A DNA stretch of 64,000 bases from Octopus bimaculoides (taxonomy: Eukaryota), in the NCBI RefSeq assembly GCF_001194135.2, contig NC_068981.1, positions 104,599,087 to 104,663,086 of the forward strand, in the 5' to 3' direction. The number at the start of each line of letters is the position of its first letter. Position 1 is the first letter of the stretch. This document shows positions 1 through 64,000 of the stretch, in pieces. Under the pieces are notes generated by a model, which saw only the letters and a program-made list of their open reading frames with translations, did no database searches and was not told the DNA's origin. The position numbers and the translations under genes are program-made.

Positions 1-228
1 TGGCACATAAAAGACACCATTTCGAGCGTGGCCGTTTTCGTGCGGGTGACACGTAAAAGCACCCACTACACTCTCTGAGTGGTTGGCGTTAGGAAGGGCA
101 TCCAGCTGTAGAAACTCTGCCAAATCAGACTGGAGCCTGGTGTTGCCATCCGGTTTCACCAGTCCTCAGTCAAATCGTCCAACCCATGCTAGCATGGAAA
201 GCGGACGTTAAACGATGATGATGATGAT
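1..228 (+). mobile_element. SINE-like repeat, family C, with (GAT)n tail (3' part)
   Basis: ttaggaagggcatccagctgtagaaactctgcc...caacccatgctagcatggaaagcggacgttaaacgatgatgat; near-identical copy at 25950. Confidence 0.85.
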
Positions 229-858
229 ATATAAGGGGTTCATTTAAGGACTTATTTTTTTTAAGAGTAAAAGTGCATGTTGTATTCTGTGTTAAACCAG
301 AATTTTCATAGCAAATTATACATCAATAACTATTATCAAAACTCTATCTCGTAGGACCTCTTAAGGCCAGAAATTAATTCAACACTGAACAGCTGCTTGT
401 TCTTTCTCTTCAAAGCACAATTACTATTCATATTAAAGTACTACTAACATTTGTGGAACAAAACTGACACATGCTCACATTCAGTTTACATAAAACTAAT
501 GAAGAAATCATCTAATATGCTGGCAAGTTTTCACTTACCAATACACTAACAATTAGCCCACTGTTTTGCTTTGTTTTTTTTCTCTCTGTCGTTTCTGTTT
601 CTCTGAACTTGTAATCAGTATCAGTATATTGCACTACTAAAAAGCCGATCTGATGCCCTCACCACATCTCTTCCTATCATCTTTATTTTCTCACTTCCTA
701 AACCTGCATTGAATATTTGGTTCAAGCCTTCATCCCCTTCTCTCTCATTCTTTTCCTTCAGGTGTCAGCTTTTAGAAATTCAAGTTAAACACGAATCACA
801 TTGAATGGTTTGTTAAAGTTACACACACACATACACGTTTGCACACTGTATTTTCTCA

Positions 859-1265
859 GGTGTAGGCATGGTTGTGTAATAAGAAGCTTGCTTCCCAACC
901 ACATAGTTCCATGTTCAGTCCCATTGCATGGCACTTTGGGCAAGTGTCTTCTACTACAGCCTCGGGCCAACCAAAGCATTGTGAGTGAATTTGGTAGAAG
1001 GAAACTGAAGGAAGCCTGTCATCTGTGTGTGTGTGTGTGTGTGTGTGTTTATGTGCTGTGTTTGTTCCCCCACCACCATCTCTTGAAAACTGATGTTGGT
1101 GGGTTTCTGTCCCCATAACTTAGCGGTTCAGCAAAAGAGACTGATAGAAAGAGATTAGGCTTACAAAGAATAAGACCTGAGGTCAATTTCTTCAATTAAA
1201 ACCCTTGAAAGCAGTGTTCCAGCATGGCCACAGTCAAATGACAAACAAGTAAAAGAATAAAAGAA
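859..1265 (+). mobile_element. tRNA-derived SINE, family A (CORE-like, OR2-like)
   Basis: tRNA-like head, cttgggcaagtgtctt CORE-like segment, internal (TG)n, tail caaatgacaaacaagtaaaaga; many copies in window. Confidence 0.85.
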
Positions 1266-2629
1266 TTAGTTTAAGTATTATATCTGTGTGTACTTGTTTA
1301 GCTGCAGGTTAGCCCAGATCAAGTAGACCTGTTTATGTTAACCTTTTAGCATTTAAATTTCTTTGTCAAACATATTGCTTATTTATTCACACATTAGTTT
1401 GTAGCTTCAAAATTTCAATGGTGCATTTGTATATTTTTAGAATGACATTGTAGAGTATGTATGAAAGGTTGGATTTGGTCAATTTTAGCATAAAACTGGT
1501 AGAATATTTGGACCAAACATGACTAGATTAAATGCCAAAGGGTTAATGACATTTCATCTGAGGCCATCTTGTTTCTATTTTTTTAAAGAGGCTAATATTT
1601 TTTTTTGTGTGTCTTCTTTTTTATGATGGTCAAATAATATGAAGGAAATTTGACTGCTTTTTTAGTAGCATGAGCTTTTATGTCAAAGCCCCTCTCATTG
1701 GCTTGATTTTGTGTACTTTTGTAGTTAGTTCTTTACGTTTATGTAATGCGTTTAAAGTTCACAATAATTGCATCAGTTTTGATAGCTCGCTAACAATGAT
1801 AAACTGTTGCTTAATCACCCCTGTCTTAGATTGATCTTTGGATAATGGAAGGCTGTGTAATATAAGAAAGCCAATTATTTTGCTTTAGAAAATAGGTGTT
1901 CTGTGGTTATAAAGGGAAGATTTTAATTTCATTATTTTTAGACTTTTTCAGAGCTCTGGATAGAACATTCCAGTCTTGGGAGGTCAATGTAGTCTGCATT
2001 TTTTCCTTGAAATATATAATGCTCCTTTGACAACATTGTATACTTTGTGTCATTGCCCACTGGTATTAATTAAATAAATGACTGAAATTAACTTTAGAAC
2101 ATAATTGGGTAAAAGATTGCCTAATGACAGGCTAAATTCTATAAGATACTTGATCTGATAAAAATGCTGTAAAATTGTCTTCAAATCACACTCTAATCTT
2201 TTTTTTTTAGAAAAAGACATAGAAGTTGTAGTTCAAACTACACTACGCCTAAAAGAAAAAAAAAATGGTGATAATGGCTGGAATGCCTTTCATCATAGTC
2301 TATACAATGCGGGCCAACTTGGAGCTAAACAATAATAAAAATTGTCAGTCTAAATGTAACTGAACATAAAACATGATTTAATTTTTGAAATAAGTACTTT
2401 CCTTAATTCGTAGTCATTGTATAATGTTTCTAAACATTGAAAAGCTGAAAATCATGAAAGATGAAATTCATAGCTCTGAAAACTTAAAAATATTGTTACA
2501 TAGCATATTGTAGTGCCTAAGTTTCAAAATATATCTGTGGTATTTATATAGGCTTTCAATGCATATGTCACAAATGTAGGATCATATCTAATTCTTTCTT
2601 ATCAACCACATTTTTTTTTATCCTGTCAT

Positions 2630-3250
2630 TCATAGCATTGAGGACTTTAACCTTAATGATGTCAAAGGTGACATTGATGATGAAGTTGATACCAAACTTA
2701 GGTGGGTGGGTGAGCAGTTCAGAAGCAGACATCAAAATCAGGAAGGCACAAGCATGAGCAGCATGCCACAAATTAAAGAAGGTCTGAAACCCCAAATTGC
2801 CCCAGCAAATGAAAATGAAGCTGTTCATTGCAACTGTCTAATTAGTGCTATTGTATGGCAGTGAAATTATCAAACGGGCTAGATGGCTGCTATACAAGGA
2901 TGCTATGAATGGCCCTACATGTGAAATGACAGCAACATATGACAAACGAATGCCTTTATGGAGACCTGCCGAAAGTTAGTGAGAAGATCAGGCAAAGACA
3001 GTTGTAACTATCTAGTCACTGCGTGAACCATCCTGGACTGGAAACATTCAAATTAGTCTTGTGGAATCCACTTCATGGTGATGTAAGAAGAGGAAAACGT
3101 TGTCACACTTACATTGACTGCTTAATCACAGACACTGGCCTAGAATGTATCCATGACCTCAAGGTGGTGGAGTTGAACCAAGAAGTGCTGCAGGTAGATT
3201 TTGTTGCTGCAGCCCAGGTTGGAGCTTATCCATAATAATAATAATAATAA
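2630..3250 (+). mobile_element. Decayed RTE-type LINE, 3' fragment
   Basis: Broken frame SSSEADIKIRKAQA*AACHKLKK, LDGCYTRML*MALHV, LYGDLPKVSEKIRQR, LVLWNPLHG; ends in (AAT)n. Confidence 0.75.
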
Positions 3251-4352
3251 TTTAGTATACCAGGAGAATAGTGCTATCATCATATTTCACTTTTCATTCT
3301 TCCTGTCCATTCTGCTTCCCTGCCTATTTTATAAAATGGATTGGAGAAACAAAATTATACTGAAACTCTGCAAAGATCTTTCTTCTGCAGTCCCAGGAAA
3401 TGCCTGGTTTCATAGACATATTGCTCTCTTATTTGAACATCAAACAAAATGCCATTTGGTATTTGTGTAGACTCTTTAACTTCTGACTTGAAATTGTACC
3501 TAGAGCAACTTTGCCTTTCACCCTTTCAGGGTCAATAAAGTAAAGTATCATTCATATACTGAAACCAAGTTAATAGGCCAATGCATCCGCCTAGATTTGT
3601 GGCCTTGCCAATGTTAGAAATTTCTATTGCTCTTTTATAGACATGTCATTTTGTAATTGCTAACTGCTTCAGACTGTGGTCATGAATTGTGCTTCTCAAA
3701 TGTCAAGATGGTGTTTTACTTTCACTAAATGTTGAGTATATTTCAATCTGTTGAATATATAATTGGAATATAATGAACAAAATGGTTGTAAATAACTGTA
3801 ACTACATCACAATATTAGATGCAGCAGTTATTTGCTAAAGAGAAGGCTTTGAAGAGACCAGAGAAGATAAATGATGAGAGGAAAAAGATTATGTGGCATA
3901 ATGAGAATAGAGAATACATGTATACAAAAGTTTTATGAGCTGGTCATTTTGGTGGAAAAGATTGGTTCAGGATGACATTGTATGAGATAGATACATACTA
4001 CCTGGGGTAGACATGGCTTTCTTTTTTTTGGTGTGTGTGTAACCATTAGGTTTCTACTTTCAAACCTGTATTTTCAAATACTTATTGTGATTCTTCTCTA
4101 ATGTTATTCTGAAGTTTCTAAAATAAGGCGTAATTTAAAAGGATTTATGAGCAAGTCAGTATAATGAACTTGTATAAGAATGCTATTGCTGAGAATAATC
4201 CTCATTAATGTCTACCCATATGAAAATCAGTTGATCATGATAAAAGAATAAAACCTAAAGCAGAAAATACTTTAAATTTGAGATATAATTAATATTCTAT
4301 TATTAACTGTATTTAAATCTTATATAATGTTAAATGTTTGTTTGCTTTGAAG

Positions 4353-4468
4353 ATCAAAAGAAGTTGAATGGATGCCATATTTCACCCAAAAGTTGGTTGA
4401 CGATTTCGCTTCTCATATTCGGTTATATAGGAGGGCAAATGAAAAATTTAAAAGCCTCCTTAAAGATG
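4353..4468 (+). CDS. SNX13: SNX13 internal exon (PXA domain)
   Basis: ttgaag|...|gtaagt; phase 2->1; SKEVEWMPYFTQKLVDDFASHIRLYRRANEKFKSLLKD resembles recalled human SNX13 RSKEIDWQPYFTTRIVDDFGTHLRVFRKA. Confidence 0.93.
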
Positions 4469-5366
4469 GTAAGTTCTCATCCCATAATTTTATTTTTATA
4501 TGTATAAATAGACATGCATACACTTATATCTTATTAAAACATTAACTGCCTTTTCTGTTGTGAGGCAAGTAAAGTTGTCTTGCTCAGAAATGTGCTACAA
4601 TTGCTGTTGTAAGTTTGCAGTTAGGACCATGCTGTCATACCTACCTGCAACTTACATGCTGTCAATAGTCTACTACCTACACAGCTATTGTGCCGTTATA
4701 TATTAATTTATTTAATATGCAGATCTCTTTGTAAATGGCCAGAAACTGCTGAAGGCTTCAGATGAGTGTAAATGAAACTACTCTTACACTTATACATAAT
4801 GTTACCTGTATTTATATAATCAGTTGTATAGTTTCCAAGGGAATTGGGTTCTATTATTTTCTTTTGTTCACCACATCTTAAATTATAATATCAATGAATG
4901 TTAATATTGCGAACTCAGAAGCACATTTTCTTGGAAGAGTATTCCCTGCTCAACATTGTAATCACATAGGCATGCACATGTTCCTTTGTGGGTGCAAGTA
5001 CAGATATGTGATGAAGAAGTTCATTTAATAATACCACGGTTCTGGGTTTGATCCCACTACATTACACATTGTCTTTTATCTAAAGCATCAAATTGATGCC
5101 TTGTGAGTAAAATTTGGTAATAGAAAACTGAAAAAGCTCATCAGTTATAACTAGTAAATTGTGTCTTATTCTCCCCTTCCTCACCCCACCAGTTTCAGAG
5201 GCCATGCAAAGGTTACAGACTGTGCCCTTCTTCCTCTGACTAAACCAGAAAAAATCAAAATAAAGTTAGTCAATATTTGAATTTGTTGTCAGGGAATAAT
5301 CTGTATTGTTCTTGTGTTCTTTCAAATTCTTTTTCTATATAACAATTGTGAGTTTTGTTGTTGTAG

Positions 5367-5468
5367 ATAATGTTAATCCCGATATAGAAAGCATATTTTT
5401 TGACCTAGAAGTGGAGATGGAAAAAATGTGTCGAGATACAACTATTACATCAACTGAGCATGAGCACC
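5367..5468 (+). CDS. SNX13: SNX13 exon (PXA)
   Basis: ttgtag|...|gtgagt; phase 1->1; DNVNPDIESIFFDLEVEMEKMCRDTTITSTEHEH (human TFFEVEVEMEKEVCRD). Confidence 0.93.
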
Positions 5469-5699
5469 GTGAGTATTTTACTTTTCTGTTTCTTCTTTGA
5501 ATTTTTGCTGAAAATGTTTCTCTACAAATATTGTGTGATTTTGTCCAGTCAGTTGAAAGAGCACCTATATCTTAGTATATTACTGATACACATTATTTTG
5601 AATGTCACTCCTTTTGGAGGGATGAAATGTAAAAGTAGCTATTCCAGGATTTGAACTCAGAGTAAACAGGTATGAAACTCATTAAAGTTTTGTTATTGT

Positions 5700-6248
5700 T
5701 TAGTTCTGGGCTAGTCAGATCTGCTGAACGTGAAGGCCAGTTGACATTGCCATAGCAGAAGAGTATTCTCTTTCCAAAGCACTGCCGTAGCAACTGCATT
5801 GTTTTTTTTGCGGTATGAACAGTTGCCCCATCTTGCTGGAACCATGTGTGAGGTCTATTTTGACTGGCCTTCATGTTCCCCAGACTTGACTAGCCCAGAT
5901 TTTTTCTTGTGGGGATTCCTGAAAGAGAGGGTTTATGCTAACAAACCGGAGACCTTGGTGCAACTGAAGGAGAACATCAATAGAAAAATCAGAGAAGTGG
6001 GGTCTGAAACTCTTGAGGGTGTTATGGTGCAAGTTTTGGAAAGAGCACAGGCGTGCAAAGCCAAAATTGGCTGCCATTTAAGCTATGTCATTTTTCTTAT
6101 GTGATGTAGTGGTTTTGCAAAATTTGAATCATGCATATTAATTTCCGTTATGTCCTTTGCATTGTATCAAACTATCATGCATTTATTTGTAAAGTTATGG
6201 AAGTTATTTAAAATTGAAACCCATCAGTGACTTTTGGGACATCTTGTA
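5700..6248. mobile_element. Tc1/mariner DD41D (rosa-like) fragment with inverted segment
   Basis: Minus strand WFQQDGATVHT...WPSRSADLTSP; plus strand WPSCSPDLTSPDFFLWGFLKERVY; 41 residues between last two Asp when joined; right TIR acttttgggacatcttg+TA. Confidence 0.85.
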
Positions 6249-6959
6249 TATTATTAATAATCTTTTCCATTATTTACTACCACTTTTCCATTATTGACTA
6301 CCGCATTGTAAAAACTCTACTGTATTTTCAATTATACCTCAAGAAATTATTTCAATTATATCTCAAGAAATGAGAATCACAATAAATATACTTTTCATAA
6401 ATCAATATACTATGCAAAAATAACATTTCCATCCACCTTATCTATTTTGAAATGCGTTCAAGTTATATCTTTAGCCTCTAAAAAGACTTTCCCTCAACTT
6501 GATGAATAAGCTGCAAGAATTTTTGAAGGATTGTTCATGTTCTATGCTCTCTATCCTGAGTGGACACCTCTACATGGTTGCTCAGAATACAAGAAATAGT
6601 AGCTAAATTTTCTTCAGATCCTTAATAAAAAAAATAGGGTACATTGGATACACTGTCTGAAATGAAGAGGGGATTATTGTAGGATTGAATATATTTGATC
6701 ACAGGTTTGTTTGTTCTGGGTTTACCTAGGCAGCTTAAGAGACAACTACAGCTGCAATATTTTCATTTTTTCTTTTGTTTTCTCTGTTTACTTTTCTATT
6801 CTTTATTCCCATGTACAGAAAATATGCAATATGTTTATATAAGAAATAATGATGTTGTCAGTGTCATGAGAGATAACTAATATAGTTTTGAGTTAAATGC
6901 CTGTCTTGTAATATAGTTCAAATGTTGCTGTGCTTTACTCACCTACCAACTAGGCATTT

Positions 6960-7295
6960 ACTAGGCTATTCAGTCAAACAATAAAGAGTCCCTTTAGTTA
7001 TGAACGACCATGGGATTGCTCCTAGAAAGTTCCCCTCTGAGGCACAAGTCTGGGCAATGTTGTTTATGCATACCAACCTCTCCTCTTCACACCACTGTTA
7101 TCCAAGGGAAAAGCAAAGGCTGATTCAGTTTGGCACCAGTGATGTTGCAACTCATTTCTATAGCTGAATGAACTAGAGTAATGTGAAATAAAGTGTTTTG
7201 CTCAAGAGCACAACACACAGCCTGGTCCTGGAATCGAACTCACTATCACATGATTGTGAACCTGATGCTTTAACCACTGTGCAATGCACCTTCAC
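6960..7295 (-). mobile_element. tRNA-derived SINE (family D-like)
   Basis: Reverse strand shows A box cacagtggttaaag and B box gagttcgattcc, then SINE body. Confidence 0.7.
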
Positions 7296-7757
7296 TATTG
7301 TTCTATAAATTTGTAATTTTTTTGTATCAATACAAGAAATCAGAGGTTATAGTGAAGGTGGTATGGTCATGCAAAGTATAACCTATATATGGAGTTGGAG
7401 AGAGAAGTGGAAGAAAGCTCTTAACTGAACCTCACAGCTTTTCTTGTGCTGGTTTACAATGAAGATACTGGCATGGGTTGGATATACTGTCAAAGACTGA
7501 AACAGTTCTTATTTAGAATTACTGGTCTCATAGAGAGTTAGAGAGCACTGCTTGCTCATATGTTCTATTTTTTTTTATGGTTTCTATAGCAGGATGTTCT
7601 TTCTGTCACCAACTGCTTTATACTGTGTATTAGGTACATTTTATTGTCACATCTGCACTAGAGAGATTATCTTGTCCTCCCCTCACCTCCTCACATAGCA
7701 AGACTAAAGAACTTTTCTGTATGTCATGGTCTGTTTACCAGCATCAGAAAGAAGGAA

Positions 7758-7788
<31 letters not shown>

Positions 7789-8119
7789 GTGTGTGTGTGT
7801 GTGTGTGTGTAATAGAAGAAGAGAGAATGTCATTACCGTCATCATTTTAATGTCTTTTTTTCATGCTTGTGCAGGTTGGACAGAATTTGTTGAGGTAGAT
7901 TTTCTATAGACTGATGCCCTTCATATCGCTAACCTTCATCTGTTTCCTAGTAAGGTAATATTTCCACACAACCAGACATATTTTTTCAGAAGATTAGAAA
8001 CAAAGGACACTACATGCATCATGATGACACTCGTTTGCAACTATTTTGTGATGTCAAAGTAAGGAGGTAGTAACATGCACACACGTATACATACATATAT
8101 ACACAACAATGTAGCATTC

Positions 8120-8355
8120 CATCGGTTACGGGGACAAGGGTTCCAGTTGATCCAAACAACAGAACAGCCTGCTTGTGAAATTAACATGTAAGTGACTGAA
8201 AGAGTACAGCAGGGTTTGCCACCACTACCTGCTGGAGCTTTGTGGAGCTTTAGGTGTTTTCACTCAATAAACACTCACAATGCCCAGTCTGGGAATCGAA
8301 ACTGCGATCCTACAACCGCGAGTCCGCTGCCCTAACCACTGGGCCATTGTGCCTC
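8120..8355 (-). mobile_element. tRNA-derived SINE (family D)
   Basis: Reverse complement ggaggcacaatggcccagtggttagggcagcggactcgcggttgtaggatcgcagtttcgattccc. Confidence 0.8.
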
Positions 8356-8589
8356 CCCACATACACAATACAACAGGCCTTTTTCAGTTTCTGCCTGTCA
8401 AATCTACTCACAAGGCTTTGGTTGGCCTGGAGCTATATTAGAAGACACTTGCCCAGTACTACACTGTACGATTGATCCTGGAACCATTTAGATGTGAAAT
8501 AAACTTCTTACCAAACAGCCATACCTGCAGTCATAGTTCTAAAACAAAAAATAATATACTTCTGCTCAAACCAATAGAGATGGATTAAA

Positions 8590-8810
8590 ATATTGGTTTC
8601 AAATTTTGGCACAAAGCCAGCAATTTCGGAGCATAGGGTAAGTCGGTTACATCAAGCCCAGTGTCAACTGGTACTTATTTTATTGACCCCAAAAGGATGA
8701 AAGGCAAAGTTGACCCAAGCAGCATTTGAACTTAACAATATACAATTTAGAGAAATGTTTCTAAGCATTTTTGCAAGGGCAGTAATGATTCTTCCAGCTT
8801 GATGCTTTTG
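8590..8810 (-). mobile_element. SINE family B
   Basis: tattgaccccaaaaggatgaaaggcaaagttgac core, reverse of the ctttgcctttcatcctttcggggtc motif. Confidence 0.8.
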
Positions 8811-9043
8811 ATGGATTAAAATATTGAAAGATGCTCTATTGTGCACCATTCCAGCCTATGCTGAATTAGAAATCTCAAACAAAACTCTGCCACTTTCCTC
8901 ATCGTCACATCCACGACCATCATAGTCACTGTTGTGATCATCATTTGTTGTTTTTTTCTGTATATATTATGTTATATTATCTATTTCTGAATTAAATAAT
9001 TGGGATGTTACACTAATATGAACTCTTTTAATTTTACTTCCAG

Positions 9044-9132
9044 GATATTTAAGAAACCTTTCTGAAGTTTTATTATATTTACTTTTACCAAAAGAAGATT
9101 TTCAAAATAAATCATTTAGATATATTATTAGA
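9044..9132 (+). CDS. SNX13: SNX13 exon (PXA)
   Basis: ttccag|...|gtaagt; phase 1->0; RYLRNLSEVLLYLLLPKEDFQNKSFRYIIR (human FLRDLCEVLLYLLLPPGDFQNK). Confidence 0.95.
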
Positions 9133-9671
9133 GTAAGTAAGTTTGAAAGTAGTTTCAGTATTATTTTTAATTTTTTAATTTTTGTTATGAACTTCATTTT
9201 CTCTCTACTTTCAATTTATCTCTATTTCCTATTTTCTGATTTTATCTTTTCCTCAAATTTTTCTGTTTTATGATAATGTTATAAATTTGTATGCCCTGCA
9301 AAAAATTTTAGATCTGAAGTAGACATTAACTAGGATTATTTAATTTTCTTTATGCAATGTTAGTATTAAAGATCATTCCTATTTTAGTTTGTTTTTAAGA
9401 TAGAGCTCAAGAACATTTTGCCACCAACGATGAATGGTGTCCTTTTAGTTAATGCAATCCTGCACTAAAACCTTGTAATTCAAATAGAATGCAAAAGGAC
9501 TAATAGTTCAACTAATAACTTTTCAGATGATGTAAGACTTGCCATTATTATATACTAAGAAGATATTGTAACTATTTTTTTGTTTTTTATGTGTGCATGG
9601 TAGTCTCATTTTCATAAAATGTACTCAGCGTCCATGCTATATAAGTGCAAATCCCAGCACTTTATGGGTTA

Positions 9672-9731
9672 ATCAGTTAAATACAGAAGCTATAGGTGGA
9701 TATCAGTTAGATACAGAAGCTATAGGTGGAT
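9672..9731. repeat. 30-bp tandem duplication
   Basis: atcagtta(a/g)atacagaagctataggtggat x2, one mismatch. Confidence 0.95.
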
Positions 9732-10435
9732 TAGGAAAGTATTAACTGTTAATTTAAAATACAAAATTGTTTTCAGTCACCTTGTACCTTTTATTCACTC
9801 CCAAACTCAGTGGGCTTGTTTTTAGAGAAGTTTCACTTTTTGAATGTTGTAAATGAATGAAGAATAGTGCCATTGGTTTTGTTTTTATTCCATTTATCAA
9901 TCTCAAGAGAGTGATATTTCTATAAATTGTTCATACTGCTGGTATTAAGGTTTCAAAATTGTGGTTATCATTTCTTCTTGTTGATGAAAATCATTTCCTC
10001 CTGCTTTTCACCAATCAACATTGTCATTACTGCTGGAAATGTGAAGTTGTTTTCAAGTTATTTCCTAATTGAGAAGATACCTAGTCTTATTTACTGGATC
10101 TAAAGATGGGCCATGTTAATATAAAAATCTGTGTGAAAGATATCCAAGAAAGTAGATTTTAAAAGCTTTGCTTGGTGTATGATTTGAGTGACATCTACGT
10201 TCATACAGACGTATGATATAAATACTTGATGGAAATGTATCATGAGTTCAGAGAGGAAGAAACTAAAGAAAGAGAGCAAGAAGAGTCCTGAACAAGTATT
10301 TTTAGATTAGATCTCACTGGGCCTCTTAGGTGAAATGATATAAAATCAAAATGTATGTATGACAGTTTTGTGGTTGGTGAGAAGATTTATGTTGTTGCAA
10401 TGTAGTGAGCGATCCCAAAATATGATATGAAATAT

Positions 10436-10640
10436 CATCATGATCCTTTAATGTCCGTTTTCCATGCTGGCATGGGTTGGACTGTTTGATCAGAGCTGGC
10501 AAGCAGGAGAGCTACACTAGGTTCCAGTCTGATTTGGCTTGGTTTCTATGACAAGATGCCTTTCTTAATTCCAACTACTTAACAGTCTGTGCTGGGTGCT
10601 TTTAACATGGCACTGGCACAGGTCTCTTGCCGGACAATCT
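10436..10640 (-). mobile_element. Family C repeat, reverse
   Basis: atcatcatg...tttaatgtccgttttccatgctggcatgggttgga is the reverse of the family C tail. Confidence 0.75.
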
Positions 10641-12234
10641 TCTTTATCAGGAGTAGCAGCATTAGCACTTCTGCTGTGAAGTTTAAATGTTGTAAAACTA
10701 CATTTAAAAACACTAATGGTTATAATTATCTTACTGGTAATTAGTAGTGCTTCTAAGAATGTAATCCAACCACAATATTACAGAAGGTATGCTAACTTTT
10801 TTACTGTATTCAATTATGTGTTTCCAATGGAGACTTAAGTTTTCAAGTTAAGTGTCATAAGATGTCTTGGAAATATAAATTCATACAAATTGAGAAAGTC
10901 CATACTTAAATTAGAGTTGTTCTATATTGAAAATGTGACATATTGAAAGCTGTCACTTAGAAAATGTTTGTCTTTTTAATGGTTCTCATGTAACTTAGTG
11001 TTATAACATCTCAGTAATCTGCCAAAGTATTTTTGACTGGCTGTTGATAGCTTGCATCTGAAGGTGTCCAACCAAAGCCAGGTACTTTAATTTCTCTCAT
11101 CTCTCAGTTATGTGTTTTTACTTTGACTTACAAATTCAAATTTGTTAATTTGTTTCTGTTGAAAACCTCTCTTTCTATGAATGCCTGACTTTGTTTCTAT
11201 TTTCACATTAGCTATTTGAAGGTGTGTTTTCAAACTTTTCTCTGCTGGCATATTGTTTAGTAACAAAGGTGTGTGTCAGTTGAGTCATTTGATTGAAAAG
11301 TTGTTTCGTAAAGGTGTGAGGATATTATATTTCACTTGATTGTAACAAACTTTCATTTTGTTTGGTAACGACTTGTTATATTTCCTTAATAGTGATGTCT
11401 GTGACATAAATGGAGAGCCAAATAGATAAAAAGAAATTGAGTTCAATCTGTGGATGCAACACAATTTTTACGAATGGGTATAGATTATAGTGTATTGTGT
11501 TGTTAGGCTTTAACTGCAGCCCTGTTTAGCAACACCATTTACTCCATGACTGCCTTTAGTGGCCTCTGTTACAAGCATTCAAGAATGAACTCCTTGTTAC
11601 ATCCACATTTTTCCCATAGTTATCCAAGTTGGTTGTCAGTTGTGGAAGGGCCTTCAATCATAGCAGTTGTAGAGGGCCTGCAAATTCAGGAGCACTTCAC
11701 TTTTTCCCTTGACTAACTCATAAAAACAATTGCCTGTATCCTTATGTACAACACTTGCTGGAATAGAAAAATGATATAACAGATGATTTGAAATTGTAAA
11801 TATACCATAAATGTACTGCTGGAGAAAAAAATCAGCCTTACATTTCAGAGCTTTTAGTTTTATAACATTTTAGTTGTATGTAATATTAATTTTTTAAGAT
11901 GGCACAAGGCCACTGGTTTGTAGAGGAGAGGCATAGTCAGTTGAATAAATCTAGTAGATACCTGGTGCTGGGACTTAACAATTGCAGTAGGATGAAAGGG
12001 GAAATTCATGATTCCAACTGAATTGTTAGAAGAAAATGGGTTGAAGTGGAAGGGAGAGTTGCAGTTTATATTGTGTAAAGGCTTTTATTCCTGTATTTTA
12101 TTGACTCTATCATTTTAACCTCCCTTATCTTATATAATATTGAAGGGCATATTGAGAGATGAGCTTGCAGATTTTTTTCTTTCAAATTTCAACTTTTATA
12201 AAGATTTCATTTGTGCATCTTTTCTCATTCACAG

Positions 12235-12318
12235 GAAGTGTTAGTAAATGAAATATTTATACCAGCTGTAGATTTATTATCTGACCCAGATTATATTAAT
12301 CAAAGCCTGTCATGGCTG
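12235..12318 (+). CDS. SNX13: SNX13 exon (PXA end)
   Basis: tcacag|...|gtaagt; phase 0->0; EVLVNEIFIPAVDLLSDPDYINQSLSWL (conserved LSDPDYINQ). Confidence 0.95.
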
Positions 12319-12874
12319 GTAAGTAGTCACTTATTCAACTTCATAAACTAGATTATCTTCCATTTTGTAGCAGCTGTTAATTTAATGGTGTTGACACAGT
12401 TACTGTATAGCATAAGCCCTTCAACATAGACCTTTTATTTTCCCACAGAATAATTGAATTTAATGATCGTGTTCTACATGCTCAAATTATTTATACTAAC
12501 AATTCAAAGTAAAATCTGCTTAATATTCAAAATAGTTCCATTGATACTAGTGTTAGATAATTCATGTAAAAATGTGAAGAAAGCACTGAAGGCAGAGTAC
12601 ATACACGATTGTCACTGTCATTGTTTTAATACACTTTTCCATACTTGCACAAATCAGATGAAATTTGAGGCAGATTTCCTATAGTCAGATGCTTCTCCCA
12701 TCATAAACCATATCTTGTTTCCAAGCAAGGTGATATTTTCCCTTAGTTTGAACTTCTTTTTCATGGAATATAGCATACAACAGCACCATTTGTATGATAG
12801 TGATGTTTGTGACCTTAAAACAAGGAGATCTGTGCACATGCACACACTCACTTGCATGCATACATACACAAAGG

Positions 12875-13033
12875 TTTCTTTCCAGAATCTGTTTGTTAAA
12901 TTTACTCACAAGACTCCACTTGGCCCTCGGTTATACAGAAGACACTTTCTCGAGGTGCTATGCAGTGGGATTGAAATTGAAATCATGTAGCTGCAAAGCA
13001 AACTTTTTAATCATACAGCCTTACTTTCACCTA
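12875..13033 (-). mobile_element. SINE family A, partial
   Basis: tttactcacaagactccacttggccctcggttatacagaagacactt. Confidence 0.7.
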
Positions 13034-13674
13034 TTGTAGGACAACAGAGGAAATTAGCGAATGTTTGTAATCACTTTGAAAATAATTTTTTCCCACTCTA
13101 AAGTGAGCTTGTAAAGATCACCTTAAATATCAAGAGGACCAGGGTGAAAGAGAATATCAAGCATAGCAAGCTAACAACATTGGTGTAAGTGCACCACAGT
13201 TTGAAGTACTTTTTGTTAACAAAAGATTAATAAGAATCACCAAAGTGTGAATTAATTGAAGCTCACAAAAATAAGTCTTACTTTAAATACACACGTACTT
13301 GAAATATTGAAATTATGGAAGGGCAACTATTTATTTATCCATTGTTATAAACAGTTGTCTGAATTTTCACAAGTGATATCAGCTTAGGAGTAATGTTGGG
13401 TATTGTAATGCTTATGCTTTTTCAGCTGTATTAAAATAAAAAGTTTGTGAACTAAAATAGTCACAATTATGAATTAAATTCTGGTCACACACTCATTTTG
13501 CCAGAAGATTATCTCCAATATTATTTTGGTATTCATAATATGCTAGCCTATGCTAGCCTTGAAAAGAGTCATTCACAATGTATTTGTTGTGTTGTTTAAT
13601 CAACCAGCATAAATGGGCCCATAATTATGATAATGAGTCGTAAAAAAGTAATAGGTAAATTTTTTCATTCAAAT

Positions 13675-13855
13675 AGATGTGGGCATGGCTATATGGTAAG
13701 AATTTTGCTTCCCAGCTTCCTAAGCACATGAGTTCAAGTTCAGTTCCACTGCATGGCACCTTGGGCAAGTGTCTTCTACAATAGCCCCTACTGAACAAAG
13801 CCTTGTGAGTGGATTTGGTTGAATGAAACTGAAAGAAGCCCATCAAATATATATA

Positions 13856-13920
<65 letters not shown>

Positions 13921-13933
13921 GTGNNNNNNNNNN

Positions 13934-13969
<36 letters not shown>

Positions 13970-14186
13970 GTGTGTGTGTGTGTGTGTGTATCTGTGTTTA
14001 TGTCTGTCTGCCCACCTCTTGATAACTGGTATTGGTTTGTTTATGCACCTAATAACTTAGCAGTTTAACAAAAGCGACCAATAGAATAAGTACCAAACTG
14101 TAAAAATAGTTACTGGAGGTGAAGTTGTTCAATTAAACAGTGTCCAGCATGACTGCATTCCAGTGACAGAAACAGGGGACAAAAGA
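13675..14186 (+). mobile_element. SINE family A with (TA)n and 10-N gap
   Basis: Head, CORE-like segment and tail all present. Confidence 0.85.
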
Positions 14187-14609
14187 TGGCTCTGAGAGAC
14201 ATCAATAACGATATTGGAATGTAATGCAACCAGGGGATGCTTGTTAAGTGAGGTGTTGACAGTGTGATCTAAAAGTCGTAGTAAAGTTATACTGGTCTGG
14301 GTAAAAATGGGGTACAGTCAAGACAAATGAAGATATTTTGTGTTACAGACTTATTTAATCTAGGTAAGTAGAAGGTGGGGAAAAAAACTAATAACTCATG
14401 TAATGAGGTTTTTGTCTACTGTTTTCTATGAATTGTGTAAAGTTCCCAAAGTTTAAAAGTTTAGTCAGTTAACGATTTGCTTTTACCAATTTAAAATACT
14501 AGAAACCCACAACTTTTAACTCTTTGGATTAGTTCAACTTTTTCTTGTCTTTAACAGCTAGTGGCTCTAACAATTGTTACTGTAGATGATTATTTTGATT
14601 GTATATCAT

Positions 14610-14979
14610 CTTTTGTCTTTTACCTGTTTCAGTTACTTGACTGGCCATGCCGGTACACCACCCTAAACGGTTTTCTTTAGTTGAACAAATTAGTCTCAGG
14701 ACTTATTATTTTTTAAAGCCTAGTACTTATTCTACCATCTCCTTTGTTGAACCACTAAGTTACAGGAATGTAAACACACCAACACTGGTTGTCAAGCAGT
14801 GATGGGGGACAAACAAGATACAAAGACACACACACACACACATACATATTTCAGTTTCTGTCTACAAAATCTATTCATAAGACTTTGATCAGCCTGTGGC
14901 TATAGTATAAGACACTTGCCCAACCCAGAACCATGTGGTTGGGAAGCAAGCTTCTTTCCATACAGCCATGTCTGCACCT
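14610..14979 (-). mobile_element. SINE family A
   Basis: Reverse-oriented tail through head (catacagccatgtctgcacct). Confidence 0.85.
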
Positions 14980-15400
14980 CTCATATTGATAATTTAAAGA
15001 GAAACTATACAGGACATTTGGAAGAGAATTATATAGCCAATTATTTCCAGTAGTTTCACTTGAAAATAATTATTATTGGTGCATGTTACTTTTATTTACA
15101 TTAGTGTCTGATTCTTTTATAATATATAATTTATGGATCTGATGAAGACTTTTTGATAGGAAATTGATCTTAATAAGTCACATTATATGAAGTTTTTTTT
15201 TTAATTCTTTATCTGGAATGCTCAATTCAGAAAAAAATCATTCTCATTCATTTGTAACAGAATTTTTTTTAATGGAAGAATATCCACATATTTAACTGGA
15301 GTATTGATGTAGTCTAATAGGCTAAAATGTCATGAATGTAAAGCAGAAAATCTTGTACTAACAGTGGTACGCTATAATGAGTGTCTTCTTTATGTTATAG

Positions 15401-15542
15401 TGTAAAGAAGCTACATTTAATAATGACACGTTCATGACTGTGATAAAGACGACAGATTCCATTGAGGAACTAGAAGCTGTGAAAGAGATGGTTAACCATG
15501 ACATTGCACGATGGCGAAGCAAAGATACAGGAGGCTCAAATG
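15401..15542 (+). CDS. SNX13: SNX13 exon (PXA-RGS linker)
   Basis: ttatag|...|gtaatt; phase 0->1; CKEATFNNDTFMTVIKTTDSIEELEAVKEMVNHDIARWRSKDTGGSN. Confidence 0.92.
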
Positions 15543-15999
15543 GTAATTTAATGTTTTGCTTTTATTCCTGAATTTTTTTTTTTATAAATGTAGAATTCTT
15601 TTGTTCCAAACTAAATATTTTAAGGCATGTCTGCTTTGTTCATAAAGCAGTTAATATCATATTGCTTAAAGAAAACTGATGCAGTCTACAATGGACTTAA
15701 ATAAAGGTAGACTTAAAAAATGTTTTGATTTTAATTATGACTGTGGAATAGTAGTCGGTTAGTATGATTTTTAAGTTTCAATTCTGCATTCATCTTTAGA
15801 ATATCTTTCCCACTCTTCTAAGTTTTGGTTAGTTTGCCTTTAGTTTTCTTATTTTTAAATTCATTATAAGCTGGTGTGCTAAGGTATCTAGAATGACCCC
15901 ATTGATAATACAGCTCATCTCTACTTGTATACATGATTATTAACCACTAAGTTGTCTGTTTCTATAAAGTTTTATAGTTACATCTATCATAATTGTGGC

Positions 16000-16183
16000 C
16001 AGTGCCAGTGACACGTAAAAGGCACCCAGTACATTCTGGAGTGGTTGGCATTAGGAAGGGCATCCAGCCATAGAAACCAAGCCAAAACAAACGGGAACCT
16101 AGTGTAGCTCTCTGGCTTACTAACTATAGTCAAACCATCTTACCCATGCTAGCATGGAAAACAGGTGCTAAACGATGATGATG
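16000..16183 (+). mobile_element. Family C repeat
   Basis: ggcattaggaagggcatccagccatagaaacc...cccatgctagcatggaaaacaggtgctaaacgatgatgatg. Confidence 0.8.
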
Positions 16184-16979
16184 GTGTATCTAATACCTTA
16201 TTCAAATAAACCTTAAGACACATTATCAATTGCATCTATTTTTATCTAACACTTAAAACTACTTTAATTAATCACAATTCCTGCAATTACAAGCAGAATA
16301 TTGAAAACCTTTTCTTCTAAATACAATGTTGTTCATTAATCATAACAATGAATTGATCATGTTTCAAAAAAGTTCAAAACAAGTGTGTGTCAAGTAGCTT
16401 CATTACATCTTTATTAATTCCACACTAACATTGTAGATGAGTGTACTGATTTGATGAGTATCATTTTATTGGTCTTTTGCCATCTCTCCTTTGATTTTCA
16501 CATAGATAACCATGTGTAAAATGATGATACAGACTTCAACATAAATTGGATTAATATCCTACAGTATTCTATTGTACCTTTTTATTTGATCAATTAATTT
16601 TTTTTTTCTGAAGTGATACAGAAATGATAATTAATAAATATCTTTAGAAATTCATTGCTCTAAACAGTTTGCGGAAATTTGAAGGTATAAATACTCTAAT
16701 GGTTATCAAAAATCAAAGTTATGAATTTCTTTTCATGCTAATTTCTAATCTGTTTTTGTCCAAGCTCTACTACATTATTTCTTTTTCATTGAATGCTCTT
16801 AAACTACTACACAACTAAAATTATGTTACTAAGATTAATTAAAAAAGAAAACCCAAACAAATTCATTATAGTCCTGCTTTTGTTTCCTTTCTTTCTTTTA
16901 AATGTATCCTCATGTATGAACATATATATATATTTCCATGAAGGAAAAGTTCCAAATGCAAATTAAATTTACTTTGTAG

Positions 16980-17089
16980 ATACTGTGATAAAACAAAATC
17001 TAAATAGTTTACGATTTGTTCAGAGCATGTGTGATACTAGAATGAATTGTCTTTTGGCTGGCCAGACAGACTCTGATCTTCAGTGTGAG
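16980..17089 (+). CDS. SNX13: SNX13 exon
   Basis: ttgtag|...|gtaagc; phase 1->0; DTVIKQNLNSLRFVQSMCDTRMNCLLAGQTDSDLQCE (human TIKNQINSLLFVKKVCDSRI). Confidence 0.92.
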
Positions 17090-18361
17090 GTAAGCTGAAT
17101 TATTTTTGGTTTTATTCATTAAAAGTGTTTGTCAAATTTTTGCCTGTGTTGTTAATTTTAGCATTTTTAGTATCTCAGTTCAGTGAATGCCATTTTAAAA
17201 TTGTTTTTATATCCAATATGAATGGCTGACATGCTTAGTGATGGTCCTCATCCTGTTAAAATATTCTAACTTAATGCATACACATCAGCAGAATTTTATT
17301 GCTTCCCTTCAGACTGGCTATGTTCTTTAGAGACGTAGTTCTTTCAACATAAATTATCTACATTTTGTGTGTGAAATATATATACTTTCAGTGTTTGCAT
17401 GTGTATGTACGTGGGTAGCTATTTACAATGCATGTGCTTTACATTCTCCTTTAGTTTATTTCTTGACCCAAACATGTATAGTCTATATGATTTATATGTA
17501 GTCCAGCACTTTGTTATATTCTTGGTAAAAATATTTTAAGCTCTCTTCTGTAACTAGATATCTCAGGGAAGTAACTCTTACTATTGTTTGCTTGTGTTCT
17601 TTCACTCTTTGAGCGACCTTGTAAGCGGGTATTTAGCTTCAGATTCATGTATGAAAAATATATCTCCTTCCCTGAATAAGATGCTAGTGTGTCACAAGTA
17701 ACAATCCCAATTGGCTTTTGGTATTTATTGTCAACAGTTAGATGAACTGAGGTACTTTAAAATAAAGTGTACTGCTCAGGGACTCAATGAAACTACAGCA
17801 GTAAATTTGTCACCAACGAATTATTGGTAGTCCATTTCCTTCGACCAACAGTGGCTTTAAATTTTCCCATAACCACAACCTCTGCTGAACTGATGTTTCT
17901 ATCTTGAGAAAAAATATGTCCTTGAACTTTTTGATGTTGCAAAAGTTGTGAATAAAACTTCTCATTATTATTTGTGTATCATAACTAACTTACCTACAAC
18001 ATTGAAAGGCTTAATATGTTGTGGCTTTTGTCTGAGAGAAAATCTCAACATTGGCATGTTATGTTAAAAACACAATATATGACAGACTGAGATGAACTCA
18101 TGAGAATGTCAGATGCGTTTCAATGCTTTGGGGCCTTACCAGTAATGTGTACCTGCTTGTCACTTGCCTAAATGAAATTTGTCCCTCGCCAAAAGACATC
18201 TGACATCCTTGTGATTCTCTGCTAGGACAATGCTCCCCTCATTCCAATATATATTGTGATTTTAACACAACGCATCTGCGAAGAAATTTTCTGTCGGACA
18301 AAAACCACACCACATTGGTTTTTTATGGTTGGTGTGTGTGTGTGTGTGTGTGTATGATATG

Positions 18362-20065
18362 TAGTTGACAGGGCCATTAGGGACAAGAAACAGGCCTGGA
18401 AGGACTGGAAGCATGGTGGTAGCAGGGAATTGTATCAGATAGCCAGAAGGAAAGCTAGAAGGCAGGTTTACTTAGCCAGAGGGGAAGCAGAAAAGGGATA
18501 TGCCAACGTTCTGCACTGTGAGGACCAAAGACTTGAGGTATTTCGTGTTGAAAGACAGTGTGTGAGAGAAAACTGTGATGTCATAGGAGAGAAATGTGTC
18601 ATTATGGATGATGGCTCACTTCCAGTTAATGATGCTGCAAAGAAAGAGACATGGAGATGCCACTATGAAAGGTTGCTAAATGAAGAGAATGAATGGGAAA
18701 AAGAGAGCCTTCCAAATGTTGACCCAACTGAAGGACCAGCTATCCGAATTGGCAGTACCTTGGTAGATAAAGCAATTAAAGGTATGAAGACAAGGAAAGC
18801 CCCCGGCCCATCAGGAATCACTGCTGAGATGCTTAAACTACCTGACAGTGTAGGCTATGGTCTAGTCACCCATATCATTAACCGGGTGATACACGAAGGA
18901 GTCGTACCCAATGACTGGTGTAGTAGCACCATAGTCAACTGCTACAAAGGAAAAGGTGACACCTTAGATAGAAATAATTACGACGGTATCAAACTGTTGG
19001 ATCAAGTGATGAAAGTTGTGGAGGGGGTCATAGCCCAACTAATTAGGGAGCGAGTTAGTTTAGATGAGATGCAGTTTGGGTTTGTACCATGGAGAAGCAC
19101 CACTGATGCTATATATCTGGTAAGACAGCTGCAGGAGAAATACCTAGCCACAGATAAACCTCTGTACCTGGCTTTTGTTGACATGGAGAAAGCCTTTGAC
19201 AGAGCCCCCTAATCCCTTATCTGGTGGTCAGTACAGAAATTAGAGATAGATGAGTGGTTGGTGAGAGCTGTAAAAGTCATGTACAGAGATGCTGTTAGTA
19301 AGGTGAAGGTTGGCAATGATATAGCGAAGAATTCCAGGTACAAGTAGGGGTTCACTAAGGGTCAGTCCTCGGCTCCCTCTTGTTCATCATAGTCCTCCAT
19401 GCAATAACAGAGGAATTCAAGACAGGCTGTCCCTGGGAGCTTCTCTATGCCGATGACCTTGTTCTAATAGCTGAATCACTACCAGAGCTAGAGAAGAAGT
19501 TTCAGGTGTGGAAGCAAGGTCTAGAATCAAAGGGCCTTAGAATTAACCAAGCAAAAACCCAAGTCTTAGTAAGTAGGAAGGCTGACAAATCACAAATCCG
19601 TTCAGGTAGATGGCCCTGCTTGATCTGTAGAAAAGACATAGGTAGAAACTCCATAAGATGTACCCAGTGTAAGCTATGGAAACATAAGAGGTGCAGCAAT
19701 ATCAGAGGAAGGTTAACAGGGAAGATAGTTTTTGTGTGTGGAAGGTATCACAGATACAATAAACACTAAAAACGTACAGAAAATAGATTCCATCACATGC
19801 TGATAGCTTCCATTACCTAGGTGACCTAGTCAGTAGCAGGGGTGGATGCTCTGAGAGCATAGCTGCTAGAATAAAGATAGGCTGGGCAAAGTTCAGAGAG
19901 CTCCTGCCTCTGTTGGTAACAAAGGGCCTCTCGCTCAGAGTAAAAGACAGACTCTGTGATGCCTGTATATGAACAGCCATGCTACATGGTAGTGAAACAT
20001 ATGCTTTGCTGAATGTGTAATGTCAGCGTGCATGCACAACAAAGTGTAAGGAAAGTTGGACCTAA
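18362..20065 (+). mobile_element. RTE-clade LINE, 5'-truncated, RT region with stops and frameshifts
   Basis: ORF 18430-19212 (KAPGPSG, QFGF, LAFVDMEKAFDR); ORF 19380-19769 (LLYADDLVL, then Cys-rich finger). Confidence 0.95.
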
Positions 20066-20168
20066 GAAGCACCACTCCCTTTCAGTCATGGCTATTACTC
20101 TCACTACTTCTCCTTCACTTAATTACTATTTTCTCTCCTCTCCCTTCACCCCTACTGTATGATTTTGG

Positions 20169-20169
<1 letters not shown>

Positions 20170-20250
<81 letters not shown>
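20170..20250. repeat. (TA)n(CA)n microsatellite
   Basis: Directly visible. Confidence 0.95.
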
Positions 20251-20251
<1 letters not shown>

Positions 20252-20372
20252 TATATAAAAATACTACGCTCATTATCATATTAGGAGATATATTATATGT
20301 GATAATATATTATGTAATTATTTATCGATGACTTTATATTAACAGTGTGCTTATTTTTCAAATTATATTTAG

Positions 20373-20460
20373 GAACCAGAATTCTGTAAAGCTCAGAATT
20401 TATTTGTTTTAACTCTAGAAGATATTTTAAACAACAATATTGCACTTTCTGTTTTTATTG
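20373..20460 (+). CDS. SNX13: SNX13 exon (RGS start)
   Basis: atttag|...|gtaagt; phase 0->1; EPEFCKAQNLFVLTLEDILNNNIALSVFI. Confidence 0.92.
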
Positions 20461-20697
20461 GTAAGTTATATTTTAAACAAATCTTTCTTTCTGAATTTTG
20501 ACATAACTTCAATTTAAAGCTTAGTGTGTATTGTTGTTAGTGTTGACATTTACAAGTTATTTTTCCCAAAAGAATTAATAGGATGATTACTACTACTAAT
20601 TCGTTTGGAAAAAATAACTTGAAACACCTATTAATGCCATTCTCCATGCATTCTGCTTAAGTAATTATTATTGTTGTTATGTTTTCTTTTTCTTCAG

Positions 20698-20753
20698 AAT
20701 ATATGACAAGTATTGGAGGAGAGCAGTATCTATTTTTTTATCTAAACGTTGAG
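20698..20753 (+). CDS. SNX13: SNX13 exon (RGS)
   Basis: cttcag|...|gtgagt; phase 1->0; EYMTSIGGEQYLFFYLNVE. Confidence 0.92.
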
Positions 20754-20888
20754 GTGAGTATAATCGCACATTTTTCTTTATTCACTCATATTATTTTGTG
20801 TTTTGAAAATTTTTATGCATTTCAGGTTTTCTTTACATGCCTATTGACATTCTAGTGATGGACACTCATTGTAGCTGCTTTATTTCAG

Positions 20889-21023
20889 GGTTTCCGAGCA
20901 GCAGCTGAAGAACAAATCTCTGCCGCTCATGAACAGAAATTAACAGAAGGAGCTAATGAGCCTGATTTAGAGTCATTACGTAGAGCAGCTATGATTATTT
21001 ATGAGCAGTATTTGTCTGAAAAA
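20889..21023 (+). CDS. SNX13: SNX13 exon (RGS)
   Basis: tttcag|...|gtaaga; phase 0->0; GFRAAAEEQISAAHEQKLTEGANEPDLESLRRAAMIIYEQYLSEK (conserved IYEQYLSEK). Confidence 0.95.
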
Positions 21024-21114
21024 GTAAGATTAAAAGTTTGTTTTTATATTTATATACTTCTGCTGTTCATCAATTAACATTATCAGAAAAGTGTTACCTA
21101 GAAATCGCCAATAG

Positions 21115-21337
21115 GTTTAATCCTTTCTACTATAGGCACAAGGCCTGAAATTTGGTGGGAGTGGGGCAGTCAATTAGATTGACCCCAGTATGCAACTGCT
21201 ACTTAATTTATCAACCCCGAAAGGATGAAAGGCAAAGTCGACCTCTGCGGAATTTGAACTCAGAATGTAAGGACAGACGAAATGCCACTAAAAATTTTGC
21301 TCAGCATGCTACCAATTCTGCCAGCTCACCACCTTTC

Positions 21338-21374
<37 letters not shown>

Positions 21375-21790
21375 TATCCTTTTTACTAAAGGCACAGGGC
21401 CTGAAATTTTGGGGGAGGGGACTAATCGATTACATCAACCCCAGGTTTCACTGGTACTTAATTTATCGACCTCCAAAAGGATGAAAGACAAAGTTGATGT
21501 CAGTGGAATTTGAACTCAGAACTTGAAGATGAATGTCAAATGAATAATAATAATAATAATCCTTTCGGCTATAGGTAGAAGGTCTGAATTTTTGTTGGGG
21601 AGTGGGCCTGTTGATTAGATTGACCTGAGTGCTCATCTGGTACTTGTTTAATTGACCTCAAAAGGATGAAAGACAAAGTTGTTCTTTGTGGTATCAGAAC
21701 TTAGAATGTCAACCTGGAAGAAATGCCACTAAGTATTTTGTCCATTGTGCTAACAATCCTGCCAGCTTACCACTTTACAATGATTAATAA
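21115..21790 (-). mobile_element. Three tandem SINE B copies separated by (AAT)n
   Basis: Repeated ccttt..ctata/aaggc...aaggatgaaa...gaactcagaa units with aat tracts between. Confidence 0.85.
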
Positions 21791-21809
21791 TAATGAGGAT
21801 AATTTCTAA

Positions 21810-21990
21810 CATAGGTGCAGGCATGGCTGTGTTGTAAGAAGCTTGCTTCTCAATCACATGGTTCTGGGTTCAGTTCCACTGCATGACACCTTGGGCAAGT
21901 GTCTTCTACTTTATCCTTGGGCTGATAGAAGCCTTGTGAGTGGATTTGGTAGATGGAAACTGAAAGAAGCCTGTTGTGTGTGTGTGTGTC
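21810..21990 (+). mobile_element. SINE family A, 5' half
   Basis: ggtgcaggcatggctgtg...ccttgggcaagtgtctt...gaaactgaaagaagcc. Confidence 0.85.
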
Positions 21991-22424
21991 TTGGTGCCTA
22001 TGTTTAATTCATCCTATATCTCAGAAAGATGAAAAGCTATATCATAATAATAGTAATAATAGTAAAATGAGTGAAGTCAGTAGACATTAAAAGATATAGG
22101 CCTCAAGTCTTATCACTTTTTGTCTTTTAGATAACATTTTGAGCATTGTGCTGAGTGCATTAATTACTAAAGAAGCAATCTTCTTACTTGTGTTTCCACT
22201 ATCTCTTCATGTTTTTCACTAACACTTGATAACACAAAGGCATGTTTTTTTTTCTGTAAAAGAATGCATTGCATTGTTTGTCAAGTTTGTGAATTTGAAG
22301 TATCAGAATAATGATATGAGCACAAACCAAAGGCTGTCATGATGAATAATAATAACAGGATTTTAAGGGATTTCTCTTTTAATACTGATAGTATTATCGA
22401 AGCATGGACACCAAATGAAAGTAA

Positions 22425-22805
22425 AATGACATGACCGTGTGGTAAGAAGCTTGCTTCCCAACCACATGATTCCAGGGTCAGTCCCACTGCATGTGTGTTC
22501 TACTACAGCCTTGTGCTGACCAAAGCCTTGTGAGTGAATTTGGTAGACGGAAACTGAAAGAAGCTTGTTGTGTGTGTGTGTTGATGGCTTTGTGATTGTG
22601 GTTGTCCCCCCACCACAGCTACACAACCAATGTTGGTGTGGTTATGTCCCCATAACATAGCAATTCAGCAATAGAGATTAATGGAATAAATGCCAGGCTT
22701 AACAAAAAATAAGTACTGGGATTGATTCATTTGACTAAAAGTTCTTCAAGGTGATGCTCCAGTATGGCTGCGGTCTAATAACTGAAACAAATGAAAGTTA
22801 AAAGA
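22425..22805 (+). mobile_element. SINE family A
   Basis: Head through tail actgaaacaaatgaaagttaaaaga. Confidence 0.85.
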
Positions 22806-22809
22806 TTGG

Positions 22810-23060
22810 ATGATCTGTGAATTTGTGATCCTAAAAATGATAGTTGAGTGGATATCAAGGAAGATGAGAAAATCAAGAAATATCAGGATCCAAAGAGAGA
22901 TGAAGAAATTATGGAAATTCTTTCTGTGATAATTGGTGGACTTGGCACAACGCCCAAACTACTATTGAAGTGGCTGAACGATTCTGGAACTGAGACAAAT
23001 ATTGTGGACTTTGCCATCCTGTATTCTGCAAAAGTCTCAAATATTCTTGAGATTTGAGGA
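22810..23060 (+). mobile_element. Old R4/Dong-type RLE endonuclease C-terminal fragment
   Basis: KEDEKIKKYQD...VIIGGLGTTPKLL matches the EKxxKY...IVGALG pattern of the 23687 copy. Confidence 0.65.
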
Positions 23061-23454
23061 GACTAGTTGACACCAAAACCTCAAGATATCATTTCAGTTA
23101 GTTAAATCAGCATTTAATAGCTTTTATTATAATATTAATAATGATGTTGAAATATGATTATAGTAATAATTTATAACTTTGGAATAAAGCTCTAAGATTT
23201 GTGAAGTGGAAAAAGAGTCAATTAAGTTAGCTTCAGAACTTGTGGTACTTATTTTAATGGCACTTATTGGTACTTATTTTAATTAGTACTTATTTTAATT
23301 AGTACTTATTTTAATGACTCTTAGAAAAATGAAAGACAAGTGTCCCTGATAGTATTTGAATTTAAAACATAATGGCTCTTAAGCATAAGCAAAAAAGGCA
23401 TTTAATCTAAATTTTATACTGCTTCTACCATTCTATCTCTCTAACAACAACAAC

Positions 23455-23670
23455 AACCCTTTCTACTATAGGTACAAAGCCTGAAATTTTGAGGGAGGGG
23501 TTAAGTCAATTACATTGATCCCAGTACTCAACTGGTACCTAATTTATTGACACTGAAAGGATGAAAGGCAAAGTCGATGTCAGTGGAATTTGAACTCAGA
23601 ACGTAAAGACGGATGAAATGCTGCAAAGCATTTTGCCTGGCATGCTAACAATTCTGCCAGCTTGAGACTT
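23455..23670 (-). mobile_element. SINE family B
   Basis: ccctttctactataggtacaaagcctgaaatttt...ggatgaaaggcaaagtcga...attctgccagct. Confidence 0.85.
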
Positions 23671-23686
23671 TAATAATAATAATAAT

Positions 23687-24116
23687 AGAGAAATTAAGGC
23701 AAATAGACCAGATATAGTTGTCAAAGATCATGAAGAAAAAAAATGCTTTCTAATTGATGTATCAATACCAGCAGATGACAACGTTTCTCTAAAAGAAATG
23801 GAAACACTTTCAAAATACAAAGACCTGGAAATAGAGATAACTCGAATGTGGAATCTAAAAACAGAAACAATTCCTATCATAGTAGGTGCCTTAGGTATAA
23901 TAAAAAAATATTCAGACAAATACATAACAAAAATACCAGGACTTACAAATATATATAACATACAGAAAATTGCACTACTGGGTACTGCACACATTCTACG
24001 CAAAACACTTTCAATACAGTAAACATAAGAGCACCACAGCAAACCACAGCACATACCCAAGGCGCACAGAGCTGCGCTCGGTAGTGAAGTGAAAGCACGT
24101 TATAAAAATAAAACTA

Positions 24117-24120
<4 letters not shown>
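23687..24120 (+). mobile_element. R4/Dong-type non-LTR retrotransposon 3' end (RLE domain + 3'UTR) in (TAA)n
   Basis: Open frame 23687-24022 RPDIVVKDHEEKKCFLIDVSIPADD...SKYKDLEIEITRMW...IVGALG...ALLGTAHILRK; (AAT)n on both sides. Confidence 0.9.
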
Positions 24121-24154
<34 letters not shown>

Positions 24155-24284
24155 TAACAACAATAGTAATGTTTTCAAGTTTTGGCACAAGGTCAGCAAT
24201 TTCGGGGAAGGGATAGGTCAATTAGATCAATCCCAATGCTCAACTGGTACTTATTTTATCAACATAATAATAGACGTAATGGAG

Positions 24285-24835
24285 GAAGAGGAATTATGCA
24301 GATAAAACTGTGCTGCAAGACCTCCACAATAGCAATGAACAAGTACTTATCTAGTACAGAGGACTGGATGCTGCAGCTTGTGTGCAAACACAAAAGCAGC
24401 AAAAAAGTACATTCTATTGTCAAGGGAGCTTGCAAATTTGCAAGGGAGCTTGGCATCAACCCTGAATTAGATGAAGAACCTGAAACCACTGCCATGGAAA
24501 AGCAAAACGGATCAAACAGACTGCAAAAAAGAATGGGCAGAAACAAATTGAGGAGTGGTGGAACCAGAAGCCTCTGCATAGACAGTATATACTCTAAAGT
24601 CGAAATGCTGATGTAGATCAAGCAACAATCCATCAGTGGCTGAGAAGCTCAGAACTTAAAGCAGAGACTGAAGGTTTCATATTGGTGGCACAAAATCAAA
24701 GCTTGCCTACCAAAAACTACCTAGCTAATATTTTTCAAAATGGTTCTGACTCTAAATGCAGATTATACAATAAATTTGATGAACCAACAGACCATCTCAT
24801 CTCGAGATGTCCTGTGTTGACACTAAACGAATAAG
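24285..24835 (+). mobile_element. R4/Dong-type fragment (RT thumb to zinc knuckle), decayed
   Basis: RRNGGRGIMQ...; HQWLRSSELKAETEGFILVAQNQSL...KCRL...TDHLISRCP. Confidence 0.8.
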
Positions 24836-25046
24836 GTTGTGCTGACAAGTACTGCCCATTTCCTTAGAAAAACCCTATCAATTTAAATGTACATGCTGTA
24901 TTACATGAAGATATTTTGCAACTGCCCCCTGCCACTTACCCTCCTCAAGCTTTCAGTTATACTGTAACATCTCTTATCCTTCACTCACCCTAGGGTGGTG
25001 GGTGTGTCTCGATGAATAATTGTAATAAACATGCAGATTAAAAGTA

Positions 25047-25077
<31 letters not shown>

Positions 25078-25090
25078 TTATTCCTTTCAG

Positions 25091-25195
25091 TCAACATCCA
25101 AAATTAAAGTTGATCCTGAGATATGCAAACGAACATTGATAAATATCAAAAGCAAAATGCTGACTGAAGATGCTTTTGATGAAGTCCAAAGCAAG
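25091..25195 (+). CDS. SNX13: SNX13 exon (RGS)
   Basis: tttcag|...|gtaaaa; phase 0->0; STSKIKVDPEICKRTLINIKSKMLTEDAFDEVQSK. Confidence 0.88.
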
Positions 25196-25949
25196 GTAAA
25201 ATGATTCCATTTTCATTCAGTAATTTTTACTTCCTCACACCCTCATTATTGTTTACACCATGAAAATCCTTTTAGTCGAACAAGATAGTCAATTCTGCAG
25301 GTGACAACATGCGATGGACAAATAATAAACTAGACACTACATACAATTTATGATCAAAACAAGACTACAGGTCTTCTGGCAAAATTGACTGAAACAATTT
25401 GAGTATCTGGTGTGATTTTTCCCTTGTCCAATTCAGACATGCTAGAAATAACAACTGAATTTTCTTTGGATCATACTCTTTTATTCTTAAAATGGAAGGA
25501 AATGTCTGTCAAACTTGATATGGTCCTGGATACATTATGTCTTAAATATAGACAAATTGGTTATGGGTGGAACAGCTTTGATCTCCACAATCAGGGCTGA
25601 CTTATGACTAAACAACAATAACTGTACTCTTTTTTTTTTTTTTTGCCACACATTAAGGATCTTTATATATTCACAGTATTTATTAACATGAGATTAACTG
25701 TTTCAATGAGAATAAATTGAATTTAGCTTTGGTGATACTGCATTTCTGATGAGAGGATACAAATTTAGAATTTTATGAGAACACTTAGGTAGCAAAAGAT
25801 AGGAGAGAAGGGAAATAAGAAAGAGAAAGCAAGAAATGGAGGGAGGAAGCAATGGACCACACACCCCAGAATAAATGATGTACTCAGCTGTGCCCTGTGG
25901 TAATAACCTTGATGGTATTGCAGCAGAGCATGGCGAATACATTATTTAT

Positions 25950-26128
25950 TGCATGCCGGTGGCACGTAAAAGCACCCACTACACTCTCGGAGTGGTTGGC
26001 ATTAGGAAGGGCATCCAGCTGTAGAAACTCTGCCAAATCAGATTGGAGCCTGGTGTAGCCATCTGGTTCACCAGTCCTCAGTCAAATCGTCCAACCCATG
26101 CTAGCATAGAAAGCGGACGTTAAATGAT
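25950..26128 (+). mobile_element. Family C repeat
   Basis: Nearly identical to 45-215. Confidence 0.9.
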
Positions 26129-26314
26129 GTACCAGTCATGTATTGAGGTTTATGGTATCAACTTCTGCCTCCCTTCATAATTGTTGACCTTGTACCTAAG
26201 TTACAAGCAATTATTATTTGGAGGGCAGTGCAATGGCAGTCCTTCTCTAATATTGCTGACCTTGTGACTCTGTCAGAAATTATTATCAAGATAATTATTA
26301 TTTTTATTATTAGA

Positions 26315-27050
26315 AAGGCAAGGTGGCAAGCTGGAAGAATTCTTAACATGTTAGGCAAAATGTTTAATGACATTTCATCCGTCTTTACATTTGACTTTTC
26401 CTTTCATCCTCTTCGGGGTCAATAAGCACCAGTTGATCACTGGAGTCTATGTAATCAGCATACTCTCTCCACTGAAATTACTGGCCTTGTACCAAAATTT
26501 GAAACCATTATTAGAAAGGTTATATGCTGGCTGAACTGTTAGTTTGCCAGACAAAATGCTTAGTGCTCTTTCATCTGTCGTTATGTTCTGTGTCCAAATT
26601 CTGCTGAGGTCAACTTTGCCTGTCATCCTTTTGGGTTTGAGGAAATAAGTACCAGTTGAGAAGTGGGCTTGATGTAATAGACTACACCCCTCCCCAAAAT
26701 TTCAGGTATTGTACCTGTAACAGAAAATATATATATTTTTTTTGGTGCTGGCGGTATTGTTAGAATGTTGGATAAAATGCCTTGCAGCATTTCTTTTGAC
26801 TCTATGTTCTATGACCAAATTTCACTGGTCAAGTACTGGGATCAGTATAATTGACTTGCCCCCTCCCTTTAAAATTGGTAGTCTTTTTCCAAAATTAGAA
26901 AGAATTATTATTAATAAAGGTAGTGGCTGAAACTATTATCAGAAAGAATAACTTTGTAGCATTTAGTTATGTCATTGTATATTTTAAGTTCAAATCCTTC
27001 TCTGGTCAATTTTGCCTTTTGTCCTTTTGGGGTCCTAGGTATCACATGTA
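26315..27050 (+). mobile_element. About four head-to-tail SINE B copies (last partial)
   Basis: Successive gctgg..gaa..gtta heads, tttgcct..tcatcct cores and ggccttgt..caaaatt tails. Confidence 0.75.
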
Positions 27051-27670
27051 ATATACAGGACATATTTCTTTGGCAACCATGCCTTGTATAGGATACACAT
27101 TTCCAATTTTTTTTCAACCCTGTTGAGTAATTTTGGACTTAGAAAAGGGAAGCTTTAGTTTTACTCTGAACATATGAATCAAGGTTCAACTAAAAATCTG
27201 AAAACAAGCATGAACGTTTAAGACAAACTTATGAAAACATTTTGGATAGGTTAATGGTTTAAATAAGTACCAGTTAACTACTGGAATCGAAATTTGTGGC
27301 TTTGTACTTTTGTCAGTAATCATTAGATTTCATTACTAGTCTTTATTATTGCAAATAGTGCATAATTAGAAATTGTATTGCCATGTTAGTAGTTATGTCC
27401 CTTGCCATTCGGAGATTGAATCCTGCCAGTCAACTTCATCCCTTGAAGACGAATGAAATAATATACTAGTAAAATTATTGGGGTAAACCTTTAAGATAAA
27501 ATAAATTTTTTTAAAAATATTTGTACTAATGAAAGAAATTGATGTTATTATCATTACTAATGTAGCCTGAATTAACAGTAAAATTAATTTTTTTATATTT
27601 CAAGTTATTAAGAAGATTTTCCATGTGATTTATATAATTTAAAACCTAATTAACTATTAATTATTCCTAG

Positions 27671-27806
27671 GTGTTCCAGTTACTGCTAAACGAACCATTT
27701 TACGAAGGTTTTCTGCAGAGTACTATGTATGTAAAATTACTAGCTGAACTAGGTCTATTGCCAGACAGCAAGAAAGATGATGGTAGCACACTGGATGTTG
27801 ATGATG
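27671..27806 (+). CDS. SNX13: SNX13 exon (RGS end)
   Basis: tcctag|...|gtaagg; phase 0->1; VFQLLLNEPFYEGFLQSTMYVKLLAELGLLPDSKKDDGSTLDVDD (human YVRMLAELDML). Confidence 0.93.
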
Positions 27807-28519
27807 GTAAGGTTTTACTTTCCAAAAATTATACAAACTTCTGATTTCTTTTAATTTATCATTAAAAATGTAATAACAAATAAATAAATTACATTTAGGT
27901 AATAAGTATAAATATGCTACGACCAACTGAATTTAAGTGTATTTATGTTATTTCAAAATAAGTTAGCATTTTTTCTTTCTTTAAAAAGAATTGCATAAGG
28001 ATTTCAAAATATATTAAATCTATTTGTACCTAAAGATTAAGTGTACATGCAATCTTCTATAGTTTAAATCCATTATTTCAGAGATAATATATATTTCTGC
28101 TTTTGCAAATGCTGTAGCTGTAAAACTACTACAAAGTTTTAATTGAAACTTTGTAACAGTTTGTATGTCTTCAAAAAAGTAGCATAAATTATTCCCATTT
28201 ATTTATGGTCAGCTATTTTAACTGAAATATTTTGATACTATGCTCTCTTTTTTTTTTATTGTTGTCTCTTTTTTTTAAAATTTATTTCATGTCAAATGTT
28301 TAATTTGAAAACCATTGAGTGTATCCTTTACACATTTCCTTAAAAATATATAAAGTGAATGAATTGTGTTTCTACTTTGTTGATTTAGCCTAAACAGCTG
28401 TAAATAAATACATACTTGAGATAGAAGCAGCAATATTTCACTAAAACTGACTAATGTTTTACTATTTTAACCCTAGTCTTATATATTTTTGGAGAGAACA
28501 ATACAATTATTACTGTTAT

Positions 28520-28975
28520 TCTCCCTGGAGGGAAGGTTGGCACAACATTGGAGTATTAAAAAAAAATGCTTTTTGGCATTTCCTCCAGCCCTTTTTGATC
28601 CAAATTCAAATCTCCTTGATATCAGTTTTATCATTGATTCCCCCAGGGCTGATAAAATACAATACCAATCAAGTACTGGGGTCATTGATATTGAATACCC
28701 CCTCCCCTCAAAATTACTGGTGTTGTGCATAAATTAGAAACCATTAATATCATTATTGAGCTGGCAGAATCGTTAGCTTGCTGGATGAAATGCTCAGCAG
28801 CATTTCGTCTATCTTTACATTCTGAGTTCAAATTCTACTGAGGTTGACTTTGCCTTTCATCCTTTCGGGGGTTGATAAATTAAGTACCAGTGAAACACTG
28901 GGGTCAATGTAATTGACTAGCCTCCTCTCCCCAGATTTCAGGCCTTGTGTCTATGGTAGAAAGGATTATTGTTAT
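28520..28975 (+). mobile_element. Two head-to-tail SINE B copies
   Basis: Second copy near consensus (gagctggcagaatcgttag...ggccttgtgtctatggtagaaaggattatt). Confidence 0.8.
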
Positions 28976-29379
28976 TAATAATCTCCAAGATAGGCTTGTC
29001 CTGGTGAATGCCAGTGATTCTGTTCCTAGCAGAATTACTTCATTGGTTGAAAGTCGTCAAAGATTCTGCTTAACATTTTTAACACCAATTTAGATTTACT
29101 TTTTCTTCTCTTCAGTGGCTATCTTTGTCCAGTGTAGCACCTGTTTGGTATTTAAAGAGTTATAAGCCTACCAGCAGGTCCTAGCTTGATCAAACCTTGC
29201 CATTAGGTTGTAAAGGTCACTCTACATGTCTAAATTGATTCTTGACTTGTTTGTTGGACAGATTCTAAGTAGCTTTTGCTTCATATCAGAGTTTCACATG
29301 CCACATCTTGCACCCATTCAACATCATTAACATGTTATATTTATAAACATGAAGCTTAAAAGTTGAGTTTCAAGAAATG

Positions 29380-30526
29380 TGGATGGTGCAAAGTCCCCTC
29401 TCAACCCAAAATAACATGTTGGTGGAACAATGTTGTTGACAGGGCTATTAGAGAAAAGAAACGGGCTTGGAAGGACTGGAGAAAAGAAACAGGCTTGGAA
29501 GGACTGGAAGAACGGTGGTAGCAGGGAATTGTATCAGACTGCCAGAAGGGAAGCTAGGAGACAGGTTTATTTAGCTAGAGGGGAAGCAGATAAGAAAAAA
29601 ATTTGCCAATGTTCTGCGCCATGAGGATCAAAGACTTGAAGTATTTCATGTTGCAAGACAGTGTGTGAGAGAAATGTGTCCGCATGGATGATGATGTTTC
29701 ACTTGCACTAAACATGGCTGCAAAGAGAGAGGTTTGGAGACGCCACTATGAAAGGTTGCTCAATAAAGAGAATGAATGGGAGAAAGGGAGTCTGCTGAAT
29801 GTCGACCCAACAGAGGGACCAGCTATCCGAGTTGACAGTACCATGGTAGATAAAGCAATTAAGAGTATGAAGACAGGGAAGGCCCCCAGCCCATCAAGAA
29901 TTACTGCAGAGAGGCTCAAAATATCTGGCAATGTTGGCTACAGCCTAGTCACCCGTATAGTTAACCAGGTGATACATGATGGAGTCATACCCAATGACTG
30001 GTGTAGCAGCACCATAGTCAACTACTACAAAGGTAAAGGTGACGCTTTAGATACAAATAATTGCAGAGGTATCAAGTTGTTGGATCAGGTAATGAAAGTC
30101 ATGGAGAGGGTCATAGCCCAACTAATTAGGGAGAGAGTCAGTTTAGATGAGATGCAGTTTGGGTTCGTGCCAGGGAAAAGCACCACTGATGGTATATTTC
30201 TGGTAAGACAGCTGCAGGAGAAATACCTAGCCAAAGATAAACCTCTGTACCTGGCTTTCGTCGGCATGGAGAAAGCCTTTGACAGGGACCCCTGATCCCT
30301 TATCTGGTGGTGAATGAGGAAACTAGGGATAGATGAATGGTTAGTGAGAGCTGTGCAAGCCATGTACAGGGACGCTGTAAGTAAGGNNNNNNNNNNAGTG
30401 AGAGCTGTGCAAGCCATGTACAGGGACGCTGTAAGTAAGGTGAGGGTTGGCAATGAGTACAGTGAAGAATTCTGAGTAGAGGTAGGGGTCCAACAAGGTT
30501 CAGTACTCAGCCCCCTCCTATTTATC
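29380..30526 (+). mobile_element. Second RTE-clade LINE fragment, same family as 18362
   Basis: ORF 29684-30295 homologous to 18430-19212; breaks off into (TA)n and a gap. Confidence 0.93.
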
Positions 30527-31324
30527 ATATATATTATATATATATGTATTATTTATATATATATTATATTATATATNNNNNNNNNNNNNNNNNNNNNNNN
30601 NNNNNNNNNNNNNNNNNNNNNNNNNNNNNNNNNNNNNNNNNNNNNNNNNNNNNNNNNNNNNNNNNNNNNNNNNNNNTATATACGCACAGATATGCATATG
30701 TGTGCATGCATGCATGCATTACATTGAATCTTGGTTTTACAAATGCCACATTTTTCCTACAATGGTTAAGAATATTTTTGGAATTTTGAAAGAATTATTT
30801 ACAATACACTCACACACCTCTACATGTGTATAGTATATTATTTTTGTTTTGTTTTATCACAGTTCCACGGATAATTTGGTTCCAAGTAGGTATTGCTGAA
30901 AAGATATGATCTGCAGCCAGAATTTTTATTGTTACTGTTACTGTTGTTACCATATGTTGTTATTATTGTTGTTGGTGCTGTGGTGCAATTTATTGCAAAT
31001 CTTTTTGCACTTTTGCTCAATGATATTTGCTGGCTGTGGAATGCATACTGTTTGCTTTGCCATATCTTAAATCTACAATATTTAAGCCATTATTATTATT
31101 GTTATTATTATTATTAATATTGTTGTTATTGTTGCTAACCCTTTCACCCCCATCCTATATATAAAAGATACTGTGGATGTTGCTATAGTTATTGATTCAA
31201 TATTGCATTGTTGTGTGAGTGATGGCATGTGGTTTGTGCTATTTTAACTGTTGTTTGTTATTAGTTTCTCCGTCAGTTCTTTTTGCATTTTTTTTTTTTT
31301 GTAAATTTTGTTTTCTTTGTTTAG

Positions 31325-31494
31325 TTTGTTCATCCAAGTCCAGTAACCCTTCTCTGCTTGCTACTACTACTACTACTACTACTACCATCACTACTACCAT
31401 TAGTGATTCCACTTGTACTACTACTACCACCACCACCACTAGTGATACCATCTGCTCTACTACTACTATTACTACTACTACTACTACTACCACT
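31325..31494 (+). CDS. Candidate Thr-rich SNX13 exon (unproven)
   Basis: Long T-rich tract, tttag acceptor, cact|gtaagt donor; 170 nt, phase 1->0, no stop; restores frame between 27806 and 45745. Confidence 0.4.
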
Positions 31495-31984
31495 GTAAGT
31501 GCATCTTTGAAAGCTTTAAATTGTTTCACCCTTCACATGACCTATCGGCTATGATTAGTTAAATTAGTACTTATTTTTGTTTTAATATCGTGCATTATTT
31601 CCACATAGCATTCACCTGCTCTTTTAGTTCACAATTACCGAAAACTAAATTAGAAATTATTGTGAAACAGTTGCATGCTGTCCAACATAACAACAAGGGT
31701 ACCTGTCTGTGATGTTATTAAATCTGCTAGAAACAGCAGCCAAACCTCTCTCTAACTGCCTCTTATCTATCACTGAAAAGCAATGCATTGGATAACATGA
31801 TCAAAAGTACACCATTCCTTAAGAAAAGACAGGATAATCATGGTTTCAATATCTTTGATTACAGATCTGCTAAATCGTTGCTGACTTGAGTCAAACAACA
31901 GCAATAGCATTGTTTGTCTATTCTCAGTACTATTTTATACAATATTTAAAATTAAAATATCCACCCCCATCTAAATTAAATTTT

Positions 31985-32200
31985 CTGTTATAGGCACACA
32001 AGGCCTAAAATTTTGGGAGAGTGGGTAAATTGATTACATCAACCTCAGTGCTCAATTAGTACTTGTTTCATTGACCCTGAAAGGATGAAAGACAAAGTTG
32101 ATCCCAACAGAATTTGAACTCAGAACATAAAGCTGGACGAAATGCTGCTAAGCATTTTGTGTGGCATGTTAACAATTCTGTCAGCTCACTGCCTTCCCCC
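31985..32200 (-). mobile_element. SINE family B
   Basis: attgaccctgaaaggatgaaagacaaagttga...attctgtcagctcact. Confidence 0.8.
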
Positions 32201-32297
32201 CCGCCTAAAGTAAATAAAAGACAATTTATTGTTTGTTTAGCCCTGACCAAGCTGATCTATTGTCAAAGTTGTTCCCACTGTGATCATTCTAGATATA

Positions 32298-33549
32298 TTG
32301 GGTCATCCCATAAATAATGCAGTCTTTTTATACTTCTTTTATTTTTCAAAATTAAAACAGTTTTATTTTAATCTCAAATATAATCTCTTTCATTTTCTAC
32401 AATGCTCTTCGATCTGTCTGTTAGATTTGTGAGGTCCCTCTTTCAAAATTAATTTATCTGTGACAAAAAATACTCTTCCGCTATTGTTCTGACCTTGTCT
32501 ACAGAATTCATATTTTTTCCATCCAAATGGTTTTGAAAACTGTGGAATAAATGATAATCAGATGGGGCAGTGCCTGGTAAATATGGTGGATGGGGCATTG
32601 TTTCCCATTCAAACTGCTCCAGCCTTTGGAATGTCATCCTCGCTGTATGTAGCCAAGCATTATCCTGATGGAAGAACACCTTTCATCTTGAAACCAAAGA
32701 TAGTTATTTTCCTTCTAGCACTGACTTAAGCTGCTCACAGTAGATCTCCTTTGTTATCATTTGGTTTGGATTTAAAAGTTCAAAGTGGACTAAACCTTTC
32801 ATATCCCACCAAACAGATAACAACAGCTTACATGAGTGAGGACCTTCTTTAGTCTGGGATACTGGTGTTTCTCCTTTCCCCACCCACTGTCTTCGGTGCT
32901 TGACATTTTTATAGAGAACCCATTTCTCATCACTAGTAACTATTTGGTCAAAAACGGTTCATTAGTGAGACATGACAGCAAAGAAGGACACGCATTCACT
33001 CTCTGCATGCAATTAGACTTGGAAAGTTGACCCAATTTGCTGACTTTCCCAATGGCATACAGGTGTCGATGAATGGTTGAATGATCAAATTCAAGCTTCT
33101 CTGCTCGTTCATCAACAGTTACAATGGGATTTTGTTCCACCCGGGTTTGCAGGATGTCCTCATCGAGGTTTACAGATCTTCCAGGACGAGGCTCATCTTC
33201 TAGGCTGTAGTTACTGGCTTGGAATTTCTGGAACCACTGTTGACACTGGCTTACACTTATTGTCCGGTCCCCATATACTGCATTAATATTCCTTGCACTT
33301 TCTGTTGTGCTGTTGCTTTATTGAATTCATATAGCAAAATATGCTAAATATGCTTCTTTGTCACTTCCATTATATCTTTGAAAAAAAAACTGTTAAAATC
33401 GAGCTGTATTCTTCAAAACTTGCACTAAGAATGAGTACAAGGTAAAATTACTACCTGCTTTTATAGTTAATGCAGGTAGTTTATCCCATCTCCCTCTGAC
33501 TTTTAGTTCATGCAATTGAAAAATCTGCATTATCTATGGGATAACCCAA
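32298..33549 (-). mobile_element. Full-length (1252 bp) decayed mariner, DD34D
   Basis: TIRs TA-ttgggtcatcccataaataatgcag and ctgcattatctatgggataacccaa-TA; HQDNA...HPPYLPGTAPSDYHLF with 34 residues between Asp; stops present. Confidence 0.93.
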
Positions 33550-35110
33550 TACTTCTGTATATTTAGGATTACATTGTCTGATAAGAAATAGACAGCAAAT
33601 TTGCAGAGTCGGTAGAATGTGCTCTGACTCCCTACTCTTTGAGTTCAAATCCTTCCAAGGTCATCTTTATATTTCATCCTTTTTCAGTTGATAAGGTATT
33701 GTCCATGTTGGTTGATTTGTGGTGGTGTTAGAGTATTGGATGAGATATCTTGTGGCTTCAGTTCTGACTCGGTGCACTCTGAGTTCAAATCCCATCTTGT
33801 CTTTGAAAAATGGTGGCACTTCTCTACTATCAGATTTGTGATTGATAGATGGTATAATCAGTTTTAAAATTCAGGAGAAACATTGTTTCCTTGGTTTCAG
33901 TTAGAATATTGACTATCAGTATCACACTAGGATGACACGCAAATTCGTGAAGCGTTCCATATTTTATTTATTATTTTTTTTTTTATCACGGTGGTGCACC
34001 AGCATGACCTCAGCCACTTGGCTGAAACACATAAATAAATATATATATATATATATATAGTTCAAATTTACAGATTAAAGGATGAAAACAGGTGAGGGAA
34101 CAAGTTTGTGTATTGGTTTAACGTTTGGAAAAGTCTTTAATAAATGGAAAAGTCTTTGACGTTTCGAGCCTATGCTTTTCGACATCATTTAGTAAGTTTG
34201 GCTGTTATTTGATGGAGGATTTGCTGTTATTTCTAGCATATCTAACAACCATATAGAGGCTCCCTTATTGGTTTAATCATGTAGTTGATATGAATTATCA
34301 TACAACAGTGTTGATATGAATTATCTTATAACATCTTCAGAGTTGAAACAATTTGTATCAGTGATTGGCAACTTACATGAAGTACAGTACCAAATAAACA
34401 ATGACATACCAAATCTTAGTATTTCAGCATAAAATTACAATCCTTCAGTTTTCCATCTAAAGACTCTTTAATTCCATAGAAGTGATCCTTCTTTTTTTTT
34501 TTTTTTTTAATTTTTTTTTTTATATTAATTCTGTTTCAGAAAATGAAACAAAAACCGTTTTAGTTGTATGACTATCGCATATGATTTTTAACAAGAGAGA
34601 GGTTTTCTGTATTCCAAGAGGTTGCCAATTGCTGATTTACTGAAATGCAGAAATACATTATTCCTTTTGTAAATGGTGAAAATTGTTAACCAGTCAGTGT
34701 TAAAATACTGTATTCAATCACTATTGTACATTATTGATATTGTATAAAAATTGTACTTAACTTACATGATTAAAACAACTTGCAAATTACATATAAATAG
34801 TAATATGCATTGTTGGTTTGCTTATTAGGAACACTGCTGTAATTCAGTATTGTCTTACCATCATCATCATCACCACCGCCATCATTCATTTCTTTCTTTG
34901 TCAGTGTCGGTCTTATTCTCATAGACTTACGTATAGAAATCGTCAAATAATCCTTAACGGGCTGTTGACTCAGTACTAAAGAAGTAGCCAGCCTGGTAGA
35001 CCCCATCCTCCCACCTATTTTCCTCGTGGGTTAAAAACTATAGGCAGAGGTTGTAGGTATGAAGTTTAATGGAAAGTTAAATAAATGGATGAACAAGGAA
35101 TTGTACTTGC

Positions 35111-35162
35111 TTCATTGCTTCATTTTGCTGTGAGCATTCATTGCTTCATTTTGCTGTGAGCA
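35111..35162. repeat. 26-bp perfect tandem duplication
   Basis: ttcattgcttcattttgctgtgagca x2. Confidence 0.95.
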
Positions 35163-35344
35163 TTCATACATGGATCTATGATTGATACTAACGGAAAAGA
35201 TGATATTTGAGATAGCAGTAAACGAACCATACAACAAACACACAGGATATATCGTGTCTCTTCTGAATGTAATAGTTATAAGCTTTTGTGGGACATCAGG
35301 ATGTGCTGAGTTTTATTGTGCAATCATTATATTTACCATAACAA

Positions 35345-35500
35345 AAAGGCAGCGAGCTGGCAGAATCATTACTGTGTCAGACCAAATGCTTAGTGGCATT
35401 TTTCTGGCTTTACATTCTGAGTTCAAATTCTGTTGAGGTTGACTTTGCCTTTCATTCTTTTGGGGTCAATAAAATACCAGTTGAGAACTGGGGTTGGTCA
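35345..35500 (+). mobile_element. SINE family B, partial
   Basis: ggcagcgagctggcagaatc...gactttgcctttcattctttggggtcaataaaataccag. Confidence 0.8.
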
Positions 35501-36078
35501 GGACTTGTGAGTTTAGTAGAAATAATTAAATTTACTATAACAAGATTATTTATTCTTCTGTGGAGCAGAATATTTAGATGAAAACATGCAATTACAATAA
35601 AATATTATAAAAGAAGTATTACAAAAATGATAGAATATTAAATTTATGTGAGTTGTATATGGTTTGGTTTTTAGCAATTCAGTCTACACTTAGTTCCCTA
35701 CCAGCTAAGTTGTGCCTCTTCTCTTGTCAGTAAGTCTTAAAGCTCAGTGATTCTGTTCTAGTCATCTAGTTATAAATAGATCCTACAGGAACTAGTGTTT
35801 GATGATCTTAGCAGTAGGTCTGTGGATGTTATAATTGATGAGTAATTTATTATCCTTGAATGCTGAGTTCAAATCTTGTCATGAAGAAAATTGACAAAAG
35901 ACTATCCATTACCTATACAAGAAAGAAGACCTCAGTGCACTGCTGAACATCTTAGAAGCTGAGAAAAGCCTTCGTTTATTGTACATTATACAGGTGATGT
36001 ACCCAGAGGCTGACTATGTTTGCAGAAATCTGTAATCAAAGGCCCTGCTCAAGTGTTGGGTGCTTTTTCTCCATTCAG

Positions 36079-36086
36079 TGTGTCAG
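36079..36086 (+). CDS. Candidate 8-nt microexon (unproven)
   Basis: tgctttttctccattcag|TGTGTCAG|gtattt; phase 1->0 (VCQ); TGCATG at 36104. Confidence 0.3.
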
Positions 36087-37324
36087 GTATTTCTGACTTC
36101 AGTTGCATGTTGATTAAACCATGTCAAATATGAAATAAATTAAATATAATAATATTGGACAAATTGTTGAGTGAGACTTTGGCTTTGTTCACAGTTCCCA
36201 ATTTTTCTTTATTTTTCTTTCTTTATTTTTTTACTTTGTTCAAGCAAAATGTTGTCACTTGTATATTCCCCATTTTTGCATCTATTAGATAGATATGCTA
36301 GCTAATACTCCACTGTACCAGAAATATTAATAGAATTTCTGCTCTGGTAGATCATTTTTTTTGTTGTTGTTTTGTTTTGTTTTGTTTTTTTAATATTATT
36401 ATATTGCATGTCAGAGTATGTGTGATTTGAATTAGTTTTTTGGCTTTTTTGTTCTTTCTTGTATTAACAGCATTTATTGATGTGTGTGTTTGTGTGCGTG
36501 TGCTATTTAAGATTGTTCGCATTTTTGTATTGCTTTGGAGTTTAGAATATTAAAAAATTCTCTCTCTTTTTATCCTCATTTCAATGCTTGCATGGCATCC
36601 TTTGTGCATTATAATTTTATTTAATTTTTGCATAAAATATTAAATGTTTTGACTGAATTAAGACTTAGAATTAGAACTCGTTATCTTTAATTTTATGGAG
36701 TGAGTAGGTACTGATTATATTGTAGCAAGACTTAGTAGTAATAGTAAAGCTAGAAGTTATATTTTCTAGGTTAACTTTATATTTAATCTCTTGAGTCCTT
36801 AAAATAAGTGTCAGTATTATCTTGAGGTCAGTTCAATTGATTCTCTTCAATACCTGTATATTTGTGATGATAGGCATCTTTTAAGAAATTGTCACAGTTA
36901 TCATTCTTCTTTAGCTATTTTAGAGAGAAATATGTCATTTCTGCAGACTGAGTTACCATTTTTAAAACTTCTAATTTTAATACGTATAATAATGAACCTT
37001 ATATGTCTGAATTCAAGGAAAAGAAATGATACAGTAAAAAATATTTAAAAAAGCTGGAAATGTTAATATTTTTTTTTTTTGCATGTTAAAAAAGTAAAAA
37101 AATAACCAATGTATTGAATGTACTGAAGTTTCAAATATATTATCAAAATTTGTCTACCTCCACTTTATACATATACAATAGTGCAAGGAAACAGCTTATA
37201 GTCACCTAGATAATGCTTCATTGAGATGGGTATTTTTCTCAACATGACAATGATCACAATTCAGCAAATTCTCTCTTAATGCAGAAAGTCTGATATTCAC
37301 ACGGGATATACTTCTAGTAAAACT

Positions 37325-37371
<47 letters not shown>

Positions 37372-37849
37372 CTTGGTATATCAATTAAAAATAAATTCAT
37401 GTCTTATTACTGTTTTAGTAATTTAATAAATAGGACTTGTGTTGATTATTGTTTTCCTTTTGGTATTGATTTATAGATTTTGAAGTTATTCTTCATGTTA
37501 TTTCTCTATAAAATGTCTCTTAAATCTCATAAAAAAAGAAATCTCTGCTACAGGACTTATTAAATATTTCCTGTTAATTTAATGAAGAATTACACTGTCA
37601 CTTGTGAAAGCACTCTTACAATATAAGGTTGAGATATTTGGCCTTTATTCGTGTGATCAATTTATGAAACCAGTCTTTATTAAAGCTGAAAAATAATCAA
37701 GTATATCTATTGTGTGACATAGCCTGTTAAGTGGCTTACAAACTAAAAATACCTGATTCTTAGTTTTAAAGTTTTAAACATTATTCTAAAGTTTGTGTTC
37801 TCTTTATATGTTAAAAAAATATATGTACATATACGGCATCATCACCATA

Positions 37850-39500
37850 GCCATTTCATTCAGGGTCTGTTTTCCTGTTCTTACATGGATTAGACAGGTT
37901 TTTCTCTTTATCTTTTGCCTTACATTTTGTCTCCTAGGTATCTTCCCTATATTCCTCATACAACCAAAACCCAACCCCTAAACCCCTCAGTGATTCACTT
38001 GCAGCTGTACTACAACTGCACAAGCAAAGAACACTTTCTACAGCATCTAGAAGAAGTCACCCACCAGTGCAATATCGGCAAGATGGCCATCAGAAAAGCA
38101 AAGGATAATTCATGCATTGTACAGTCTGCAAACTCTCATGCCTTCTAAATTACAGCTGGGTCTTTTGGTCTCTTGTGGAGACGGTCTCTACAAACTTTGC
38201 AGAATCCTCTTACCTGCCATTCCTCAAACCATGATGGCTCTGTAAGTAGCATTTGTGCTGATAAAAGACCATATATGCTGCTTGTTTTGCTTCTAACTCC
38301 ACAAGGCACACATGCAACAAATTCTTCACAAAATTTCTTCTTCATTCTACCTGTTTCACCATCATAAAAACAGTTATTTTAATAGACCAAAACAACCAGT
38401 GGAATTGTATCCATTCCTTAAAACAGTGTACTTTGACCTACCCCTTGTCCTCATAAAACCTTTGTCTCATTTTCCCTCTTTCTCTCTCTTTACAAGAAAT
38501 TATCTCAATTTGTTGAAACATGACTGTCTCATTCTCAAGATGGGCAATCCTTCTGATCCTTCCTGACTTCTGTCAACCCATCACTTTCACTGTGATAATC
38601 TCGGAGTTGATAGAATAGCAATGTCCTTATATTTGTGTCAGCCTGTTCTTTGATTATATGTCTAACATGAGAATCTTTTATCAGAATTGCTCACCTATGG
38701 CCATACCATCTGTTTTTCATCTCTTTCATCAGAATTTCCTGTTAGGTCACTCCATTTCAGTACATGCTGACAGAAGTTTTCTTCCATTAAGAAACCTTAG
38801 AATTCTCTTCAAATGGTGCATGACAACCTATTTTTTTTTTTCATCAATACCAAGATACAATCACTACACTTAACAAAAAATGACTTGCAGTACCATATAT
38901 AAGCATGAACAACCCACAGCTGATACAAATGCTTAAGCTTCACTAATTCCAATAATCTCTCTTGATGATGTTACATTTCTTGTATCTCTAAAACTTCATC
39001 CCAAAGACTAGGCTTCCATTTTGGAGCCAAAAAATATTTGTACTCTCTCATCATTTGTCAACTGTCAATAAAGTTGATGTGTAACATGTAGTAGAGTACT
39101 GCTCACATACTTAGGATTGTGTTATATGTATAATCATTCTGGACTGCATCCAAAACAAGCCCCTTCAACTGATTGACAAAGACTTATTCATCAACACTCT
39201 ACAAAAAGAAAACTCTAGCTCACATGTACACTGCTTTTATATGCCTTTTCTCTTGCAACTGCAACAGCATCCACTCCTGAATAAGCAAATTTCATAACCC
39301 CTACATAGCCCACCCAGTAACCTATTACTCTTCTTCCCCTCATTTTGTTTCTTTATGTCACTGGCTACTCCCTACTCCAAACATTTTGACCAATCCATCC
39401 TCCTAGAGAATATACTTTGTCCACATTTATCCTGTAGATGTTCACCTGCAGAAATTTTTAGCTGAATATAAAAAAACCTCACTAGTCTGGGAGATCTTTA
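37850..39500 (-). mobile_element. Heavily decayed RTE-type LINE
   Basis: Minus-strand remnants QLQEK (near 39260), NRWYGH (near 38700) and Cys-rich GFCKVCRDRLHKR, in expected order. Confidence 0.55.
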
Positions 39501-39995
39501 AAAGGCAATAGACATCATTCTTCTTCCTTTTTTAATTTGGTAGTGCAAATGTCTTTTTAACGTGATCTGTTTATGACTAAATGCCATAACACATGACTAT
39601 CATCAGCATTGTTGTTGTTGTGAACATTATCATTAGTATCAGTTTTATATCCCTTTTTCTTCTTGATATGGGTTGGATAGGTTTGCAACAGCAGTTTCTA
39701 TATTTGTCACTGTCCTGCATCATTTCTTCTAAAAGTCCCAGTGCTCTCAGATCAGCTTTGCTTCTTTCTGGCTGTTATGTCAACAAATTTAATAACCATG
39801 TGAAATAGTCTTTGGTTTTAGATGCTTAACTGGTTCTTAATGGAACATTAAATTGCTTCTTGCTAAGTTTTTTCTGTTCGCTTGCAACTTTTCCTTTATT
39901 TTTATTGTTTTTGTTGTTTTTTTAGCTAATTGCTTAATGCTTATTTTGCATCATGAAAGGTTCTGTATATTCTTTTAACATTTTTCCCCCAAAAG

Positions 39996-40004
39996 CTACT
40001 TCAG
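39996..40004 (+). CDS. Candidate 9-nt microexon (unproven)
   Basis: ttttaacatttttcccccaaaag|CTACTTCAG|gtatgt; frame-neutral (LLQ in phase 0). Confidence 0.3.
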
Positions 40005-40559
40005 GTATGTGTATGCTTAAACAAGAAAAACAAATGATAGAACAATACTGATTAATTATGTTTAATGTTGAAGGAGTTACTTTCAAGGGGTTGGGGTGGG
40101 GTGGAAGACAAACAATATTGACTTTGTAAAAATTTAATTAAGAAAAGACTTTAAAAAAAGAAAAACCCACTCTAATCAGGGAATGTTACCTCTAGCAAAC
40201 TGATGCCTTTTATAACATTGTATAACTGGATAAGTATCCTTAATCTTAAGTAAGTTGGCTTTAGAATAGACACATGGGATTATAGAAATTCAAATATAAT
40301 TAGAAACAAAGAAAATGAAATGTTACTTTGAAAGTCAGTTTGGTTACTCAGATGTTTTCCATACCAGTGGCCTGTCTCAGTTGGATTGTGTATTCAATAA
40401 CAGCAGAGGAAAGATATAGATGCTGTTTTGAGTGGAACCTTCATTTCTTTAAACATAGCCTTGCCTGTCCCTCTAAATTCATCAGTTTTCTGGTCATCAT
40501 ATAATTTATAATAATTTGAGGTGACATTAGAAATTTCAGCAGCAAGCTGGCAAAATTGT

Positions 40560-40780
40560 TTGTGCACTGGACAAAATGCATAACAGCATTTCTTGCAGTT
40601 CATTACAGTCAAAGTTCAAATCTCGCTGAGGTCAACTTTCATCCTTTCATTGTTAATGAACTAAAAGTACCAGCCAAGTACTGAATTCAATAAAATAAGT
40701 ACCAGTCACTTACTGGGGTCAATGTAATTGACTAACCCTCTTCCCCTGAGATTGCTGGCCTTGTACCAAAATTTGATGTG
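40560..40780 (+). mobile_element. SINE family B, partial or rearranged
   Basis: gttcaaatctcgctgaggtcaactttcatcc...actggggtcaatgtaattgact...ggccttgtaccaaaattt. Confidence 0.7.
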
Positions 40781-42660
40781 ACATTTAAAATTTCTAACAC
40801 CTCTTTTGATATTTTAGCTATTCAAGGCAATATAGTTTGGTGGAAAACAATGATAGAACACTGTGTCCATTCTTTGGAAAGTACATAAGATATCTTTTAA
40901 ATATTCATGAGCTACTAATCTGCCAGTGTGTTACTTCCACTTTAACAAAAAAAAAAACCCCAAAAAACGTTGTGAGCAGGAAGCTAAGTTGTGTGTGTGG
41001 TGAGGCATATAGCTATACTCTTGAATTTCCTCTATTATTTGTTCTTTATTTTGTTGACTGGACAGATGAAAGGCAACATGGAGCCTTGCTGAATCATTGT
41101 AGAGCAACAAAGCTAAATACTGTAAGGCTTTATTTTTGTGTCATACCATTTCTGAAAATTCTTTCCTTTACTCTTTTTTTCTTTTTCTTTTTTTTTTTAC
41201 GTGACTTAGTATGGAGGAAGAGAGGTTAAACTGCCATGTTCTTTGCAGGATCTCCAAGATTAACAAAACTGATGCATTTTATATTTAGTTTTAACACTTG
41301 TAAGTTGGCATCTGAGAGAAAACATGAGCGAGAAGAGAATTTCAGAGGGATGATGTTCTGTGGAGAGGAAGGTTTAGGACTAAGTGATTGGCACAAGGCT
41401 TTAGCAGTAAAATAAAGTAGGGGGTAATGAAAAGAGGAGGAAAGATGGGTGTTTTGGGTTGAGATTGTAATCAACCAGAGAAAGGAACTAAGTGGTATTA
41501 TGATTCTGCTTTCATTAGTCTATAAGCTATACAGTAGCCATACAGTAAATGAGTGTCATTTGATAGCAAGACAATTGGAGCATGCTAAAAATTTCCTTGA
41601 TGATTGTGATAAAACCTTCTCTTTCACTTTGTATGTATACTAAACTTCTTTCAATTCTAATCTTTCATTTCTGTTTTTCTTGTAACATTAATACCAATAT
41701 GCTACATTTACTGCCAAGTTTTTGAATTCTTTCTAGTATTTTAACTGTTTATATTTAATTTACTTGTTTCAATAAAAAAAGCTAAAAAATTTATTATACA
41801 TTCAATATAATAATTTGATGATAATTTACTAAAGAAGTTGTAAAGTTTAAGTATTTTCCCCAGCTGTTGTATGTAAATTTATATATAAGAAGCACAAAAT
41901 AGTCTGAATATTTTTTGTTGCAATTTTTCTAAGTTCAATATTTATTTTGTACATAGTTCTCAGATTTATTGGATGAAGAAGTGTCTTATGTTTATACATT
42001 TCTCAAGTGAGTTTGTAATGCCAAATAACTGAAACACCCTACACACACAGAGCCTACTGGAGTCTTGAAATTAGGAATGTAAATTCATAAACGAGCACAA
42101 ATATAATAACTGTTGCTGTTTAATGCCAGGTCTACCCTGATTGAAAAGACCTTATGATCAGACTTTCTCATCATTATAGCAGTATCAAGGGTCACATTGT
42201 CTAAATGTGAAATGTGTCCTTCCTTTTTTCTTTTTTAAATGGTAGTGCAACAAATCCTAACTTTATGCACCTGCAAAGTTAGTACTGTGGCCCATGGGCA
42301 CAATTCTATAGTTGTTGGATCTTTCTAAAGTCCTTTGGAAAATTCATTTATATAAAAAGAGTACTCGGCGCTGAAAAGATTGGGAACCATGCAGTAGGGT
42401 ATAATTTGAGAGAGATTTATCTGCTACAAAGTCAAGCAGTCAGTTCTAACAAAATAGTTTATGGATGTATGTGGTTAAGTTTTGTTTGTAGTACCTATTC
42501 TGTTAGGATTCAATCTTGACCTGGACATTAATTTTAGTAGTCCTTAACATTCTCAAGTATGAGCTTAAGCAAAGCACATGGATTTAGTTAAATATATGTT
42601 TTACTGTGGGAAGTTAATTGTTACGAAGTATGTGTGCCTGGGCATGCAAGCACACAAGTG

Positions 42661-42697
<37 letters not shown>

Positions 42698-44710
42698 CTC
42701 ATGGTTTTTTTTTCTTGCTCAAATAGTGGTGTAGATTATTGTCAGAGCTGTTACCTTTATAGCTAAATATCTTTCCCCATTCTCAACCATGAAGCCAGAG
42801 TGGGACTTATATTTTGTCATCCAAACAAACAGAAATAAGCAGGGCTATGTGCTTTGCATCGGGATACAACACTAATGGCATTTAGACCTGTTGATTTGAT
42901 GCAGTTTATTAATTTGTAAACATGGTCATTATCAGGAAAATAAAATCTATGTTCTGCAAGTGTATATATACCCTTATATTTGTTGTTGTAGTTTAGCTCC
43001 AAGTCATCCCTGATTAAACAAATCTGTAGTCAGACATTCCAGTGATGGCTGTACTACCTCTTTTTCCAAACTTGTCCTTCATTTTTTAAGATGGCACATT
43101 GTTTATATGAATAAATTTGGTTACTATTTCTAATAGGTTGAGTGACCATTTAGGAATACCTAAGTTGGCAGCCATTTAAGTCTAATCATAATTTGTGACT
43201 AGCTCAAAGTGCAGTGAATCTTATAGAAATTAAAACCTAGTTTTTATTTGCATTTAAGCATATTTCATTTATTTCATAAATATTCCTGCATCATAATATC
43301 ACAACTTCACATTTTCTCTCTTCTATAATTTTTAGATTCCATAAACAATTTAGAATATTCTGTACTAGTACTTCCTTAGTGCCAGGCCATCCCTGATTGA
43401 GCAGGCCTATAATCAAAGGTATTCCAGTTGTCTCATCTTATATTGTTTCCAGGATTAATGTATCTTGGATTACATTATCCTGTGTGCCTTTGTATTTTTA
43501 AGACAGTAGTGTGTGATTTGAGGGAGATTTGGCTGCTACATCTAGCAAATCAAGCAAACCACATAAAGGCACCTGCATTGGTTCGAAATTCCAATGAAAG
43601 AATTTTTACAAAAAAAAAAAAAAAANNNNNNNNNNTTTAAAAAAAAAAAAAAAAAAGAAACAATTAAGATAGTAAATTAACTTTTTTCATTTAGTAATTT
43701 TTAACTCCAAATTCTTTCATTGGAATCTATCCAAGATGATTTTTTTTTTTCATGATGTCTTCAGATAAGCAAAATATGCTGGAGTTATTATGGAATCTAG
43801 TGGTCTATCTAAATAGTGGTTGCATATATTTTGAGGACTGAGTCAATTGACATAATATTATACTTATGAGCATTTGCCAATGCCATCTAGCAGATTCATC
43901 AGGGCAGCCAGACCCAAGTAGCTAAGAATTGATTCATAATATGGAATTACTTGTATGCCTGAAAGATCCTATCATCTCCTGGCTCTCTGCCATGAGTGAG
44001 CTGTGCATTGCATCTAAGAGCAAAGAACTGTATTACTTAATACATCATTATTTGAATGTTAGGAAAACAATTTAAGTTGAATGAGTAATTATAAATGTTA
44101 CTTATAATGAAGGGGAAAGAAAAAAAAAACAAGATAGCAATAAAATAGAAGGGAAAAAATTATTTCTACTCAAAATTAGTGTTAAATCTAAAAGAAAAAA
44201 AATTAACATTTTAATGAAAATTGTTTTTAATAAGAAAATAATTATCAATAATAAAACTAAAATTCTATCATACTGTCATAGAATTTTAGTAAATTCCTGG
44301 CATTTCAACACTTAGTTGAGAATAAACTCATTAATTTTGGGCCATTATCAATAGTCAGAATAGTGATGGGATGTACCCGGTTAATTTGCACGTAGCACAC
44401 TTCATAATGGGATGGTCATAACTAAATTAATCACTGAAATTTAGATGACATTCTTACATTTTATTTATATATTTATCTATCTTTTGTATAGTCAGCTATC
44501 ACTTCAAATTTCGATCATGCCCAACTAGTCTAGTAAATAAGGCCAGTCAAAGATAGAATAATGATCCTATAATACCACACCACAACACAACTGTCATAGA
44601 ATTTTAGTAATCTCCTGGCATTTCAACTCTTAGTTGAGTGTTAACTCCTTTATTTAGGGCCATCAAATTTTTATTGATTCAATTTTTAGGTTGGAATCTT
44701 GGGGTGAACT

Positions 44711-44845
44711 AATTAGACCTGCAAGCTAACTCTTGTGGGGGATTTAATTTGGCTTGCAAACTAATTCTTTTGGAAAATTTGATTAGGTTTACAAATTAAC
44801 TCTTAGGAGGATTTGATTGAACTTTCAAATTGATTTGGATTTTTA
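44711..44845. repeat. Degenerate 34-35 bp tandem repeat, about 4 units
   Basis: aattagacctgcaagctaactcttgtgggggattt / aatttggcttgcaaactaattcttttggaaaattt / gattaggtttacaaattaactcttaggaggattt. Confidence 0.8.
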
Positions 44846-44880
44846 TTTATTTATTATATTGTTTGTTTTGCTTATCACAG

Positions 44881-44895
44881 TGGTCTGCCAGGCAG
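44881..44895 (+). CDS. Candidate 15-nt microexon (unproven)
   Basis: gtttgttttgcttatcacag|TGGTCTGCCAGGCAG|gtaatt; frame-neutral (WSARQ in phase 0). Confidence 0.35.
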
Positions 44896-44943
44896 GTAAT
44901 TTATGTTTAGTTTCTGTAGCTTTAAGTGTGAGAGATAAACAAA

Positions 44944-45113
44944 TATAGGGTGGTCCAAAAGTTGCAAAGAGGTCTGGAATTGTAATAATTTTCACTTAAT
45001 TACATTTTTTTATTTGTAATTTACAAGATGTGATTTTTCACACCTAATGTGTATATATTAAGCAGGACATAAAAGAATTATCAACACTTTCATGACTTTT
45101 GAGCCACCCTGTA
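44944..45113. mobile_element. Tc1/mariner-type MITE, about 170 bp
   Basis: TA-tagggtggtccaaaagt ... acttttgagccaccctg-TA terminal inverted repeats. Confidence 0.8.
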
Positions 45114-45744
45114 CTTAGGTTTGTCACAGGTAGTTTTTTTTTTTTTTGTTATACCCCAGAAATTTTATATTTCTCAGTTGAGCCAATAAGATTTTATCAA
45201 TGTAGTCATTCGATCATCTAGAAATAGCAACAAAATCCCTATTGCATTGGCCCTCTCTACCTTTGTTTTTAAAAAGAAATGGAAAGGCTCATTAAACAAT
45301 GTAGTTCCTGATATTCAAAAAATGACAGGATGGTCATGTCTAGAACACCTTTGATAATAAATCTGTTGCTTCATATGAAGGCAAACACTGTATTATTATT
45401 GAGGGAAGGTGGAGAGATAGGTTGTTTGGTGAGCAAGGATGGAAACTGTATGCATCTTATCACATCAGATCAGTCTGTACTCTTAAGAAGTTTGAATTAG
45501 AGTAAAATAGATGCTAAGGAAACCCTGACAAATGGCAAGAAATAGTAGGGTAAATTCTGGATTAATTCAGTCAGTATAGATAGCTACACATGGTGATGAT
45601 GATGATTTTAATGATTTTTAACATATATTCTCATAATTTCTAAGATTTGATATTTTTTGTGTATTATAAGTTGATATTTTCTTTTTTAATTTTATTTTGA
45701 ATCTTTGTGAAAGATGTATGGTTCTTTTTATTCCCCACTGACAG

Positions 45745-45844
45745 CCTGATGATTCTCTTGGTGATTCCATGTTTGATGGGTATAGTGAGGCAAGTGTATC
45801 TAACTCACAAAATGTTGTTTTATCTGCACAGGTTAGCCAAACAG
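45745..45844 (+). CDS. SNX13: SNX13 exon (RGS-PX linker / PX start)
   Basis: tgacag|...|gtgagt; phase 0->1; PDDSLGDSMFDGYSEASVSNSQNVVLSAQVSQT (human VQLHAYISDT). Confidence 0.85.
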
Positions 45845-46243
45845 GTGAGTTTACTACATTTCAATTGACAAAAGGCTTTTTAGCTGTGTGTGTGTGTATT
45901 GCGCAAAATTACAGAAGTACTCGGTACACTTTTGTGCTATTGTGTAGTCTGATATAAGTTTATATGCAAAGTACATAAGATTTTATGTATATTTAGAAGC
46001 GTTTGTAAAAATTACTTAATACACTTGATAATTAGAAAAAAAAAAATTTTTTAAGTTATTAACTATATAAAAAGAACTTTTATTTAACAGAATGTCACTA
46101 ACTTTTGTGGAAGAAATTTGTATATAGTGTATAATGTCTGATGTGTATATTGTGTGTAAGCGCTTTCATTATTCAACTTCAAACACACATGTTCTGAACT
46201 AATGCATAAGAAGGAGGCTTTTTTCCCCCCCTTTTTGTAACAG

Positions 46244-46632
46244 TGCTAACTAATTGTAGTTATGTTTCAGATTTAGAAATTTTACTAAGTATTCTTTTAT
46301 TTTTCGTAGTCGATCAGTTTCATCTTGTAATTTGTAAAAGGGGAATATTTTAAATTGTTGACTATTGTAAATGTTGAATATTTCCAGTTTAGTTTTGGAT
46401 TTAGAATTCTTCTAAAGTATTCTTCCTTCACCTTTTATAATTGATTATTTATGTCTTTTATTTTGTAAAAGAGGAATATTTTAAATTTCTAAATAGTCAG
46501 CATTTAAAATAGTCAACAATTTTTTATACTCCCCTTTTACAAAATAAAAGACATAAATGATCAACTGTGGAAAGCAAAAAAAGATTACTTTACAAGAATT
46601 CTAAATCTGAAACTAAACCAGAAATAGTTAAC
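46244..46632. repeat. 128-bp unit: two direct copies then one inverted copy
   Basis: gatttagaa at 46270 and 46398; reverse complement of 46490-46632 aligns to both copies. Confidence 0.85.
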
Positions 46633-46636
46633 ACCA

Positions 46637-46858
46637 TATAGGTGCAGGTGTGGTTGTGCGGTAAGAAGCTTGGGCAGACCAAGGCTTTGAGAGTGAATTT
46701 GGGATATGGAACTCTGTGTGTGTGTGTGTGTGTATAGGTGCAAGAGTGGTTGTGTGGTAAGAACCTTGCTTCCCAACCACATGGTCCCGGATTCAGTCCC
46801 AACCAAAGCCTTGTGAGTGGATTTGGTAGACGGAAACTGAAAGAAGCCCGTTGTGTAT

Positions 46859-46890
<32 letters not shown>

Positions 46891-47990
46891 NNNNNNNNNN
46901 NNNNNNNNNNNNNNNNNNNNNNNNNNNNNNNNNNNNNNNNNNNNNNNNNNNNNNNNNNNNNNNNNNNNNNNNNNNNNNNNNNNNNNNNNNNNNNNNNNNN
47001 NNNNNNNNNNNNNNNNNNNNNNNNNNNNNNNNNNNNNNNNNNNNNNNNNNNNNNNNNNNNNNNNNNNNNNNNNNNNNNNNNNNNNNNNNNNNNNNNNNNN
47101 NNNNNNNNNNNNNNNNNNNNNNNNNNNNNNNNNNNNNNNNNNNNNNNNNNNNNNNNNNNNNNNNNNNNNNNNNNNNNNNNNNNNNNNNNNNNNNNNNNNN
47201 NNNNNNNNNNNNNNNNNNNNNNNNNNNNNNNNNNNNNNNNNNNNNNNNNNNNNNNNNNNNNNNNNNNNNNNNNNNNNNNNNNNNNNNNNNNNNNNNNNNN
47301 NNNNNNNNNNNNNNNNNNNNNNNNNNNNNNNNNNNNNNNNNNNNNNNNNNNNNNNNNNNNNNNNNNNNNNNNNNNNNNNNNNNNNNNNNNNNNNNNNNNN
47401 NNNNNNNNNNNNNNNNNNNNNNNNNNNNNNNNNNNNNNNNNNNNNNNNNNNNNNNNNNNNNNNNNNNNNNNNNNNNNNNNNNNNNNNNNNNNNNNNNNNN
47501 NNNNNNNNNNNNNNNNNNNNNNNNNNNNNNNNNNNNNNNNNNNNNNNNNNNNNNNNNNNNNNNNNNNNNNNNNNNNNNNNNNNNNNNNNNNNNNNNNNNN
47601 NNNNNNNNNNNNNNNNNNNNNNNNNNNNNNNNNNNNNNNNNNNNNNNNNNNNNNNNNNNNNNNNNNNNNNNNNNNNNNNNNNNNNNNNNNATTCAGTCCC
47701 AACCAAAGCCTTGTGAGTGGATTTGGTAGACGGAAACTGAAAGAAGTCCGTCGTATATATGTATATATGTATGTGTGTGTATATGTTTGCATGTCTGTGT
47801 TTGTCCCCCCAACATCGCTTGACAACCGATGCTGGTGTGTTTACGTCCCCGTAACTTAGCGGTTCGGCAAAAGAGACCGATAGAATAAGTACTAGACTTC
47901 CAAAGAATAAGTCCTGGGTCGATTTGTTCGACTAAAGGTGGTGCTCCAGCATGGCCACAGTCAAATGACTGAAACAAGTAAAAGAGTGTG
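46637..47990 (+). mobile_element. Nested, internally deleted family A SINE copies around an 800-N gap
   Basis: attcagtcccaaccaaagccttgtgagtgg occurs before (46792) and after (47691) the gap. Confidence 0.8.
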
Positions 47991-49487
47991 TGTGTGTGTG
48001 TGTGTCTTTGTGTCTGTTTGTCCTCCCACCTCTGCTGAACAACTGGTGTTGGTGTGTTTATATCCTTGTAACATAGAAGTTCATCAAAAGTGACTGATAG
48101 AATAAGTACCAGGCTTAGCAAAAAATTAAGTAGTGGGCTTGATTCATTTGACTAAAAATTGTTCAAGGTAGTGCCCCTGCATGGATACAGTCTAATGACT
48201 CAAACAAGTAAAAGAGAAAAAAAGACCGTTACATATTAATTATCCCAGAACACGTGTTTGAAAAGTTGAAAATCAAAAGTGCTTACACACAAAATACACA
48301 TTTGACATAATATACATACTGTACATGAACTTCTTTTACAAAGGTTAATAACATTCTGTTAAATAATAGAAGTTCTTTTTAAATAGGTAAGAGCTTTAAA
48401 AAATCATTTTCTAATTATTTGCAATATAAAGTTGTGAGGTCCCTTTTAAACTTTTAGCCTTTAAACTGGCCATATCCAGCCAAAATATTCTATGTTTTAT
48501 GTTCAAACTGGCCAGATCTGGCCTCTTGTACCTACTTTACAGTGTCATTCTAAAAACAATGGTATGCATGGACAACTGCTGGTCTTCCATAAACAACCTT
48601 GCTCAGACTTGTGCTTTAAAGGGTAACTTTCTAGGTATAATCCTATCGTCATTCATGACTGAAGGGAGTCTTTACCCTTTTCATTTGATAGAGTAATCTG
48701 AATACTAAAGAGTTAATTCTCTCTAATGTCATGAAAAAATAAATTCCTGACACTCTGTAGAGTGGCTGATGAGAGAAGGAAAATAGTTACCAAACCAAAC
48801 AATGCACGCAAGCACCAGCCTTTAGGATAAGTAGTGCCAAATAAGAAATGACACAGACAACATGTCTAACCTATGCAAGTATGGAAAGCCAACATGGTAA
48901 AATAATGATGATGGTGAAAGGCTGGTGCATGGTTAAGAAGTTTCATTTTGCAATGATGTAGTTTCAGATTCAGTTTCACTGTGTTGCACTTTGGCCAAAT
49001 GTCTCCTGTTATAACCTCTGGCCAACAAATACCTTGCCAGTGAATCTGGTAGTTGGAAATTGTTGTAAGCCCATCATATTTGTGTGTGTGTGTGTGTGTG
49101 TGTGTTTGAATGATGACTGGTTGCCCTGCACTTTTTGTAGACACATGGAATAAAAATGTCCCTTGCTTTCAAAACAAGGGCTGGTGAAAGGAGGAGCATC
49201 CAACTATGCATAAACTGTAATAATTTTACTGGATCTTTTTCATATTCTGCTCTCCTTCGTGGCTGGAGTTATCTTTAGGAAGATCATGACTTTCCTTGAA
49301 TATTTTCCTAAGCCAATATATAAAAGGAAATGTTACTCTTTTTGTCTGCTGTCTACAATTAAAAATGTAAAAAGGCTACTATTGGAGTTTATTCTGTCTA
49401 CATTTTGTTGTTCCATGTTTGTTTATCATATTTGTTATTGCTTTTTTTCTGTTAGTGTGTCTCATTTGATGCCTCTGTTTTAACTAG

Positions 49488-49633
49488 GTATTGTAAAAGA
49501 GTCTGAGAAAAGTGGCAAATCTTATGCTGTTTACGCTATAACAGTTAAGAAAATTCAGTCAGATACAGACATGTGGGATGTTTATCGCAGATACAGTGAT
49601 TTCCATGACTTACATATGATCATTACGGAGAAG
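49488..49633 (+). CDS. SNX13: SNX13 exon (PX domain)
   Basis: aactag|...|gttagt; phase 1->0; GIVKESEKSGKSYAVYAITVKKIQSDTDMWDVYRRYSDFHDLHMIITEK; PX motif RRYSDF. Confidence 0.96.
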
Positions 49634-49680
49634 GTTAGTCTTGTTTTAATTTTTCTTAAAGTACATTGTTTTATCCAAGG

Positions 49681-49916
49681 CAGTGGTTTTCAACACCTTA
49701 TACTTATGGACCCCTCTGATTTCTATTTTACTCTACTAGACCTCCATAGCTGTTCAGTGTATATTTTAAAAGGTCCTACTATATTTTTTACAATTAAATA
49801 TTGTTAGGAATTGTATAAAACATCAAAATATTTTGTGTATTATAGAAGTATAAGCAATTTGTTGTAGATAAATTTTAACAACAAAATCTTATATGGACCC
49901 CGGTTGAGAACCACTG
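49681..49916. mobile_element. hAT (Charlie-like) MITE, 236 bp
   Basis: TIRs cagtggttttcaac / gttgagaaccactg; 8-bp flanks atccaagg / atctaatg (6/8). Confidence 0.8.
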
Positions 49917-50699
49917 ATCTAATGTTTAAAGAATTAGCTAGCTTGAAGCATATTGCAGAATGGAGAAGTAAAATGCTTCCTTCTCACCTTTAGTCTTTCT
50001 GCTTTACTTCAGCTAGTCGACAAGAAAGACTATGTACCTTATCCTTCCAACAACCACCATGCTGAAAATCCCATAATGTAGTTGTAGAATTTAATCTACG
50101 TTCAAACTTTCATGCTTATGTATCATACTGCAAGACAGTACCAGTGAACTAAGAGCTAATGTACATAGACCTTATTCAACTGCTGAACCAAAATTAGAAT
50201 ATTTAAGTTGCACAGTTAGCTGTGTAATTTAGAAGATGAACTATCAACTGAATGGGTTTCTAGCCTTTATTTGTCAGTCCAGTAGTTAACAGTGTGAACA
50301 ATAAACTTCCACCAGTGCAATAGGCAGGTTTGCAGAGAAATTGTAATAGATATTCTAACATAAAAAGAAGAAAGCCATGAACAAAAATGTTCTTGGATGA
50401 TGGTCATAAATATATATCATTATCCTCACCATCAAATGGTCTGTACTTGAAAGAGTAAAAAATAGACCCAGAAATGAAACAGAGAGCTCAAGTGAACTCA
50501 TTTAGTTCCATAGAATTGTTATAACCCGTTCGTGAACTTCATGGGACTGACACCTTATTGCATATTTTTAGTATTTAACAAATGAGATCTGTTTCTTCCT
50601 GCATAGATGGTTTATTATTATTATTCATATTCAGTGTAACTATCTTTCATTGTAGCCATCACCTATCAACACTATCCTTCTTCATTTTAACCATTTCTC

Positions 50700-51070
50700 A
50701 TCAGCATATCTACACACCATCAATATAACTACACACCTTCAATATAACCACACACCATCAATATAACCACACACCATCAATATAACCACACACTATCAAT
50801 ATAACCACACACCATCAATATAACCACACAGCATCAATATAACCATACAACATCAATATAACCTCACAACATCAATATAACCACAGGACATCAGCATAAC
50901 CATGCAACATCAATTTAACCACCTATCAATATAATTATCCATCAACATAACCATGCACCAACATTACCACACGTTTTCAGCATAACTATTACCCCACTGA
51001 TATGATCACACTTCACTGACATAATCATGCATCATCAATATAACCACTCCCCACCAGCTAAACTACACCC
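50700..51070. repeat. 19-bp minisatellite (acacaccatcaatataacc)n
   Basis: Near-perfect units at about 50715-50880, decaying rightwards. Confidence 0.95.
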
Positions 51071-51665
51071 CACCATTTTTTTATTGAGTAAGTATCAGGG
51101 ACAACTCCAAAACACATTTCCTTTCCATAGAAGACTTCTGCAAATGTACAGCATTACTATAATTTCAGTATGTGCTGGCATCGCTGCCTGATAAAGTGGT
51201 TCTAGATTTGAGCCTACTGTCTGACACCGTTGGCGAGTCTTCTAGTATAATGTTGAGTTAAACAATACTTTGAGTGGAATTTTGTTGACAGAAACTGTGC
51301 AGAAGCTCATTGTATATGTATGTAAAGAAGATAATTTATCCACTTGATAAAAATAGAGATCAAGAAAATAAGTACTAGACTGAACTGAAGTTCTGGGGTT
51401 GATATGGCATTATTAAAAAAAGATATAACCCTGAAAGCTGGTGTGTAATCATGGTCACAGACCAGTGACAGTTTTGCTTCTTTTTTTTTTGTTACTGTCT
51501 TTTTATAATGATGACTGGAAAATAAATCAGGCTTTCACAAGTGGTCAGATCTACCATATTCAGGTCTACTTATTGTCACTGATTGTCCAATTGCCAAAAT
51601 AAACATATACATTTTACTACTACTGCTGCTGCTGCTACATTCTATCATTATTTATTATTTTATAG

Positions 51666-51770
51666 TATATACAAATACCAGGATTAATGCTCCCAGGTAA
51701 AACTGCTTTTAAGAATATCAACAAAGAATTTCTTGAAAAACGGCGGAGAGGTCTCAATGCTTATTTGCAG
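51666..51770 (+). CDS. SNX13: SNX13 exon (PX domain)
   Basis: ttatag|...|gtaagt; phase 0->0; YIQIPGLMLPGKTAFKNINKEFLEKRRRGLNAYLQ. Confidence 0.96.
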
Positions 51771-51863
51771 GTAAGTTAATTATGTTGCTTATTTGTTTTG
51801 TAATAGAATTTAGTTGTGACAATATATATGTCTTTGATGTTAAAATTAAAAGTGTAATTTTAT

Positions 51864-51917
51864 ACTCTTAAGATCAAGTTCAAAATTCATACTCTTGAGA
51901 TCAAGTTTAAAATTCAC
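51864..51917. repeat. 27-bp tandem duplication
   Basis: actcttaagatcaagttcaaaattcat / actcttgagatcaagtttaaaattcac. Confidence 0.9.
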
Positions 51918-52539
51918 ATCAACAAAAACATTCCAGTCTATGAAAACTATGCTGTAAGTAATGGCTGGATACAAAAAACAATTTCAACCCTTTAGCATTC
52001 GGATTACTCTGTTAAATGTAAAGCTTATTTATCTACATTGTTTTGAATTAATCATACATCATCTTGTAGTTTCAAGATTTCAATGATGTGATTATGTATT
52101 TTTAGAATGACATTGTTGGGTAGGTGTGAGAGGCCAGTTTGAATATAAAATAGGTAGAATATGTGGGCTAAATATAGCTGGTTTTTAATGCTAAAGGATT
52201 AAAAATACAGATGATGATCTTATTCTGTTTAAACTAAGCTGGAACATACATGCAAAAATATTATAGTGATTACTTCATTTGAAGTATTGAAGGTGTAACT
52301 GCAAGGCCAGAAAAAAAGCATTCTAAGACATGCTAATCTGGAAGTATAGATCATATATGATGTTTTATATAAATCTATGATAAAGGGACACACAATACTA
52401 CTGTTGGAAGCCAATGAAAAAGAAATAGAATAATGTTGAATTGTGGGGCTCAGAATTAAATTGCAAGTCCAAAAGAACAATATGATGCTATATCAATTTT
52501 TTTTTAGCGTGTCTAATTTTGCTATGCTTTGTTTTGTAG

Positions 52540-52650
52540 TTCGTCATGAATGCAGAGCTGTGGCAATCATACCCAGGTTTAGAAGATCTGGTAAATCAGT
52601 TTTTGGCACCTGGTCTTTGGGAGAAGCACAAAAGTGAGCTGGCTCGTAAG
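52540..52650 (+). CDS. SNX13: SNX13 exon (PX end)
   Basis: ttgtag|...|gttaga; phase 0->0; FVMNAELWQSYPGLEDLVNQFLAPGLWEKHKSELARK. Confidence 0.92.
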
Positions 52651-55600
52651 GTTAGATATTTTTCATTTGATCCACCCTAATTGGCAAGTGAATATTAAAA
52701 TGTTTTCAGTTAGCATTCAACATATAAAAAACACAGTTATGTAATATTTGTTATTAACCTTTCATTCTAGGTCCTATTTTGTTGCATAGAATAATAGAAT
52801 TTGTTAGTTGCTTATGTAAACATAACTATAGTTTCTTATTTATCCTAATGACAGTTTTTTTAAAACTTAGACATAACATTACTAATAATAAATATGCATA
52901 AAGGAGTCCAACTCCTGCCAGCATGGACAACGGATGTTAAATGATGATGCACCCATGCATACACACATGATTTAATGTCATGTATACTAGTGTATGCATA
53001 TATATATAGTCACGTTGCCATGTGAAGTAGTGTGTATATCACCACTTTTTATGTCCACTTTCCATGTTCAGCAGGCCTCAATGGATTAGAGGACCATGCT
53101 CCAGTTCTCAGTTTTGGTTTGGTCTCTACTGCTGAATGCTCTTCTTAAGACAAACCACTTCTGGGTTATGATGTGCATTTTTACATTGCACCAGCACTGC
53201 AGAGGTTGTCTTTCCCTTGGCATAACTAAAGACTTCTCTCAACCTTTGCTTGATTAGTTAACAACTTTACAGGTTTTATTTAGCGACTGCTTTAATCATG
53301 CCAGTAATGCAAGTGACATCGCCTTGTTACTCACAAAATAAAAGTGCTGCCATGATTGAAAGAAGGATAGGAAAGAGAGTGATGGCTTTAAGTGAGGTGT
53401 TGAGAAAAGTAGTTATAGTATGATGGGGAGAAATGGAATTATTTATATTGTTGTGAGTTTGTAGGGTGGAAATGAGCAGTAGAGGAGACAATGTTGGGAA
53501 TGGAAATGATGGAGGAGACCTAAGAAAGGGGAAGAGTACATGTATGTGTATATATAGTATTTATTTATAAGTGCAGTATGGCTGAATAATTAAGACATTC
53601 ACTTCACAACCATAAGGTCCCAGGTTTCATCCCAGTGTATGGCATCTTGGGAAAATGTCATTTGCTATCACCTCAGGTCAATCCTTACCTTGTGAGTGAA
53701 AACTGGGTAGACAGAGACTGTATAGAAGCCAATCAAATGGATTGTAGCTGTAATGGAAAAGGTACAGCCTCATTGCATGTACTGTATCACACTGTTCTTT
53801 CTGAGTGTTACATTATTATGCCTGTGGAATATTCAACCACTTAAATATTAATTTTGGAGCACCACCATCACCACCACTACCACACATGTATATATATATA
53901 TATATATATATACGCACACACATATATAAACTGGAAATAGGGATTCAATGAATGAAACTGTACTCATGGTAAGCTCTCCACAATGTGTTCAGCTGTCAAG
54001 AGAACCAAATATTACTGGTGAAATGTTCTGAAGCACAGTTTTATTCATTATATTACAATACAATTCTGTGTGTACATCTATATGCATACTTTAGCATCCA
54101 TGATATAACTGGATACAGATTATGAAACAACTGTAAACACATGGAATAAATATTTTGATCTCTCTTGTCTCCCAAATTTGATTAATTATTTTATATATGC
54201 TTGTGTATGTGTGTGCATATTTATATATAAAATTCTAAAACATTTTTACTGGTTCCAACTGTGGGTATGTTGAGGCACAGCCTTCAAGGGTTTAGTTGAT
54301 CATATTAACCCCAGTACTTATTTCAGTATGCAATGAGCTTCTCTACATTTTCTGTTTACTAATTCAGCTTGCAGACATTGGTAGGTCCAAGGCACTTGTA
54401 CAAAGTACCATGTAGTAAGACTGAAAGCCAACTAGTTACAAAGTGGGCTCTGTATTCACATATGTAGATGTGTGTACACACATATTTATTTATAGTTTTA
54501 TAAGATAAGCTCCTCTAATATATCTAGTCTAAACCAAGACGACTGACTTGTTTCCTCTGGGTATCACCTAACATTTGAGATTCTTTTGGTAATAGATTTA
54601 AAAAAAAAATTTGGTTGGTACAAAAATAATATTGGTATCTGTTAACTCTTTGTTACAGTGTAACTTACCTATTTTAAGATTTTGTAGTTGTTTTTTACCT
54701 TGTAGTTATTTTGTTTTGTTTGTTTGATTGTAAAGGACACCAGTAACTCACCATTTCAAAAATAAAAATTATATAAATGCTGTAAATAATTGTTTTCAAA
54801 AACTGCATGTGTATGAAAAGGATTTGAATTCTAAAAACTTTTGGTTTCAATCACGATTGGAAATGCTCATGATTTCTTTTTTTTTGCTCATTGGTCACAA
54901 TTAAGATGATAGTTTCTCTAAGTAAAAAAAAAGGTAGAAATAGCAGTAGAAATGTAGGGTCAATAAGTTTCACCATAAAGGAGTTCGAAAAGTGGTAAGA
55001 ACTTTTGAGAGAAATCTTCTCCATTAAATGATATTTTGAATAAAGTTGCATTTTGAAACTTGTTTGAAAAATCATTTGTCAAATTAGGATTTTTTTTCCT
55101 GTCGTTATTCTGTTCAGACATTATCCATTGCAACCCATATTGTAGATGTTGATTTGTAAATGTTAATGGTTGAGAAGTTTTAGACTTAATTTCAAAAGTA
55201 TTCCAGCCATGACCATCCCATATTTTTCCTAGTCATTGTGTACCCTGGACTACATTATTCAATATGTTCTTTTTTATTTTAAAACAATAGGGTGTGATTT
55301 GATTAATATTCAACTGCTATCTCTAGCAGATTGAGCGATACCATAGGGGCACCTTTATTGATGAGGTTGTTATGCAGCTGTTTACAGAGTTGTAATATAC
55401 TCTTGAAAATCGCTAATCAATAAAAATGACTATCTAAATGCATAAGAAAATGTCCTTTATCATTTTTCTTTAATACACATAAAAAACTTTCCTTACCATT
55501 TATATGAATGAATATGTATGATTTGTATTAATTCAATTGCTGAAAACTTTAAACAAAATAAAACTTCCTTCATTAAAAAGTAAGCAATAACACTTCAGCC

Positions 55601-55762
55601 AAAATGAAACCTATATTGGTATCATATAGTTTTCGTTGCAGACTAACATAAATCAGAAAAGTATTATGCTTGTCTAAGTCATGCTATTAGTTTTTCAGTT
55701 GTTTATAATAATAATAATAATATATTTATTTACATTTGATATTTGATATCTTATTACTTATA

Positions 55763-57052
55763 TCAGGTCATTAAGAATGAAATGTCCAACTTTGAACTGA
55801 AAGTTTATTTGTCTTAACAAAAAGCAATGCAGTTAGTCAAAGTATGCACCTAAAAACACAATATTTATGCTGGCAGCGAAAAATTCTGGAGCGCAAGAGG
55901 TGATGAAATCATAAAAGGCGGTTTTTGTATCTTCAGATTTGAAGGTTTTTTCCTTGCAAAAAGTTGTCTAATGCCTGGAAAACGTGATAGTCAGTTGGGT
56001 GCAAAGTCTGGTGAATATAGTGGATGACAGTATTTCCAAGTTCAGTTCCTATAACTTGAGTTGTGTTCTTTGTACGACGTGTGGTCAAGCATTGTCTTGC
56101 AAGAGAATTGGCCTGTCTCTATTGACCAATCTCAGTTGTTTAATTGCAAATTCACTCATCATTTGGTTGTGGTATGCATCATTTGGTTGTGGTATGCATC
56201 CACTGTAATTGACTTACCAGGCCTCATGAAATTGTAGTGGATGACACCAGTGCTGGATCACCAAACAGACACCATTAGCTTTTTTGGTGAATATTTTTTT
56301 TGGATTGTGTTTTGGCACTTTGTCTCTATCCAACCACTATGCAGCTCACTTGCTATTGTTGGAAAGAATCCATTTTCCATCACATAACAATACAGTGCAA
56401 AAATGGTTCACTTTTAAGCTGTGACAGCAAAGAACAAGTTTCAAGATGACGTGTCATTTGATGCTCATTCAATTCATGTGATACCCACTTGTCCAGCTTC
56501 TTTACCTTGCCGATTTGTTTCAGATGGTCCAATACAGTTGGAATCAAAACATCAAACCTTGCTGCTAACTCACGCATAGTTTGAGATGTATCTGTTTCCA
56601 CTACAGTTTCCAGTTCATTATTATCCACCTTGGTCTCAAGTCTACTGTGGAGCTGATTTTTCAAGAGTAAAGTCACCAGAATGGAACTTCTCAAACCATT
56701 GAAGAAGATTCTTAGTCTTACATATATTTCAGCTACATATATCCTGCATTATTATTACAGTGGACTCATTCGCCACAAACACCTCATTGATGTTTTGAGC
56801 CGTCTGGGATGCATTGGTTCCACGACAGAACTCATATTCATAAACAACATGAATTTTTGATCTATCTATAAGTTCACAAAATTTGATTTACAAGAGAAAA
56901 CTTGCAATATAATCAGACACCGTGAATTGCATTTTGAAAAGTGATGTAACTCTTCAATGTTGTTAAACAAAGATTTCTCAGGATAAAACAGAGTTAACGA
57001 TTATCAAACTTGGTGCATAAGAAAATCAGACATTTCATTCTTTATGACCTAA
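55763..57052 (-). mobile_element. Full-length (about 1.29 kb) decayed mariner
   Basis: TIRs TA-tcaggtcattaagaatgaaatgtc and gacatttcattctttatgacctaa-TA; minus-strand TMRELAARFDV...KVKKLDKWVSHEL; internal insertion and 20-bp duplication near 56157-56200. Confidence 0.92.
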
Positions 57053-58072
57053 TATTTACATTTTAAATGTTATGATGTAACTGTATGGATTGATATTAAT
57101 ACACAGTGAATTTGAAATTATTTAAATATCTTTTTTTGTATGTAACCTGTTTATTTTAAATGAACCTCAGTTATTAGTATGTGATACTTTCAGTTTGTAC
57201 TTTTTGCACATGTGATTTAACACTTTTTTGCCTTTTTTTATCATTTACATATGATATGTTTCTTTTATTTTTATCTCGATATATTCATAATGCATTCCAT
57301 TTTGTTGTTTGTTGTAACAGTTAAATGCCTGCTGTCTTTAATTACATAGAAGAGGCACTGAGCTTTCAATGTTTTGGGCAAGAGATTTATTATTTCTTCC
57401 TCAGCAACTCAGTTTCTTTTTTTTTAATGCTTGTGCATTTGCTTTTTTTTTTTATGAAAAAAATGTTTCATTATAAACTTTGATTTAATTCCTTTACAAT
57501 CAGCACAGTTTCACACTTCTACTTAAGTCAAGGCCACCAAGCAGTCATAGTATATAAATGGATCCATGCTGCAGTTTTTACTCTTTTTTGGGATGGTTGA
57601 GTTTTTAAGTGTTATCGTATTTAACCTCATTGAAATTTACCATAGTATTTGGGTCACAGGATAGTTTTATTAAGTTAAACATGCTGAATTACTACCTTCA
57701 TAAGAGCAAGATAATTATTATTTCTAACACAAGCTAAACTAAACTATTAACTTTCATCATAAACTTATTTCTTTAATACTTGATACTGGTTGTGGGTACT
57801 ATAATTTATAATGCAGAAACTGTATTTCTTTCTTGGAATATCTCTTCCTATAAACATTAAACCTGTGTGAATTGCACTTCACTTAAAACTAACTCTGTTT
57901 TTTTTCATCATTTGCATCTGCTAATCCTACCAAATAACATAATAGAGAAAATATATTGGTATTGCAATGATGTAGTAGAATTCTCTATCATTGAACTAAC
58001 AATGGTGTCCTTTCTCCTACAAAAACATACTAGCCAGCTAACAACAGCCAATTAGCCCCTAGAAGTTGCTGT

Positions 58073-58074
<2 letters not shown>

Positions 58075-58130
<56 letters not shown>

Positions 58131-58150
58131 GCTGCTGCTGCTACTGCCAC
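58075..58150. repeat. (ACT)n(GCT)n trinucleotide repeat
   Basis: Directly visible, about 70 nt upstream of exon 58222. Confidence 0.95.
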
Positions 58151-58221
58151 TAACTTTTTTTTTTTCTCTATGAACACCAACCCGATTTTTTGTTTTGTTT
58201 CATGCACTACTTTCCTTACAG

Positions 58222-58332
58222 ATGGAAATTCTTGTGACTCCTCTTCGTAGTTCTGTGCGGACTGTTGGAACTGCTGTCAAACATATGCCAGACGTGGCAG
58301 AAGGTGTGGGCAAGTTGTTTAATGTCAAAGGG
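58222..58332 (+). CDS. SNX13: SNX13 exon (post-PX)
   Basis: ttacag|...|gtaaga; phase 0->0; MEILVTPLRSSVRTVGTAVKHMPDVAEGVGKLFNVKG (human MDTFVNPLRNSMRNVSNAVKSLPD). Confidence 0.93.
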
Positions 58333-61059
58333 GTAAGATGTACCATTGTACTAGAAGATATAGCCATTTTTAGCAAGTCATCTCAGATCAGAAACCAATG
58401 TTCAGAATTTAACCTATGATATATATATTATATATATATCATATCTGGTGATTCAGACTTAAGATGATGATGTAACAAGCAAAAAGTTCTCTTAGAAGAT
58501 ATTTGATGATATAGAAATCTTACGTATACACAAACTTGAAAGTTGAAATGCATCCCAATTGTCTACACTCCCAAAATAAAGTCATCATGTATACTTGTTT
58601 ACTAGGATTTAGGAAGATCTTAAGAGGAATGTTATAAACAGGACACTAGAAGTCATTAACATTCATTCATTCATCTGTTCTTGCATCACATCATATTTGC
58701 TCTTTGAGTCTTGAGTACCTCATTTTGACGCTGGGAAAAATGAAGTTTATTGCCATTTTTAGTGATATCAAACATGGTCCTTTTTTTTCTAAAATGTGGC
58801 TGTGTCATTTTTGTATATTGTGGATATTATTGTAAATTTCAATCTGTTATGGATTGATTGTATTACAAATTTTGTTTGTGTATGTGATGGTCTCATAGTT
58901 TTTTATAACTCATCTTGCTCTTATTGGCTGGAGTGTCATCTACGATTTGACATAAGTGGTATAGAAGCTAAAAGCCTTTTCTGAGCCAAAAAGGGTTACC
59001 ATCATTTCGAATTTGGTTGTGAAGTCAGCTCAACAAGAAACCAATGACTTCAAACCCAAACACCATTATCATCACCATCTTCATTATCATCATCATCATC
59101 ACTAATTTAATATCCATCTTTCCATAGGTTAGATGGATGCTGAAAGAAAAATCTTTCAGTCTCAGCATAATAGTAAGGGCAAAAGTAATTTTAGGAAATA
59201 CATTTGTTACATATATCTCTAGCTCTTAAGATAAAGAGCAAATGAAGAAGATGCTTAGTCTTACATATATTTCAGCTACATATATCCTGCATTACTATTT
59301 TCCTAAACATGAACAATATGCATTTAAAATTCTCAAAGTTAATACAAATACTACATCTCATAATTCTTGATGATTTGATGACTCTTTTGGTCACCTCACA
59401 TCAACAAAAACTGCATCATAAAAACTTCACTTCCCCTTCAGAATAAGAAAATACCATAGAACTTGTTTACTCTTTGTAAAGCAAATGTGACCTTCAGTGG
59501 TGTATTGTTCACATATCTGGTAAGGCTCTCCTAACCCCCTACCAAAGAAACCTCAACCATTTGGCTGACTAGGAAAGACCCACCTACCAACAGACTACAA
59601 TTTCTGTCTTGGGCCACTGTTTTTTCTCAGCCTTTTGTACTGCTACTATAACAGTCTTTGTTCCACTGAATTAGCACATTATGTATATCCACTACTCAGA
59701 CCTGCCCAATGTCAGCCAGATTTTTCTTCATCTCTACATTAAAGGGATGCTGAATTCCTTGTAGAAGTGGTTATGAGAAAAACTAACAGGTCTCTTGTGA
59801 AGGTATATGGCCTTATGGTTATGGTGTTAACATCATGATCATGAGGTTGTCAAATCAGTCTCTAGACTAGGTAGCGCATTGTCTTTGAGAAAAGCATCAT
59901 TTAACATTATCTTTGATAAAAGCATCTATTCACCTGAAGATGAGTACCAGTCATTTGCTGGTACAGCCATCTTTCCCTCTAGCTGTCATCTCTCCGTTGA
60001 GAGAGCCAAGAGAGTGTCTGTGACACCCCGAAACAATTAGCAAAAGCTTGGTACATGATATCGAGTCATACTTGTGAAGTGATGGCTATGCTAGTTGTAG
60101 CACATTGGTGAATGGTTCTCTGCTACACAGCTATATGACAGATATGTGAGCAATAATTTGAACATGGCACCCACTTTCACTCTGAAGACATTCAGTAAAT
60201 GAAGAGAAATCTAGTGCTTAGGATGCAGTTTTTGTTATATGGGATTTCCACAAAACATCAATTATTGAGAGGCTTAGTAGTTGTATCTTTGCAGAGTTTG
60301 GACTGTATGTGGTTCAGGCATTAGGGCGGTATACTTGCTTATTCCTTCCAGCTACTACATTATTGGCCTGTTAGAATTAAAATAAAACTAATCGGGACAT
60401 ATTAACTCCTAAGAAATATTGTTCTTGAGAAATTTGTACCATTGATCATAGATCATAACCATGAAGAATATATTCATTTGGTTAAAAAAAAAAAAAAAAA
60501 GCAAAGTATGAAAATAAAATTGTCAGGATATTTTATTTGATTGAAATCATTTCACTAGTTTTGTATCTCTTCTGAAATGCCACCACAGTCTTTTTGCAAA
60601 ATATCAATGATCAAAATCTATCAGTCATATTTACATCTCATTGCTACTGACTCTAAATTCTCCTCCTGCATGAATTCACCATTCTCTGAAACACCTTCCG
60701 TAATACTTTTCACTTAATCCCATTCACAATGTAATTTTCTCTATATATTTTTCCTCTTCATTCACACTGCTATTTTCAAAATCAATTTTTTTCTACTCAT
60801 CTTTCACAGGGCAAAAATTTCTTTACAATATTTTGTTTTTAGCTAGTTGTTCTTAAATTGAAATTTCCCATTCTTGGTTTCTTAAAATAATTTTTTTTTT
60901 CTTTTATTTGGTGCTGCATTAATATAGATATTTAAAAATATAACCAGTTTTTAAATTAGTTACTTAGATTTTCACCTCTTCTTTCCTATTTAAATGTTTA
61001 CCACGACTGCTTTAATAAGTACAACTTATTAAAGTGTTACAAGACACTAACCTTGTCCA

Positions 61060-61073
61060 CACGCACGCGCACG

Positions 61074-61126
<53 letters not shown>
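61060..61126. repeat. (GCAC)n(CA)n microsatellite
   Basis: Directly visible. Confidence 0.95.
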
Positions 61127-61128
<2 letters not shown>

Positions 61129-62074
61129 CTGTATGCTGTTTAATTCTAATTATCTTGTCAGGGAGTTATATATAATTGATGTTTGAAATCTGTTTGATAG
61201 TTTATTGCAAAAAATGTTTCCATTCTCTTCCAAAAAGTATTGTAGTTGTGAGAAGACAACGTTACCAGATTAAAACTTCTGTATATGAAAATATGTTTAA
61301 TCTTGTTATATAGAAACATTCTTTAGTTAAGATCAAGTTAATATTAAAAAAATGCTAAGGGATCATACTTTCTCCTTATCTTTATTTTAACTGCTTGCAA
61401 CAAGATTAAGAATATATTTTCATATAAAAGATTTATGGAATTTCCTGTAACTGATGGGTGATTAATCTTAAATTCCAAGCAATACAAGAGCAGACTTAGT
61501 TGCAACAGTGTCTTAATAACGCAGCATAACTATTGCTGTTGATTCATCAAATCAGTACTATACTAACATACAGAGGGGTCTATATACTAACACGATAACA
61601 TCTTGAAGGTAGTAAACTTAATTTGGCCTCACCCTCATAAGGGTTTCTACATGGTTACACAACATGTGAGAGTATCTATTTTGAGCATACTGCTTGAAAT
61701 AGCAGTAACATTTCCCTCAACTTCACCATACCATCTTAGAAATAGAATGACTTATTCGATAATATAGCTGCTGATATATTGTTTGAAAGTGAGATGAGAT
61801 GGGCAAAACTAGGATACTTTGACCATAAGTTTAATTGATCAGAGATACTCCAGGGGTAATTAAAAAACATCCTACCCAAAGTATCAGTCAATACCTTCAA
61901 TAAACTTTCTGCCAACTTGATTTAAAAGTAGAGCAAGAAAAGTAAATTGGCTTACAACTACATTTTGATTGCATGCTACTGTTCCACCCAACTTTTCATA
62001 TCTGATATTCTAAAGAAAGCCTTATCATATCTGTGGTGTAAAGAATGGTAAATCAATATATTTAGGAACTACAA

Positions 62075-62310
62075 CAGTGGTTCTCAAACAGTGCACCACA
62101 GTGGTCCACAGTGCTGTGGTACACCACAGATTTTTAAACTTATAATTTACAGCTTTAGAAAATCATTACTTCAGGAAAGTAATGCTTGAATGTCTTGAAA
62201 AAGCATCTTAGTCATAATTCATTTATACACAAGTAAGATTAAACCTTGGCCAGATTTCAGCAATAGTTTTCTATGTTTTACTAAATTTTTAACGGTATTG
62301 AGAACCAAGG
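62075..62310. mobile_element. Degenerate hAT-type MITE
   Basis: cagtggttctcaaac ... ttgagaaccaagg; right TIR damaged, no TSD seen. Confidence 0.5.
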
Positions 62311-62922
62311 ACTCTTCTTAAGTGTTCTATTCACTACTTTGATACTCTAGGACTGCTGGAGTAGAGCTAACGAAAAAGTACTTAGCCAACAACAATGTCT
62401 ATGAAAACCCTGACAATACCAAACTTGCAAGGACATAACTGTGCTGATAAATATGTTATGATGGGTTTACTCTGAGTCAGGATTGCAAATCTTGACTTTG
62501 CATATAATGGTAGACTTAAAAATACGTCACTAATAGTATTATAGTAAAGTCACCACATATGTAGATTAAGCAGTTGAGGTAGCATACAGATATGGTCTTA
62601 AATCTCAGAGTTTTAATATGACAATAGCTTGTCACTAACCTTACCAGAAGAATAAAAGACAATATTGCACTAATGTTAAAGTTGAATCACAAAACTATTC
62701 ACTATTATTAGATAAGCTTTTTTTTCTATGCTTTGGTGAGCAATTTTCTTTTTAATTTGTGCTTTACTTATGCAATCATTTTAGATTGTTTGTGCTTATG
62801 GATGTAAATCTGTTGTAAATACCATGTTAGTTAGTAGTCATTGTAAAAAGTAAAAATGTCATTCACATTGTTAAAAAGACTTCATTTTTGCCCTGCTCAT
62901 GAATACTAAATTTCTTTTATAG

Positions 62923-62991
62923 CTGACAGCTAACTTACCTCGTAGTGAAGCTTTGGATAGTGGCAAAGTGGGTGCTGGACTTGACCCAGAC
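62923..62991 (+). CDS. SNX13: SNX13 exon (before PXC domain)
   Basis: ttatag|...|gtaagt; phase 0->0; LTANLPRSEALDSGKVGAGLDPD (human RVSAQLDDN). Confidence 0.85.
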
Positions 62992-63599
62992 GTAAGTACA
63001 TATGAAACAACATTAGATTCTTTCATTGGAATCATATTTATTTCTTAGCTTGATTGAAGGGCAGCATATTTGTTTGAAAATACAGTCAATTGAACTAAGT
63101 CCAGTCAATACCTGGTTCTTATATTTTATGGACACAATGACACAAATATTAAAGTAATTTCCAGTGGTATTTGAACTCTGAAACTAGAAGTACAAAACTG
63201 AAATTCTCTATGCATTTATTCTTATATTTAATTGTTTCTGTCACTGTTTCCTTCCACTTAATAGTTTCTTTTAATTAGGAAGTACAACATCAACAACAAT
63301 AATTGGTTTCTAATTTAGGTACAAGTTCAGCAAGTTTTGATGGGAGGGTTGCCACTGACTCATATTTTACCAACTTCTGAGGGATGAAAAGTAAAGTTGA
63401 CCTTGGTGGGATTTGATCTCAAATCAGTGATGACACTAAATACAACCTGATATTTAGTACAGTGCTCTACCATTTGTACCAGTAATGATGTGTTGTTTTT
63501 TTTTAACATTGACACAAGACCACCTATTGGAAGTTAAATCAGTGTCAGAATAGACAAGGCACTTGTTTTATCAACCCAGAAGATGAAGGGCTGTCATGG

Positions 63600-64000
63600 G
63601 AATATCTGATATGGTTTGAGATAGATTCAGCTGGTTTTCTTGAACATTTCCTTAGCTAGGATGAGTGTTGGGTGTGTCACTTTGAGCCAGAGACAAAGTG
63701 ACAATCCATGCAGTGGAAATACCCCTCTTCACCTGCTCCCAAAAAGGCTAAGATCATTTCATCTTCAGGGAAAGTGGTGGCCTCAGTTTTTTGGATGCTA
63801 AAGGCATTGTATTTATTGACTATCTTCAAAAGGACTGCACCATCAATGGAAAGTACTATGCAACTTGCTGAGGCAGTTATGAAAGCCTATCAGGACCAAA
63901 TGACTAGGAAAACTGACAAAAGTGGTCTTGTTTCATCACTCTATGCTCCAGCACACAAGTCATTGACTTCAATGGCTGCTCTGCATGACTGTGGCTTGAA
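63600..64000 (+). mobile_element. Mariner transposase remnant, runs off window
   Basis: DECWVCHFEPETK*QSMQWK...GKVVASVFWDAKGIVFIDYLQK with frameshifts. Confidence 0.85.

Follow-up and report, generated by a model that had tools for sequence, protein, structure and literature searches.

A probable conserved 23-nt microexon, overlooked by older gene models, in the RGS-PX linker of an SNX13-like gene of Octopus bimaculoides

Introduction

Animal microexons are about 3-27 nt long and often encode parts of linkers or surface loops; many are neural and depend on SRRM4/eMIC, and they are routinely overlooked by gene predictors and spliced aligners. The closest described relatives of the gene considered here are vertebrate SNX13 (RGS-PX1; Colius, Monodon and fish), with which it shares the PXA-RGS-PX order and an acidic, Ser-rich RGS-PX linker (in the vertebrates beginning after ...LAELD(M/L)LK), and an SNX13-like protein of the sea snail Gigantopelta aegis. 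A literature search for SNX13 together with microexons returned no paper joining the two. A preprint splicing atlas uses O. bimaculoides, and SNX genes go unmentioned in it.

We analysed a 64,000-nt stretch of the O. bimaculoides genome (the window, to whose + strand all exons and introns below belong), which carries an SNX13-like gene of PXA-RGS-PX type. On the spliced translation the RGS domain (Pfam PF00615, E 6.3e-10, 39.9 bits against a cut-off of 23.9) ends in what we call exon A, and the PX domain (PF00787, E 1.2e-17, 64.6 bits) follows downstream in exons at 49487, 51666 and 52540. Upstream, PXA was placed in exons at 4351, 5381, 9046 and 12232 by tblastn with orthologues that bear it (P0002, P0019 and others; precomputed PF02194), while Nexin_C lies mostly past the window end; PF08628 is present in the public O. 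bimaculoides model A0A0L8FW13 (= XP_014786612.1, P0003), which is identical where it overlaps the window. This model and a second one, A0A0L8FV91 (P0166), match the window identically from the linker exon that we call exon B onward. Each covers only the C-terminal half of the gene, starting in exon B or in a poly-Thr stretch, and contains neither exon A nor the microexon proposed below. The older octopus models break at the A-B junction, P0003 having exon B's first Met as its start, and because both leave out the conserved 111-nt exon 58222-58332 we regard them as unreliable.

Results

A frame break between exon A and exon B

Exon A, the last RGS-domain exon together with the start of the linker (27671-27806, 136 nt; placed by tblastn and Pfam RGS), starts in phase 0 and ends in phase 1 at the donor G/GTAAGG (slashes mark splice sites), and is translated as VFQLLLNEPFYEGF...LDVDD plus one G (full peptide VFQLLLNEPFYEGFLQSTMYVKLLAELGLLPDSKKDDGSTLDVDD plus G). 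In a contig from a related octopod (L001) the protein is identical, the donor is kept, and there are 9 synonymous differences over the 136 nt; that nine of nine differences are synonymous indicates that purifying selection acts on this exon. Exon B (45745-45844, 100 nt; acceptor ...ctgacag/, donor G/gtgagt) starts in phase 0, ends in phase 1 and reads PDDSLGDSMFDGYSEASVSNSQNVVLSAQVSQT plus G, with residues 1-26 of P0003 identical to it from its first Met onward. The only reading open to it is PDDSLGDSMFDG..., since that frame is shut upstream by a TGA at 45739-45741.

Joining exon A directly to exon B gives GAT GAT GCC TGA, and the two are separated by 17,938 nt, compared with about 0.13-5.6 kb for the other introns placed by tblastn. 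A preliminary description of this DNA had drawn attention to the mismatch between a phase 1 donor and a phase 0 acceptor, to the stop on direct joining and to the outsized interval, and had concluded that a hidden exon is needed; our reading of the frames and of the spliced codons bears these points out, and the bridge must be 2 mod 3 in length to lead from the phase 1 donor to the phase 0 acceptor. No phase 1 acceptor exists inside or just before exon B. A phase 0 donor within exon A, TAT/GTAAAA, was tried and rejected, as it would remove the conserved VKLLAELGLL.

A candidate microexon at 30863-30885

When 18, and then more, SNX13-family proteins were compared with the interval by tblastn, no exon appeared until the Gigantopelta protein was added. 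This protein (XP_041367207.1, P0019, 948 aa) was the top match of an exhaustive HMMER protein search over 1.84 billion representatives (E 4.5e-87, 60% identity, full length), and in the stretch flanked by its matches to exons A and B it reads ...LSIDD-VPRIMWFK-ADEP.... Exactly one AG/23 nt/GT site in the octopus interval encodes V-PRIIWFQ in the needed phase, and it lies at 30863-30885 (phase 1->0) in the context cacag/TTCCACGGATAATTTGGTTCCAA/gtaggt, with the donor CAA/GTAGGT. Together with the G from exon A these 23 nt encode V-P-R-I-I-W-F-Q, so that octopus VPRIIWFQ and snail VPRIMWFK have six of eight residues in common (the V of the split codon, then P, R, I, W and F). The pair scores 39 under BLOSUM62, whereas the next best real AG-23nt-GT site in the interval reaches 13; dinucleotide shuffles gave a maximum of 23 in 300 when splice sites were required and of 32 in 60 when they were not, with a score of 39 reached in none of the 300 and none of the 60.

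The site also fits a microexon in length and splice sites (about 27 nt or less, canonical AG...GT). Its 3' splice signal (30838-30862) is 77% pyrimidine over -25 to -4 and ends ...ttttatcacag, and with 3.7 for the acceptor and 6.9 for the donor on a crude splice-site scale the site comes third among 1076 frame-compatible solutions. No TGC, the UGC enhancer of SRRM4/eMIC type, occurs in the 80 nt preceding the 3' splice site. Separately, a (TGCA)4 run 146-160 nt upstream of the microexon amounts to three UGCAUG motifs; it is a microsatellite adjoining an assembly gap.

At the protein level the correspondence with Gigantopelta extends beyond the insert. The two share domain order, a junction after ...GLLPDSK.DDG.TL.(V/I)DD, the eight-residue insert, the acidic Ser-rich linker behind it and the PX-domain sequence ...ISQ(S/T)GIVKE that comes next, and they differ at two of the eight insert residues (M/I, K/Q) and in a 30-aa cassette that follows the insert in two of three snail isoforms. 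A search of the interval for an octopus counterpart of this cassette returned only a low-complexity, non-significant match on the poly-Thr stretch. The microexon peptide is better conserved than the surrounding linker. Among 199 SNX13-family proteins inspected, Gigantopelta is the only lineage besides octopus with the peptide, and the Lottia, Mya and Tegillarca models differ from it at the junction; these models, like the old Octopus ones, look wrong there, and perhaps lack this microexon too.

Taken together, these comparisons allow us to propose with high confidence that the interval consists of two introns of the SNX13-like gene parted by one 23-nt microexon, 30863-30885. Spliced in this order, exon A (phase 1), the microexon and exon B (phase 0) would yield ...LDVDD-VPRIIWFQ-PDDSLGDSMFDG..., and the spliced SNX13 protein of O. 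bimaculoides and O. sinensis is predicted to read ...LDVDDVPRIIWFQPDDSLGD.... Inclusion would hold RGS and PX in a single reading frame and would add a short hydrophobic Trp-Phe patch to an otherwise acidic, Ser-rich linker. Since 23 nt is not a multiple of three, skipping would truncate the protein rather than merely remove a few residues, and because it would place a stop (GCC TGA) straight behind the RGS exon the microexon is most likely constitutive. The microexon is probably included in octopus mRNA, and the peptide itself is presumably under constraint. The preliminary description had seen a candidate for a regulated cassette here, an idea that fits poorly with an exon that looks constitutive and whose counterpart is kept in all three Gigantopelta RefSeq isoforms (XP_041367206.1/207.1/208.1; P0165/P0019/P0164).

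The window ORFs near exons A and B, near the microexon and near the poly-Thr stretch were looked up by exact sequence (Logan and others), as were P0003 and P0019, in each case with no match. With the direct-join peptide as query, a word-index protein search brought up nothing but a related octopod's intron read-through ORF, and further searches of this kind, which returned no full-length mollusc protein and also missed P0019, have little bearing on octopus transcripts.

Alternative readings of the interval

A 170-nt poly-Thr exon (31325-31494; acceptor ...tttgtttag/, donor ACCACT/gtaagt), one of the candidates of the preliminary description, could bridge the interval either in place of the microexon, in which case the two would be mutually exclusive by frame (23 + 170 nt jointly shift it), or together with it through an acceptor at 31339 (156 nt, phase 0->0). 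The stretch has no stop in phase 1->0, its acceptor is rich in pyrimidines and its donor, GTAAGT, fits the consensus; that donor is joined to 45745 in P0166 / A0A0L8FV91, whose initial exon is 31222-31494. Ser/Thr-rich linkers are known in other SNX13-family models (e.g. Helobdella P0040), and the optional 30-aa cassette of Gigantopelta sits at the equivalent place, with a weak and non-significant likeness between SRDQSPSM and SKSSNPSL. However, most of the candidate is a degenerate (CTA)n microsatellite (31361-31494, 44.7 copies) that ends exactly at the donor, leaves all three frames open and resembles microsatellites elsewhere in the window, such as 58056-58150. It contains no Pfam family and has no counterpart in the Gigantopelta protein, and the acceptor at 31339 scores -2.7. 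Moreover, P0166 makes it an initial exon with an ATG upstream of the supposed acceptor, which is the pattern of an ab initio extension, and both public models drop the conserved exon 58222-58332. We consider it unlikely that this exon truly bridges the interval, and regard the poly-Thr stretch at most as a weak rival or alternative exon.

Also quite improbable, in our estimation, is that the microexon and the poly-Thr exon form a frame-enforced, mutually exclusive pair, each member by itself restoring the frame and offering its own RGS-PX linker, or that the microexon acts as a regulated on/off switch. In the latter case skipping would bring a stop after RGS, and with it a PXA-RGS-only product or nonsense-mediated decay; either case would mean that an ER-endolysosome tether is under a form of splicing control specific to molluscs.

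A tandem donor 5 nt downstream of the exon A donor (AAG/GTTTTA, 27811/27812) is in phase 0 and would dispense with any extra exon, since its direct join to exon B (...DVDDGK-PDDSLG...) stays in frame. We hold this to be highly unlikely: the donor scores -1.2 against 9.5 for G/GTAAGG, its GT is lost in the related octopod contig (AAG/ATTTCA) where the phase 1 donor is kept, and the join supplies one residue where the orthologue has eight.

That the bridging exon is hidden in an assembly gap was the first possibility tested, and it can be taken together with an assembly error or a pseudogene lesion as the source of the frame break. The interval does contain three N gaps, and the length of one of them is not fixed. 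The first intron of the proposed structure, from exon A to the microexon (27807-30862, 3056 nt as assembled), holds two of these gaps; self-BLAST and Pfam further show in it a SINE-like repeat at about 28757-28968 and a fragment of a reverse-transcriptase retroelement. The retroelement fragment (29481-30530) carries an RVT_1-like ORF that is about 81-84% identical to a copy at 18382-19391 and matches PF00078 with E 6.7e-6, below the gathering score. It is interrupted by a 10-N gap (30387-30396) with an exact 44-nt duplicate on its flanks; as these flanks map to overlapping segments of the second copy (19206-19303 and 19261-19391), the sequence is continuous and the gap represents an unmerged contig overlap. 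The 100-N gap (30577-30676, unstranded), 187 nt upstream of the microexon, falls within a (TA)n simple repeat where the retroelement breaks off, and because its true length is not fixed by the 100 N the length of this intron is approximate. The second intron, from the microexon to exon B (30886-45744, 14,859 nt), contains repeats and is still the longest in the window; further cassette exons (phase 0->0) may lie inside this intron, whose 10-N gap (43626-43635) falls within a poly(A) run. To judge from the assembled sequence, then, the three gaps conceal nothing needed for bridging, while outside them stands a bridging exon that is complete and has its splice sites intact. Considering also the purifying selection indicated for exon A, we give a hidden or broken exon very little weight, and infer that the size of the interval is due to retroelement, SINE-like and simple-repeat insertions and not to several hidden exons.

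The four sites named in the preliminary description (31325, 36079, 39996 and 44881) are present with AG/GT, and 30863-30885 was not among them. The interval holds 1004 AG and 1002 GT dinucleotides, and it offers 1076 single-exon solutions of phase 1->0 without a stop, ten of them with decent splice-site scores, and because of this abundance the proposed candidates are no more than chance would provide; SNX13-family tblastn and peptide comparison lent them no homology support. A chain of three tiny exons at 36079, 39996 and 44881 (8, 9 and 15 nt, respectively) is stop-free with AG/GT on all three, but it demands three unsupported microexons in succession without similarity to any orthologue, where 30863-30885 fully accounts for the orthologue's junction peptide, and we find it scarcely credible. 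In effect a single other bridging exon takes the place of all four candidates, the outcome that the preliminary description had itself named as counting against them, reached here through homology and not through transcripts.

Discussion

What is new here is most likely a conserved microexon overlooked by older gene models. The outcome is at the level of annotation, an ordinary and easily overlooked gene structure and no new kind of biology: with the 23-nt exon in place, the PXA-RGS half and the PX-Nexin_C half would form one normal SNX13, and the gene model would be mended. The vertebrate SNX13 proteins inspected have no counterpart of the microexon peptide, and in contrast to the octopus and snail proteins their linker reads ...DPSFRGSDDGDGESFNGSPTGS... 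without a PRI(I/M)WF-like insert. The PRI(I/M)WF patch appears to be common to a cephalopod and a gastropod within an otherwise fast-evolving linker, which may point to a short linear motif that molluscan SNX13 has conserved.

Unlike neural microexons, the octopus exon has no UGC motif within 80 nt upstream of its 3' splice site. In other respects it resembles the microexons of animals in general, with its length of 23 nt, its canonical AG/GT and strong pyrimidine tract, its position in a disordered inter-domain linker, and its counterpart in a sea-snail orthologue.

Reading frame between the RGS and PX exons

An SNX13-like gene occupies the + strand from about 4351 to 62994, its exons following the order of the PXA, RGS and PX regions in SNX13 proteins of other animals, and both RGS and PX are detected by Pfam in its spliced translation. 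From the first Met of the RGS-PX linker exon (exon B, 45745-45844) onward this translation is 100% identical to two older public half-models of the Octopus bimaculoides protein, A0A0L8FW13/XP_014786612.1 (P0003) and A0A0L8FV91 (P0166), and the identity covers even the exact length of one microsatellite, which marks the window as O. bimaculoides DNA taken from an assembly with gaps. The last RGS-domain exon, exon A (27671-27806; 136 nt), opens in phase 0 and closes in phase 1 at GAT GAT G/gtaagg. Exon B is preceded by ...ctgacag, and its sole frame running on into the PX domain, CCT GAT GAT..., has a TGA stop shortly before the exon; joined directly, the two exons read GCC TGA. The interval between them spans 17.9 kb, and the remaining introns, inferred from tblastn blocks, about 0.13-5.6 kb. 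The phase mismatch and outsized interval noted in the preliminary description are thus borne out. A second frame of exon B, +2, is likewise free of stops over the whole exon (LMILLVIPCLMGIVRQVYLTHKMLFYLHRLAKQ), so that a frameshifted transcript would not stop inside it.

A probable 23-nt microexon in the interval

Word-index protein searches returned fragments and half-models only. When 1.84 billion cluster representatives (50% clustering) were searched exhaustively with HMMER, the best match was a full-length protein, sorting nexin-13-like isoform X2 from the gastropod Gigantopelta aegis (P0019, RefSeq XP_041367207.1; E 4.5e-87), which between the blocks aligned to exons A and B reads ...TLSIDD-VPRIMWFK-ADEPIDVSS.... 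Scanning the interval for this motif gave a single fitting site, 30863-30885 (+), ttttgttttatcacag/TT CCA CGG ATA ATT TGG TTC CAA/gtaggtatt, which tblastn recovered as well. Together with the last G of exon A it encodes V-P-R-I-I-W-F-Q, and its 23 nt convert phase 1 to phase 0 exactly as needed, giving the predicted product ...GLLPDSKKDDGSTLDVDD-VPRIIWFQ-PDDSLGDSMFDGYSE.... The BLOSUM62 score of VPRIIWFQ against VPRIMWFK is 39, compared with 13 for the runner-up among the interval's 32 open AG-23nt-GT sites, with a maximum of 23 in 300 dinucleotide-preserving shuffles under the same splice-site requirement, and with 32 in 60 shuffles without it. The tract ahead of the acceptor is 77% pyrimidine, and the site splits the interval into an intron of 3056 nt, by its assembled length, and one of 14,859 nt. 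The peptide is common to the octopus and the gastropod orthologue, and is conserved above the surrounding linker. A canonical microexon is present in the correct intron, strand and phase, and on the basis of homology, phase and splice sites the hidden exon is most likely this single conserved one.

Three overlapping Rbfox-type motifs (UGCAUG) lie 146-160 nt upstream of the acceptor, in a (TGCA)4 microsatellite at 30703-30719 (+) that adjoins the 100-N gap. The window has no other cluster of this kind, and simple sequence alone may explain it.

Genomic Logan contigs of a related octopod (SRR11869384, SRR11869390 and SRR11869391) are about 80% identical to the window across 1.5 kb of intron; over exon A there are 9 differences in 136 nt, all synonymous, and the protein is identical. 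A tandem donor 5 nt downstream of the phase 1 donor (AAG/GTTTTA) was rejected, as it scores -1.2 against 9.5 and its GT is lost in an octopod contig where the phase 1 donor persists.

Other candidate bridging exons, gaps and repeats

We consider it improbable that the 170-nt poly-Thr stretch at 31325-31494 is a real alternative exon: its splice sites are good, and P0166, starting at ATG 31222, splices its donor (31494) to 45745, yet the stretch is a degenerate (CTA)n microsatellite that terminates exactly at the donor, is open in all three frames and is without counterpart in the snail protein. Used together with the microexon it would throw the reading frame off, unless splicing chose the weak acceptor at 31339. 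Moreover, P0166 also omits a conserved 111-nt exon at 58222-58332 (+; phase 0 to 0; acceptor ...ccttacag/, donor AAAGGG/gtaaga), whose product MEILVTPLRSSVRTVGTAVKHMPDVAEGVGKLFNVKG matches MDTIVNPLRSS... in Gigantopelta and Pinctada. In both P0166 and P0003 ...ELARK is joined directly to LTANLPRSE at 62923, which reflects either alternative splicing or a second annotation miss.

Concealment in an assembly gap, the alternative named in the preliminary description, is not likely at any of the three gaps of the interval. At 30387-30396, the 10 Ns separate two identical 44-nt stretches (30343-30386 and 30397-30440), and the sequences on either side align to overlapping parts of the other copy of this reverse-transcriptase element, at 18.4-19.4 kb. 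Here overlapping contig ends within a retroelement were left unmerged; the sequence runs on without a break, and the assembly is 54 nt too long at this point. The second gap, 100 N at 30577-30676, falls in (TA)n where the retroelement breaks off, and the third, 10 N at 43626-43635, in a poly(A) run. In the next intron, which runs from exon B to the first PX exon (49487), an 800-N gap (46891-47690) could also hide sequence.

Sites at 31325, 36079, 39996 and 44881, earlier proposed as hidden exons, showed no orthologue similarity and do not rise above chance, as the roughly 1000 AG and 1000 GT dinucleotides of the interval yield 1076 stop-free, frame-mending AG..GT exons of length 2 mod 3 (10 with reasonable splice-site scores). 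The reading that a hidden exon is required stands, and the proposed exons most probably give way to the single 23-nt microexon at 30863-30885.

The two copies of the reverse-transcriptase-bearing retroelement (RVT_1 in Pfam; 18358-19969 and 29360-30530, +; about 81-84% identical) lie in gene-sense orientation in different SNX13 introns, the second interrupted by two assembly gaps. A SINE-like family of about 200 nt occurs intronically in both orientations (28757-28968, 31982-32195, 35345-35496, 21118-21335, 23446-23662, 8610-8809 and 26460-26731), its copies 70-84% identical to one another and some giving recurrent pseudo-ORFs (...HGCVVRSLLPNHMV..GSVPLHGTLGKCLL...). Intronic mariner/Tc1-like transposase remnants lie at 5745-6101 and 63702-63998 (+; e.g. 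...FLWGFLKERVYANKPETLVQLKENI...). Inserted repeats, rather than further hidden exons, would account for the size of the 14.9-kb intron.

Interpretation and comparison with known systems

The microexon is probably constitutive in octopus, because skipping it would place a stop codon directly behind the RGS exon, and because its counterpart is kept in all three snail isoforms. The hydrophobic PRI(I/M)WF patch in its acidic flanks may be a functional short motif and not a mere frame spacer. We regard the microexon as an ordinary gene-structure feature overlooked by the old models; a literature search found no paper connecting SNX13 to a microexon. Among 199 gathered SNX13-family proteins (from vertebrates, arthropods, an annelid, a brachiopod, a cnidarian and other molluscs) the peptide is present in the Gigantopelta proteins only. 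Models from Lottia, Mya and Tegillarca read differently at this junction, in what look, judging from the protein models, like predictor work-arounds. Two Gigantopelta isoforms carry a 30-aa cassette after the microexon counterpart, and a similar optional phase 0 to 0 cassette in the 14.9-kb octopus intron is possible. The octopus exon can be placed among animal microexons in general. Unlike the well-studied neural, SRRM4-dependent set, it has a length not divisible by three and lacks UGC in the 80 nt upstream of its acceptor.
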